64,000 nt of DNA from assembly GCF_000315625.1 (NCBI RefSeq), contig NW_005434561.1:1-64000 (forward strand), given 5' to 3'. This DNA comes from Guillardia theta CCMP2712 (taxonomy: Eukaryota; Protista; Cryptophyta). Below, in pieces: positions 1 to 64,000 of this stretch. Position numbers and translations under genes: made by a program. The notes beneath the pieces are model-generated. The model was not told where the DNA came from. It did no database searches and saw only the letters and a program-made list of their open reading frames with translations. Each line of letters opens with the position of its first letter. Position 1 is the stretch's first letter.

Positions 1-1817
1 CCTCCTCCTCTCACCGGCATGGCCGCACATCGTCAGCTGTTCCTCGCTTCCTTTGCATTTCACGTCATCCAACCAGATTCTTCCCGATCCTCCGCCGATA
101 GCTCGCACAGCCTATGCGCTGCATCAGCCTCCCTCCTCCTCCCTCCTCCTCCTCCGCCTCCTTCACCTCTGCTCTATGTGCAGGGTAACCCAGGGAGGAG
201 CAGACCACCCTCGCGTTCGTGTTGTCGAAACCATCATCGCAGACACTTCCCCAGTGACTGAACGATCCGTCAACCACAACCTTCTCCCTTCTCCTCTTCC
301 TCTGCTTACTTCTCGTGCAGCACCTCCAGTCTGCATGCTCGGTGATTGCACTGCGCGAGTCGGATGATTCCATTGTCACCTGCTCAGCCATCATCCTCTG
401 CTCCCGCCATCCCTCAATCTTCTTCTTCCTCTGCACCTCCTCCTTCCTCCTTTCCAACCTCATCCCTCCCTTGCTGCAGACCTTTCCCCCCTTCCCCCCG
501 GCTCTCCTCTCCCTGCTCACCGTCGGGGCACAGGTTGGGGTTGAACGAGGACAGCGCTGGCTGTCGGATGCTGTGAAGGTACGCGCCTGGCTCAGCCCCC
601 TGTCGACCCAGCTCTGCACGACCTTCAGGTTTCCTCCTCCTCCTCCTCCTCCTCCTCCTCCTCACCTCCTTTCTCTCCCGGGGGTCCGGCCGGGCCCTGA
701 GGTCCTCGAGGTCCATCCTCACCAGCTGGTCCAGCAGGACCGACGGCACCAGTGGGGCCACGCTCTCCTCTCACGCCTGCTGGGGGTCAGCAGGACAAGA
801 GCTGGGCTCGCTCCCTTCACCTTGCGCTCCCGGCGCCCCGACAGCTCCCAACATCCCGTTCCTTCCCGGAGCTCCAGGGGCCCCGGGGAGACCGGCTTGA
901 CCGGGCTCGCCTCGCTTCCCTTGGGGCCCCTGGGTCGCCCTCTGTTGGATCAGCTTGGTGAGCTTCGAGTCGATGCTGCTCGCTTCTTCCTCCACCGAGT
1001 TGGCGTTGGACGAGATGAACTCGCGCAACTTGTTCACTTTGTCCTGCATGACCTGGTCTGCTCCCTCCTGCTTCGTCAGCGCGTGCTTCAGCTTGTCCGC
1101 CATCTCCTTGGTTGCCTGTGCGTCGTCCCAGATCTCCTCAGGGACGGTGGGAGGCTGAGCAGGAGGTTCGACGTGGCTCTGGGTGAAGCGGATGGCTACC
1201 GCAGGGTTCACTTGCGTTATGCTGCTCGCTCCTGCCGTCTCTGGGATGTCGACGCTGCCCGACACGCGGATAGGTAGCTGTTGCATCCTCCCACGAACTC
1301 CCTGGAAGCTGCGGGGAGAAGAGAAGGGCTGAGGAGAGGAGCTGACAGCTGAGAGAGCCTGTATGCCCCGCTGCGCTTCCCTCCTCCCCCGCTCTTGACC
1401 TTGCCATGCCTGCTGGCTGTGGGCCCGGTGGAGCACAGGGCAGTGCGGACAGACCTTGACGACCTCCTGGTCTTGCTGGAGGACATCGGGCGATAATGGA
1501 CCGACGACTCCGAACTACACCGACTTAGAGGAGGGAAAGAGGCAGTGCGGGCGGGGGAGTGAAAGAGAAACAAAGAGGAGAGCCAAGAAGAGACGATGAA
1601 GGATCAATAAAGAGCGAAGGGAAAAGTCTGGGACGGCAGGAGGAATGACAAACTGTGAGGGACAAGGAGGGCTGCAGAGGAGGAAGAGCAGGCGCTACCT
1701 CAGAGAAGTCGAACGTGGCAAGTACAACGAGCACCTGGACATTGAATAGTGAAAAGGTTGCAAGGTCACCAACACCACAGTCCTCCAACACACTGAAACA
1801 CCGTAGGCCTGATGCAT
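1..1817 (-). CDS. Collagen-domain + SRCR-domain protein (class A scavenger-receptor-like architecture); multi-exon, 3' end beyond window
   Basis: Manual splicing: MHQAYGVSVCWRTVVL|VLVVLATFDFSE (hydrophobic N-terminus, ATG 1817); coiled coil (ORF 771-1436, KEMADKLKHALTKQ...KLTKLIQQ); 27 consecutive Gly-X-Y over three exons (GPQGKRGEP...GPPGEKGELGRQGAE); SRCR motifs IRLAQCNHRACRLEVLHE|HWGSVCDDGFDNTNARVVCSSLGY|IGGGSGRIWLDDVKCKGSEEQLTMC. Confidence 0.88.
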
Positions 1818-2243
1818 CTAAACCAGATCCTCAAGAAACCCCTTGAATAAACATCTCTATCCCTAATTGTGTTGACTACATTCAGCAACAACGTGGTCTC
1901 CCCAACACAGAAATGATACGTCATCTTCGTCATATCAAACAAGAGCTTGACTATTCTGCTCTTCTTTCATTCGTCATGCTCATCTCTTCGTCGCTCCTCT
2001 CACTTCTCTCACTCCTCTCGCTCCTCTTACCAGCATCATCATCGCCATCCCAATCCCGTGCGCCAGCCATCGTCCCTCCGCCATGTCCCTTCGCAAACCC
2101 ACCGTTTCGAACCGTTACATTTACCCTCATCCCCACGCAAACACCCGCTTGCTGGCCCGCATCCCCCGTCAATCCCATTTGAAGTTGAGTAAACCAAAAG
2201 CTTCGGCGCTGGCAATGCCCTCGCACATAGTTGAATCCTCTGC

Positions 2244-2400
2244 TGCCCTCCTGCTCTCCTGCTCTCGTGCTCTCCTGCCCTCCTGCTCTCCTGCTCTCCT
2301 GCTCTCCTGCTCTGCTGCTCTCCTGCTCCCCTTCTCACCTCCTCACCTCCTCTTTCTGCTCTCCTGCTCTCCTGCTCTCTTGCACTCCTGCTCTTCTTCG
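2244..2400. repeat. Degenerate (CTCCTGCT)n simple repeat
   Basis: Repeated ctcctgct units seen directly. Confidence 0.8.
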
Positions 2401-2766
2401 CCTTCATCCTCCTCCTCGTCGTTCTGCTCCCACCTCTTCTCTTCTCTTCTCCTCCTTTCGTCGCCACCCACGTCCTGTTTTCATTATCTCCTCTCATAGC
2501 CCTCACCAACCCTCTTCTCCTCTGCTTGATCGTTTGATCTAACTAGTATGAGAATTAGAATAGGGCTGAAATGAGCATCGAACATGGTCCAGAGCAGTTA
2601 CTGCAGCATGGTTTCATTGAGGATTGAGTTGACAAAGAGACTGAGGAGAGGCGTCGGAGAAGAGGAAGAGATAAGAGAAGAGCAGATGGTGACCGCAAGG
2701 TTTCGCAGGGCTCAGGCTGGTCCATCTGGTCTGCTGGTGCTCATCAAAAGCTGGTGCTCGTCTAGC

Positions 2767-3945
2767 ATGTTGAAGTGCAAGAGGCTCTGGCAGGCGAAGC
2801 GACTCGCGGGCTCGGCATGGAGTCGCAGCCTGCATGCCGCCAAGGCTGAAGCAGGAGACCTGTGGGTGTGGGGGCTCAACGACGATGCCGCTGAGTGTGC
2901 TCCTGCGCACGTGCAGGTCGGCAAGGTGAAGTCAGTGAGCTGCGGGCTCTTCCACTGGGCGGCGATCAGCGAGGAAGGAAAGCTCTTCACGTGCGGACGA
3001 GCTGATGCTGGACGACTGGGAAGGAGCTTAGAGGACGTCAAGATGACGCCAGCGTTCCGCAGCTACGCACAAGAAGCAGGAGAGGTTGATCTGCATGGGT
3101 TCGCTGCTGCTGTTGTCGCTGCCGGTGGCCTGCACTCGCTGGTGGTGCTGCAAGGAGGAGAGCTGCTGGCGTTCGGGTTCGGGGCGTGGGGTCAACTCGG
3201 GCTGGGGCACATCAGGGGGATGGAGAACTTGGACAACGCGATGACGCCCAAGTGGGTGAAGGGAGTGAAGGAGGTTCGTGAGGCGTCGGCTGGAGGAGCT
3301 CACTCGGCTGCCATCGATGGCGATGGGCGCCTGTACACGTGGGGCAGGAACGAAACTGGGAGGCTCGGCTACGTCAGCGACGCATTCATCCAGAACGTGC
3401 CGAAGGAGGTGGAGGTGGAGGGAGGCGAGAGGTTCAAACTGGTGACAGCATCCGCGTACCAGACCTTCGCTGTGTCCTCCAAGGACGAGCTGTGGAGTTG
3501 GGGCAGCGGATCCAACGGAGAGCTCGGTCTCGGGGAGAAGAAGACTGTCTTTACTCCCAACCGTGTCGTCGCGCTGGCAGGAGAGAGAGTCACGGCAGTC
3601 GCTGCTGGCGCCTTCCATGCTGCCGCTGCCACTGCCAACGGCGACATCCTCGTGTGGGGTGCAGGAGCTGACGGGCAGCTGGGCCTTGGGGAGGGCGTGA
3701 CCTCCGCGCTGGAACCGACGCGAGTCAGCGGGCTGCCGAGGATGCGGACGGTGGCGTGCGGGAGCATGCACACGGTCGCGGTGTCGGAGGACGGAGAGGT
3801 CTTCTGCTGGGGAGCTCAGAGAGGGGGACAGTCGGAGAAGGGAGACACTGAAGTCTACAGGGAGCCGCACGCGATGACGGCACTGCCGGGGCGGGTGAGG
3901 ACGGTCAGCGCGGGAGGAACCCGATCAGCGGCGATATTGGAGTGA
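2767..3945 (+). CDS. RCC1-repeat (beta-propeller) protein, intronless, possibly mitochondrial
   Basis: ORF 2584-3945 has repeated RCC1 motifs (AAGGLHSL..GELLAFGFGAWGQLGLG; AGGAHSAAIDGDGRLYTWGRNETGRLG; AAGAFHAAAATANGDILVWGAGADGQLGLG; ACGSMHTVAVSEDGEVFCWG). The likely start MLKCKRLWQAKRLAGSAWSRSLH at 2767 is basic and presequence-like. Confidence 0.9.
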   Translation: MLKCKRLWQAKRLAGSAWSRSLHAAKAEAGDLWVWGLNDDAAECAPAHVQVGKVKSVSCGLFHWAAISEEGKLFTCGRADAGRLGRSLEDVKMTPAFRSYAQEAGEVDLHGFAAAVVAAGGLHSLVVLQGGELLAFGFGAWGQLGLGHIRGMENLDNAMTPKWVKGVKEVREASAGGAHSAAIDGDGRLYTWGRNETGRLGYVSDAFIQNVPKEVEVEGGERFKLVTASAYQTFAVSSKDELWSWGSGSNGELGLGEKKTVFTPNRVVALAGERVTAVAAGAFHAAAATANGDILVWGAGADGQLGLGEGVTSALEPTRVSGLPRMRTVACGSMHTVAVSEDGEVFCWGAQRGGQSEKGDTEVYREPHAMTALPGRVRTVSAGGTRSAAILE

Positions 3946-4069
3946 GACAGGGAGGAAGAGCGAGAAGAAAGTGACGGGGATGGGTATGGGGGGGGGGATG
4001 AGGATGAGGATGAGAAGGAGAAGCAGAAGGAGGTGATGGTGGTAGAGAGTTCAGTCTCATAATTTTGTG

Positions 4070-7000
4070 TCAGTCGACTCTTTCAATCTTTCGCAATGTC
4101 TGATCGTCTTGTCTCCCCTGGCTGACGGCCTCGTGCTCCGCTGCTTTCCTATCAGTCCCATCCTGCTCCCCCCACCTCGCTCTCCTCCCCCCCCCCGCCT
4201 CCCCTCCCGCTCCTCCCCACTCTCACCGCTCTCTAACGCCTCCTTGTGCAGCTCCAGATCCTCCGAGGGGGCGTTGGGGTGCAACCGCAGCCACTCGAGC
4301 GTCTGCTGGGGGTCAGCTGGGGTCAGAGTTCGCGCCTCTCACCCGCTCGATCTGGTCCAGCAGGCGCTTCCTCGCTTCCCCCTGGCTCGACGACATGGAG
4401 GGGACGATGGAGGTCTTGAGCCAGTGCGCGAACCCCTCCACCTCCGTCCTCTCATCCACCAGCTTCGCCCTGGTCAGCTCGGCATGCAGCTCGGTGCGTG
4501 CTGACCTTGCGTCTTGCCTCGTCTTCCTCCTTGTGCGTCCGCGCGTCGAGGATGCTCCGCCGGACCTTCTGCTTGTCGTATCTCTCCTGCATGCTTATCA
4601 CACGCGCAGAGACAAGACGAGGAGGGGAGGAGAGGAAGGAGCTCGCCTTGTTGCTCGTGATGACCAGCTGCTGGTCCTTCTTGCCCGCCACTGCCCTGAC
4701 CTCGACGGTCCCGTCGGTCGCCATGCTGAAGAAGACGCTGACCTGCTGGCCCCGCGGGAGCAGGGGGATGCCATCAAGCAGCAGCCTCCCCAGCAGCTCG
4801 TTGTCGCGCGCAAAGAGACGCTCCCCCTCATAGACCTGCCGCGAGGAGATGAGGGAGGGAGGGAGGGAGGGAGGGAGGGAGGGAGGAGGTAAGGGAGGGA
4901 GGGAGGGAGGGAGGGAGGGAGGGTAGGAGGGACGGAGGAGGGAGAGGTTAGGGAGGGAGGGAGGGAGGGAGGGAGGGAGGGTTCTAGGACCTCTAGCAGG
5001 ATCGCCTCCTGGTAGTCGCTAACAGTATGTAACGTGAACTCCTTTCCTTCCACCGGCAGATCTTCTCCTCGATGAATCACTGCCGTCATCACCCCTACCC
5101 CACCCACTCACGTCAGGCCCTATGAACCCCTCCAGCCTCCTCTCCTCATGCTCTCACCTCCTGATGTCTCGATGCCCAGCGAGAGAGGAGCGACAGTCAG
5201 GCTAACCTCCACCTCCTTCATCACCCTCCTCCCGGAGATCACGTGCGCCTGTACCCACCCACCCACTCACTCACTCACTCCTCCTCCTCCTCTCTCCTCT
5301 TCTTTCTCCCCAACCACCACCAGCCCTCCTCCCCTTCTGCTTCTTCTCCTGCCTCCTCCCGCGACTCGCCTGGATGGCGGCGCCATGGGCGATGGCGTGA
5401 AGGGGGTCAACGTGCTTGAGGATCTCCTGGTCTTGGAAGTAGCTCTCGAGCAGAGCACGAAACTTGGGGATCTTGGAGCAGCCGCCGACCAGCACAACCT
5501 TGTTGACCTGCTGCTCCTTCACCTCCTCCATCTCTTCCCTTCCTCTCTTCTTTCTTCCTCCTGCTCCTGCCCCTGCCCCTGCCCCTGCCCCTGCTCCTGC
5601 TCCTGCTCCTCCTAATCTTCTCGTCCCCCGCCCTCCCTCGCACCTCCTCCTTGGTCATCTTGGCATTTCGCAGGATGCGGTCGAGGGGGTCGAGGGCGTT
5701 ACGGAAGAGGTCGGAGCAGAGAGACTCGAGTTGAGCGCGGGTGATGGAGAGGAAGAAGTCGACTCCCTCCGCCAGGTTGTCAACCTCTATCGTCGTCTGA
5801 TGCACCCCAGACAAGCTGATCTGTTTCCACCGTCACTCCTCCTCAACAATCTCCTTCCCGCCCCCTCCCTCGCTCTCCCCTCCCTCGCTCTCCCCTCCCT
5901 CGTCCTGGTCCTTGTTCTCGTCCTCCTCCTCACCTTCGCTTGCTCGCACTTGTAGCTTAACTTTCGTTGTGCTTCATCGAGTTTGCTGATGTCCTGCATG
6001 AGGCTCAGCTTCCAGCTGGTCGTCAGCTCGGGTCTACCTTCCCGTGCTTCCTCTTGAACTCTTCCGTGCAGAACTGCACCAGCCTGGCCACGTTCATCTT
6101 CTCAGCCCAGCTCACGTTCATTTTCTCAGCTCTTCCGAGGCACCTCACCTCTCGTCCAGCTGATCTCCGCCCAGGTTCATATCCCCAGCTGTCGCCTTGA
6201 TGTCAAAGATCCCATCCTCGACCGTCATGAGCGTCAGGTCGTAGGAGCTCGCCCCGAAGTCGCACACGAGCATCGCTCCTCTCCTCTCGCTCTCCAGCCC
6301 GTACGCCGTCGCTGCTGCCGTTGGCTCGTGGATGATTCGCAGCACGTTGAGGTCTGCCAAGATCGCCGCTCGCTCCACCGCCTGCACAAGCATCGGCTTA
6401 GACTCCCCATGCCCCCGCTGTTGCTGCTGCTCCTACTCCTCCACCACAACCTCGTTTCCATCTCCCTCCTCCATCACCTGTCGCTGCTCGCGATTGAAGT
6501 GCGGAGGGACCGCGACGACGGCGTGCGAGATGGTCTTGTTCAGCTGACGTTCAGCGTCTCGCTTGACTCGCTCCAGCAGGAGGCCCAGCAGCTGCTCGGG
6601 GAGCATCTCCACGGGCCCTCGCTCGCGCTCCATGACGTACCAGAGCTTGTTCTGCCGCAGGCTGGTGCTGCACAGGACTCGCTTCCTGTCCGACGTCAGG
6701 AACGGGTCGTCGGCTCGTCGCCCGAGGAAGCGCTTCATGTTGTACGCGACGCTCCCCAGGTTCGCGTGCGCCTCCTCCTTGGCGTGGCTGCCCACGACCA
6801 TGTCGCTGTGGCGCGCGAGGATCCAGGAGGGAGTGGAGGCGGACGAGAGCTCGTTGTAGATCATCTCGACCCGCCCCTCACTCCAGCTGCCAGCCTTGGT
6901 GTAGCCTCCTCCAATGTCAATGCCCAACACCTCGCCGCTGGTTTGCTGCTAGGACGTCAGGAGAGCAGAAGGTAGACGGGAAGAGGAGAGGAGGAGGAGA

Positions 7001-7195
7001 GGAGAAGGAAAGAGAAGGTGGAGGAGAGGGAGGAGAGACTTGGAGGAGGAAGGAAAGGGAAAGGAGACCTGGAGGAGGGAGGAGAGGATTTCAAGGGTGA
7101 AAGGAGACAGCAGGTCCTCCGCCACCTCCTTGACGATCTGCGAGGGCGTCTGACCCATGGCATCCTTGACAGCTGCAGCCTCCGGGAGGAGCTGA
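4070..7195 (-). CDS. Hsp70-family protein, divergent, multi-exon; 5' end lost in assembly gap
   Basis: Exons give [154 protein letters not shown]. Confidence 0.9.
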
Positions 7196-7224
7196 GAAGG
7201 TCAGGAGGATGAGGAGGAGGAGAG

Positions 7225-7781
7225 NNNNNNNNNNNNNNNNNNNNNNNNNNNNNNNNNNNNNNNNNNNNNNNNNNNNNNNNNNNNNNNNNNNNNNNNNNNN
7301 NNNNNNNNNNNNNNNNNNNNNNNNNNNNNNNNNNNNNNNNNNNNNNNNNNNNNNNNNNNNNNNNNNNNNNNNNNNNNNNNNNNNNNNNNNNNNNNNNNNN
7401 NNNNNNNNNNNNNNNNNNNNNNNNNNNNNNNNNNNNNNNNNNNNNNNNNNNNNNNNNNNNNNNNNNNNNNNNNNNNNNNNNNNNNNNNNNNNNNNNNNNN
7501 NNNNNNNNNNNNNNNNNNNNNNNNNNNNNNNNNNNNNNNNNNNNNNNNNNNNNNNNNNNNNNNNNNNNNNNNNNNNNNNNNNNNNNNNNNNNNNNNNNNN
7601 NNNNNNNNNNNNNNNNNNNNNNNNNNNNNNNNNNNNNNNNNNNNNNNNNNNNNNNNNNNNNNNNNNNNNNNNNNNNNNNNNNNNNNNNNNNNNNNNNNNN
7701 NNNNNNNNNNNNNNNNNNNNNNNNNNNNNNNNNNNNNNNNNNNNNNNNNNNNNNNNNNNNNNNNNNNNNNNNNNNNNNNNN
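7225..7781. other. Assembly gap (other gaps: 10183-10282, 18978-19564, 21406-21505, 23381-23480, 25625-25925, 27435-27534)
   Basis: Runs of N; each has simple repeats at or near at least one edge. Confidence 1.
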
Positions 7782-7813
7782 GCCTTTGTTAGTGTGTTGA
7801 CCCAAAGACACCC

Positions 7814-7831
7814 GGAGCAGGAGCAGGAGCT

Positions 7832-7869
<38 letters not shown>

Positions 7870-7992
7870 GGCAGGAGCAGGAGCAGGAGCAGGGGCAGGA
7901 GCATGGGCATGGGCATGAGCAGGGGCAGGGGCAGGGGCAGGGGCAGGAGCAGGAGCAGGAGCAGGGGCAGGGGCAGGAGCAGGAGCAGGAGC
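7814..7992. repeat. (GCAGGA/GCAGGG)n hexamer microsatellite
   Basis: Seen directly. Confidence 0.95.
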
Positions 7993-8118
7993 GGGGTAGG
8001 GGAGGGGAGGGGAGGGGAGGACGAGTCTGGTAGCTTCACCATGGTTTCGCATTTCCTTTCTTGCCGGCCCTACCTGGAGATTTTAGAGGCGGAGAATATG
8101 GGAGGAGGCTATGAGGGA

Positions 8119-8245
8119 GGAGAGGAGAGGAGAGGAGAGGAGAGGAGAGGAGAGGAGAGGAGAGGAGAGGAGAGGAGAGGAGAGGAGAGGAGAGGAGAGG
8201 AGAGGAGAGGAGAGGAGAGGAGAGGAGAGGAGAGGAGAGGAGAGG
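8119..8245. repeat. (GAGAG)n pentamer microsatellite
   Basis: Perfect array; the same unit occurs at 23487-23570 and 27950-28108. Confidence 0.95.
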
Positions 8246-8288
8246 AGGATGGGGGTGTACTAACAGGATGGAGTGACGGAAGAGGATC

Positions 8289-10159
8289 TTGATCGCGATG
8301 AAGTTGACGGAGGAGGTTCTAAGAGCCTGGCAAATGAGCGAGGAGGGTCAAGGCGACAAGACTTGGGAGCATGACGAGGGTGGGAGGAGGGAGAGGACGG
8401 CGAGAGGAACGTCCTCAGAGAACTTGTACGAGGTCAGGGAGGCGGAGCTGGTTGAGATGGTCAGGAGGCTGACAGGGCGGAACGAGGAGCTGGTGCAGCT
8501 GCTGCTGTCGGAGAAGGCGATCAACGACCGCCTGCAGCAGAAGCTGCTTGCTGCCGACGCCTTGAGACAGCAGGTGAGGGAGCAGCAGCTGCGGCTGCTA
8601 GGCGAGGGGAAGCTGCTCAAGCACGAGCTGCTCATGGCCCGCAGGATCGCGTCCTCGCTGTCGGGGGCGATGGAGGAGAGGGAGGGGCATCAGCAGGCGC
8701 GCGAGGACGCGCTGCTGGCATGGAACCACCTCCTCGAGGAGCAGGCGAGCGAGAGCAGCAGCCTGCTCGAGCAGACGCTGCGGAGGGTGAGGGAGCTGGA
8801 GGCAAAGGTTGCGGCTCTGGAGGGGATGAGGGAGGAGGAGGAAGCGGGGAGAGAGGAGGAGAAGGCGCGGCTGCTCTCCCTCGAGCGGCAGACGGCAGAG
8901 CAGGAGCGAACTATCAACACGCTTAACAAGCACAAGCAGCAGTCCGAGCGCTTCCTCCGTAGCCACTTGGAGCGACTGGTCGAGCGCCTGCAGCATGGGG
9001 AGCAGGAGAAGGTCGGGGCGGAGGAGGTCAGAGTCAGCCCTCCAAGTCCGCCGGTTCGCCTCCTCGCTCGGGGAGCTGGAGCAGGAGGAGAGACGTCTAC
9101 ACGCCCAAGACGTACGAGGAGATGCGACGGCAGAAGGAGGAGGCCGAGCGACACGCGCGACTCGGAGCATGGCAGATGAAGCAGCTGCTCCACGAGCACG
9201 CGACCGTGACTAGCAAGCTGACCGTGGCTGAAGCTGAACGAGATGAAGTGAGGAGGAGGAGAGAAGGAGGGCAACATAGAGAGGAGGAGGAGAGGATCCG
9301 AGCTGACAGTGTCTGCAGTTGCTAGAGGAGGTCCGGAGGTGGGAGGAGAAGTACGAGCAGGTGGGGCAGGGCAACCCCACGGAGCTCTTGCAGTGGCGAT
9401 GGAAGGCGAGGACGTGGGAGAAGGAAGCGAGGAAGCAGGAGGAGGAGCGGAAGCAGACCCTCGCCCTGTGCGACTGGATGCGCGACCAGCTGAAACAAGT
9501 GGCGGAGGAGGTGAGGAGACGCACACGAGGAGGAGAGAGGGAGATAGGAGGGTAAGCTCGTGTCAGAGGGAACGAAGGTGTGAGTAGAGGAGGAGGAGGA
9601 GGAGGAGAAGGAGGAGGAGGAGGAGAAGGAGAGTGATGGCCTTCTCTTCAGTGCGATCGGCAGCAGCTGGAGGAGAATCGGAGGAGGAGCAAGGTAGCGA
9701 AGGAGGTGAGGGAGCTGGAGCTAGAGGAGCGCGACCTTCATCAGTCTCTCCTCCTCTTCGACCAGCACGCCGCCACCCTACAACAACAGCTCCTGCAGCA
9801 GGGAGAGGTGAGAGGAGGTGGGGGCAGGGGGGGGGGAGGAGGTGGTGTTGGTGGTGTTGGTGGTGGGGGCAGGAGGAGGAGGAGGAGGTGGTGGTGGTGG
9901 GGGGGGCCGGAGGAGGAGGAGGACTTGGTGGTGGTGGGGGCAGGAGGAGGACGAAGAAAAGGTGGTGCTGGCTTTTTCTCGGGGACCACATTCCCTGGTG
10001 TCGTGCCGCTCCACCCCCTCCTCCTCGCTTCCTCTGGCCTCCGCATGCAGCTCCCTCAAATTCCAACATGACCCCCATCCCCACCTCACGTTCCTCTCTC
10101 CCTCTCCGCTCTCTCCCTTTCGGATTGCTGCCTTTTCCGCCGCCTTTGTAAACAGCTAA
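8289..10159 (+). CDS. Hypothetical coiled-coil protein, multi-exon
   Basis: ORF 8289-9179 is rich in heptad-like L/E/R; later exons read AERHARLGAWQMKQLLHEHATVTSKLTVAEAERDE, LEEVRRWEEKYEQ...LKQVAEE and VRELELEERDLHQSLLLFDQHAATLQQQLLQQ. Ends uncertain. Confidence 0.6.
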
Positions 10160-10654
10160 TCGCGCTCAGCGACTCCACGTGCNNNNNNNNNNNNNNNNNN
10201 NNNNNNNNNNNNNNNNNNNNNNNNNNNNNNNNNNNNNNNNNNNNNNNNNNNNNNNNNNNNNNNNNNNNNNNNNNNNNNNNNNGGAGGAGGTGGTGGTGGT
10301 GGTGGTGGTGGTGGCAGAAGAGGTGGTGTTGGTGGTGGTGGGGGCAGGAGAGGAGGAGGAGGAGGTGGTAGTGGTGGTGGGGGCTGGAAGAGGTACTGAG
10401 ATCTCGTGCAGGAGATGCGACGCAGACTGCATGGGCACTGGGTGGCTGTGCGATCAGTGGGGGGAGAGAAGGAAAGAGGAAGCAGCGACTCGTGCTCGCA
10501 TGCCCAACTGAGCGACAGAATCCGCGAGTTCGAAGTCGCCATGAACCGACGCAGACGAGAGATGCTCGGCTACTAAGAGAGGGAGGAGGAGGAGGAGGAG
10601 GAGGAGGAGGAGGAGGAGGAGGAGGAGGAGGAGGAGGATTTTGGTTCTTTCTCT

Positions 10655-13600
10655 TCAAGAGGCTATGCAGTAGTCCCACCAGGCTCCGTCTCCGTTGCGC
10701 GATCCGCATCCTTCCTCCCTCACCTTGCACCAGGGCTTCCCCGCTGATCGCTCCTCCGTGCAGCCCGAGTACTCCTGCACCCCGAGCTTGAGAAGGGACG
10801 CAGAGGACGAGCAGCAAAGCAGGTAGATCCCAGAGCGAGAGTGAAAGGAAGGACAGAGGAAGAGGAGGGGGAGGGGGAGGGGGAGGCACCTGGTTCTTGG
10901 AGACGAAGGAGGAGCGACATGAGCAGCCGCTTTTAGTTACGATGGGACAGACGTCAAACCTCCTCCCGTCCTGCTCGCAGTCAGAAGCGCTCCAACATCC
11001 TCCTCCCCTTCCCCTCGCCCCGTCTACCCCCCTGCTTTCACTTCTCCCTCCCCCCTCCCTCGCTTTCTCCTCTCCTCACCTCCATCGCAGTCCCGCACGC
11101 ATCCTCGACGACACACCATGCTTGTCCCTCCGCCAGTGAGTTGCTGCTGTCGTGAATGCACCCCGTGTGCTACTCTAGCTGTCACAAGTCCTTCGCATCC
11201 TCCATCCCCTCCCCTCTGCATCACCACCACCACCACCACCTCCTCCTCCTCCCCCTGCCCACACCCCCTTCCTCCTCCTCCTCTCACCTCTGCCCCATTG
11301 TAGCTGAACTTGTCGGCGCACTTGCAGCCATGGGACGTCACTCCCGGCCCTCCAGCCATGGCTCGAAGTTTCTGACGCGACGCCGCAGCCGCTTCCTTCT
11401 CCTGCTGCGACAGCACGACAGCCTTCTGTCGCTCCTCCTGTGCTGACAGCAGCTGGTCCTGCTCCAAGATGAGCGAGTGAGAGCAGGGAGAAGGCAGGAG
11501 GGGAAGGATGAGAAGGGAGGAAGGGGAGGAGGGAGGGGAGGAGGAGGAGGAGGAGGAGGTTACGACCTTCAATTGCTGCAGCTGCTCCTCCATCTGCTTC
11601 TCCTTCTCTTTGCTCGCTCCTCCCTTCGCCTCCTCGTCCTTCACCTGCTGCGTCGCTCGTCCCAGCGCCTCCCGAGCCTCCAGCTCAGCCGCCGCTGTCT
11701 TCTCCCCCTTCTCCTTCGCCTCCTCCAGCATCTTCTGCAGACGCGCCTCCTCTGCCGCCGCCTCCTCTTTGACTCGCTTCACCATGGCCGCGCTCGTCCC
11801 AGCTGACGCTGAGTAGTTCTCAGCTCGAGCAGCAGCTGCCGCCGATCTGATCCTCTCCTGCACATGTGTCATGGTGGTGATGGTGGAGGAGGAGGAGAAG
11901 GAGGCGGGCGGCTAGCTTCTCACCTCTTCCAGCGCCAGGCGCAGCTCGTCGACTCTCGCTTTGTCCGCACTTGCGTCAGCCTGCAGTCGATCAGGGGAGT
12001 GACAAAGCAGAAGGACATGAAGAGAGGAACCGAGGGGGAGGGGGGGGGAGAAAGAACACAAGGGTGTGAAAGAGAATGAAGGGAGGGGAGTGAGAGGGAG
12101 GGAGGAACAAGAGGATGCCCTCTCAATGGCTTGTAGAATTTCAACCTGGAGCGCCGCGAGCTTCGACTTGGCGTCTGCGAGCTCCTCCTGCGCTATGCGA
12201 GACGCTGCTGCTCGTTTCTCCCGCTCCATGTCCAAGTCCGAGCGAAGAGCATCGATTTCTGCAAGAGGAACAATCAGATAGAGGAGGAGGAGGAGGAGGA
12301 GGAGGAGGAGGAGGAGGAGGAGGGAAGGAGCAGTCACCTGTCTTTACAAGTATTTCTTCCTCTTCTGGTGCTGTTCAGTCTGATCTCTTCTTCTCTTGCC
12401 GCTCCTTCTGCTGTCAACACAGCAGAAGACGCTTGCTCCGCTCGCTGCAGACAACAAGTTCAGATCACCCTGACGCTCTTCTCTCCTCCCACCCCCCCCC
12501 CTCTCTCCCTCACCTCCACTGCTTCATCTCGCGCCGTGTTGACGGCCTTCAGCTTCGCGCGCAGCTGCTCGACTCGCTCCTTGGCAGTCATGACGGCATC
12601 GCGAAGAGAGGTGACGTTTCGCTCCTCCTCTGCCGACAGCAGCTGCATCTGGCGGATCAAGGCGTTCATCCTGCTCCTCTCCTGCTCTCCGTGTCAGTCC
12701 TCCTCCTCCTCCTCCTCCTCTCCTACCGTGTCCAGGTCTTCCTTCAGAAGCTTCTCGCGAGCATGCGACGCTGCCTCCGCCTGCTTCTTCTCTTCCAGTG
12801 CTGCCTCTGCTCCCTCTGCTCTTCTCTTCGCCTGATCCACTCGATGAGGACGCGACCCGCGCGCTCCTTCCCCTCACCTCCTTCAGAGCCTCCTCGTCCT
12901 CCTCCGTCCTCCGACCCGCCGACTGCAAGTCTCGTCATCTCCTCCCCACATCCCCTCCTCCCCTCCTGCTCCACCTGCTGCAGCAGCGCCAGCGCCTCCT
13001 CCGCCTCCTCCTTCTCCTTCATGGCAGCCAACGTAGCGTTGTGCGCAGCTTCGATGTCGCTGCACAGAGATTAGAGAAGGAAGGAGAGGAGGAGGAAGAG
13101 AGGAAGGGAGAGGAGAGGGATCAGGGAGATCGTGTGTTTGACCTGGCAGCCTTGACCATAGCGATGGCCTGCATCGATATCCTCGCATGCGCCTGCGTCA
13201 TCGTCAGCCTCCTACCATGAAAGCGAAGAGGAGGCTGAGGAAGAGGAAAGGAAATGAGGAGAGGGGAGAGAAAGAACAAGGGAGCAGGTGGAGCAGGGGA
13301 GGGAGGGCGAGGGAGAAACCTGATCCAGTAGGTCGACCATCTCCTTCTCCTTCTCCTTCGCCTGGTTCGCCTGCTTCCCGTCAGGGAGGAGAGGAGCAGC
13401 GCCGCAGCTTCACCTCTCCCTCCTCGTCCTTCTCTCGTGTCTCAGCCTCTGCTTCCTTCACCATGGCCATCTGCTCTCCTTCAGCTCGTTTTTATATCGC
13501 ACGCGACATTCACCTTCAGCTCGTTGCTCGCCTCGCTCGCCGCGAGCTTCTCCTCCTCCTCCTCCTTCTCCTCGCTCTCCAGCTTCGCCTTCCAGCTGCT

Positions 13601-16600
13601 CTCGCTCTCCTCCGCCAGCCTCTCCTTCTCTTCCGCCATCTGCCGCACGACTTAGGAAGAGGCGAAGGGAAGAGAAGGAAGACTGAGGGGGATCTGGGTG
13701 CTGAGAGGACGACGGGGGCAGCAGAGGAGAAGGAGAGCAGAGGAAAGGAAGGCAGTGACCAAGAGAGTGGACGAGGAAGGAGGAGGAGGAGAAGAAGGAG
13801 GAGGGAGGAGGGAGGAGGGAGGAGGGAGGAGGGGGAGGAGTGAACAACCTTGGCGTCATCCAGGGCCTTCTGAAGGTTGGAGGCAACTTCATTCATCTTC
13901 TCTTGCAGCTGATCTTTCTGACCCTCTGCTCGCTCAAGTTTCTGCTCGTCTTTGGACTTCACAGTCTCCAACTCTCGTTTCAGCTCCTCCTGCCTCTCCT
14001 CCGCCGACTTCTTCCTGCTCCTCCCGTCAGCTCCCCCCCCCATCGCCACGTCATCCTCACTCGTTCTCAAGGGCCTGCAGCTGAGCCTCAGCCGACTGAA
14101 GTCTCTTCTCTGCTGCCTTCTCAGCATCGGACGAGGTCGCTCCCGTCGCCTTCGCCTGCTGGAGCTATCAGGTCAACAAGTGTGCGGCTTCTCCTCCGAC
14201 CTCAGCTCGAGCTGCCGCCAGCTCCTGCAGCGCCTTCTCCTTCTCCTCCTCGGCACGGCTCTCCGCAGCTCTCGCCTCCTCTGCTCACGGGTCAAGCTCT
14301 CCACCCACCACCTTGTCACTCCCCACCTGCTGCCTTCACAGCATCCTCCAGCTGAGCTGTCTTGCTGGCTGCGTCGGCGTTGGCCTTCGCCACCGCGCCC
14401 ATGGCAGTCTGCTCGGCAACAATAGCTGAGAACCGCAAACTCCCCACAAAATCCCTCACCTCGGCAGTCTTGGAGGCCTGCAGCGCCTGCTCGGCCTCCT
14501 CCTTTTCCTTCTCCTCCGCCATGTCTCGCTCCTTGTCCGCCCTCCGCGCCGCCTCCTCCTCATTCTGTGCCTCCACCTGCAGCTTGCTGGCGGAAGTCTC
14601 GGCAGCGATCCGTCGATCTCTCTGCTTGCTCTGCACCAGCACGCGGTCAGGGCAGCGTAGTAGAACGAGGGGACGCGTGACGTACCTCCCCCTCCTCCGC
14701 CTCCTTCAGCTTGTTGACTTCTGCCGCCTCTGCCGCCTCTGCTGCCTGCTTGCTAAGCAGGGCGTTGGAGAGCTTCTGCTGTAAACTTCGGATGTCTTGC
14801 TGCATGCTTGTCAGCTCCGCCTGCTTCCCTTGCAGCTCCTGCAGCTCTCATTCAGATTCCACTTCCTCAGCTGAGGTTCAGCAGAGCTTCACCTTCTGCT
14901 TCTCCTCCGCGCGTTGAGCTGCTTCCTCGGCCTTGGCCTTGAGGGCGATGACTTGCCTCTCCTGGCTCTCCTGCTGTCGCTTCGCCTCCTCCATCGCCCT
15001 CTGAGCCTCCTCGGCCTTGTCCTGCAGTCTTGGTCATCCACCTTCCTTGTTCCCTCCTCTCTTGCTTCCCCTGCTCCTTCCTACCTTCCTCTCTCTAACC
15101 CTTCAACCCCCTGCTCTCCATCTCAGCCACTCTCTCACCAAGGCTTTCGTCTTCTCCTTCTCAGCTTCAGCAACGGCAGCAAGCGCCACGTTCTTCTGCT
15201 GCAGCGTCTCTTCTTTTTCCTGCTCAGCTCTCTTCATCAAGGCCTCCGCCGCCGCTCTTGCCTCGCGTGCTCGAGCAGTGGCGTTGCGAGTCTCGAGGAG
15301 AGCCTCATGCAGCATCGCGAGGTCGTGATCTTTGATCTTTCCTGCTGCCTTGAGCTTCCACACCTTCTCCTCTGCCACCCTCTCCTCCTCCATCGCCTTT
15401 GCTTCCAGCTCGGCCGCCGCCGCCGCCGCTGCTTTCGCCTCCTTCTCCGCCTCTACCGCCAGGTCCTGCGCATGTTTTGACTCCTCGAGAGCCTCCTCGC
15501 GCTGACCCGCCAACTGTTGTGAGGCCTCCAGCAGCTTCTCAAGACGCTCCTGCTCCTCCCTCGCCTCTTGAGCCTTCCCCTGAGAGATTGCAAGCTGCTT
15601 CATCCCCTCGTCGAGCTGATCCCTTGCAGCCTTGAGCTCTGCCGCCATCTCCACCAACCTCGCGTGCTCTTTGGTCACTTCATCCTCTGCCTCTTTCGCT
15701 TTCTGCTTCTCGAGCTCCACGAGGCCCTTCTCGTCCTCTTCCTCCAGCTCTGCTTTCTTCTCGGATGCCTCAGCTGCCTTCTCAGCGGCCACAGCTCTGT
15801 CCTCCATCTCCTCGGACTTCTTCTGCAGCTTCTCGTACTCGTTGGCTCTCTCCTGCTCCACTTTCATCCTCTCGAGCGCCTTCAGCTTTTCCCTTGCAGC
15901 GGCTTCGGCGCGGCCCTCGTCGTCCGTGGCTCGCTTCTTCCAGCTCTCCTCCTCCTCCTTCGCCTCCTTGGTCATCTCCTGCGCATCTTGAAGCTTCGCC
16001 GACAAGAACGCGATCCCCGCCTTCGCCTTCCCAAGACGGTCCAGCAGGCCGTCAGCTCGGCTCTTCGCGCCTTCCGCCTGCTTCTTGAGGTCGTCAAACT
16101 CGTCCTGGTCAAAGTTTTCTTTCGCCTTCCACCCCCGTCAGCATCGACCGGCACCGCGAGCTCGCGTACCTCATCCTTGGCGCTAGTCATGTCCGCTGAG
16201 ACCATCTGATGCTGGGCTGCAGCAGGCGGTTCATGCTTGCACAACAACAGGAGGGAGGAGGCAATGAAGGGAGAGAAGTGAAGGAGGGGAGGGGAAGGAA
16301 GTACCCTTGCTCAACTTGTCGAGAAGTTCTTTGACTCTTCTTTCCAGCAGCAGCTTGACAGCTTTGTACTCAGACTGACAGGGGGGTCAGGCGACAAGAG
16401 GCGCGAGAGGCTGCGGGACCTTGACGGAGATCAGCTGGTCGTGCATCGTGTGCTTCTGAACCTCGTTGACGAGGAGAGCACCGCTGCGGAGATATGTGAG
16501 CGACGAGAGCAGGAGCAGCGGACATCGAGTCTGTCTTACCTCAATCGAGCAGCTCTGTCCTCCTGCGACTTGAGTAGAGCAGCTTCACGCTTGGCGAGGT

Positions 16601-17219
16601 TCTCTGCAGCCTTGACCTTCTTCTGCATCTCCAACCTTGTGATCTCGTTGCGAATGACGCCAGCCTTGGCGATAGCATGCTGACGTTCAACTTCCTTGTC
16701 CAGGATGGACTTGGCAGTCGCGAGATCTCTCGCCGCCTTCTTCTTGATGGCAGAGATCTCGGCTCGCGCCAGCGTCTTGGTCATCCATGCTGAGTTCCGT
16801 TCATCCTGGTCTGCTATCCACCTGCTGTCTTGTCGCTTCTTCTGGTTTGACAGCATGTCCTTCAACCTCATCATATCCTTGATGCTGTTCCAGTCCTTGG
16901 GCTCTGCATCTTCGCTCTTCAGGTCGCCTGCTCCCTGCTCCCCCACAGCATTTGCCTTGAGCCCTTGGCCTCGAACTCCATCAATGTTGCCTGCGCGTAA
17001 ATCCGAGTGGATATGCTGCCCGAACTCGGACGAGAACAGTCTCTTGTCCAAGGCATCTTTGAATTCGTTGGATGAGCTGGAGAGGGACAGCATCGGCCGA
17101 CGGGGTCGAGTGTCTCCGTTGCCTCCAAAGCCGAAGAGGGAGCGGAAGATTGACTGTCCAGATGCTGCTCCCAGGAGGAGGAGGAAGAGCAAGTGTTTCA
17201 AGCACATCCCTGATCCCAT
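10655..17219 (-). CDS. Large secreted coiled-coil protein with two C-terminal fibronectin type II-like modules, multi-exon
   Basis: Signal peptide MGSGMCLKHLLFLLLLGAASG; E/K/A-rich coiled-coil exons 11400-16700. C-terminal exons: GCKCADKFSYNGAE|HTGCIHDSSNSLAEGQAWCVVEDACGTAME|DGRRFDVCPIVTKSGCSCRSSFVSKNQ|EYSGCTEERSAGKPWCKVREEGCGSRNGDGAWWDYCIAS* (TGA 10655-10657). Confidence 0.75.
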
Positions 17220-17777
17220 CTTGTCACTCCTTCACTCCCTGCACAGTTTGTAAGCACGGGTTCCATGTGTATCCATGTGTGCATGGGCTCGCATCCGATC
17301 TCGCATTCTCTACTGATCCTGCAGCCTCTCTTTCTCTCGCATTCTTGTCTAGTTTCGCACTCACCTCAGCATGTCCAGCGACTTGCCGTTCTGAAACTAT
17401 CGCGGTGCAGGTCTGAAGGAGGGAAAGATCAACAAAAATGGACCCAAACTTGAAAATGTTTTGTAATTACAAAATATTTACTCACTTCATTATTCAATTG
17501 AAACTTCAATCAATAATCAATATACTAGTCAACCACAACAGCCCCTCGTCGGTTCTCGTTTCAGTCCTCCCGAAATAGCAGACTGGCAAAATTTGACACT
17601 ACCCAGAGTAGGAATGAGGGCGATGAGATGTGGTATGAGGGTGATGATTAATATTTGTTAGGGGATGAGGGCAATTCGGAGGCGAGAATGGAGGGAGAAG
17701 GGGGAGGTAGGAGGAGCTTGTGGTGGAGGAGATGAGAGCTCTGTTGGTTCTTGTGAATGATTCCTGTGTGATTGTAG

Positions 17778-18819
17778 ATGCAGAAGTTGAGCACGTTCTT
17801 CTCCACCTGTTTCCTTGTGATATTTCATTCCATCCACTTCTCCCATTTGAGTATCCTGCCAGGTCTCTTCTCAAAATTTTGCACATCGTGCCGCCCTTTC
17901 ATCAGATACAAGGAGGCACATCACGAGTTTGATGAGTTGCAGTGACCACTCGTAAGATCTCCCCGAGTTCGCTCTTGTTCATTGACCCTGCATCCTAGGA
18001 CCCATTGGTGCAGGACGCCGGCTGACCTCAGAGCTCTCTGCGCGTCGTACAAGCGCGTGCATCTCTTCCTCGGCAACGGGCCAAGGCTGCAGTACGAGGA
18101 TGTCGAGCAGGTCTGGCAGAACTTGACTCCCGTCCTCCGAGAACTCGACGAGGAGGCTGGGGGACCGCAACATTGGCTTGCGGTGTTCGGGGGCGACTCC
18201 GATGTCGGGTACGGAGACCCTGCAGGGTACGACATGGGGAGGGTGAGGGAGCAAGAGGGTGAAGCTAGCATGCTCAGCCATGGAGGCGCAGGTGATGGCA
18301 ATGCTGCGAGAGCGGAGGGGAACCAAGCTGCTGGCTGTGGTTGGGTGGGACGACGTTGATGCTCACGTGGACTTCGCATACAAGTGCTCGACGACAAACT
18401 GTTTCTGTATCATCTCAAGCCTACTCAGGTACAATATCGAGATCGATGAGGACGGGAAGGAGCTCTATGGAGGACTGCTCGGTTGCTGCCTTGTGCTCAC
18501 TCGTCCTCCTGACCTTGTGGTCTACAAGAATCCGGACGTGCGGTGGGAGGGACTGGGGTCTACCTGGGCGATGAATGGAGGAGGGAAGGATGGCCGTCCT
18601 CGGTAACTACAGCTCTCCCTCAGTTTGCATGCACTGATCTCGTTGGACTTCAGGTCATCGCAGTTGGAGCTGGAGGGCGGGTGGGCAAGGTTGAGATCGC
18701 CTACGCTGAAAGCAAGGTGCATGTGTTGCATGCGGGGGCATGGGGGGGCTCACTTCAGCTCGCTGCATCAGGGGATTCCTGTACGACGAGTGGAAGCCCA
18801 AGCTCGTTCGCGCTTCTGA
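17778..18819 (+). CDS. Hypothetical alpha/beta protein, possible SLOG (LOG/DprA-like) superfamily; multi-exon
   Basis: Spliced: YKRVHLFLGNGPRLQYEDVEQV...WLAVFGGDSD...GTKLLAVVGWDD...YGGLL..GRAVGGTGVYLG...VIAVGAGGRVGKVEIAYAESK|GIPVRRVEAQARSRF*. The C-terminal part resembles the LOG/SLOG hhhGGxGTxxEhxxAxxxgkPV signature. Start uncertain. Confidence 0.5.
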
Positions 18820-19748
18820 GCTGAAGCACAAGTGAGGAGGTGATCAGAGAAGAAATGACGGGGAGACACAGATGGGCTTTGTGGACCCTTCCCTCCTCCC
18901 TCCCCCCTCCTCCCTCCTCCCTCCTCCCTCCTCCCTCCTCCCTCCTCTCCCTTCCCTCCTCCCTCCTCCCTCGTATCNNNNNNNNNNNNNNNNNNNNNNN
19001 NNNNNNNNNNNNNNNNNNNNNNNNNNNNNNNNNNNNNNNNNNNNNNNNNNNNNNNNNNNNNNNNNNNNNNNNNNNNNNNNNNNNNNNNNNNNNNNNNNNN
19101 NNNNNNNNNNNNNNNNNNNNNNNNNNNNNNNNNNNNNNNNNNNNNNNNNNNNNNNNNNNNNNNNNNNNNNNNNNNNNNNNNNNNNNNNNNNNNNNNNNNN
19201 NNNNNNNNNNNNNNNNNNNNNNNNNNNNNNNNNNNNNNNNNNNNNNNNNNNNNNNNNNNNNNNNNNNNNNNNNNNNNNNNNNNNNNNNNNNNNNNNNNNN
19301 NNNNNNNNNNNNNNNNNNNNNNNNNNNNNNNNNNNNNNNNNNNNNNNNNNNNNNNNNNNNNNNNNNNNNNNNNNNNNNNNNNNNNNNNNNNNNNNNNNNN
19401 NNNNNNNNNNNNNNNNNNNNNNNNNNNNNNNNNNNNNNNNNNNNNNNNNNNNNNNNNNNNNNNNNNNNNNNNNNNNNNNNNNNNNNNNNNNNNNNNNNNN
19501 NNNNNNNNNNNNNNNNNNNNNNNNNNNNNNNNNNNNNNNNNNNNNNNNNNNNNNNNNNNNNNNNTTCCTCACTCCTCATGAGTATCGGCTTCATCACCAC
19601 TCGCTTGACTCTTTCTCTGCCCTCTCACACAAGCAAGTTCACCTCCTTGCTCTCCCCATTCACACCAGGAGAATTGTCATTCTGACTCCTGTGCTGTCTC
19701 GACTCATGTCTTACGTTCCCGCCGTCTTTCGCGCAGGATCTTGCTGGA

Positions 19749-20611
19749 ATGATTCGCTTTCATCTTGCCTCGACCATAGTCGTCGTGGTACCCTCAGAAG
19801 ACCTGCATTGTAGACATCCTGATTACAACACAGGGGTGCATCATTGCATATGTGTCAGGTGTTCCACTGCAGGATAGACAGTCATCATCGTCAGTAGCCA
19901 CTCAGCTCTCACAAGATTTCCTCACAGCAGGTCCATCCATGCTGATGGTTGTTGTGGCTCTGATTGATTCTGTCGATTAGAAGTACACTTGCATCGAAAG
20001 CATGCGCGCCATTCATTGGAGGGAAAGAACAAGACACACTACGAGGATCCTTACACGACTGTGATTGGTTTGAGACTGGGTTCAACCCTGATCTGACTCT
20101 TGTTCACAGTCTTGCCAAAGTGGCGAGGTAAACATTACCATCGTAGGTGAGTAACAACCTCTTGGCTCTGCTCACGCCTTCGCTTCTTTCGCTCCTACGC
20201 AGCTTTCACGCGTGATACTTTTTCTCGCAGGGATCGCAGGAGCCATCTGCTCTCCAACCTGCTCGGTATCCTCTCCAAGAGACCGTCACCTTCTGACAGG
20301 GCTCTGTCCAGGTCATGGACTCTTGTCCCAAGGACAAACCCCCAACCGTGACAGCCAAGGCTCAATGTGCACTTCAGGTTTCGAGATGGTGGGGAGAGCA
20401 GCAGTGGGCTGACCGATGCGATGCGCTTGTTCAGGACATGTCGGGCAGAAAGTTTTGTGCCCTCATCTGTAATCCGCCCGATGAGAAGGTTTGGTTCCTC
20501 CCTCTCGCTGACTCGTCTGACGCTGACAAGGGCAACGATGACGGGGAGTGCGGGGAGAACGCCTCTTGCAAGGCCATCAGCGGAGTTGGCATTTGCACCT
20601 ACGACCAGTGA
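19749..20611 (+). CDS. Small, probably secreted, 10-cysteine protein, multi-exon
   Basis: Spliced: MIRFHLASTIVVV...KTHYEDPYTT|SCQSGEVNITIV|GIAGAICSPTCS|VMDSCPKDKPPTVTAKAQCALQ|DMSGRKFCALICNPPDEK|GNDDGECGENASCKAISGVGICTYDQ*. Confidence 0.75.
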
Positions 20612-20837
20612 GGCCGTTGGAGAGGTAAAGTAGTCTACAAGGCAATCCATGATATTCACAAGTACACTTATTCAAACTGACTCTCTAACACGTTGACCTT
20701 CACCTGATATGTCGACCTGCCAAGTGTGAGATATGTTCTCATCTCCTTCAATTATGCTCACCATGAGGCGACGAGTCCTATCCAAAGTCCGCTAGCCAGC
20801 CCGATGACGGACGAGTACGGAAGGACGCGTCCTGCAT

Positions 20838-21240
20838 ATGATCAGAGCAGGAGAGACGGACTGACGGCGGGACCTAGGGAACTCGAAGCGTTAATTTCTC
20901 TTGAGATCTTGGCAAGAGTTGTCTTCATGACGTCGTCAACGTCAGACTTGGAGAGCTTCTCGTAAATCGTTTCAATTGCCTGCAGGAATGTTACATCCCA
21001 CAAGAGAAGAAGAAAAAATGTTCTATTTCACACCTGCCAATCTGTCAACCCGATCATAATACCTATGAAGACGCCAAAGAACGTTCCTATAAACATACCA
21101 AAACAAGTTCCTGGTGCCAACTATGGTATCAGCACATTGATCTACCAGTACAACACCTACAATATCCAACCTGCACTCATCCAAATAAGAAATTTATTCC
21201 GACTTTCATTGATGTTTGTCCCCTTCAATTCGAAGTCTCT
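20838..21240 (-). CDS. Exons of a hypothetical membrane protein (Gly-rich TM segment)
   Basis: DFELKGTNINESRNKFLIWMSAG..|GTCFGMFIGTFFGVFIGIMIGLTDWQ|AIETIYEKLSKSDVDDVMKTTLAKISREINA. Boundaries unresolved because of the adjacent gap. Confidence 0.4.
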
Positions 21241-21292
21241 GAAAACACATCTTTGTCACCTTGACCTCCATTTATCACAATTTTCGCCCGCA

Positions 21293-21505
21293 TCATCTCC
21301 ATCTCCATCTCCATCTCCATCTCCATCATCATCATCATCATCATCTCCATCATCATCATCATCTCCATCATCATCATCATCATCATGATCATGATCATGA
21401 TCATCNNNNNNNNNNNNNNNNNNNNNNNNNNNNNNNNNNNNNNNNNNNNNNNNNNNNNNNNNNNNNNNNNNNNNNNNNNNNNNNNNNNNNNNNNNNNNNN
21501 NNNNN

Positions 21506-21572
<67 letters not shown>
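21293..21572. repeat. (CAT)n/(CATCTC)n microsatellite spanning a gap; similar (CAT)n tract at 26870-27177
   Basis: Seen directly. Confidence 0.95.
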
Positions 21573-21573
<1 letters not shown>

Positions 21574-21770
21574 GCTACCTTGTTCTTCCTCCTCTCTCCT
21601 CCTCCTCTGGCTGTACTCTACTGGAACTTCGCCGCATTGACTCCCGTCAGTTGAAAACAATCAAAGGACCCTCGTCCCCACGCAAACCACCCCCCGCTCT
21701 GTCGCATGCAGCGAGCAGAGGAGGAAAGCCTGCGATGATGGCGACAACAGGAGGCACGATGGTGAGAACG

Positions 21771-21828
<58 letters not shown>

Positions 21829-21877
21829 TCTCCTCGCTCCTTCTCCTTCTCCAGCTCCTGCTCCTTCTCCTTCTCCA

Positions 21878-21912
<35 letters not shown>

Positions 21913-22392
21913 AGCTCCTGCTCCTGCTCCTGCTCCTGATCCTGCTCCTGCTCCAGCTCCTCCTTACCGACTTCCACTTTTCGCTTCCCCTTGTCTCTCT
22001 GCTTCTTCCTTCTCATCATTTCTCTGCTGTTGCTCTCTCTTTGATGTCATGCGCTGCTCCACAACCCTTCCTCCTGCCCTGGTTTCGTTCCCTGCTCAAT
22101 GATCAAAAGAAGGTATTCGGAGATCAACAAGATCGGTCGAGCCTCCCTCGCTAGTCGAGGTTGAGAGCTCCTGGTCCGATGAAGATGTAGAACTTGATCT
22201 TATCTGAGAGCTCTAGGAGTTTCTTCCTTGCAATGGATGGAGATGAGGATGTCGTTTTCACTTGTGCGCTGCAGGTGAAGGGGCCATTGTGAAAGTTGCG
22301 CAAGCGTGTCTTGACGAGAAACGGTGAAAGTGTTACCTTGTGTAGACTATTCGCCTTATACAAAGAGCTATGGGTTATGGTTCTCTGGTAAA

Positions 22393-25199
22393 CTAGTGGT
22401 TTTGTTTCACTTCTTCATGCGATCCAACATGTTTCTTCGCGTTATCCATTGTGTTGTTTGTGTCGTCTAGCATGTCTTTCTTCGCGACTAGTGATCAAGT
22501 CTCTTGGTTCAAACTAGCAATCATCGCCCTCATCTCCTCCTGCAAGTGTCTGGGGAGGAAGTTTCGCTCGATGAATCTTCTCCCTGCCTCCGACGCTTCT
22601 TCCCTGCTCGCTGGCTCAGCACGCGCGCGCAGCTGGTCGGCCGCTCACCAGTCGCGGTCGGAGAGGAGGAGGTTGATCAGAGCGTCTGCAAACTCTCGCG
22701 CGCGAGCTCCGACGATCGTGACGCCTGCAGTCAGTGAGGCCAGAGGAGAAGGGAAGCCGAACAAGAGGCAGCGAGGGAAGAGAGGAGGGGCAGGACGAGC
22801 ATGGGCAGCCACAGGGGAAGAGGGAGTGGGACAGGGGAAGCAGCAAGAGCAGAAGTTTACCTGTCGTGTTGAGCCCCGGAGAAGGAGGGCGATGTAAACC
22901 CAGAGCTCCCATGCTCGTGGTGACAACGGGCATACCTAACAAGCTCCTGAGATCCTCCTCCTCCTCCTCAACGTCCTCCACCGTTAGCTAGCGGCTCCAG
23001 ATTCTTAGTCTTGAAAGAAGGCTGAGAGCAAGAGCATGAGAGGAAAGAGAGAAGAAGGGAAGGAGCAGAGGAGAGGGGGGCGGGGATGCAGGGGAAGTAA
23101 TATCGACCCGTCCTGAGACGATAGGACTAGCGAACACCCGACAAGACTGTTGAGGAAATCAGCAGAACCCCCCCCCCCCTCTCCTCCTTCTCCTCCTCCT
23201 CCTCCTCCTCCTACCTGCATCAGGTATTCGAGCTCCTGTCCTCGGAGCCTCCCATGGATTTCTATACCTCCACCGGTTCTGTGCATTGAAAAGCCAGTGA
23301 ATTAAGATTCCCCCAAAGAAGGGGAAGGGGAGGAAAAAGACAGAGAAAGGGTTGGGTGGGGTGGGTGGGGGGGGTGGTTTNNNNNNNNNNNNNNNNNNNN
23401 NNNNNNNNNNNNNNNNNNNNNNNNNNNNNNNNNNNNNNNNNNNNNNNNNNNNNNNNNNNNNNNNNNNNNNNNNNNNNNNNGGAGGAGGAGAGGAGAGGAG
23501 AGGAGAGGAGAGGAGAGGAGAGGAGAGGAGAGGAGAGGAGAGGAGAGGAGAGGAGAGGAGAGGAGAGGAGGAGGAGAGGTGTTGCTGGAGGAAGGGGAGT
23601 AGGATGTGAGTAGAGAGATGCTTTGGGTCAAGGAGGGACCAGATGCGCTTTCAGCGAGTCCTTGTGGTTCATATCAGGTCCTGCAGCAGGTGAGAGCGAG
23701 GAGGGGGCGGGAAAGGATCGAAACCGACGATGAAAACTTTCATGTCGTGCGGTGTAAGTCTTGACTCCTCCCTTCGGTCCCACATCAGTCCTTCTAAACC
23801 CACCCCCTCGTCTCCTCCTCTTCCTTCTCCACACTCTCTCCCTCTCCCTTTCCATCCCTCCCTGCCCCCCTCGCCTTCCCCCTGCCTCTCCCCCTCCCCC
23901 TACCTCTCGCTCTCGCTCTCCCCCTATTCCTTCCCTTCCCCACATCTCTTCTCCTCCTCCCTCCTCTCCCTTGTTCTGCGTGTCCTCCTCCACCCTCCTC
24001 CATCCTGACTACCTCAGGAGCGGAAGCACCCGCTCCAGGAACCACTCGACGCCGTCCACGTTGATACTGTGAGCGCTGAGCAAGGGACGAGGTCACGACT
24101 GGAGGACTCGCGTCGCCTCTCACCTCCCCAGCATCAAGATCCCCTTCCTCCTCCTCGCTTCCCCTCCTCCTCCTGCTCCCACCTGCCGTACATCAGCTCC
24201 TTCACAGCTGGGGTGTTGCTGACCTGCCACCTTCCGCTCTCGTCGTACCAGCTGGAGCGGACGAAGCGGATGGGGAAGGCGGGGAGGTCGGGGTAAAGCT
24301 CCTGCTTCTGCGGTCACTGGCAGCAAAGGAATGAAGAAGAGCTGGAGAATGGTAGAGGAGGCGGAGAGGAGGGAGGGGCGGACGATGGGAAAGGAGGAGA
24401 AGGAGGTTAGGACAAGAGGAGAAGAGGAGAAGACGGAAAGGAGAGGGGCAGGTGGGGAGGAGAGGAGGAGGAGGAGAAGAAGACGGAGAGAGGAGGAGGA
24501 GGAGGAGGAGGAGGAGGAGGAGGAGGAGGAGGAGTCCTCCGAGGAGCGGAGCAGGGAGCTTTCACCTGGATCCAGTGTACGTCTTCAGGCAGCTCTATCC
24601 CCACCGCATCAGCTTCTCCCTGGCATCCCCGACGTCAGCCGGTTCGTCTCCTCCTCTCCCTCACCAGCTCCAGCAGCTGCCGGGCTGCTGCTCCTCCCCC
24701 TGCCGCATGACCTGACACGTCATCAGCCACTGATCCCAAGCATTCAGATGGCATGCCAATCGACGCTAGCAGACTCTCCTCCTCCTCCTCCTCCGGCACG
24801 TCAGCTCGCCATGCGCAGCTCGTGGCATCGCCAGGAGAGGAGGAGCTTTCCTTGGATGCTACTGAGAGTCTGGCAAGCAGAACGTCGACCATGCTGATAA
24901 CCTGCGACAAACTATCACTTCTCCTTCCGCTCCTTCCCCTGACCCTCCCTCCCTCCCTCTCTCCCTCCCTCCTCCTCACTTTGCATCGAGGATGCAGAGC
25001 TCTCAGGCCCGGCACCTGCTGCTCGTCACCTCCCTCCTCCTCCTGGCGAGCATGGAGGCACAACCCACATCTGAAGGAGACTCGGACGCCCGGGGTGATA
25101 CCAGTAAGTGCTGTGGAGAGAACGAGTGAGAAATAAAACGGGAGGAAGGCCAAGTTAGAGGTGGACGAGAGCTGGTGGGAGGAGCAGGAGCAGGAGCAA

Positions 25200-25282
<83 letters not shown>

Positions 25283-26079
25283 TAAGACGAGGACAGGGAG
25301 GTGATGGATACTCAGCAGACCTGACGATGAAGGCCAAGGAGAAGGAGGAGCGTGAGGAGAGAAATCCGCTCACTTCCTGGCCGTCATGTCCACAGCTGTA
25401 CCTTGCTGTGCAATAAGAGTGAGAGAAGAAGACGGGAGAACGCGAGGAGCAAGAAAATGGTAGAAGCGCAGAAGACTAGGACATGAGGACGTAGACGAGT
25501 CGAGGAGGAGGAGGAGGAGGAGGAGGAGGAGGAGGAGGAGGAGGAGGAGCAGGAGGAGGAGGAGGAGGAGGAGCAGAGGAGGAGGAGGAGCGAGGAGGAG
25601 GAGCGAGGAGGAGGACGACGAGGANNNNNNNNNNNNNNNNNNNNNNNNNNNNNNNNNNNNNNNNNNNNNNNNNNNNNNNNNNNNNNNNNNNNNNNNNNNN
25701 NNNNNNNNNNNNNNNNNNNNNNNNNNNNNNNNNNNNNNNNNNNNNNNNNNNNNNNNNNNNNNNNNNNNNNNNNNNNNNNNNNNNNNNNNNNNNNNNNNNN
25801 NNNNNNNNNNNNNNNNNNNNNNNNNNNNNNNNNNNNNNNNNNNNNNNNNNNNNNNNNNNNNNNNNNNNNNNNNNNNNNNNNNNNNNNNNNNNNNNNNNNN
25901 NNNNNNNNNNNNNNNNNNNNNNNNNAGGAGGAGCAGGAGGAGGAGCAGGAGGAGGAGCAGGAGGAGGACGACGAGGAGGACCTCTCAGTGAGGGTGGAAT
26001 GGTTTCCGATGGTTCTCCCCACATCCACAGGCACTCGCGAGCAATCACTGTAACTGAGGCAGCAGTCAAAGATCAAACC

Positions 26080-26137
<58 letters not shown>

Positions 26138-26143
26138 CTGCTT

Positions 26144-26174
<31 letters not shown>

Positions 26175-26450
26175 TGCTGCTGCTGACTGCTACCACCCTT
26201 ACTCCTGTTCCCTCACCTTTGTAGCCCTCTTTCTCCAAGGCAGCAGCAATCTTTGCAGCAGTGTCAGCAGAACTTCCTCCTCCTCCTCCTCCTCCTCCTC
26301 CTCCTCCTCCTCCCTCGACCCCCCCCGTCCTCCTCCGGCTCACTTGTCGCGCTCGTTCGGCATCGCCGTTCATGTCAGCCATGGGCAGCCACTCGTACAC
26401 CACAATCGCATGTTCACCTCCTCCTATTGACTCAATCAACGCGCCCTCAT
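22393..26450 (-). CDS. GT-B glycosyltransferase domain (CAZy GT4-like), multi-exon
   Basis: Spliced motifs: HAIVVYEWLPMADMNGDAERARQ..IAAALEKEGYK; HSINVDGVEWFLERVLPLLR; GIEIHGRLRGQELEYLMQ|SCRVFASPIVSG|FKTKNLEPLANG|MPVVTTSMGALGL; GVTIVGARAREFADALINLLLSDRDW; EASEAGRRFIERNF. These match the GT4 C-terminal Rossmann consensus. Confidence 0.78.
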
Positions 26451-26499
26451 CCGCTGCTCTACTTGTCTTCACCATCCTCCTCCTCCTCCTCCTCTGATT

Positions 26500-29749
<3,250 letters not shown>

Positions 29750-29860
29750 GCCTTTCAACCATCCACAACCTGCCGGGAAGGATGTTTAGAATCTAAAGTG
29801 AAGAGAAAGAACAGAAGATGTGGAGGAAGTAGAAGATGCATAGGGATGACTGAGTGAGAT

Positions 29861-30103
<243 letters not shown>

Positions 30104-30151
30104 TGAAAGATAGACACCATTTTATAAAGGCTATGGAGCGCTGCCTCGTAA

Positions 30152-30225
30152 GCTTCCGTAGCTCAGTCGGTCAGAGCGAACGGCTGTTAACCGTTAGGTC
30201 GCAGGTTCGAGCCCTGCCGGGAGCG
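30152..30225 (+). tRNA. trnN-GTT: tRNA-Asn (GTT)
   Basis: Acceptor GCTTCCG/CGGGAGC, D-arm GCTC..GAGC, anticodon arm AACGG-CT GTT AA-CCGTT, T-arm GCAGG-TTCGAGC-CCTGC, discriminator G, no encoded CCA. Confidence 0.97.
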
Positions 30226-30232
30226 CGAATCC

Positions 30233-30237
30233 TTTTT
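30233..30237 (+). terminator. RNA Pol III oligo-T terminator of tRNA-Asn
   Basis: TTTTT starting 8 nt after the tRNA 3' end; a TATA-like TTTATAAA lies about 30 nt upstream of the tRNA (30121-30128). Confidence 0.7.
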
Positions 30238-30286
30238 GCGCTCAGCCGCTCAACTTTTATATTCCAAGTGGATGACGCGCGCCATA

Positions 30287-31482
30287 TCAGAGACTATCAG
30301 AGGACCTGTTAGAGCAGTGCCATTTCGTTCCAACACCGCTGTGGAAGAATGTTTGTCCTGCAGCCCTCAATATTTTTACCTTTTATTTTGGTTTTCCCAT
30401 TGCTTTTTCTTTTCTAAGTAAGATAACCTCAAGACTCCTGCTTCTTCTTCAAACTTTTTTCGTTCTTCACTGTCAAGTGCTCTCCATTTCTCTCCTATTT
30501 TTCGTCCCATCTCTAAAAACTCAATGCCAGGGTTCTCATCTTTCACAGACTGCCTGATCTTATTTGAAAACAGCACGAAAGGACTGCAAGGAAGTCTTGG
30601 AGCTTCCTGCAAAGATACTTCAAAATCCTATTTGAATCAAGACATTGAATTACTAGGGGTCGTTTTTTCTTTTTCTTCTTTCTCGAAAGAGGACCTGGAA
30701 AGCATAAATATCATGACGCCAGGCACGAACATCAAACCTTGGTCTAAGTCTGTGAGATGGCTGGCTCCTTGCACGTCCTGCTGATTATCATGGGGCTTTA
30801 ATTCTTGACCCTGCGTTTCCTTTTCTTGATTCACGATTGAATTTTGAGCTAAAAGCGAATTTTCAGCTGCACTTGCAGCTGTCATGTCACGAACAGCGGT
30901 TTGTCCATCAGCTGTTTGTGAGAAGCGTTTCCCTGACAAATGGCTGTACTCCGGTAGGTCTACTGCCATTGCAGCAGAATCATAAGGATTTTGGGGGGGC
31001 AAAACCAAGTCATCATATCTTTTTGGAGTTTGTTGCTGATTGGAAGATGTCGAGCCTTCATTGCGTTTTGCTAGACCAAAACCAGCTTTCTCTTGTTCAG
31101 CCTTGTAGTCGAAATTCATCAAAGCCTTCAACAAAGCATCTGGTGATACAGCTCGTGCACTTCCCATTCTGTAATCTTTTAGGTGCACATCATGACCTTG
31201 CAGACCTTTCTCGTCGTTGGCTGTGTCTTCGTCGTCATGCTCCATTTTGGTGATAGAAGCAAGCATAGTGCTTTGGTCATCGTCGTAACAGGTTGGAGAA
31301 TAGCTATCACCATCGGAGCACTCATTATCGACTCCCTGTGAGATACAAGTCGAACAAGGTTTTAGCAAGTCGCATTCGACTCCATTCGCTTTACAACGAC
31401 TGCAAGCTAACCCGGTGAAACTTTGATAGTTTTGCAGATCATGTATTTTTGATCTCTGCTTCTGACTGCCACTGTCAGTCAT
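30287..31482 (-). CDS. Transcription factor with N-terminal Zn(II)2Cys6 cluster and C-terminal HMG box
   Basis: CSRCKANGVECDLLKPCSTCISQGVDNEC = Cx2Cx6Cx5Cx2Cx8C (31318-31404). HMG box: APRLPCSPFVLFSNKIRQSVKDENPGIEFLEMGRKIGEKWRALDSEERKKFEEEA (ORF 30376-30612). The two parts would be joined by short introns. Confidence 0.85.
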
Positions 31483-32299
31483 GAATCCACTCGCAGATAT
31501 GAAAGAATATTTTCATGGAATCAATCATCTACATTCTATGCGTGAAGGGCAAAGCCATTCAGGTTTCGATCTCTGATTTAGCGTCCGAATGCCAGTACAA
31601 TTTGATTTTCGATGCGCAGTGAACTGGAATTCTTGAAATACTTTGGCTACCTGCTGTTTTGTCTCGTCACATGTTGAATTGAATAAAGAAGACTGGGGTG
31701 ATGATATTTCCTGTCATTTCTTCCTTCGCTTGCTCATCGGCATTGACCCGACGACCTCCATGGAGCTACGGCGCCTGAGGGCGTGGAGGACGGGGGGGAG
31801 GCGGGGAAAGTGAAGCGTACTAGATAAATTAAAATGATAGTCACGGAAATATCAGTACTACTTGAGAACTGGTACTTCACTTAGTACCAGAATAGCGAGA
31901 TTGCTGCGACTTTTTGTACGGGGTTTTCGATGCTCCTTGATCGCTAAAATAGTTGTTGCAAAGCCCCTGACCACCCCCCAGTTTTGACGAGCAACTGGTA
32001 GGATGTGACGATGGGGCAGGGGTGGTGGGGAGGGACGCCAGTCAAACGTGGAAAGGACCTACTCTTCTGTACATCCCTGGGGCGAGCGAATGGAGAGGAG
32101 GAACAGAGATGCGCCATGGAGCCTGACGATGATATGAAGAGGAAGAGTTGAACTGAAGGAGAAAACACAATGAGCAGCATTGCAGGAGCCATGTCGACTT
32201 GTACTCTCACTGAATACGACACCAGGAGCGACTGCGATCAACTTTGCGTGTGCTCAAAACAAGAAGGGTCTTAAATTCTCAAACTCGGGCAAAGGATCA

Positions 32300-34110
32300 A
32301 CCGTTTGTGAATTCTTTATTTACAAAGCAATCTGACCATCGTTACATCTTGGCTCAAGTCTTAAAGGAACGTCGAGGAACTATGTGTAAAAGTCTTCCTA
32401 AATGGTTCCAGCTTGAATATTCCATAAGTCAAAAGCACATACCAAGCTCACCTCGCTATCTTCAGAGACAGTAAGTAGCGCGAGAGACTCTTTGTTATCG
32501 TTGGCCTTGGTATACGTCGAGAAAACCGTACTTCCACACCTAATTTCGCACATGCATATGTCAGAACATGAATGACTTTGAATTGACCTTCTTGAACGTA
32601 CCTCCAACAGTAGTTTGCACCAGGCAGATGCTTTTTCTCGAAGCATCTTGGGCATTTATACGTACCTACAAAAACCTCACAACTTCTCTTGCAAATCAGC
32701 AGAACATCTCACTCTTTTCTCCATCCAAATTTGCTTTCTGCAATGCAATCGCAAGTTTTGTGAGCTGATAGGGAATGATAGTTGCACCGACCAATATCCC
32801 ACCAGCCACCACTGCTCTTCCAGCAGGAGTTTGCGGCGTGATATCTCCAAAACCAACCTGTTGATTCCTGTTGGTTGGATCGTATGTACAGTATCATGTC
32901 ACTGACCGTTGTCAAAGTGGTGACTGCAAAGTAAAAGGACGTGAAGAAATTCTCTCTGAAACAGCATTAGGCTGAAGATGGTGACGAAATGCGAGATACA
33001 AAGCAGGGTTGTATGGTGCCTGTGAATACCTTGCAGTCAAAACCAAATGTCTCAGATGGATTTCAGATGGTCTGACCTCAACAGAGTAGAACATTCCGGT
33101 TGCAATGAAAAGTGTTGTCCAAACGGTGCTTCCGACGCGAAGAAACTGCAGACTTTCGTTTCCGGATCGTCACAGTGAAATGATGTATTTTCACCTCGAG
33201 CTGATAGGGTTGAATCTCAAAGTTCTTCGGCAAAAACGGCTGATACAGCCTCTTAAAGCTCCTGTCGTCCTTGAGATACCTGTTGCCCTTGCAAGTCAAT
33301 CAAGGGAAGCCTGATGTCCTCCCGTTGCCTCTGAAGTCGCAGAACGCGCAGAAGACGCAAAAACGTGAACCCAGTGAAATTTCCCAATCCTAAGGCGCGC
33401 AGGGTGTACGGAACGAATGAGATGAAATCGACAACCATCTCCCATTTCAGCAGATATCTGTGGTGATGTTGATGGAGATGACAATATCTTTGCTGACTAA
33501 CCTCAGCTTGAAGTTTCTTGAATACCATCTCAGTACGTATTCGGTAATGAAAAGTTTGTTCACCACATCCTCTACCTGGCCGCACCATGTCACAAAGCAC
33601 GTGGTACTCATGGCAATGAACTAGCCTGATTCAACCGTATTCGCGATTGATAGTCTAGTGACACAGTTTGCTCTGCCAGAACGAAACATCCCACAAGTAC
33701 CTGAGCTCGACCCATTCAGTAATGCATATCATGTGATAGAGACCATGACCGTGAACGCAATGAAAATCTCAGTGGCCGGAAGTCTCAAAAACCGGTTTAC
33801 ACTCCGTGCTAATGGCAACGATGGTTTCGAACGCCTTTCTCTGAATTTTTGTCTTTGCATTGAAAGCCCTTCGACACTTGAGACTGAAGACAAATCAACT
33901 CTTCCTCTCCCTCCTTGCCTTGCTTTGAACTCACTTGGTCTGCTCCGACATGTGTGCGACATGGCTCTGTCTTGTCGAACCTAGTGCATGGTAACCTTCA
34001 TAGCACCGCACACAGGACGGTTCAACCTCAAACCAACTTCTGTGAAATGCAGTACTTTGTGAGAGGATATGTCCTGCAGCCAGCCCACGGGGGCATAGAG
34101 CAAATGCCAT
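32300..34110 (-). CDS. Voltage-gated-type (6TM) potassium channel, multi-exon
   Basis: S3/S4 VVDFISFVPY..FTFLRLLRVLRLQR; S5 STVWTTLFIATGMFYSVE; pore FFTSFYFAVTTLTT|VGFGDITPQTPAGR; S6 GILVGATIIPYQLTKL. Ends approximate. Confidence 0.88.
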
Positions 34111-34639
34111 CCTAGCAAGCTACCGTCAGCCATGTCATCGATTTATGACAGAAAGAAGAAGAAACAAGGACTTAGAAACATAGACAGCGCACGCTCTTGG
34201 TGCAGCAAGCGGCTCAAGGCATGTCTGGCATGTCTTTTGCCGCTCGCTCCTCGTGCTTCCTCCATGTCGCGCCTCCTCTCTCACCAGGTTCCCGACATGC
34301 TGCCAGCAGGCACCACCATGCCTGGCGTGACTAGTCCCATACGGTCCAGTTCGAGCTCGCCTCAGATGACCGACCTCCGGCGGAAGCGGCTGGCACTCCG
34401 CCGGGCCTCAGGCTCGGAGGCTCGCCACCGGGCCCGGGCCGGCCCGCCGTCCGATCGGTTCCGAGCGACCGTAGTACCTGGAATTATGAAAGTCACAGTG
34501 CCGAGTCGGGAAACTTGATGATTGAAAGTTAAGTTCAGTGGGGGACAGCAGTTTCAAGCAGCCTCCGTAGGCAGGATGAGGGTTGGTTCTCGCTCTCTTT
34601 TCTCTTCTCGCCGTATGCGGCCTGCACGTGCTGATTGAG

Positions 34640-34660
34640 TTTAACTTAACTTTGAGTAAA
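34640..34660 (-). repeat. Copy of dispersed TTTACTCAAAGTTAAGTTAAA element
   Basis: tttaacttaactttgagtaaa; other copies at 47102, 62460, 62504, 63732 and 63786. Confidence 0.85.
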
Positions 34661-34937
34661 CGCGAAAGTGACCGAGCCCGGCGGTTCCAGAAGTTCCGGC
34701 GAAGTTCTCACGGCGATGCAGTCAGCCATCATACGTGGTTTCAGTCCGGGTCAGTGCGTCGGATCATCGGACGGTCAAAAAGGTTCCGAAACGAAGGGGT
34801 TGAAAGGCATTGACTACCGGTATAGTGAAGCTCTGAAAGGGGGGTACTTTGATCAAAGACGGGGTGGATCTCGGAGCGACTCGTATGTCGGAATGGAGTA
34901 CACCTGGCATGAGGGCGAACTTCCGAAACGAGACTGG

Positions 34938-35043
34938 CTCGTAGAGTCGTAGAGAAGGAGATGCTCTTGCAGTCAATGTGTACCTCCTCTCGTAGAGTCG
35001 TAGAGAAGGAGATGCTCCTGCAGTCAATGTGTACCTCCTCTCT
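34938..35043. repeat. 51-bp tandem duplication
   Basis: ctcgtagagtcgtagagaaggagatgctc(t/c)tgcagtcaatgtgtacctcct x2 with one mismatch. Confidence 0.9.
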
Positions 35044-35138
35044 TTCATGCTTCTGATGCCCATGTTGCTCCTCCGGTCAAGCGTGCTGAGTCTCCATCGA
35101 TGTCAGCGTGGATCACTGACCCATGACTTGCCAGTTGT

Positions 35139-37974
35139 GTGCGCAGCAGCTCGACCATGCTGCGGGCGTGCTGCCTGATAGAAGACTACATACAACGTTT
35201 CGAGATCACAACGCTCAAGGACGAGACGTGCTCCATGGATAACCCGATGAAGGCGAGGACCACTTTTGGTCTCATGCTCAAGGACGACGTGGTAGACAAC
35301 ACGCTGGTCGGAGGGTCAGCCCACAGACTTCTGAGGGCGGGAGACAGGTAGCAGCAGCAGGCGTCCTAGCTCTCATGATGACGCCTCTCCCGCTAGGATA
35401 GTGAGGGTGGAGGGTCGTGCCTTTGACCTCCCTGACCTTCATGCCTTGATGCTTGGTGACGATGTTCCTGGGTCGCATGTTGAGATCTCCGTGGCAGAGC
35501 CGTTCACGGTTGTGAGCATGATCGTGTCGAAGCCTTCCTGACTGTTGGTGGCAGGGACGAGTGAGAGAGGTCTGCCTGCAGAGGATGGAGAGTGGGAAGC
35601 TGGGGCTGAGGAGGAGGATGTTTGAGCTCTTCACCTGCCGTAACAGCCCTCTGCTCTTTTTGTTGCGCCTGCTTACGCGGATCCTCGCAGTGAAGCATCG
35701 CGCCAGCAGCAGGGACGATCAAGTCAGTCTCGATGAGATCCAGGAGTGCCTTAGCATCTGGTCCAACCTCATGGCGGCGGAGGATGCGCGCTGGGGTGAG
35801 GTGGCGGAGAGTGTCAAGAGATTCAAGAGGACGATGCTGGACCTGGTCGCACAAGTGAAGAACGAGCTGAGGAGGCAGGAGGAGGTCCAGAAGCGAGAGC
35901 AGCTGCACTCCATGGTGAGTGAAGGTTGGTTCATGCGCTGTGAGACTCAGGCGACTGACATGGCAGGCGGACGTGGTGCTGGCAAGGAGGAGACTCGAAC
36001 GGAAAGAGCAGGAGCTTGCAGGCAGAAAAAGCATGTTTGACATGCATAAACTGCAACATGATAGTCCATCAACTGCCAGAGATTTGCATCCGGAAACAAG
36101 TCATCCTCACATACAAGATCCGCTGTATGAGCAAAAGCATGATTGCAAAACTTGCAGCAGACGAGAACACACACTGGGAAAAATGACTGAAATGCTCGCA
36201 AGATACAAAACGCGTACAAGTAAAGTTCAGCCCGAATCCACATTTCAATGGTGGATACGCAGGGCAAAAGAAAGCAAGAGGCTGCGGGGGGCATGCGAGC
36301 GGGCAGGAAGGCGGTGGCTGCAGGAGAGAGCAGCGAGGGCGCTCGGGGGCTGGAGAGAGGCAGCGGGCGAGGCGTCGAGGAAGCGAGGGGTGATGGGGCG
36401 TGCAGTAAGGCGGATGAAGAGCAGGAGCGCGGCAGAGGCGATGGAAGGGTGGAAGGAGAGGACGAAGGAGAGCAAGAGGCTGCGGGGGGCATGCGAGCGG
36501 GCAGGAAGGCGGTGGCTGCAGGAGAGAGCAGCGAGGGCGCTCGGGGGCTGGAGAGAGGCAGCGGGCGAGGCGTCGAGGAAGCGAGGGGTGATGGGGCGTG
36601 CAGTAAGGCGGATGAAGAGCAGGAGCGCGGCAGAGGCGATGGAAGGGTGGAAGGAGAGGACGAAGGAGAGCAAGAGGCTGTTGGGGGCATGCGAGCGGGC
36701 AGGAAGGCGGTGGCTGCAGGAGAGAGCAGCGAGGGCGCTCGGGGGCTGGAGGGAGGCAGCGGGCGAGGCGTCGAGGAAGCGAGGGGTGATGGGGCGTGCA
36801 GTAAGGCGGATGAAGAGCAGGAGCGCGGCAGAGGCGATGGAAGGGTGGAAGGAGAGGACGAAGGAGAGCAAGAGGCTGCGGGGGGCATGCGAGCGGGCAG
36901 GAAGGCGGTGGCTGCAGGAGAGAGCAGCGAGGGCGCTCGGGGGCTGGAGGGAGGCAGCGGGCGAGGCGTCGAGGAAGCGAGGGGTGATGGGGCGTGCAGT
37001 AAGGCGGATGAAGAGCAGGAGCGCGGCAGAGGCGATGGAAGGGTGGAAGGAGAGGACGAAGGAGAGCAAGAGGCTGCGGGGGGCATGCGAGCGGGCAGGA
37101 AGGCGGTGGCTGCAGGAGAGAGCAGCGAGGGCGCTCGGGGGCTGGATTTTATTTTGCGAGGTTGAGTCTTATGAGCGAGTGTTGCAGTCAAGGCATGTCA
37201 ATTACCAAGACGCTTCATATGGGTCGGGTCGTAGACGAGTGAGTACTTGTTATGAGGTTGTTTCGTTTCATAAAATTTGTACAGGAGTTACTTGGTTGGT
37301 CTCAAGGGAGTTTCAGGCAAGTAGATGAAAGTTCTGGAAATGGTCTCTCAGGTAGCGCAATGTTGTTTGATTTTCTCTTACGATTTCATCAGATGAGACG
37401 GACACGATGATGTCGAGTCAGATGGAGAGACTTGCGAGTTTTCTGCTGAGGAAGACGGAGAGGCTCCTTGCCGAGCGTCACTTCGACAGCCTGGTGGAGG
37501 CGGCGGACAGGAGGAGAGAAAATCTCTCCCTCCTTGAGAGATTGCTGCACGTGAAACGTCATCATTACCTTGAAGACTCGTTCCTGTCATGGCGGATGCT
37601 CGTCGACTCAAGACATGGAAGCGAAGGAGGAGGAGGGAAGCTAGAAGTCAATGACCAGTTGGTTCCCCAGGAGGTACTTGCTCCTCGCTCCTCTTCCTTA
37701 AAGCTGGTTCACTCTCCTTTCTCAGGTGTTCTTCACTGAGATCCTGCAGTCTTGGCAGCTCGAAAGCAACTCGCAGGCGATCCGGCAGGAGTTTGCCCAA
37801 GAGATCAAGGACTGGCAGTCGAGGTTGGAGCAGGAGGGGGCAGGAGACAACTACAGCAGCATCATGAAGCTGCGCGCCCTTGGCGACCTCTTGCTCAAAC
37901 TTTGGAACGCAGAGAAAGAGGGGCAGGTGAGGGGGTCTAGTCGTTCTCCGGCATGCCATGACGCGCATGTGTGA
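35139..37974 (+). CDS. Sfi1-like repeat (putative centrin-binding) coiled-coil protein, multi-exon
   Basis: ORF 35919-37328 carries 66-aa units (2 x 33 aa), each half with an A-x7-...-x2-W[KR] pattern (AGRRWLQERAARALGGWRE / AVRRMKSRSAAEAMEGWKE). Flanking coiled-coil exons at 35561-36040 and 37407-37974. Confidence 0.7.
36268..37146 (+). repeat. Coding tandem repeat, 198-bp unit x ~4.4
   Basis: gctgcggggggcatgcgagcgggc recurs at 36281, 36479, 36677 (variant), 36875 and 37073. Confidence 0.95.
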
Positions 37975-38169
37975 CAGTTTCCGCACATCAAGGAAGAGAT
38001 GGCTGTAAACTTCGGGCCTCCTGCTCCTCCTCCTCTCCTGATCCGTTCGCAGGTTCTGATCTACGACGACAATCTCGTGGGTATGTGAGGAACGAGGGGA
38101 GAGAAGAGTGTGAGTAAGGAGAAGATGAAGAAGGAAGGAGAGGAGGAGAGGAGAGGAGAGGAGGAGAGT

Positions 38170-40322
38170 AGCTTCATTCAAGGCATTCTTTTGCCTGCTC
38201 TTTGAGTCTTCGCCTGGCAAGCTCGTACAGTTCCAGGTCCCCCCAGCATAGCTTCCTTCAGCTTGAACCTCAGCAGCGGAAGAGATAAACAGGTAGACAG
38301 CAGGAGGACGATACCTGAGCTCAGGTAAAACGTCTTCTTGTATGATCTTCTCCTCAACAGAGCGATCTCGCTTATCGTTTCTGTTCTTCACACCCTGACA
38401 ACTCGTCCGGGAAAGTCCAAACCAACTGTTTTCAAACCCTCAGCGCTCTTTGCTTCCTCTTCATCCTCACCGCCTCCTCACTGACCTCTTGGCACAATGC
38501 TTCTCATCTCCCCCTCTCGAGGCATCAGAAATCCCTTCCGCAAGGGTCGGCAGGACAGCCTTGCAAGCTTCTTATCACCTCAGACTCCCTCTCCTCCTCC
38601 TCTCCACCTCCAGCACTCGGACAGTCGAGTTCCAGTCCTCAAGGATCCCGATGAACTGTAAGAGTCAGCATCAGCTGCAGCCGTTGCCTCCCCCTCCCAC
38701 CTTGAACGATCTCATCATGTTCTCCCGCGCTCTCTTCACCATCTGCTCCGTTGGCCCCCCCGACTCGTCCGACTTGCAATCTCCTGAGAACCCGCAGAAA
38801 TATCTCGTCTGCACCACCAGGCCTTCAGTCTACCCCCGAGCTCACCGCCACTGAGCAGAGGACCTGTAAATTGCACCAGCGGCCGAACTCATTGATCGAT
38901 CGACAGGTCTCGTTCCTGCACATGCCCTTCCTCCTCAGCCCCCACCTCAACCCCCTCGCGCTTGCCTTGCACAGTCCAAGAACGGCTGAACCCCTTTGCT
39001 CCTTCTTACTTGCTCCTGTCCTCCTGTCACCTTCACCTCCGCGTGCTGCCCCTCACCTGGTAGACTTTCGACTTGGCTTGCACGCGATCGAAATCGTACT
39101 GGAGGAACCCAAGGATTCAGTTGTTGCGCATCGAGGGGCCGACCAACCTGACTGGCCAGACGCAGTATGGGGTGTCGCAAGACGGTAGCGAAGACGACTT
39201 TCTTGCGAGAGCTCTGCTGCATCCTCATCAGCGCAATGACAAGCTGCGGCACACAAGAGAGAAGACACCTCCGACGGCCGTCCGTCTCCGGCCTCTTGAC
39301 CCTTCCCCTCCAGAGCGCGCGGTTCGAAGAAAACATGCCTGGTGCACGCTCGGGAGGAGCTTTGGACCATGACAAGACAAACCCGAACAGAAGCTGTCGA
39401 TGATTGGTTGTTGAGTTGATCAAAGACTGCAGAAAAGTTCCTGTTGATGATGGAAACCCTGAAGGACGGTGACGTACCTCAAGGTATTCTCTGTACATCT
39501 TCTCATATGCATCCGGACGCACACGATCGATCTCCAAGGAGGCGGATGAGACGACAATCAACGCACGTCGTCCCCTCACCTGGTCCAGAGGCAGCCACAC
39601 GACTCCCTGCGGAACAGCATCTCTCCACTCGCTCATCTCCACCATCTCCCTGCGCAATTTCAGATAATCTCAACGTCATGCGCCCGCCAGCTCTACCATC
39701 CCTTCCTCGGCTTGACCGCCTTCAGCAAGCTCTGCTGGACTTTCAGCCACGTTGACAAGACAGCATGATCCCTTCCTTCATCGTCGTCCCTCCCGTCTTG
39801 GGGATGTGCAGGAAGAACAGCTGGAACTTCAACGTCAGGAACTACCGCGCCTGCTCCCTCCCACCTTCTCGGGGTCAACAGGTCTGCAGGGTGCCCTCGA
39901 GCGTTCGAGCATGTCAGCAGTAATGTCGCAGATGCCTTCATAATGATCATCCTCCTCGCGCCCTCACAAGGCGAATGACCTTGGCAAGGCCCCGAGACCC
40001 GAGGCTCGAAGTACAGCCATCGGTAGATTGCAACTGTGACCACTAACAAGACCTGGACGAGCGGCGCAGCAGCGGATCAGTAGAGAAGTGAGAACGATGA
40101 AGGGCATGAATACATACGAGAGGAAGTGCGACCGCGATAAGGATCTGCTTGTCTCTCAACACGTCTTCTCGCGCACGCTTGACACAAGGGTCAAGCTTCC
40201 ATCACCATCATGGCCTTCCGAACCTGCTTCCTCGGCAGAGGCTTGTGTTCAGGCTCCTTGCTGGATGTGTCTGGTCGCTGGCAGAAGGGTAAGGTTGAGG
40301 TCCGCATAGTCTGACCGCCATG
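38170..40322 (-). CDS. Membrane-bound sulfotransferase (Sulfotransfer_2/Gal3ST-like), multi-exon
   Basis: N-terminal TM (LLVVTVAIYRWLYF); 5'-PSB motif LFFLHIPKTGGTT (~39790-39830); 3'-PB motif FATVLRHPILRLAS; FIGILEDWNSTVRVLE; DLELYELARRRLKEQ. Confidence 0.8.
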
Positions 40323-42245
40323 CTCTCACCCTCTCTCTCATCTCCGCGCCTAGTCACTGGTCCAGCATTGCGACTCCTCCGTACAACCCATTTCCAGCCC
40401 GCCTCGGTCCATTTTTATCAAAGTGGGAAAGGACAGCAAGGTTTTGTTGTATGATGGCAACATTGCTGTCTCGTCAGGGCTGGTTCAAGCTCGCCTCTGT
40501 GATTTCCTAGTAATTGAGAAAAGACAGAAACATAAATTATACTGATAAGTGCATGCACACCAATTCGCTGCCTTTCGGGGCCAGGGATCTGGGGTGGGGA
40601 TTCAAGGTCGGGGCTGTCAGGGGGCCGGTCACGAGTTGACGGGGATAAAGTGGGGTGAAGAAGAGGCCGTTCGGAGGTCAGGGGGTGGTATGAAGTACCG
40701 GTACAAGATATGAGTTCCTTCTAGTAAAATAGCAGGGTGATAGGTCATCCGGAGGAAAAATTCCGAGTGGGTGGGGGTACAAGTTGGGGAGCAACAGGTA
40801 AAAGTTGGGGAAATATGAAACGTTGGTGCAAAAGGGGGTACATTTCCTCAGGATGGTTGGAGGGGTGGTAGGGGTCCTGATGGGCTTGCGAGGTACAATT
40901 GCAACACAGGAGTACCCAAAGAAGTTACCTGGTCCTGTGGGGTCATGACAGCGTTTCAGAAGCAGCACGGGTAGTAGATGGACATGAAATTCCATGAGGG
41001 GGTGGGGATGAGTTGGAGAATGTAAAACTGGGGGAGGGTCAGGAGACTCGGGGAGGGAGGAGGGCCACTACCTCAAGGCTTCGAGAGCCTTCTGGATTCC
41101 CCATTTAGACTACCCACCCCCTTCGAGAATCGAAATGTGAATTTGGACCTAGCAATCTCTAATGAAACTCTTTAGACAGGGGTGGGGTACATGGTATACT
41201 GACCCCGTCACTTTTCCTTTAAGGCTGATATTATTCCCCAAGTTATGTACCTGAAACTGTCGTGTGGAGACGCCTGAAAGAGAGGGGTGAGGTATCTCAA
41301 AGATGGGGTGCAGCTCCAACATGATGTCAATTTTAATGATTTCCTGTCCAAATTTGGAGTTTTTCACCGAAAGTATTTGTAAATTTTGAAATTTAAAAGA
41401 AGAAGTTGAGTCCAAGAATCATATTCTAACATCTGATATGTGAATGGGGGTAGGGGTCATGAAACTACCCACCTGAGAGAGATTCATTGAACAACTTTAC
41501 CTCTCAGAACCCCATGGTGGAAAGCACCCCACCCTCCAAAAATATACCCATCAATTCCCAGTTGAGCACCCCTCTTGATAGGCTGAAATCCTCTGGTTCT
41601 ACCACCCCACCAGGGATTCCATCCCCCGTTCTAAGGACAGCTGTGAGGGATGACACCACCCATCTTACCCAACAAACTCCCCCGATTCATGACCCCCTAC
41701 CCTTAATATAACGGAACTTGGAAGGGTAGGGTTATTTGCACCCGAGAATAAAGGGGTGTGTCCAACACACTTGTGTATTGTGTGCGATGGGTATATAACT
41801 AATAGGGTAGGGGTAGTGGAAGACAAAGGAATTGCTTCCTTCAAAGAGGAGGCTTGATAGTATACCTTCTTGAATTGGAAGATATCAGAACGATTCTCGC
41901 TCCTTTCCTTACTATAAATGCCAATCGCTGATTTTCAAAGCAGGTGACAATGCTAAGGGTAGGGTACTGGATTTTTGTGGGTGGATATTCAAAAGGGTGG
42001 GTCAATGGACTGAAGGTAGTGACTGCAACTTGGGTGGTACCCCACCCCAAATGGCCAATTCCACCCACCCCAGTTTAGACCACTGGTTCCATGGTGGGTA
42101 TGGGGGGTGGAAGGGGACGTTAGGTCTCTATATAGGAGGAGACGGAAGGGAGAACGCGAGTACACGAGAGGAGCTTGGAAGCAAGAGCGAACAAACAGGA
42201 GGCAGCTTCTCAGCACATACTTCACAGAGACATCTCAAGTGTTTG

Positions 42246-44009
42246 ATGCTTCACTCCAGAGGCTATGTGATCTCCGGTGTGAAACGTTTGGATGGCAAAC
42301 AGCTCGGGAAGCATGTGATTCGGTTGGCGAAAGCGTCCGATGCTTCCCCTCACGACAAGAGCGCTCGCTCCAAGAGCACTTCCGCTATCCCAGTGGTCAC
42401 TGCCCAGCATGTTGAGCATATCAGACCGATGAATGACTGGAAGTTGAACTTTGAGGATACAACCCAGAGCCTCGCATGCAAGAGCAGCTATGAGCTCGCT
42501 CTTGCCTCTGCCATCTTTCAAGTGTGCTCCATTCAGCCGCTGGTCAAGAATGCCAAGGACATGTACTCTTACGCAACCAAGGTGCTCGGGCATGGGATCC
42601 CCGATGCTGTCGTGAGGGCGTCTTTCTTCAAGCACTTCTGTGGAGGGGAAAGCTCTGGCGACCTTAAGCCGGTTGTGCAGAAGCTTGGAGTGCATGGCAT
42701 CGGAGCCATCCTTGACTATGCCGCTGAGGCTGATGTTGCTCACACCCCAGAGGCAAGGCCAGGGATGAGCGCTTCTGCTGAGGCCATGGAGCAACAGTTT
42801 GAGGGAAATGCTCGCATCATTATGGATGCCATCGATGCTGCCTCGGAAGTCTCTGCGTCAGGTGGCAAGGAGGGCTTCACGGCTGTAAAGCTCACAGGAA
42901 TGGGAAGGCCGGAGATGTTGAGCAGGATCAGCTCAATCTTGACATGGCTGCGCCAGACGTTCGCCCGTCTGGATGACGACGGCAATGGTCTTCTCACGCA
43001 GGAGGAATTCATCAAGGGTTTGTCGAAAGCTGGCTCGAATCTGTCACACGAGGAGCTGTGCTCTATCTATCAGTCTATTGACGCCAACAAAGACTCAATG
43101 GTGGACGTCACTGACTGGATGGACTCACTTTGGCCTTCCGATCCAAAGTTCTCCTTGATCTTCACCAGCTCGTTCAAGCACCTGCAAGGACCACAGTTCC
43201 GCTCGCTAGATGATGAGGAGTGTTACCAGTACCAGACGATGCTGGACAGGTTAGAGAAGCTCGCAGCATATGCTGAGCTCAAGGGTGTCAAGCTTCTGGT
43301 TGATGCTGAGCAGAGCTACATGCAACCCGCGATTGATCATCTTGCCCTCGTCCTCATGAGACGTCACAATCATGAGAATCCTGTCATCTTCAACACATAT
43401 CAGTGCTACTTGGTCGACTCCTTCGATCGTGTGAAGCTGGACGTCCAGCGTGCTGAACGCTACGGGTTTGTCTTTGCTGCAAAGGTTGTCAGGGGAGCCT
43501 ACATGCACCAAGAGAGAAAGCTAGCAGCTGAGCAGGGCTACCCCGATCCCATCCATCCCAACATCGAGGCAACCCACAAGAACTTTGATGCTGTGGTGGA
43601 TTTCCTCATCTCGAGGAAGGGTCAGATGGATCCTGAGACCTTCAAGGCTGAGACGGAGGAGGAGACTGAACGTCGCAAGAAGCTTGCCATCATGATCGCC
43701 TCCCACAACGAGGAGTCGATTCTCAAGGCTGCTGAGAAGATGAATCAGATGGAGATCTCTCCGGCTCAGAGTGGGATCTACTTCGGTCAGCTGCAGGGAA
43801 TGTGCGACCATGTTTCCTTCGCTCTTGGCAAGAAGCACTTCAACGTGTACAAGTACCTCCCGTATGGCCCCGTCAAGGAGGTGATGCCGTACCTGCTGAG
43901 GAGGCTGGAGGAGAACAGCGACATTCTTGCGGGAGTCAAGAAGCAGAAGAAGCTGATCATGACCGAGCTCTCGCGTCGTCTGGGATGGCGCAAGCATGCA
44001 AGCTGCTGA
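42246..44009 (+). CDS. PRODH: Proline dehydrogenase (mitochondrial) with EF-hand pair insertion, intronless
   Basis: FFKHFCGGES, ILDYAAE, AVKLTG, LLVDAEQSYMQPAID, FNTYQCYL, AKVVRGAYMHQER, IASHNEES, FGQLQGMCDHVSFALG, YKYLPYGPVKEVMPYLLRRLEEN. Confidence 0.96.
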   Translation: MLHSRGYVISGVKRLDGKQLGKHVIRLAKASDASPHDKSARSKSTSAIPVVTAQHVEHIRPMNDWKLNFEDTTQSLACKSSYELALASAIFQVCSIQPLVKNAKDMYSYATKVLGHGIPDAVVRASFFKHFCGGESSGDLKPVVQKLGVHGIGAILDYAAEADVAHTPEARPGMSASAEAMEQQFEGNARIIMDAIDAASEVSASGGKEGFTAVKLTGMGRPEMLSRISSILTWLRQTFARLDDDGNGLLTQEEFIKGLSKAGSNLSHEELCSIYQSIDANKDSMVDVTDWMDSLWPSDPKFSLIFTSSFKHLQGPQFRSLDDEECYQYQTMLDRLEKLAAYAELKGVKLLVDAEQSYMQPAIDHLALVLMRRHNHENPVIFNTYQCYLVDSFDRVKLDVQRAERYGFVFAAKVVRGAYMHQERKLAAEQGYPDPIHPNIEATHKNFDAVVDFLISRKGQMDPETFKAETEEETERRKKLAIMIASHNEESILKAAEKMNQMEISPAQSGIYFGQLQGMCDHVSFALGKKHFNVYKYLPYGPVKEVMPYLLRRLEENSDILAGVKKQKKLIMTELSRRLGWRKHASC

Positions 44010-44224
44010 ATTGGTCGATGGGCCTCCTGTCAGTTTTGGTAGTGTGGAGAGTGCAGGAGCTCTTGAGTTTTTGTAGAATAACTTGATTATTACTCTGTAA
44101 ATACATGATCTAAAAGAATTCATGTGCCCTCTCCCTCGCCATCCTTTCTCTGCCATCTCCTTTCCTTCCTCATATCTTGGGCATCTTGATCGGAGGGAGG
44201 TACCCAGCCTTATTGCCAAACGCT

Positions 44225-44961
44225 GTCACCTGCCCATCCGCAGGTCAAGGCTCCCTCGACACACGTCAGGACGTACCGAGGAGAAGTCATCAGAGATCTG
44301 TTTCTGCAGCATCTTCATCTTCTGCGCGATCATCTTCCTCTTAGCCTGCACAAGGAGTGAACCTGAGCGCCCCGAGCACCGAGAGGTGTCTGCACATCAT
44401 CCTGCAGCGAGGACTGCGATCGCTTCTTCTTGTCGCTGTTCTTGAGCGCTTTCTCGGCGTTCTCAGCTTCCTGCACAACTCAAACTCAGTAAGGACCGTG
44501 ACTTTCAAGGGTCCGGACCTGCAGCGCCTTGTTCACATGATGTCTGATCTGTGCGTTCTTCGTGCTCACACGAGCCGCTGGAGGAGAGAGAACGCGGATC
44601 AGGGTTGTACAAGTCAAGAGAGGTTCTGCTGACCTCGCACTCGATGTTTGGCTCCCTCGATTTGCTTCGAGTCTGTATCTTCTGCGTGAGAGATGAGGAA
44701 GAGAAGAACGAAGCCTCACATGAGTGAGCTTTCTTCGTGTGACTCTTGATCCCACGAGTCAAGCCATGGATCCTCCTCAACATGGCATCGATTGTTTTCA
44801 TGTCCTCATTCTCTCGTTTCTTGGCCTGGGCACAACATTAGGTCAGAGAGGTCACCAGCCTCCCACTCTCATCGAGAGATCACCATGGAGAAGTCAAAGC
44901 TGCAACCAACGACAAGGAGGAGGAGGAGGAGGAGTCTCTGATGCCCTTGCATCGATGCCAT
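44225..44961 (-). CDS. Small hypothetical secreted coiled-coil protein, multi-exon
   Basis: MASMQGHQRLLLLLLLVVGCSFDFSM|AKKRENEDMKTIDAMLRRIHGLTRGIKSH...QEAENAEKALKNSDKKKRSQ...AKRKMIAQKMKMLQKQISDDF. Confidence 0.5.
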
Positions 44962-45745
44962 CCTCTCGTCGGCCAAAACGGTACCCGTCAAATCAGTACA
45001 TACAGGCTCCTTCACCGGTGCAAGGATAGCAAGGAGAGCAAGCGCAGGCCTCTTCTCGTTGGTCAAGGGAAGCTCAGCAGCTAAAGCTCTCTCTCCTTCC
45101 TCTCCTTCCTCTGCTTCCTCTGCTTCCTCTTTCCTCTCCTTCCACGTCCGCTAGGCTCCTGCCTTGACTTTGCCACGCCGCTTGCTCGCCCTCATCCCCT
45201 CACCCACTTCGCTGCCGCCTCAGGAAGCTGCTCAGGAAGCGCCTGAGGACAGCAGTGACCCCATACTAGAGCTGTGAGATTATTATATGATGAGACTAAG
45301 TAAAACCCCTATAGTGAGGTAGTCGCGATCCGAACAGGCCTCTGCCATCCCCCCCATGTCCCTTTGAATTCAAGTGAGCCCGATCGGTCCGCCGGACTTC
45401 GGAAGCTCTCCGGAGGTCCCAACCGAGTTAAAAAGAAGTCAACGGGTTTGACTCGTTCTATTTCGAGCGAGCGAGGGGCCCGATCAATGGCTGCCCGTTC
45501 ATGTCAAGTTGCTCAACTTAGCTAGAGCGCCGGGTGAGTTTCTCGAGTCACAGGACTGAGGGAGAACTTGTCGCGACAGTATGCTACTTGTCAGTAGAGG
45601 AGAGGGCCAGTGGGCGACAAGAGAGCTCTAGTGGGCCGGGAGGAACGTAACTTGCAGTGGAGTAGAAGGAGGAGAGAGGAGGTTGCCTGACAGAATTTCT
45701 ATCAGGACGGAGTGAGACTTGAAAATTCGCGGATCTGCTCAAACC

Positions 45746-47059
45746 ATGCCCAACAGCGGCGGGCGTCCCCTACTTGTGTACTTCATGGGATGCTGCGCCC
45801 TGGTTGCTGCTGGCGCCCTCTATCTCAGTGGCAATGGTGGAGGGAAGGACGAGAGCGAGTTGATGAGCGCCCTTGTAAGGACGGCGAAGTCACAGCCTGG
45901 CAGGCTAGACGAACTTGCGACAGAGACGGCCTCGCTCAAGGTACATGCGCTGCCAGCCATGAAACCTTGGATGCTCAAATTGTTCGAGGGAGCCCAGAAG
46001 GTAAGGAATCATACCTAACTTGCCTCCGCTGCGAATCGCACCTGACCGGGTGATGCCAGGAACAAAGTAGAGAAAACGAAGAGCAGCAGAAGGTTCAAGT
46101 GGAGCAGCGAGAAATTTTAAGTGGCAAGAAGGACGAGAGAGATCCGTTCAGGCGGCAGGAGCATCAGTCGCAGGAATCCGCAACTGCGATCCACAAACAA
46201 GACTTGGACCTGATCACGAGCAGCAAGAAGTCAGCGCCCTTCGCTCAGGCGCTCGAGCATGTTCAGAGCGCAAAGAGCAAGACGATCAAGATTATTGAAC
46301 GTGCGAAGAAACAGGTTTGATCGGACGCTGTGAGTGACGAGCCTGTTAATATGAAGGCAGATCATTGACTTGCTGAACGCGGAGGAGAAGTACGTGAGAC
46401 AAACGGCATCTCGGGCCCAAACAAAGTACTTCGATGAGGGCGTGATAAAAGTCAGCGACATCGATCAACACAAGTCGTTTGCTGCCAAGGACAATAGACG
46501 TGACAGTGCGAGAGAGCAGGAGACGTCAGAGGAGGTGAAGAGAAAGCCAAGTCGTGAGCAGCCATCGCATAGCAAGAAGGACTCGAACATGGAGGAGAAG
46601 AGGGAGACGAGGAAAGATGGAGGTGAAAGCATGCCGCAGGTTTGCTTCACGTATGCAGCTTGTATGTTGATATTTCTGACTATCACTCTTGCAGTCCTCC
46701 TCTTCCGCGCTGAAGTCACGGGATACGACAGGGAGCCTGATGGCGCTGTCGCAGGTTCTGGAGATGTTGTTGACATGTGGACAGCTGTTGTGAAACATGA
46801 TGCAGGATTTTGACAAGGGCGGCTCCAGGTCAAAGCAGCAGTCACTGCACGAGCTGCTGAAGATTCAGAGGGAGTTGGAGAACGATTACAAGGTGAGACT
46901 CATGGACTTGAACGGTTGCCAAGTTGAATGCTCACCGTGAGTCCAATCCGGCAGAATGTCATCGGGAAGGGGAGGGCTGCTCGCAACATTGCGAAGAAGT
47001 TCCACCTGAAGGAAAACAAGAAGACGAAGCTCGGAGCGATGCGATCAGAACCCTTGTGA
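45746..47059 (+). CDS. Hypothetical protein with N-terminal TM/signal anchor, multi-exon
   Basis: MPNSGGRPLLVYFMGCCALVAAGALYLSG...; exons at 46060-46315, 46360-46640, ...; last exon NVIGKGRAARNIAKKFHLKENKKTKLGAMRSEPL*. Confidence 0.6.
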
Positions 47060-47101
47060 AGGTTTTCATAGAGTCGATATAAGTTGAATGTCATGACTTT
47101 T

Positions 47102-47151
47102 TTTACTCAAAGTTAAGTTTAAAAATCAGTACGAAGAGGACAATCAGGAGA
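47102..47151 (+). repeat. Long (~50 bp) copy of dispersed element
   Basis: tttactcaaagttaagtttaaaaatcagtacgaagaggacaatcaggaga matches the reverse complement of 63763-63807 apart from small indels. Confidence 0.85.
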
Positions 47152-47383
47152 CTAAAGGAGGCTTGACCCTGACACAAGTAGATGTCGCACAGAATTATCA
47201 AGCCCGCATGCCTCGCTAGCGGCACCGTGACTGTTCCCTACCATTCCAGCACCACCCACCCCCTGCTTGTATTCTGCTCCCACTACCCCTTGTCCCTCCA
47301 ACTTCGCCCTCGCATCCTTTACTCGCACTGCGGCACCTCCCCCCCTGCTGTCCTCCTGGTCCCACCGGCAACGAGCGGCAGGG

Positions 47384-47800
47384 ATGGACAGGAAACTACA
47401 GAAGATGAACGCGAAGCTGAACCCCACGAAGCTGCCGCACAACCCGATCTCCAAGAATGCGCGCAAGAAGGAGATGGAGCTTAAGAGCAAGGAACAGAAG
47501 CAGATCAGAGCACAGGCAGAGAAGTCGTTGGACGCTGCCAACTGGACCAAGGAGGTCTTCAAGGGCGACAAGTTTGCTGGACGGGTAGAGGAAAGTCTTG
47601 AGGACAAGCTCGTCAAGTCTGCGGTGGGTCTGGTGACCTACGACGAGCTGTGCGAGAAGAGAGAGACGCTCGCGCAGGAGATGGCGAGCGAGAAGGAGGC
47701 AGAGGCTTCCGCAGCTAAGAAGCACAAGAAGCAGAAATCCCGCAGCACCCTCTCGTTTGACGTGGATGAGGACGAGACAGGCCTAGCAGAAGAGCCCTGA
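47384..47800 (+). CDS. Short protein similar to the N-terminal half of XAP5/FAM50
   Basis: DKFAGRVEESLEDKLVKSAVGLVTYDELCEKRE and KKQKSRSTLSFDVDEDE resemble the FAM50/XAP5 KF...LKSSTVGLVTLxD...LSF-acidic motifs; the C-terminal XAP5 domain is absent. Confidence 0.65.
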   Translation: MDRKLQKMNAKLNPTKLPHNPISKNARKKEMELKSKEQKQIRAQAEKSLDAANWTKEVFKGDKFAGRVEESLEDKLVKSAVGLVTYDELCEKRETLAQEMASEKEAEASAAKKHKKQKSRSTLSFDVDEDETGLAEEP

Positions 47801-48078
47801 AGTGAAGTGAAGCCAAGAGGAGAAGCGCGTGTGCAGAGGAGGAGGAGGAGGAGGAGGAGGAGGAGGAGAAGGAGAAAAGGCCAAGGGGAGTGGAGGAAGG
47901 AGGAGGAGATAAGGAGGATGAGTAGAAGGAGCAGGAGCAGGAGATAAGGAGGATGAGTAGCAGGAGCAGGAGCAGGAGATAGGGAGGAGGAGTAGCGGGA
48001 GGAGGAGGATCAGGAGGAGGCATGATCATGATTCGCATCATTCATTCGGCAACGCTGTCGACCAGAATTCCCAATCAC

Positions 48079-51000
48079 TTAAGCGAGATATTTATAAACG
48101 CCGTTGTTGTCTTTGTCACGCTCCAAGTACTGCAGGGCATGTCAACTCTTCACACACTTCAAGTCACTCGAACCTCTCTGGAGATGAGACTCTCAATGCG
48201 ATTCTTGATCACCTGTCAACCCTCTTGTCACACAGGAGAAGCTCAGGTTCCTCCTACCTTGGGATCGGGTTTGAACAGCTTCATGAGCTGTTGGGAGACT
48301 TCCATCACCAGCTGCTGGTGTGCCATCGTCTTCCTCGCCTTCATCACACGGACGATGGACGCCTCCACAGCATGTTTCCTGACCAAACTCTCAGTGGGGA
48401 CAAACCTCGTGAGTCGCCCAACCTATCCTCGTCAACAGTTTGCTTTGTCGACAACTTCTCATCCTGCGAAACCTGCTTTGACTTAGCACTCTGTTTCGTG
48501 GAGAGATGGGATTCAAACCTTGGTAACAAGGAGCGACATCTTGATCTTCCTCTGACGATCTGTGAACTTGCTGCGAGGACATTGAGAACCGCCGGATCGA
48601 AAAGATACAAGAAAATACCGATTGAAAGTGAACACATCGGAATCTGCTATCTCCTTGCCCTTAGGGGTTTTGGTGAGAATTTGGTACCTAAGGCGAGCAT
48701 GACTCCAGGCCTCACGAGCAGGCGGACTTAAGCTTACTTGCTCAAGGCTAATGTCTGAAGATACTTCTTTAGCTCTTCCATGGGAAGCTTGGTCGCGTTC
48801 GCAATCTCCTGAGTTGTGTATTCCTCTTGCTGATTGTACAGCATTAAAATACATGCTTGGTAAGTAGAAATAACCTGAAAATTTCAAAACCTTTCAAAAG
48901 TTGTCAACGAATCGATAAACAATCTTACCAAATCGATCGGTTTTGGGTCAAATCTGCCCAATACTACACATGTTCCAAGGGTATGAATCCACTTCAACTT
49001 GCGATGAGATGTTCTGGATTCGTAGAATTGGGTGAACTTATCCACACACTTGACAAGCTCGTTTGGCAGGTTGACTTCGTCAACTTTGTAAGTGGGCCAG
49101 AATCCGGTTGTGAGCACTGTAACAGAGCATTCCATTCCTAGGTTGATATCATTATTTTTCATCCATTGCGTGAAGTTATTCTGCCCATCCTGCCAATCAT
49201 GTTTGAGAATCGAGCTCAAATGACTCAAAACAATGAGCAGAACCTTAGAAACATTCATATCTGTAAGCATTCCCTCCAGCTTGGAGGTGAATTGTGCACC
49301 GCATCGATACTGGTTTTGTGTCAGTGCCCATCCTCATCCTCAAGGAACGCTCAAGTCACCTTCAGCTTGGTGATCAAACTTCTCTCGTCATCATCCGATG
49401 CACTGCGATTGAGGAGCAATCTCTTCGCTAGTTGTTTTCTGTAGTACTCAGCAAACATGTCCTGTAAGCAGAAAGTCACACGGTGCGATGAAAGACAAAA
49501 AACAAACAAGTAAAAGGGGTGAAGACCATACCTTATCACTCAGGTAGGAGAAGAGCATCACAATCTTGTCAAGAATAGAATCGATCTCTCCTTCTATCTT
49601 GTCTCCACCAGTCTTCATAATGTTGTCACAGAAAGAAGACAAAAGCTCCGCGGTTGTGGTCGAGCCAATGTCCTTGTTCACGAAAACTTCAAAGGCCTCT
49701 TTCAAGACCTTCTGAAAAAGGGTATTGTTGCCAAAGGGTCCATTCACCAAGGCCAAGTACTGATCATGAAGTTCAATCAACTGCTGCGCATAGTTTGAGT
49801 GATCCTTTTCTCCCTCTTGCTTCCTGACCAAGCTCATTCCGACCTGTGTGAGTGTCAGGTTCTGCTGTGACCCCGAACAGAAAGCATTACATCTACAATA
49901 TGCTCTCGCACGATTTGACTGATTGGCTGTAGGCCACAATCCGGACTATTTGGTAACCTTGTAAACAATTTGTACATTCTTGCAAGATCTATGAGATAGT
50001 AAGATTCCAGAATTAGAACAAGGTTGAAATAAGACCTTCAGTCTTTCCTTCACGAAGAAGAGCTCTGCAACCAGTCTCTTCTTTGTCCAACAAGGCAGTT
50101 TGGTGTACAGCAAGCAGCTGGTTCTCACATTCCTACACCAACGTCAGTCCGAACGAAATCAACGAGGTTTGATGCCTTCAGAAGCTTTTCTTCACTGACA
50201 CTGTGAAGATACGCGTGCACCCTCTCCACTTCTTGCTGCAACCTGTTTTCGGCCTGTTTTACAAGCGACAAATTTGTTAATTTTTTATGAAGTAGAAGCG
50301 ATAAACGAGATGTTGAATTTACCTTCTTCATGTACTCTGGACAACTGTCTGTTGCAATCCATTGGGCACTTTCTCTTGCATAAAACTCACTGGTGGTAGC
50401 CAGTAGGTTTTGCTCCAACTCTTTGTTGTAAACATTGAATCTTGCTGCGCCAATGTCCCCCAACTCTTCGCCCACCCGAGTGGGGAATAGTGGTCTCCAG
50501 TCCCCGATCTCCACAAAAACCTGGCGAATGCATTTCAAACACAATACAGACATATATAATGATCAACACTACAAAACTTACATTTACAACAGACTTGAGA
50601 AGTTCTCGATCTACGTCTTCGCCTTCCCTTTCTTTCTCAATCATTCCCAAGATGCCTGCTCGTACATCTTCTTTGACTGCATTGAACACAACCTGCTCAA
50701 ACTTTTGAACACCTAAGAGGACAGGTCACATACTTCGTATATCACGTCATGAGAGCCTTACCCACTGCTTTAAGAGGCAGACCGCTTATGCGTTTAATGT
50801 AGAAGCGGTCCTGCGATTCAAATAAACGGCTGCAAGTAAGACATACGTGAAGACAACGTTACCAGATACACAAACAGCTTCCACATCTGTCGGACAAGGA
50901 GCTTGTGATTCTTCCACCTTTTGGCAAATTCGTGCAGCATAGCCTCTCCCTTTTTTGATTTGATAGCTGGGAGGACAGTTGCATGCAGGTAGGTTTCATA

Positions 51001-51265
51001 GATCATTCCGTATTTCTGATAGAGTTGATCTGCATAATTATTCGGTGCCTTCTGCGTACACATCGCATAGCAGTTCCTAAATCCATCAAATTACAACTAG
51101 CCCAGCCTGCAAGCTTATGAAAACTCACGTGTATAGCTCAGAATGCAGGGAAAGCGCAAATGGTTCTCTAAAACCGCCTTCCATGATCTCGATAAACTTG
51201 TCAAATCCTTCCTGCATTTTGCCCCATCCTTGTTCCAGCGTGATATAGTCTTGAGACTGCATCAT
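48079..51265 (-). CDS. CUL1: Cullin-1, multi-exon
   Basis: [13 protein letters not shown]; [18 protein letters not shown]; [23 protein letters not shown]; LFSYLSDK|[16 protein letters not shown]; GMLTDM; [12 protein letters not shown]; [11 protein letters not shown]; neddylation region [25 protein letters not shown]...[16 protein letters not shown]. Confidence 0.95.
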
Positions 51266-52854
51266 GCAGGGGAGATAGCACGGCAAGCGATTCAGACTAA
51301 GCCTGCTGAGACGCTGCTCCTGCTCCACAGACGAGTATGAAGCCTTAGGGCCTGGCTTGGATCGCAATCCTGAGCAACAGGAATGAGATACACAAATATG
51401 CAGCTGCAATTATCAAGCAGAAGGCATGGATACTTCAACAGACTGAATGAAACTGATATTTTACAACAGCCCTGATTTCAAACAAAACTATTTGGACCAC
51501 AAATTGCCACTTTCATCATTGAGTAGATCATCTTAAGGAAAAAGAAACTTGTGATTAGGACTTCAAACTACTATAACAAATGTTGTACACGGATCGATCG
51601 AGCAAAACAATGGAAGTGAGTACTTGAGGTCTTCGGACATGTGCAAGGGATCTGAATCGGATGTGGGCAATCGAGCGTACAGTACAACAGATAGAGACAG
51701 GAGACAGAGACAATAATACAAAGAACAAGTTAAAATGACTCAGGAGAGGGTAGCAATGTCAAGCAACTGCGGAAGGGACCGAGACCAGAGGGATGGACAA
51801 AGAATGAAGCAAGAATGAAGAGGAAAAACGAAAGGGAGATGACGATGATAAGGAAGGAGAGAGAAATCAGCAGAAGAAGGAGAGCTAGAGTAGGTTGATG
51901 AGCAGTAGGATCAAGAGAAGAAGGGGAGGGAGGAGTAAGCAGATGCTGGAGCCGTGTCGCCGCTTTCTGGCCTAGCAGCAGGGAGCATTGCGGCAGAGGG
52001 TCTGAGCTGTCCTATCGTGCGATCTCGGGAAACTTGGCTTCCTGAGGGTAGGGTCATGACACAAGAAAACTCGAAATTTATTGGTAATATTCTATATTGA
52101 ACTTCTCAATTATGTTTAATTTTACGGAAATATTTTCAATGGCCGGTACTTCCATCGCCAACTTCCGAAGGAATTGGTTCGAATTAGTCGGGTATAAAGT
52201 AAGGGGTGGGGCTTCTTGAAATATAGGGTAGGGTGCAGTACCCACCCCTGGAATCCCGAGGCATTACAAAAATTCCTACCTTGGAGTGGGTAGTAATTTA
52301 TCAGGTTCTAGCAATGCTATACCAGGGAGGATATGCCTAGGAGGATACGACAGGGTGGGCGGGATAGAGGGGGTGGGGACATGCGAGGTTCCAGAGGAGT
52401 GAAGTACCGGTACTTATGTGACTAGACTCACTCAGTGATATGAACCCTACTGCCGGGCAGTGGCCCCGGGCCGATCGGGCCCGCCGGGATCCGAGTCTGG
52501 GCCCGGCCACCGTCACAGTCACGGACTCGCACGGACGCCGCCGGCCCGGCCACCGACTCTCGGGAACTTGTGACTTCGGAACGGCCTGAGTCCGAAGTTC
52601 CTCTAAGAGAACAGGCTCGTCATCTTGCCGCTGCTCACAGTGACTGGCAGTGGCCCTCGGGTAGCCGCGGCTGTGAGTCCGATCCGATGATGGACTGTCG
52701 GATCGGACGGTCCCGGCGTGGACCGACCGGCCAGGTGCCGGTGTGACTTCGGAACCGTCCAGCAGCAAGTGCCCATGCCAGAAAGTGTAACGTCGATTTC
52801 TACTGAGAAGCTCAACTGGCAAAGTGCCATCGGACTCCCGTTTTGATTGTGGCA

Positions 52855-53161
52855 TGCACAACCCCTACCTCTCCATTCGCTGGGCTCGCTGAGGCTGGGA
52901 ATGCTCACCGTCACTCACTGTCAGTCTACAGCCGTCAGGGAGATTCATGCAACGTCAGGGCCACTCTGGAGCACAATGGGAAGGTGTATGCCGCGTTTCA
53001 AAGACATCTCTCCTACCGTAGTACCTCCTTGAACCTGGCAACTGAGGACGCTGTCCTGGAGTCCTGAGGACGCCGTCCCGGAGTCCACGAAGACTTCGTG
53101 CTTGTGCTACATCTACGATGAGCAGAGGAAGATCTTCGTGCCTCGTTCACGGGTGTGGTAG
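52855..53161 (+). CDS. Possible small hypothetical protein
   Basis: Exon-like frames (GDSCNVRATLEHNGK..., EDAVPESTKTSCLCYIYDEQRKIFVPRSRVW*) downstream of a promoter-like island; splicing not resolved. Confidence 0.25.
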
Positions 53162-53797
53162 ATGACAGTGGATGCAGGGACATGGAACGCTAGCTGAAGC
53201 TCACCTGAGGCTCAGGTGAAGCAGAAGGGAGGAGAGCAGATAGTAACAAGACACATCGGAATGTGATGTTGTTGAGAAGGAGCTTCCTTGAATCAAGAAT
53301 GAGCATATGATCCATCTGCTCAGGAAAGAAGCGTTGACTTGCGTCACGTCTCTTCTTCGACCGCTCACACGCATCATGCTCAACAACATCACATCCCGAT
53401 GGGTCTTATTGCTATCTGCTCTCCTCCCTTCTCGTGCCTTCCTTTGCTCCTGCCCCTCTCCCAACTTTCTCTGCTTTCCACTTGCGCTCGCTCGTCTACT
53501 CTCTCGATCTCCTCGTCCTCCTCGTCCTCTTCGTCCTCCTCGTCCTCCTCGTCCTCGTCCTCGTCCTCCTCGTCCTCCTCGTCCTCCTCGTCCTCCTCGT
53601 CCTCCTCGTCCTCCTTGTCCTCCTTGTCCTCGTCCTCGTCCTCGTCCTCCTCGTCCTCGTCCTCGTCCTTGTCCTGCTCTTCTGTCCCTTGAGTTCTCCT
53701 TCAATCTTCTTCTGTCATGTACGACTCGGTCGTCTTCTTGCCGTCTGCTGCCTTTTGAGTATTTCACTGGGTGGGGTAGCACGAATTTGCTGCCCCC

Positions 53798-55726
53798 ATG
53801 CTGCTTCTGCTCCTCCTCCATGCTTGTGTTGTGGCGAGTGGAGGAGCTGGGGCAGGAGGAGGAGGAGGAGGAGGAGGAGGAGGAGGAGGAGGAGGAGGAG
53901 GAGGAGGAGGAGGAGGAGGAGGAGGAGGAGGAGGAGGAGGAGGAGGTCTGAAGTTCTCCACTGAGCGTGGTTGTGGGAGGAATGCATTATGCTTTCTGAA
54001 TGCCCCCTCCTCTCGCCCTCGTTCTTGCCATCCTTCGATCACCCCCCTGAGGCTATCTCAGTCCTCGTCCTCGTCCTCGTCCTCCTCTTCCTCGATCCCG
54101 CCATCATCTCGCTCACTAGCTGAGTGCTTGTCTCGTGTGCTGGAGCAAGGAGGGGGCTGGCCGTACCTGGGAGTAACGCCTCAAAGCGCTTCCAGCTTCG
54201 ACCTTGAGGTGAAGGACATGGGACTGGCGATCTGCTGAGCCATCGCAGGTAGGAGAAGATGTTATCTACGAGGACAGGAGCGTCAGGCTGGTGGGCAAGC
54301 GGGAGTACCTCGAGACGGCTCGTCTATGGCGGCAACAGCTCGAGGAGGACGCTTGTCAACTCTCGGTCCTTGTCACCTCCTGCCAGCAGGTCGAGGCCAA
54401 CGTCGTCCTCCTGCGGTACAACATGAGCTGGACCCCAGCAAGAGCGGCATGGCTGGAGGAGGTTGGAAAGCTTCCCTGGATCAAGGTGCAGAGGAGAGAC
54501 CTGCTGCACAAGCTGAGAGAGAAGAGTCGCTTCTCTTGGACGTCAGTTGGGCTCTTCTTCCGCAAGCTGGTGCTCGAGAGGGAGCTCATCATCCCTCAAG
54601 CTGTCATCCGAGCCAACGCCCAGCTGACGTTCCAGCTGGAGGGAGCAGAGCTGACGTCACAGGCGGAGGGAGCAGAGGCACAAGCTCGTCGGATGAAACT
54701 CGTGCGGCACAGCGAGGACTTTGAGCTCCTCGACAGCCTCGTGCGCGGCGAGCTGCAGAACCGCGTCCTCTGCTACGACCTCCTGCAGTTTCTTGATGCG
54801 AGGAGGCCCAAGGTGAAGAGGAAGCAGCTGTGCGAGCGAGGCTGAGGAGGATGGCAGAACGTGAGCCTGGATGACTGGAACGATCTTCTCCTCTCCAAGT
54901 TCGACTTCCAGAGCGTGCCAGGTATCATATGAGGAAACGAAGGCGGAGTGACAGGAGTAGTGAGGGAGGAGAGGCGATAGTGCAGTCACCTCTGTGGATG
55001 ACATGCGATCTGTTCAGGCATGGGAGTCCTTGACATACCTGACTTGGAGGAGCAGGAAGGTTTACTAGCTGGTGATTTCCTCTTCCTCCTCCTCCTCCTC
55101 CTCTTCCTCCTCATTTCCCTCCTATCCTCCTCCTTCCTCCTCCTCGTCCTCCTCGTCCTCCTCGTCCTCCTCGTCCACCTCGTCCTCCTCGTCCTCGTCC
55201 TCGTCCTCGTCCTCCTCGTCCTCCTCGTCCTCGTCCTCGTCCTCGTCCTCCTCGTCCTCCTCGTCCTCCTCGTCCTCGTCCTCGTCCTCGTCCTCCTCGT
55301 CCTCCTCGTCCTCGTCCCCGTCCTCGTCCTCCTCGTCCTCGTCCTCGTCCTCCTTTCCCTCCTATCCTCCTCCTCCTCCTCCTCGGTGATTCTCATTTCA
55401 CTGTCAAAGGAGGAGCTGTAGTCCTTGGATACCTCACCCTCTGCGCTATCGCCGTGGGAGGTGACGGGCGGGCAGCGGGGAGGTGGGGGAAGGGCATGAC
55501 ATGGTTACAGCATTCATCGCAACCGTCTACCTTCAGCAGGTTGATCCATGAAGGAGGAGGAGGAGGAGGAGGAGGAGGAGGAGGAGGAGGAGGAGAAAGG
55601 AGGAGGAGGATGAGGATGAGGATGAGGAGGAGGAGGAGGAGGGAGGAGGAGGAAGGAGGAAGGAGTTTGATGAGTGCGAGCAGGTGCAGGAGATGGGCTA
55701 CATGGAGGAAGCGATATCGCTACTAA
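53798..55726 (+). CDS. Hypothetical protein with signal/transit-like leader, possible NTF2/SnoaL (DUF2358-like) fold
   Basis: MLLLLLLHACVVASG leader, S/R-rich linker, then VGEDVIYEDRSVRLVGKREY...LRYNMSW...IRANAQLTF...KLVRHSEDF (ORF 54291-54845). 3' end uncertain. Confidence 0.55.
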
Positions 55727-55879
55727 TCTCTTGATTCATCAAATCTTCTCGAATCCCCATTAATCTTCCTCTCCCACCTCTAGAATTCCTCCCCATCTTC
55801 CTTCTCCTTCTCCTTCTCCCCCTCCTCCTCCTTTTCATCCGAATTGGCCTCGCCCTCCGTTGAACCGCATCCTGCACAT

Positions 55880-57176
55880 CACTCAGCGCAAGAATACAAG
55901 AGGAGGTTCCAGGACCCGTTGGCGTTCGGAGCGCCCATGGAAGGAGAGAACATTCCTTGCATCTGCTAAGTGCACCACAAGATCTGGTCAGGACGGCAGG
56001 GACGAGAGGAAGGGAGCTGAAGAAAAGGAGGAGGAAACAAGAGAATACCATAGAGCAGCACTGGTAGGAGGAGAAGGAGGAGGTACGTGTTTGAGGGGGA
56101 GGGGGGGGGGGAGGGCGGGGGATTCTGAAGGAGGAGGAGGAGAGATACCGTTTGTGCAGGCAGGTTCATCCCTCGGAAGCCTCTGGCACCCATCGGATTC
56201 ATATTTCCTGCCGCTGTCATCAATTGACTTCCCCTATTGCAAGCTCGCCTCGCTTACCTCCCATCCCCATGGACTGCATCCCGGGCTGAAACGCTTCCAT
56301 CCTCCCTCCATCGCCCGGCATGCCTCCACCAAACATCCCACCTACGGTACCTCGTCAGCTCTAGAGCTCTTCCTGACCTCCCCGGCTCTCACCTCCGCCC
56401 ATGAGATTCATATCGAAGCCTCCTGGTCTCATCATCCCCGGACCCATTCCATTCTGCATGTTTCCCATTTGCCTTCCTCCTCCTCCTCCTCCTCCTCCTC
56501 CTTGCATCGGCATGTTCCTTCGTTCGTTGTAATCGAAATTCTTCTCGAGCGGCCGCGAACTTCTCTGTCCCTCCATCTTCGCGGTCTTCCATTCCTTCTC
56601 CTCGCTCTCCTCCAGCCTCCTGTCTCGCCTTGGCGGGCTTGGCTTTCGCGGCTTGGGCGGCGGCAGCTCCTCCTCCTCCTCCTCGTACTCCTCATGGTAC
56701 ATCCTCGCATGTCGTCCACCACCCGAGCTATGAAGGAAGCGATCCGGCGAGTGAGACAGCGAAGGCTGAGAGAGATTCAGGGGGGCTCGGAGGGCCGTGG
56801 AAGGACGTTGTGGAATGGAAGGGGGAAAATGCTGCTGCTGCTGCTGCCGGAACTGCTGCGGGAACTGCTGCTGCTGCTGCTGCTGCTGGTGAGGATTGTG
56901 GTGCAGGTGCTGCTGGTGTTGCTGCTGCTGAGGTGGGAACTGCTGCTGCTGAGGTGGGAACTGCTGCTGCTGAGGTGGGAACTGCTGCTGCTGAGGTGGG
57001 AACTGCTGAGGTGGGAACTGCTGCTGCTGCTGCTGCTGAGGTGGGAACTGCTGAGGTGGGAACTGCTGTTGCTGCTGCTGCCGTTGTTGTTGTGGGATCT
57101 GCTGCGGGAACTGCTGCTGCTGAGATGGGAACTGTGGCTGTTGCTGCTGCTGCTGCTGTGGAAACCGCTGCGGGAA

Positions 57177-57212
<36 letters not shown>

Positions 57213-60200
57213 GAGGTTGTTGTGCAAGTGCTGCTGGTGGGGCATTGGATGCTGCTGATGCTGCGGCTGCTGCTGCGGCTGCTGCTGCATCTGCCCCATC
57301 ATTTGAGGCATCACCTGGGGTGGTATTGGCCCCGGGCTTCCATACTGATGAGGAGCTTGCATCATTCCCTGCTGGGGTCGAGGGAACCCTCCGGTGACGT
57401 GCTGCTGCTGCTGCTGGGGAGGAGGAGGATGTTGCGGCAGGTACTGGCTCTGTACCTGACCTCCCATGCTGCCTCCCATCTGTTGGGCAGAACCTGATGT
57501 GAAGCTGATCAGAGAGCGGTGAAGGTCAAGAGCTGGAGGGTAGGAGTGGGGATGAGGCCAAAAGGCGAGGGCAAGAGCTCGTGGCTTGAGGACATCAAGA
57601 TACCTCCGTATGGGAGGCCGGGAGAGAGAGACGCCGGGGGGGCCTGAGGGAGAGGATAAGAGGCGGCACAGGAGGGCGACAAGAAGCGACATGAGGCGAT
57701 ACTGACAGGCCTTGAGCCAAGGGGGCAGCGACCTGAAGGCAGAAGATCAGACCAGACTCAACAAGGTTCGACAGAGGAGGCGGCAGAACCTGCGCGTGTG
57801 TGAGGGGGTTAGTCCAGCTCGACGCTTGAGCAGGAAAGCTGTAGGCTTGAGAAGAGTCAGTTCGAGATCAAACTCTCTCTGTCTCTGCTTCTGCTTCTGC
57901 TTCTGCTTCTGTTTCTGTTTCTTCCTCCCTCTGTCCCTCTGTCCCTCTGTCCCTCCGTCCCTCCCCCCCCCCCCCCTCCGTCCCTCCCTTCCTGCCTGCC
58001 TCTTTCACCTGTTCCAGCATCTGCTGCGGGCTGAGGGTGCAAAGGAGACGGCTGGAGCTGCTGGGGCTGAGGAGGAGGCTGAGGAGGAGGCTGGGGGGGT
58101 GGAGTTTGATGCTTCTTGGGAGCTTTCTTCTCGCCCGCACTCTTGACGACCTTCTTTGGCTCCTCCTTCACCTCCTCTTGTTTGAGTTTCTCCTCCTTTG
58201 ACTTCATATCACTCTCGAGACACAAGGTCCAAGTGTCCTCACCTCTGCTGCTTCTTCCTCCGCCTTCTTCTTCGCTGCAGCCTGCTGGGAGTCAGCTGAC
58301 AGGAACACACCAATTGATGAAACCTCCTCCTCGAGTCGTTTGGCCTTCTTCTCTTCCGAAGTCTTCTTCTTGAAATGACCGAGAGAAACCTGAACAGTAA
58401 TGCAAGAACCAGTGTGAAGAGGACAGGTAAAGATCAAGGAAAAGCGAGGGATCAAGAACAGAACAGGGGCAAAGATGGAGACAGCAACGAGAAGTTGAAA
58501 GGGTACACGGCGGCCGAGGAGAGGGAGGAGGAGAGACGAGGAGGAGGAGAGACGAGGAGCAGGAAGAGAGGAGGAGGAGGAGGAGGAGGAGGAGGAAGAG
58601 ACCTCTTTCTTGGATCCGAAGGAGATTGAAACTTTCTTCTTGGAGTCCGCCAGAAGAATCTCACTCACCGCCTTCTCATCCGATGAAAGAAACGCGAGCA
58701 GGGGATTGTGTCCCGCCTTCCACACCTGCTCCTTGTCAGATGTTTCTTCCTCTCCCTCCTCTCTACCCTGCTCCCGTCTCTTCCCTTCCTCCTCCCTCCT
58801 CCTCCCTCCTCCTCCCCCCTTCTCTCCACTCCCTCCCCTCGTCGCTTGTCTCCATCTCCCATCTATCACCTCCGTTTCTCCGGCTACTCTCTTCGCCATA
58901 GTGTAGTCACTGAAGGCCTTCATCCTGTCGGCCGCACTCTCTTCCCCCAGCTGGCACAGCATCTTGAGCACCTGTTTCCACCTCAGCATCCAGCTCCACT
59001 CCAGCTGCGCCTCTGGCCCTCACCTCCTCGTTGGTCACATCCTCAGGCTTGCAAAGGCCACTGTGTACGAGAGGGAGCTGAGGGAGCGTCAGAGGAGGGG
59101 CAGAAAGAGAAAGTCCCTTGCCATGATGCCTCGCAACTTCTTGCGAAGCTCGACTTCCTGAGGATCCAACTTTTCTGCAGAGGTTTCAGCTGGAGCTGTC
59201 GGAGAGGTTCCAACCTTTTCTCCCTCGCCCCTCGGGGTCGTCTGACGTCTTCTCATCTATCGGGTTCAAGTCACGCTGACCGTCGTCAGGGTGGGACACA
59301 AGTACCAGCATGCTGCTTCACAGCAGCGGAGACTGCCGCTGCCAACTGTAAGCCCCAGTGAGTTGATTACTCAGAAGAATGACGGCTAACGATGGCACCA
59401 AGGAGGGAAACAGGAAGGAGAAGCATCAAGTGAAGAGGAATTCCGAGAAAGGGGAGGCAGCAGGAGTAAAGAAGAAAACGAGAAATGCCTTGGCTGCAAT
59501 CGTAGAGGATCGGTCAGCGTCGCTCAAGCCTTCTTGATCGTTGTCTCCCGCAACCTCCCTGACACTGAAAAGTGAGAGACGAAACAAGAGAGGGGCGGGG
59601 GCGGGGGGTGGGCGGGGAATTAAATTGAGAGGCGAAGGGAAGGATAGCAGGTGAATTTAGTGGAGAGACAAGGAGAGGTCGGCACTCCTCCTAGTAACTC
59701 GTTGAGCGCAAAATGTAGAGGATTGGAAGAGAGGAAACGATCGTTCAAGGGAAGTGCAGGACGAGGATCTAGCCAACATCGCACATGGTTTCTGACGAGC
59801 GAGGAGGGTACAGCGGGTTGGATGCTGTAGAATTAGCATCATCATCTTCAATCTGCTGCTGTCCTTCATCCTCTTGTTGCTTCGAAACTTCCTCCTTATC
59901 CATTTGAACCTTGTTGGGGATCGTCTCCTCTTTGATCCCATCTCGTTCAGCCTCCACCTTCATGCTCTCGGCAGCAGCAGATCGTGTCTCCTCATCTCTC
60001 ATACGCCTTTCAGATTTAACTTCCTCTCTTCTCTCCACCGAAGATGTCGACCTCACCCCTTCCGTCTGGACCATCGAGTCCCTCGCTCGCCTCAGATCTT
60101 GGCGCATTCTGTCTAGGTCTTCATCTTCCTCTGTTATTTCTCTTTGAGGTTTCCTTTCAGAGTCATCTTCTTCTCTCCTCTCAGGTCTGCGCAGCTCCTC

Positions 60201-61632
60201 CTCGAACCTCCGCTCTTGCCTCCTCTCTTCCTCCCCTCGTCGAAGTCGGTAGTCTTCTCTCCATCCTCTCCCTCCATCTCTCGCATTTTCCCCCTCGTCA
60301 TCTTCCGACTTGCGCATCCTCCCAAAACGGTCCATTCTAGCATCCATGCCCTCCCTACCCTCCGGCCTTTCCCTCGTTCGCGTGCTATCAAGCTGCCGTT
60401 TCTCTGTGACCTGACCTTGTCGTCAGCATCTCATCGACAGCAGATTGCAGTGTCACGTCTACCTCCTCGTCATCCTCCGACCTTCCCCGTACACGGTCAC
60501 TGCCACAAGGCTCAGAGATCTCAAGCAAGCATGTTGCTCAGAGCAATGGGACCTTCTGTTCGAGTCTCGAAGGCTCCGCCTTGCTCCCTTCCTCCTGGGT
60601 CCAAACTATCACACCTGGCCTAAAGAAGCAACATTGCCATACCCCCGCATCTTCCTTGTTCTGCGCTCTTCCCCATCTCCACTTCCTTCATTGTTTTCTC
60701 CTGCACTAGATTCGCTGCTGTCATGTTCTCTTATCCTCAGCCGGATACTCGACGTGCTTGAATCTTCCCCATCCTCCTTACTGCTCACACTCAAACTCCT
60801 CTTCCTCACGCTGCTTGCACTGCTTTCGCTTCCCACACTTCGGCTTCTTCCACGACCGCCGCCGCTGCCGCTGCTACTGTCCTCCCCCAAAACTTTGCGA
60901 ATTCGCTCTTTTGTCTTCTTTCGTAGCTCCCTCTTCCTCACACCTCTGTCACTATCACTCCCTCTCGTGTCGCCTGCGTCCGCTCTGGCACTGATCTTAG
61001 GGCGCCTGCAGCAGAACTGAGGAGGGAGCCGAAGGACCAAGGAAGAGCACGAGGAGAAGGAAAGCTGAAGCGAAGGAGGAGGAAAGCAAATCATACCTCG
61101 GGGGGCTTGCAGCCTGCTCCGAGACCTAGGATGGAGTTAGAGATAGGAAAGTGTGATGTATGGACGCATCAGTCGCTCACAGATCTTCTCTCCACAGCTC
61201 TTCCTCGACTGTCCGTGAACAAGTCAACTCGTAAGAACAAGCTTCCCCTCACTTCTCCTCCTTGCCTGGGGCTCTTCGACTTTGCGGTTTCCTTGGGAGA
61301 CCTTGCAAGAGGATCAGGGGTCAAGAGGCGATAGCATAAGGTGGAGGAATACATGTTCTCCGTTGTTGGCCCTCGCCGTCTCTTCATGGCAGGCTCTGGA
61401 CTGTTGGAGCTGGAACACACAGTCACACGACAGGCTAGGAAGTCAAACATTCGTACCCGCTCCCGCCCGATCGTTGTCGTCGTCTCAACACAGGGCTTCG
61501 GCTCCTCGACAAGCTCCTTCTCAACCGTCACTGAGAGAACGAAAAGGAACATCATGCTCACCGTCGCACAGGGGAGTCGCTCATAGAGCCTTCGGAGTCC
61601 ATCTTCTCTGCGCGAACGACGTCAAGGCCATG
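55880..61632 (-). CDS. Large low-complexity hypothetical protein (R/S/E/D-rich N-terminal half, Q/P-rich C-terminal half), multi-exon
   Basis: Co-oriented exons: 61169-61561, 60609-61094 (RS-rich), 59769-60347 (R/E-rich), 58204-58989, 57857-58225 and 56361-57500 (QQQFPP repeats, G/M-rich tail). No catalytic domain recognised. Confidence 0.55.
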
Positions 61633-62338
61633 GCCTGGTGGGCTGCTACGACTTCGAGGGGCAGGGGTGAATCGACTCACCTCAACTTGGAACACGCAAG
61701 TACTATGGGATGAGTATTCACCTCAACGGGCAGTGCTACACAAGGCTAGACGTACAGCTCCACATGTGCATGAAGAGATCCCTTCAATGAAGTATCAGTC
61801 ACACAAGGAACAAGTGGGCCTCATCACATAACATTCTTCAAAGAGACCATTCCGTCATATGCATATGTTCAATCTTCACATCTTTACACTTGAAGAGGTG
61901 TAGTACGCAACTATCTGTGAACTTCGCTTACAGACACAAGAAAATCGTATGATATTTGACTCCAGCCTAACTAGTTGCAAGTGTGAACCTTTTCTATTCA
62001 TTCTCCTTCTCCTCTCCTTCTGTTTCGCGCTGTGCACATCACGTGATCCTGGTTTGAATATCCTCATCGTCCTCTTCCCACTTCTTTCTTCTGTCCTCCC
62101 TCCTCTCCTCCCTCCTTCCTCTCCCCACTTCTCCCTCCTCTCCTTGCTCCTTGCTCCTCTCGTTCCTCCTCCTCATCTCATCACTCCTCCCTCCTCACCT
62201 TCCTCCTTCTTCCTTCCTCCCTCCATCCTCATATCCTCTCTCCTTCTTCATCTCCTCTCACCTTCCTCCTCTCCTCCTATTTCTCTTCCCGCCATCACAT
62301 CTCTGTGCCGCATCGCACGACGGCACGCTCTCACTGCC

Positions 62339-62407
62339 CCGGATACTGCACCGGATACTGCACCGGATACTGCACCGGATACTGCACCGGATACTGCACC
62401 AGATACA
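62339..62407. repeat. 12-bp tandem repeat (CCGGATACTGCA) x ~5.7
   Basis: Seen directly; no spacers. Confidence 0.95.
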
Positions 62408-62459
62408 ATGTCGGCACGGGCCGGGCCCGGCCGCCGAGTCACCCGTACGGTACACTCTA

Positions 62460-62528
62460 TTTACTCAAAGTGAAGTTAAAAACGGTACCGGCGTTCCCAG
62501 TTCTTTACTCAAAGTTAAGTTAAAAATC
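62460..62528 (+). repeat. Two direct copies of the TTTACTCAAAGT(T/G)AAGTTAAAAA element
   Basis: 62460-62482 and 62504-62528. Confidence 0.9.
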
Positions 62529-62705
62529 TCAGTTCTAGTGACACTGATCGGGTATCTCGAAATTTTAGTTAAAACACCGTCATCCCTCAAACCAGCAGAA
62601 ATCCGACCAAACCGTCCCTTTATCACCTGTACAGGACACGGCTGAAGTGGGAGCAGGAGGAGAGGCAAGGGCGGTCAGGGAGTGGCTCAGATAGTAGATC
62701 AGAGG

Positions 62706-63260
62706 ATGGACACGACTGATATGGATGAGATGAGTGAGCTAGACGATGGAGAATCTGAATTTCGAGAAGTCTGGCGGCAAAGGGACTTGGAGCACAGGAA
62801 ATGTCTGGAGGAGGCTTTCAAGGTGATAGACTGCACTGCAGACGTTAATGTGCAGGCCATGTACGATCCGGGCAAGTACTACTATGAGGAGGAAGGCAAT
62901 GAATTCGAGGAGTGCTGCTTTTTCCGAATATTTTTCGAGGAGGACGTTTTCTGGGACCATTTCTTTGATAGGACGGTGTTCAATAAATGTTGGGTTCTAG
63001 CGAGTAATGATTATTTCATGAAGATATTGGATTATCACGGGGATATTTTCAGAGTGATGACACCGATCATGCCCATACCAATGAGATTGTACATTCTCAA
63101 AGAGCTGTTGGCATGGTTGCGCAAGGAACAGAAATGCATAGGCGATTTTGCGGAAATTTTTCAATTTATTTGCCATGTTCTTCCTGAGAACATGGATTTC
63201 AAGAGGCATGTGCTCTGTCACTACATCTATTTCTATTATAAACAAAATCTCATTCCGTAG
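62706..63260 (+). CDS. Intronless AT-rich orphan protein (~184 aa; acidic N-terminus, F/Y/C-rich)
   Basis: Uninterrupted non-repetitive ORF MDTTDMDEMSELDD...HYIYFYYKQNLIP*; AATAAA at 63291. Confidence 0.65.
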   Translation: MDTTDMDEMSELDDGESEFREVWRQRDLEHRKCLEEAFKVIDCTADVNVQAMYDPGKYYYEEEGNEFEECCFFRIFFEEDVFWDHFFDRTVFNKCWVLASNDYFMKILDYHGDIFRVMTPIMPIPMRLYILKELLAWLRKEQKCIGDFAEIFQFICHVLPENMDFKRHVLCHYIYFYYKQNLIP

Positions 63261-63731
63261 AAACGAGCTAGCCCGCTAGTATAAAATTGCAATAAAGAAA
63301 ACAGTGCCATACTTTCCTTGCTTCCTTATGTTTTTTTTCAAATTCCTGTTTTTTCCTTGCTTACATAGATTGAATTCGTCTTTGTAGGAAGTAAAAGTAT
63401 CCATGAAAGAAAGACTCTCAAACCCAACTGTGCTCAGAGGACCTGATAGTAGCCAAGCCTTATAAACTTCGAAGTTTCACTTTCCGAAGTTCCGAAGTTC
63501 ACCGCTGTGGTAAGTTGGCCACGCCACGCCGGATTGCCCGCCGTGATTCGTCACAGTGCCGGGCACTGCGGCAAGGCCGGGCTCGGCCGCGGCGCCCGGC
63601 GCGCGCCGCGGCTCAGCTCGACTCGCCGAGGCGGCCCACTGCCGGGCACGGCCTAGGCTACTTGAAGTTGCCAGTGGCCAGTGAACTGACCGTGATCCGT
63701 TTGGCCTGTGCGACAGTGTCAGGGTCAAGCC

Positions 63732-63807
63732 TTTACTCAAAGTTAAGTCAAGCCTCCTCGACTCTCCTGATTGTCCTCGTACTGATTTTAACTTAACTTT
63801 GAGTAAA
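63732..63807. repeat. Inverted pair of the dispersed element
   Basis: tttactcaaagttaagt (63732-63748, +) and ttttaacttaactttgagtaaa (63786-63807, -). Confidence 0.9.
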
Positions 63808-64000
63808 GTAGACCGTGATCCGGCTTGCTAAACGCGTCCGCGTTGAATTGTGAGGGAACAATGGAAGTGAGGGACCCGACCCAGGCCGCCGGGCCCGCGT
63901 GGCGGCGCTGACAGCCCGGGCCGCCGGCCCGGCCGGGCGCGGCCCGGTGACCGTCAGCGTCAGTCCGTTGACTCTACCGTACTACCGTCCGTCACCCCGT

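What the first reader, a model, noticed from the sequence alone, without database searches (positions are those of the whole stretch)
1..1817. Class A scavenger-receptor architecture (hydrophobic N-terminus, coiled coil, 27 Gly-X-Y collagen, SRCR) in an apparent algal/protist genome
Seen: splicing across small GT-AG introns gives an uninterrupted 27-triplet collagen stretch, preceded by a coiled coil and followed by an SRCR domain (CRLEVLH..WGSVCDDGFD...VVCSSLGY...GSGRIWLDDVKC). Known: this domain order is that of vertebrate MSR1/SCARA5/MARCO, trimeric receptors that bind bacteria and polyanions; SRCR and collagen domains each occur separately in protists. The SRCR also has an unusual extra Cys pair (IRLAQCNHRAC) where animal domains have IRLVGG...G. 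Inference: a convergently assembled trimeric pattern-recognition or prey-capture molecule. This is the best candidate for an undescribed system here.
Basis: partly seen in the sequence, partly recalled or inferred. Interest (0 to 1): 0.8.

Follow-up and report, generated by a model that had tools for sequence, protein, structure and literature searches.

The report
Collagen-stalked SRCR surface protein of cryptophyte
The alga Guillardia theta expresses a gene whose protein has the domain order of vertebrate class A scavenger receptors (hydrophobic anchor, helical coil, 27 collagen triplets, SRCR head), probably assembled independently; its function is untested, and the scan has already found several such genes in this genome.

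Summary
On the minus strand at window 15-2084 lies one expressed gene of Guillardia theta CCMP2712. It is the public model GUITHDRAFT_165796, annotated 'hypothetical protein, partial', at the very end of scaffold JH993077.1.

- **Splicing:** Transcript contigs from two runs carry all the predicted GT-AG splices in a single RNA.
- **Domains:** The product has a hydrophobic N-terminus, a conserved CPHC motif, a family-specific module, a roughly 70-residue helical coil, exactly 27 uninterrupted Gly-X-Y triplets and an SRCR domain. On the public spliced model Pfam scores SRCR at 63.7 bits and Collagen at 51.4 bits.
- **Corrections:** The last exon lies off the scaffold. The public model removes the conserved CPHC stretch through two mini-introns that the transcripts do not show.
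- **Relatives:** Relatives (Hanusia phi and unlabelled environmental sequences) keep the same layout, the same 27 triplets and a clade-specific extra Cys-x4-Cys in the SRCR.
- **Relation to vertebrate receptors:** Outside the collagen and SRCR parts nothing resembles them, so this is a look-alike architecture, not a family member.
- **Status:** Function is untested. No paper found describes it. The scan had already noted this architecture in several other genes of this genome.

The parts
2031..2093 (-). Exon 1: 5' UTR plus the start codon at 2084. It encodes the first 18 residues (MAEGRW...), which begin the hydrophobic segment. Stop codons lie in frame upstream.
   Evidence: X2 transcript contig piece 2029-2093 joined to 1732; frame and upstream stops; same N-terminus in public model P0294
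1735..2030 (-). Intron 1 (GT..AG, 296 nt). It is spliced out in the X2 contig and retained in the X1 contig.
1699..1734 (-). Exon 2 (12 codons): the rest of the hydrophobic segment. Residues 6-26 as a whole give Kyte-Doolittle about 2.1 over 19 residues.
1515..1698 (-). Intron 2 (184 nt, GT..AG).
   Evidence: joint 1514/1699 in the X1 and X2 contigs
821..1514 (-). Exon 3 (694 nt, uninterrupted in transcripts). In order it encodes: the juxtamembrane CPHC motif (1440-1451), a variable Ser/Arg/Gln-rich spacer, the conserved QQLPIRV...VAIRFTQSHVE module, the helical coiled-coil region (930-1145) and the first 12 Gly-X-Y triplets (from 929).
   Evidence: contig pieces 820-1514 with no joint; conservation in P0001, P0004, P0005 and P0123; heptad count; helix 194-265 in the AlphaFold model of relative P0123; Pfam Collagen 25.7 bits
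666..776 (-). Exon 4: 37 collagen residues, phase 1 at both ends. Introns 777-820 and 614-665 flank it; the second is a GAG-rich repeat.
   Evidence: Pfam Collagen 28.7 bits
521..613 (-). Exon 5: the last collagen triplets (the collagen ends at 591) and the conserved linker ...SSFNPNLCPD with one Cys.
310..379 (-). Exon 6: start of the SRCR domain (DNGIIRL...) with the clade-specific extra C-x4-C (CNHRAC). Intron 380-520 lies upstream.
167..257 (-). Exon 7: SRCR core (HWGSVCDD...VVCSSLGY). It has no Cys after LG, as in group A SRCR domains.
   Evidence: Pfam SRCR 32.1 bits, profile positions 18-43; joint 257/310 also in raw RNA reads
15..111 (-). Exon 8: SRCR (GSGRIWLDDVKCKGSEEQLTMCGHA).
   Evidence: Pfam SRCR 24.3 bits, profile positions 57-81; contig pieces 14-115
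1..14 (-). First bases of the last intron, then the end of scaffold JH993077.1. The final exon (rest of the SRCR, stop codon, 3' UTR; about 400 nt of transcript) is not in the window.
   Evidence: loose ends at position 14 in X1, X2 and X19; locus L004 maps the gene to record positions 16-2084

Best explanation
Shown: this is gene GUITHDRAFT_165796 of the cryptophyte alga Guillardia theta. It has at least nine exons, is expressed, and encodes about 440 residues.

From N- to C-terminus the protein has:
- nine N-terminal residues and a hydrophobic segment of about 21 residues;
- a conserved CPHC motif;
- a variable spacer;
- a conserved module of about 45 residues found only in this family;
- a helical coil of about 70 residues;
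- exactly 27 Gly-X-Y triplets;
- a short linker with one Cys;
- one C-terminal SRCR domain.

Inferred mechanism:
- The hydrophobic segment acts as an uncleaved signal anchor (type II, N-terminus inside).
- The coil brings three chains into register and nucleates a collagen triple helix.
- The CPHC and linker cysteines staple the trimer.
- Three SRCR heads are held roughly 35 nm from the membrane: 81 collagen residues at 0.286 nm plus about 72 helical residues at 0.15 nm.
- The heads bind ligands through the cation-holding acidic cluster that is functionally important in animal SRCR domains. All of its positions are kept here.

The molecule therefore most likely works like a class A scavenger receptor or defence collagen, as a multivalent cell-surface binder of anionic or microbial surfaces. 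By descent it belongs to a cryptophyte family that combined these domains on its own. The ligand and the biological role are unknown.
For: Gene and expression:
- One transcript carries all exons.
- Runs from six studies hold the stretch, at word shares of 0.5-0.6. These fit exon-only content, but none is on record as RNA.
- Identity with XP_005823184.1 on scaffold JH993077.1.

Domains:
- Pfam SRCR 63.7 bits and Collagen 51.4 bits on the public spliced model.
- Among solved single-domain SRCR structures, the best sequence matches are MARCO (69.2 bits) and SCARA5 (69.0 bits).

Anchor:
- Kyte-Doolittle 2.1 over 19 residues after a short Arg-containing N-terminus.
- Hydrophobic stretches of about 14 to 27 residues at the N-terminus of relatives P0004, P0005 and P0123.

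Coil:
- Best heptad register has 10-12 of 21 a/d positions hydrophobic.
- AlphaFold predicts helix for residues 194-265 of relative P0123.
- Weak Pfam coiled-coil hits.

Selection on the layout:
- The Hanusia phi orthologue is 76% identical. Two further lineages are 36-44% identical.
- All keep CP[HE]C, the QQLPYRV/VAIRF module, the coil, the linker Cys and the C-x4-C.
- All five full collagen regions have exactly 27 triplets.
- The three relatives whose C-terminus was read (P0123, L008, L009) end in GICCRRF.

Binding site:
- Counting from the first Asp of VCDD, the residues that hold cations in DMBT1 SRCR8 fall on D, D, E, D, D and D in the Guillardia sequence. The DMBT1 residues are D1019, D1020 and E1086 (site 2) and D1058, D1059 and N1081 (site 3), from PMC7043408.
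- All offsets agree once a loop one residue shorter is allowed for (sequence).

Independent assembly:
- No similarity to MARCO or a Xenopus class A protein outside the collagen and SRCR parts.
- No PF03523 hit.
Against: - No predictor for signal peptide versus anchor was available. A cleavage after VLA (residue 24) cannot be excluded, which would make the protein secreted.
- The heptad pattern is only moderate.
- Trimerisation, hydroxylation and triple-helix stability are untested.
- The collagen part counts about as many basic as acidic residues (by hand from the composition), so it lacks the basic cluster through which SR-A binds polyanions.
- The P0123/P0005 lineage has lost several of the acidic cation-site residues, so that site may not be the family's common function.
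- The last 15 or so residues of the Guillardia protein were not seen.
- Guillardia theta is grown as a phototroph. I have no evidence that it captures prey.
Confidence: 0.6

Rival explanations
1. Secreted or surface-coat structural protein. The hydrophobic N-terminus is a cleaved signal peptide, and the trimeric collagen-SRCR molecule is exported to form or anchor part of the cell covering outside the plasma membrane (the surface periplast layer or glycocalyx). It would not act as a receptor.
For: - A small-residue motif (V-L-A) ends the hydrophobic stretch.
- The core hydrophobic stretch of relative P0123 is only about 14 residues, which is signal-peptide-like.
- The strictly conserved length of 27 triplets suits a spacer or structural ruler.
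- The Guillardia plasma membrane is described as having a knobbly surface. The same paper's reference list cites work whose title says that the surface periplast of another cryptophyte self-assembles from a secreted polypeptide (PMC6212826).
Against: - The hydrophobic stretches in this protein, P0005 and P0004 are 20-27 residues long, more like membrane anchors.
- The cation-binding cluster of ligand-binding SRCR domains is kept.
- Nothing links this protein to the periplast.
Confidence: 0.25
2. Descent or horizontal transfer from an animal class A scavenger receptor. A collagen-SRCR cassette, or a whole receptor gene, came from an animal and then diversified in cryptophytes.
For: - The best single-domain solved matches are MARCO and SCARA5 (69 bits, against 40-58 bits for the others).
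- The language-model look-alikes of relative P0123 are all chordate MARCO/MSR1 clusters (scores 0.80-0.85, leads only).
- The SRCR is of the group A type (LGY, no Cys there), as in MARCO, and the single BLAST alignment covering collagen and SRCR is about 40% identical.
Against: - The N-terminal 225 residues show no similarity, and there is no PF03523 hit.
- Mollusc DMBT1-like SRCR domains score as high or higher (80-84 bits) than carp MARCO (79.7 bits), so there is no special affinity to class A.
- The collagen-SRCR junction differs: a conserved 27-residue Cys-containing linker here, against about 8 residues in MARCO.
- The SRCR carries a clade-specific C-x4-C.
- The family has at least three lineages at 36-44% identity, and one intron position (after HRAE) is shared by Guillardia and the L008/L009 lineage.
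Confidence: 0.08
3. Artefact: a gene model that merges two genes, a contaminant scaffold, or a pseudogene.
For: - The public model is partial and wrongly spliced in exon 3.
- The gene is cut by a scaffold end.
- One transcript contig retains intron 1.
Against: - Single transcript contigs span all exons in two runs filed under different organism labels.
- The frame is open throughout.
- Hanusia phi has an orthologue at 76% identity.
- Full-length relatives occur in independent assemblies.
- The neighbouring genes are ordinary Guillardia models.
Confidence: 0.02

Closest known systems
Vertebrate class A scavenger receptors with an SRCR head (MSR1/SR-AI, SCARA5; MARCO lacks the coil)
   Same: - The domain order is the same: short N-terminal tail, hydrophobic anchor, spacer, alpha-helical coil, collagenous Gly-X-Y region, one C-terminal group-A-type SRCR.
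- The SRCR is 40-50% identical to that of fish MARCO by eye in the BLAST alignment.
- The acidic cation-site residues are kept.
   Different: - There is no detectable homology in the N-terminal half and no PF03523 hit.
- The cytoplasmic tail is only about 9 residues.
- The CPHC motif and the QQLPYRV/VAIRF module have no animal counterpart.
- A 27-residue Cys-containing linker sits between the collagen and the SRCR.
- The SRCR has an extra C-x4-C, and the three relatives read to their C-terminus end in an extra Cys (...GICCRRF).
- The collagen part is not basic.
- The host is a unicellular alga. Whelan et al. 2012 (PMC3567963) found this architecture in vertebrates only.
Collectins and other defence collagens (SP-A, SP-D, MBL, CL-P1/COLEC12)
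   Same: Trimeric collagen stalk plus coiled coil presenting three recognition heads; cysteines near the N-terminus that could cross-link chains.
   Different: - In collectins the coil follows the collagen and the head is a C-type lectin. Here the coil precedes the collagen and the head is an SRCR.
- Most collectins are secreted.
Other collagen-stalked genes of Guillardia theta noted by this scan (heads: SRCR plus crystallin plus PA14, C-type lectin, FN2)
   Same: According to the scan's notes (not checked here), these share the anchor, coiled coil and collagen stalk with animal-type binding domains, in the same genome. One tested link: the SRCR subtype with C-x4-C also occurs in a PA14+SRCR protein cluster (P0208).
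   Different: This gene is the minimal form, with a single SRCR head and nothing after it. Whether the N-terminal modules are shared with those paralogues was not tested.
Collagen-like fibre proteins of polinton-like viruses, virophages and giant viruses (also reported in cryptophyte genomes, PMC12220804)
   Same: Collagen triplets in a trimeric fibre used for attachment.
   Different: - A scan of viral contigs gave only two matches, confined to the coil/collagen part (residues 203-349 and 290-346 of P0123), with none to the N-terminal modules or the SRCR.
- This gene has eight or more introns, host-like composition and cellular neighbours.

Membership tests
Vertebrate class A scavenger receptors (MSR1, MARCO, SCARA5) | N-terminal uncleaved signal anchor (type II membrane topology) | tested here: inconclusive
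   A hydrophobic segment of about 21 residues follows a 9-residue N-terminus containing Arg (Kyte-Doolittle 2.1). Relatives have stretches of about 14 to 27 residues. No signal-peptide or TM predictor was available to exclude cleavage.
Vertebrate class A scavenger receptors (MSR1, MARCO, SCARA5) | Alpha-helical coiled coil N-terminal to the collagenous domain (MSR1, SCARA5) | tested here: met
   A 72-residue region directly before the first Gly-X-Y. The best heptad register has 10-12 of 21 a/d positions hydrophobic. AlphaFold predicts helix for the aligned region of P0123, pLDDT 55-70. Weak Pfam coiled-coil hits. The oligomeric state was not tested.
Vertebrate class A scavenger receptors (MSR1, MARCO, SCARA5) | Collagenous Gly-X-Y domain | tested here: met
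   27 uninterrupted triplets across three exons, joined in transcripts. PF01391 scores 51.4 bits against a cutoff of 27.2.
Vertebrate class A scavenger receptors (MSR1, MARCO, SCARA5) | Single C-terminal group A SRCR domain | tested here: met
   PF00530 scores 63.7 bits. MARCO and SCARA5 are the best single-domain solved matches. The LGY motif has no group B Cys there. The three relatives read to their C-terminus end 5 residues after the last SRCR Cys. The Guillardia C-terminus itself is off the scaffold.
Vertebrate class A scavenger receptors (MSR1, MARCO, SCARA5) | Sequence homology of the non-collagen N-terminal half (Pfam PF03523 Macscav_rec; common descent of the five vertebrate members) | tested here: not met
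   No PF03523 hit at E up to 0.1. BLASTP against Megalops MARCO and a Xenopus class A protein aligns only the coil/collagen and SRCR parts.
Vertebrate class A scavenger receptors (MSR1, MARCO, SCARA5) | Binding of modified LDL, polyanions or bacteria | not testable with these tools
   This needs binding assays. Only the conservation of the SRCR acidic cation-site residues could be shown.
SRCR superfamily (PF00530) | SRCR domain with the conserved Cys framework and WG.VCDD / G.I.LDDV.C motifs | tested here: met
   The last two Cys are seen partly in the transcript loose end (GWGRADCGHW) and fully in relatives.
Cryptophyte collagen-stalk SRCR family (defined here from the relatives found) | CP[HE]C after the anchor; the QQLP[YI]R...VAIRF module; the DAQAT coil start; 27 Gly-X-Y triplets; the linker ...SF.P..CP..DNG; C-x4-C in the SRCR | tested here: met
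   All are present in the window's protein and in P0005, P0123, L008 and L009. The truncated P0001 and P0004 carry them as far as they reach.

The most novel reading that the evidence does not exclude
Cryptophyte algae evolved their own repertoire of 'defence collagens'. These would be membrane-anchored trimeric collagen stalks that present interchangeable animal-type recognition heads: SRCR here, and C-type lectin, FN2 and PA14 in paralogues according to the scan's notes. The cell would use them to recognise bacteria, viruses or partner cells at its surface. This would be a unicellular parallel to vertebrate class A scavenger receptors and collectins, an architecture that the literature holds to be vertebrate-specific.
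Probability: 0.25. Interest if true: 0.8.

Novelty: new variant of a known kind. Interest (0 to 1): 0.55.

Why it matters
The only systematic study I found (PMC3567963) reports no class A scavenger-receptor architecture outside vertebrates and concludes that it arose after vertebrates diverged. Here the same order of parts is encoded by one expressed gene in a unicellular alga. It is kept, down to the number of collagen triplets, in relatives only 36-44% identical.

If the protein is a surface trimer that binds microbes, two things follow:
- 'Collagen stalk plus three recognition heads' would be a solution that evolution found at least twice.
- Cryptophytes would offer a simple cell in which to ask what such receptors do without an immune system.

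The work also corrects a public gene model: the exon 3 splicing is wrong, the conserved CPHC motif is missing, and the last exon lies off the scaffold.

The weight of this single finding is limited, because the scan has already reported the same architecture in several other genes of this genome.

Tried and rejected
- **Start at ATG 1286 (MQQLP...).** Rejected. The frame stays open upstream to 1514. That upstream part is conserved in all relatives. The Hanusia orthologue has Thr where this Met stands.
Rejected. It lies in intron 1 and is out of frame with the collagen exon after splicing.
- **Word-based homologue searches**. They found few relatives and were flooded by unrelated collagens. No full-length Guillardia product is in that collection in the length ranges searched (136-432 and 179-569 aa), so the C-terminus could not be recovered.
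- **The one exhaustive representative search**, run with the linker plus SRCR of P0123. The best 150 are almost all multi-SRCR proteins ranked by summed domain scores; the ten I looked up are mostly molluscan DMBT1-like proteins. It says nothing about how far the collagen+SRCR architecture is distributed. Only one of those hits has a collagen run.
- **AlphaFold on relative P0123** with a 5-sequence alignment. Mean pLDDT was 41, which is usable only for the helix call and not for a fold search. The second fold job was not used, because the sequence evidence for the SRCR is already strong and model coordinates are not returned, so the C-x4-C geometry could not be checked.
- **Viral contigs.** Only two matches, confined to the coil/collagen part.
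- **Metagenome contigs.** Two further full-length relatives, no taxonomy.
- **P0208 cluster (PA14+SRCR).** The members are fragments, with no collagen or N-terminal modules visible.
- **Plastid or periplastid targeting through a bipartite leader.** Considered and set aside. The sequence after the hydrophobic stretch starts acidic (DFSEF...), and a collagen-SRCR ectodomain fits the secretory surface route better. Not tested.
Full report
**What is in the sequence**

The feature lies on the minus strand. Hand-splicing at GT..AG sites gives exons 1514-821, 776-666, 613-521, 379-310, 257-167 and 111-15. These form a single open frame. In it, 27 Gly-X-Y triplets run without interruption across three exons and are followed by an SRCR-type sequence.

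Pfam recognises the single exons:
- Collagen: 28.7 bits for exon 4 and 25.7 bits for the end of exon 3.
- SRCR: 32.1 bits for exon 7 (profile positions 18-43) and 24.3 bits for exon 8 (positions 57-81).

No other collagen or SRCR coding stretch exists in the 64-kb window.

**Transcript evidence**

Fifteen runs from six studies hold the stretch. Their word shares of about 0.5-0.6 fit exon-only content, but none of these holders is on record as RNA.

Laying four runs on 1-2600 gave one contig of 1920 nt (X1, depth 804) and one of 1777 nt (X2, depth 88). Each carries all the exons above in a single record.
- Joints 257/310, 375/517 (cut +4), 775/820 and 1514/1699 have CT..AC ends on the plus strand, that is GT..AG on the minus strand.
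- The joints at 115/171 and 615/675 follow from adjoining record positions across repeats that the tool skipped.
- Raw RNA reads (X19) cover the 3' exons, and two of them cross 257/310.
- A low-depth run (X12) shows pieces that run through introns, as genomic DNA would.

The collagen and SRCR exons therefore belong to one mRNA. The refutation by 'different genes' fails.

**The 5' end**

Exon 3 runs unbroken from 1514 to 821 in both contigs. Upstream lie intron 2 (1515-1698), exon 2 (1734-1699), intron 1 (1735-2030; spliced in X2, retained in X1) and exon 1 (to at least 2093).

The first in-frame ATG after upstream stops is at 2084. From there the frame runs without a stop into the collagen exons.

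The N-terminus is MAEGRW followed by a hydrophobic stretch of about 21 residues (Kyte-Doolittle 2.1 over 19 residues). The ATG at 1817 is in intron 1 and is out of frame after splicing.

**Identity**

A cluster look-up gave NCBI protein XP_005823184.1 / EKX36204.1, 'hypothetical protein GUITHDRAFT_165796, partial [Guillardia theta CCMP2712]' (P0294). It maps to positions 16-2084 of scaffold JH993077.1 of GCA_000315625.1. These are exactly the window coordinates, so window position 1 is the end of the scaffold.

This explains why the model is partial. Transcript loose ends at position 14 continue the SRCR as GWGRADCGHW, and about 400 nt of transcript lie beyond the window.

The public model has the same N-terminus. 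It also removes 43 residues of exon 3 through two mini-introns that the transcript contigs do not show. The removed part holds the conserved CPHC motif.

On this public spliced protein Pfam gives SRCR 63.7 bits (E 2e-17) and Collagen 51.4 bits (E 9e-14). It gives no PF03523 (Macscav_rec) hit. The scaffold is algal, not animal. The neighbouring gene is an RCC1-repeat model of Guillardia.

**Relatives**

| Relative | Identity to the window's protein | Source |
|---|---|---|
| P0001, Hanusia phi (EukProt) | 76% | labelled cryptophyte |
| P0004 lineage, with contigs L008 and L009 | about 40-44% | environmental assemblies, unlabelled |
| P0005 / P0123 lineage | 36-38% | Logan, ENA and JGI assemblies, unlabelled; P0123 is full length at 482 aa |

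All share these features:
- a hydrophobic N-terminus;
- CP[HE]C about 20 residues behind it;
- a variable spacer;
- the module QQLP[YI]R..G....P......NP.VAIRF.QSH;
- a coil starting at ..DA[QK]AT;
- the collagen region;
- the linker ...SF.P..CP..DNG;
- an SRCR that carries C-x4-C before the first conserved strand.

The three relatives whose C-terminus was read (P0123, L008, L009) end in GICCRRF followed by a stop.

Every complete collagen region (Guillardia, P0005, P0123, L008, L009) has exactly 27 triplets. The intron after ...HRAE is shared by Guillardia and L008/L009. The intron after ...H[AS]G is shared with the P0005 contig.

Conservation of layout and stalk length at this sequence distance argues for a functional, selected protein. 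Only Hanusia is labelled taxonomically. That the other lineages are cryptophytes is an inference.

**The SRCR domain**

Against solved structures, the Guillardia SRCR matches:

| Solved SRCR structure | Bits |
|---|---|
| MARCO | 69.2 |
| SCARA5 | 69.0 and 67.2 |
| LOXL2 | 57.9 |
| MSR1 | 56.7 |
| neurotrypsin | 56.5 |
| DMBT1 | 55.4 |
| M2BP | 55.2 |
| single CD163 domains | about 40 |

It lacks the Cys after LG (LGY), as group A domains do.

Within the proteins fetched here, per-domain scores to the Guillardia SRCR fall into three bands:
- 101-112 bits for the family and for a PA14+SRCR cluster (P0208);
- 80-84 bits for DMBT1-like proteins, six of the nine looked up being from molluscs;
- 79.7 bits for carp MARCO.

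There is thus no special affinity to class A receptors.

The C-x4-C occurs 19 times among 899 SRCR anchor motifs. Eighteen of these are in this family and the P0208 cluster.

For the binding site I used the residue numbers given for DMBT1 SRCR8. Site 2 is D1019, D1020 and E1086. Site 3 is D1020, D1058, D1059 and N1081 (PMC7043408). Counting offsets from the first Asp of VCDD, the Guillardia sequence has D, D, E and D, D, D at those places, with a loop one residue shorter. L008 and L009 keep them too. The P0123 lineage has lost several. That paper shows that mutating D1019 or D1020 abolishes cation-dependent ligand binding. It reports the motif as conserved in MARCO, SR-A1 and others.

**Comparison with class A receptors**

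BLASTP of the public model against Megalops MARCO and a Xenopus class A-type protein aligns only the coil/collagen part and the SRCR, at 39-41% identity. Nothing in the first 140 or so residues aligns.

The language-model atlas lists only chordate MARCO/MSR1/SRCR+collagen clusters as look-alikes of P0123. Scores are 0.80-0.85, which the tool rates as leads only. This fits the absence of any large non-animal cluster with this layout in that resource.

Whelan et al. 2012 found no class A scavenger receptor in non-vertebrate genomes. They concluded that the architecture arose in vertebrates (PMC3567963).

Full-text searches gave no paper on such a protein. The term combinations were cryptophyte or Guillardia with collagen, SRCR or scavenger receptor. 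A paper on polinton-like viruses of cryptophytes describes collagen repeats in viral fibre proteins (PMC12220804). However, a scan of viral contigs with the family alignment gave only two matches, both confined to the coil/collagen part.

**How it most likely works**

Shown: one expressed gene; the domain order; conservation.

Inferred:
- The hydrophobic segment is a signal anchor with the short N-terminus inside.
- The coil registers three chains and nucleates the triple helix.
- CPHC near the membrane, and perhaps the linker and C-terminal extra cysteines, form stabilising disulfides.
- The stalk (about 23 nm of collagen plus about 11 nm of coil) presents three SRCR heads.
- The heads bind ligands through bound cations.

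By hand count, the collagen part has about as many basic as acidic residues (composition). Binding through a basic collagen cluster, as in SR-A, is therefore unlikely.

The main rival is a cleaved, secreted molecule that forms part of the surface coat. Descent from an animal receptor is unlikely. An artefact is excluded.

**Novelty and weight**

This is a look-alike of a known kind of receptor, in a lineage and with N-terminal modules that have not been described. The gene itself is public but unannotated.

The scan's own notes list 28 entries on collagen plus SRCR in this genome. They include followed-up genes with the same anchor-coil-collagen-SRCR order, some with crystallin, PA14, C-type lectin or FN2 heads. 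I did not check those genes. They make this a further, minimal member of a set the scan already knows, not a first sighting.

Noticed in passing
window 1286-1470 (exon 3), compared with P0294: The public model XP_005823184.1 splices out two mini-introns inside exon 3 (reading ...EVVK / PAGMA / SFQG...). This deletes 43 residues, including the conserved VCPHCPV motif. The transcript contigs are uninterrupted there.
   Followed up: yes
window 1735-2030: Intron 1 is retained in the 1920-nt contig of run X1 and spliced out in the contig of run X2. With the intron retained, the ORF from ATG 2084 stops after about 34 residues, so part of the mRNA pool may be unproductive. This could also be an assembly path choice.
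   Followed up: partly
window 2230-2400: A CT-rich hexamer-like repeat (CTCCTG/CTCTCC units) lies upstream of the gene. It attracts many unrelated contigs (depth jumps to 494-2031 in the 2263-2349 bin, with many loose ends). Similar GAG/CTC repeats fill introns 4 and 7 (624-674, 125-170).
   Followed up: no
window 2584-3945 (+): A 453-aa open frame with RCC1 repeats. The public Guillardia model there (314 aa, window about 2872-3813) has Pfam RCC1/WD40_RLD hits. An ordinary neighbour gene on the opposite strand.
   Followed up: partly
window 6001-8000, 18001-20000, 30001-34000, 48001-52000: Islands of 40-46% G+C in a window that is otherwise 52-63% G+C. They could be intergenic or repeat DNA, or inserted elements. 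Not examined.
   Followed up: no
If real, it would be a second animal-type adhesion or recognition gene within 10 kb of this one.
   Followed up: no
L005:308-1762 (IMGVR_UViG_3300042892_004659, 175-kb viral contig): A large viral contig encodes a product that matches residues 203-349 of P0123 (coil end plus collagen) at 44% identity in the best segment. It has no match to the family's N-terminal modules or SRCR.
   Followed up: no
L002:1409-2857 (ENA contig k141_1289623, 10.9 kb): The 482-aa relative P0123 is encoded as one uninterrupted ORF on a 10.9-kb contig that also carries a Cse1-type exportin gene. Guillardia and L008/L009 have introns in the same gene. Either that lineage is intron-poor or the contig comes from a transcript-based assembly.
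   Followed up: no
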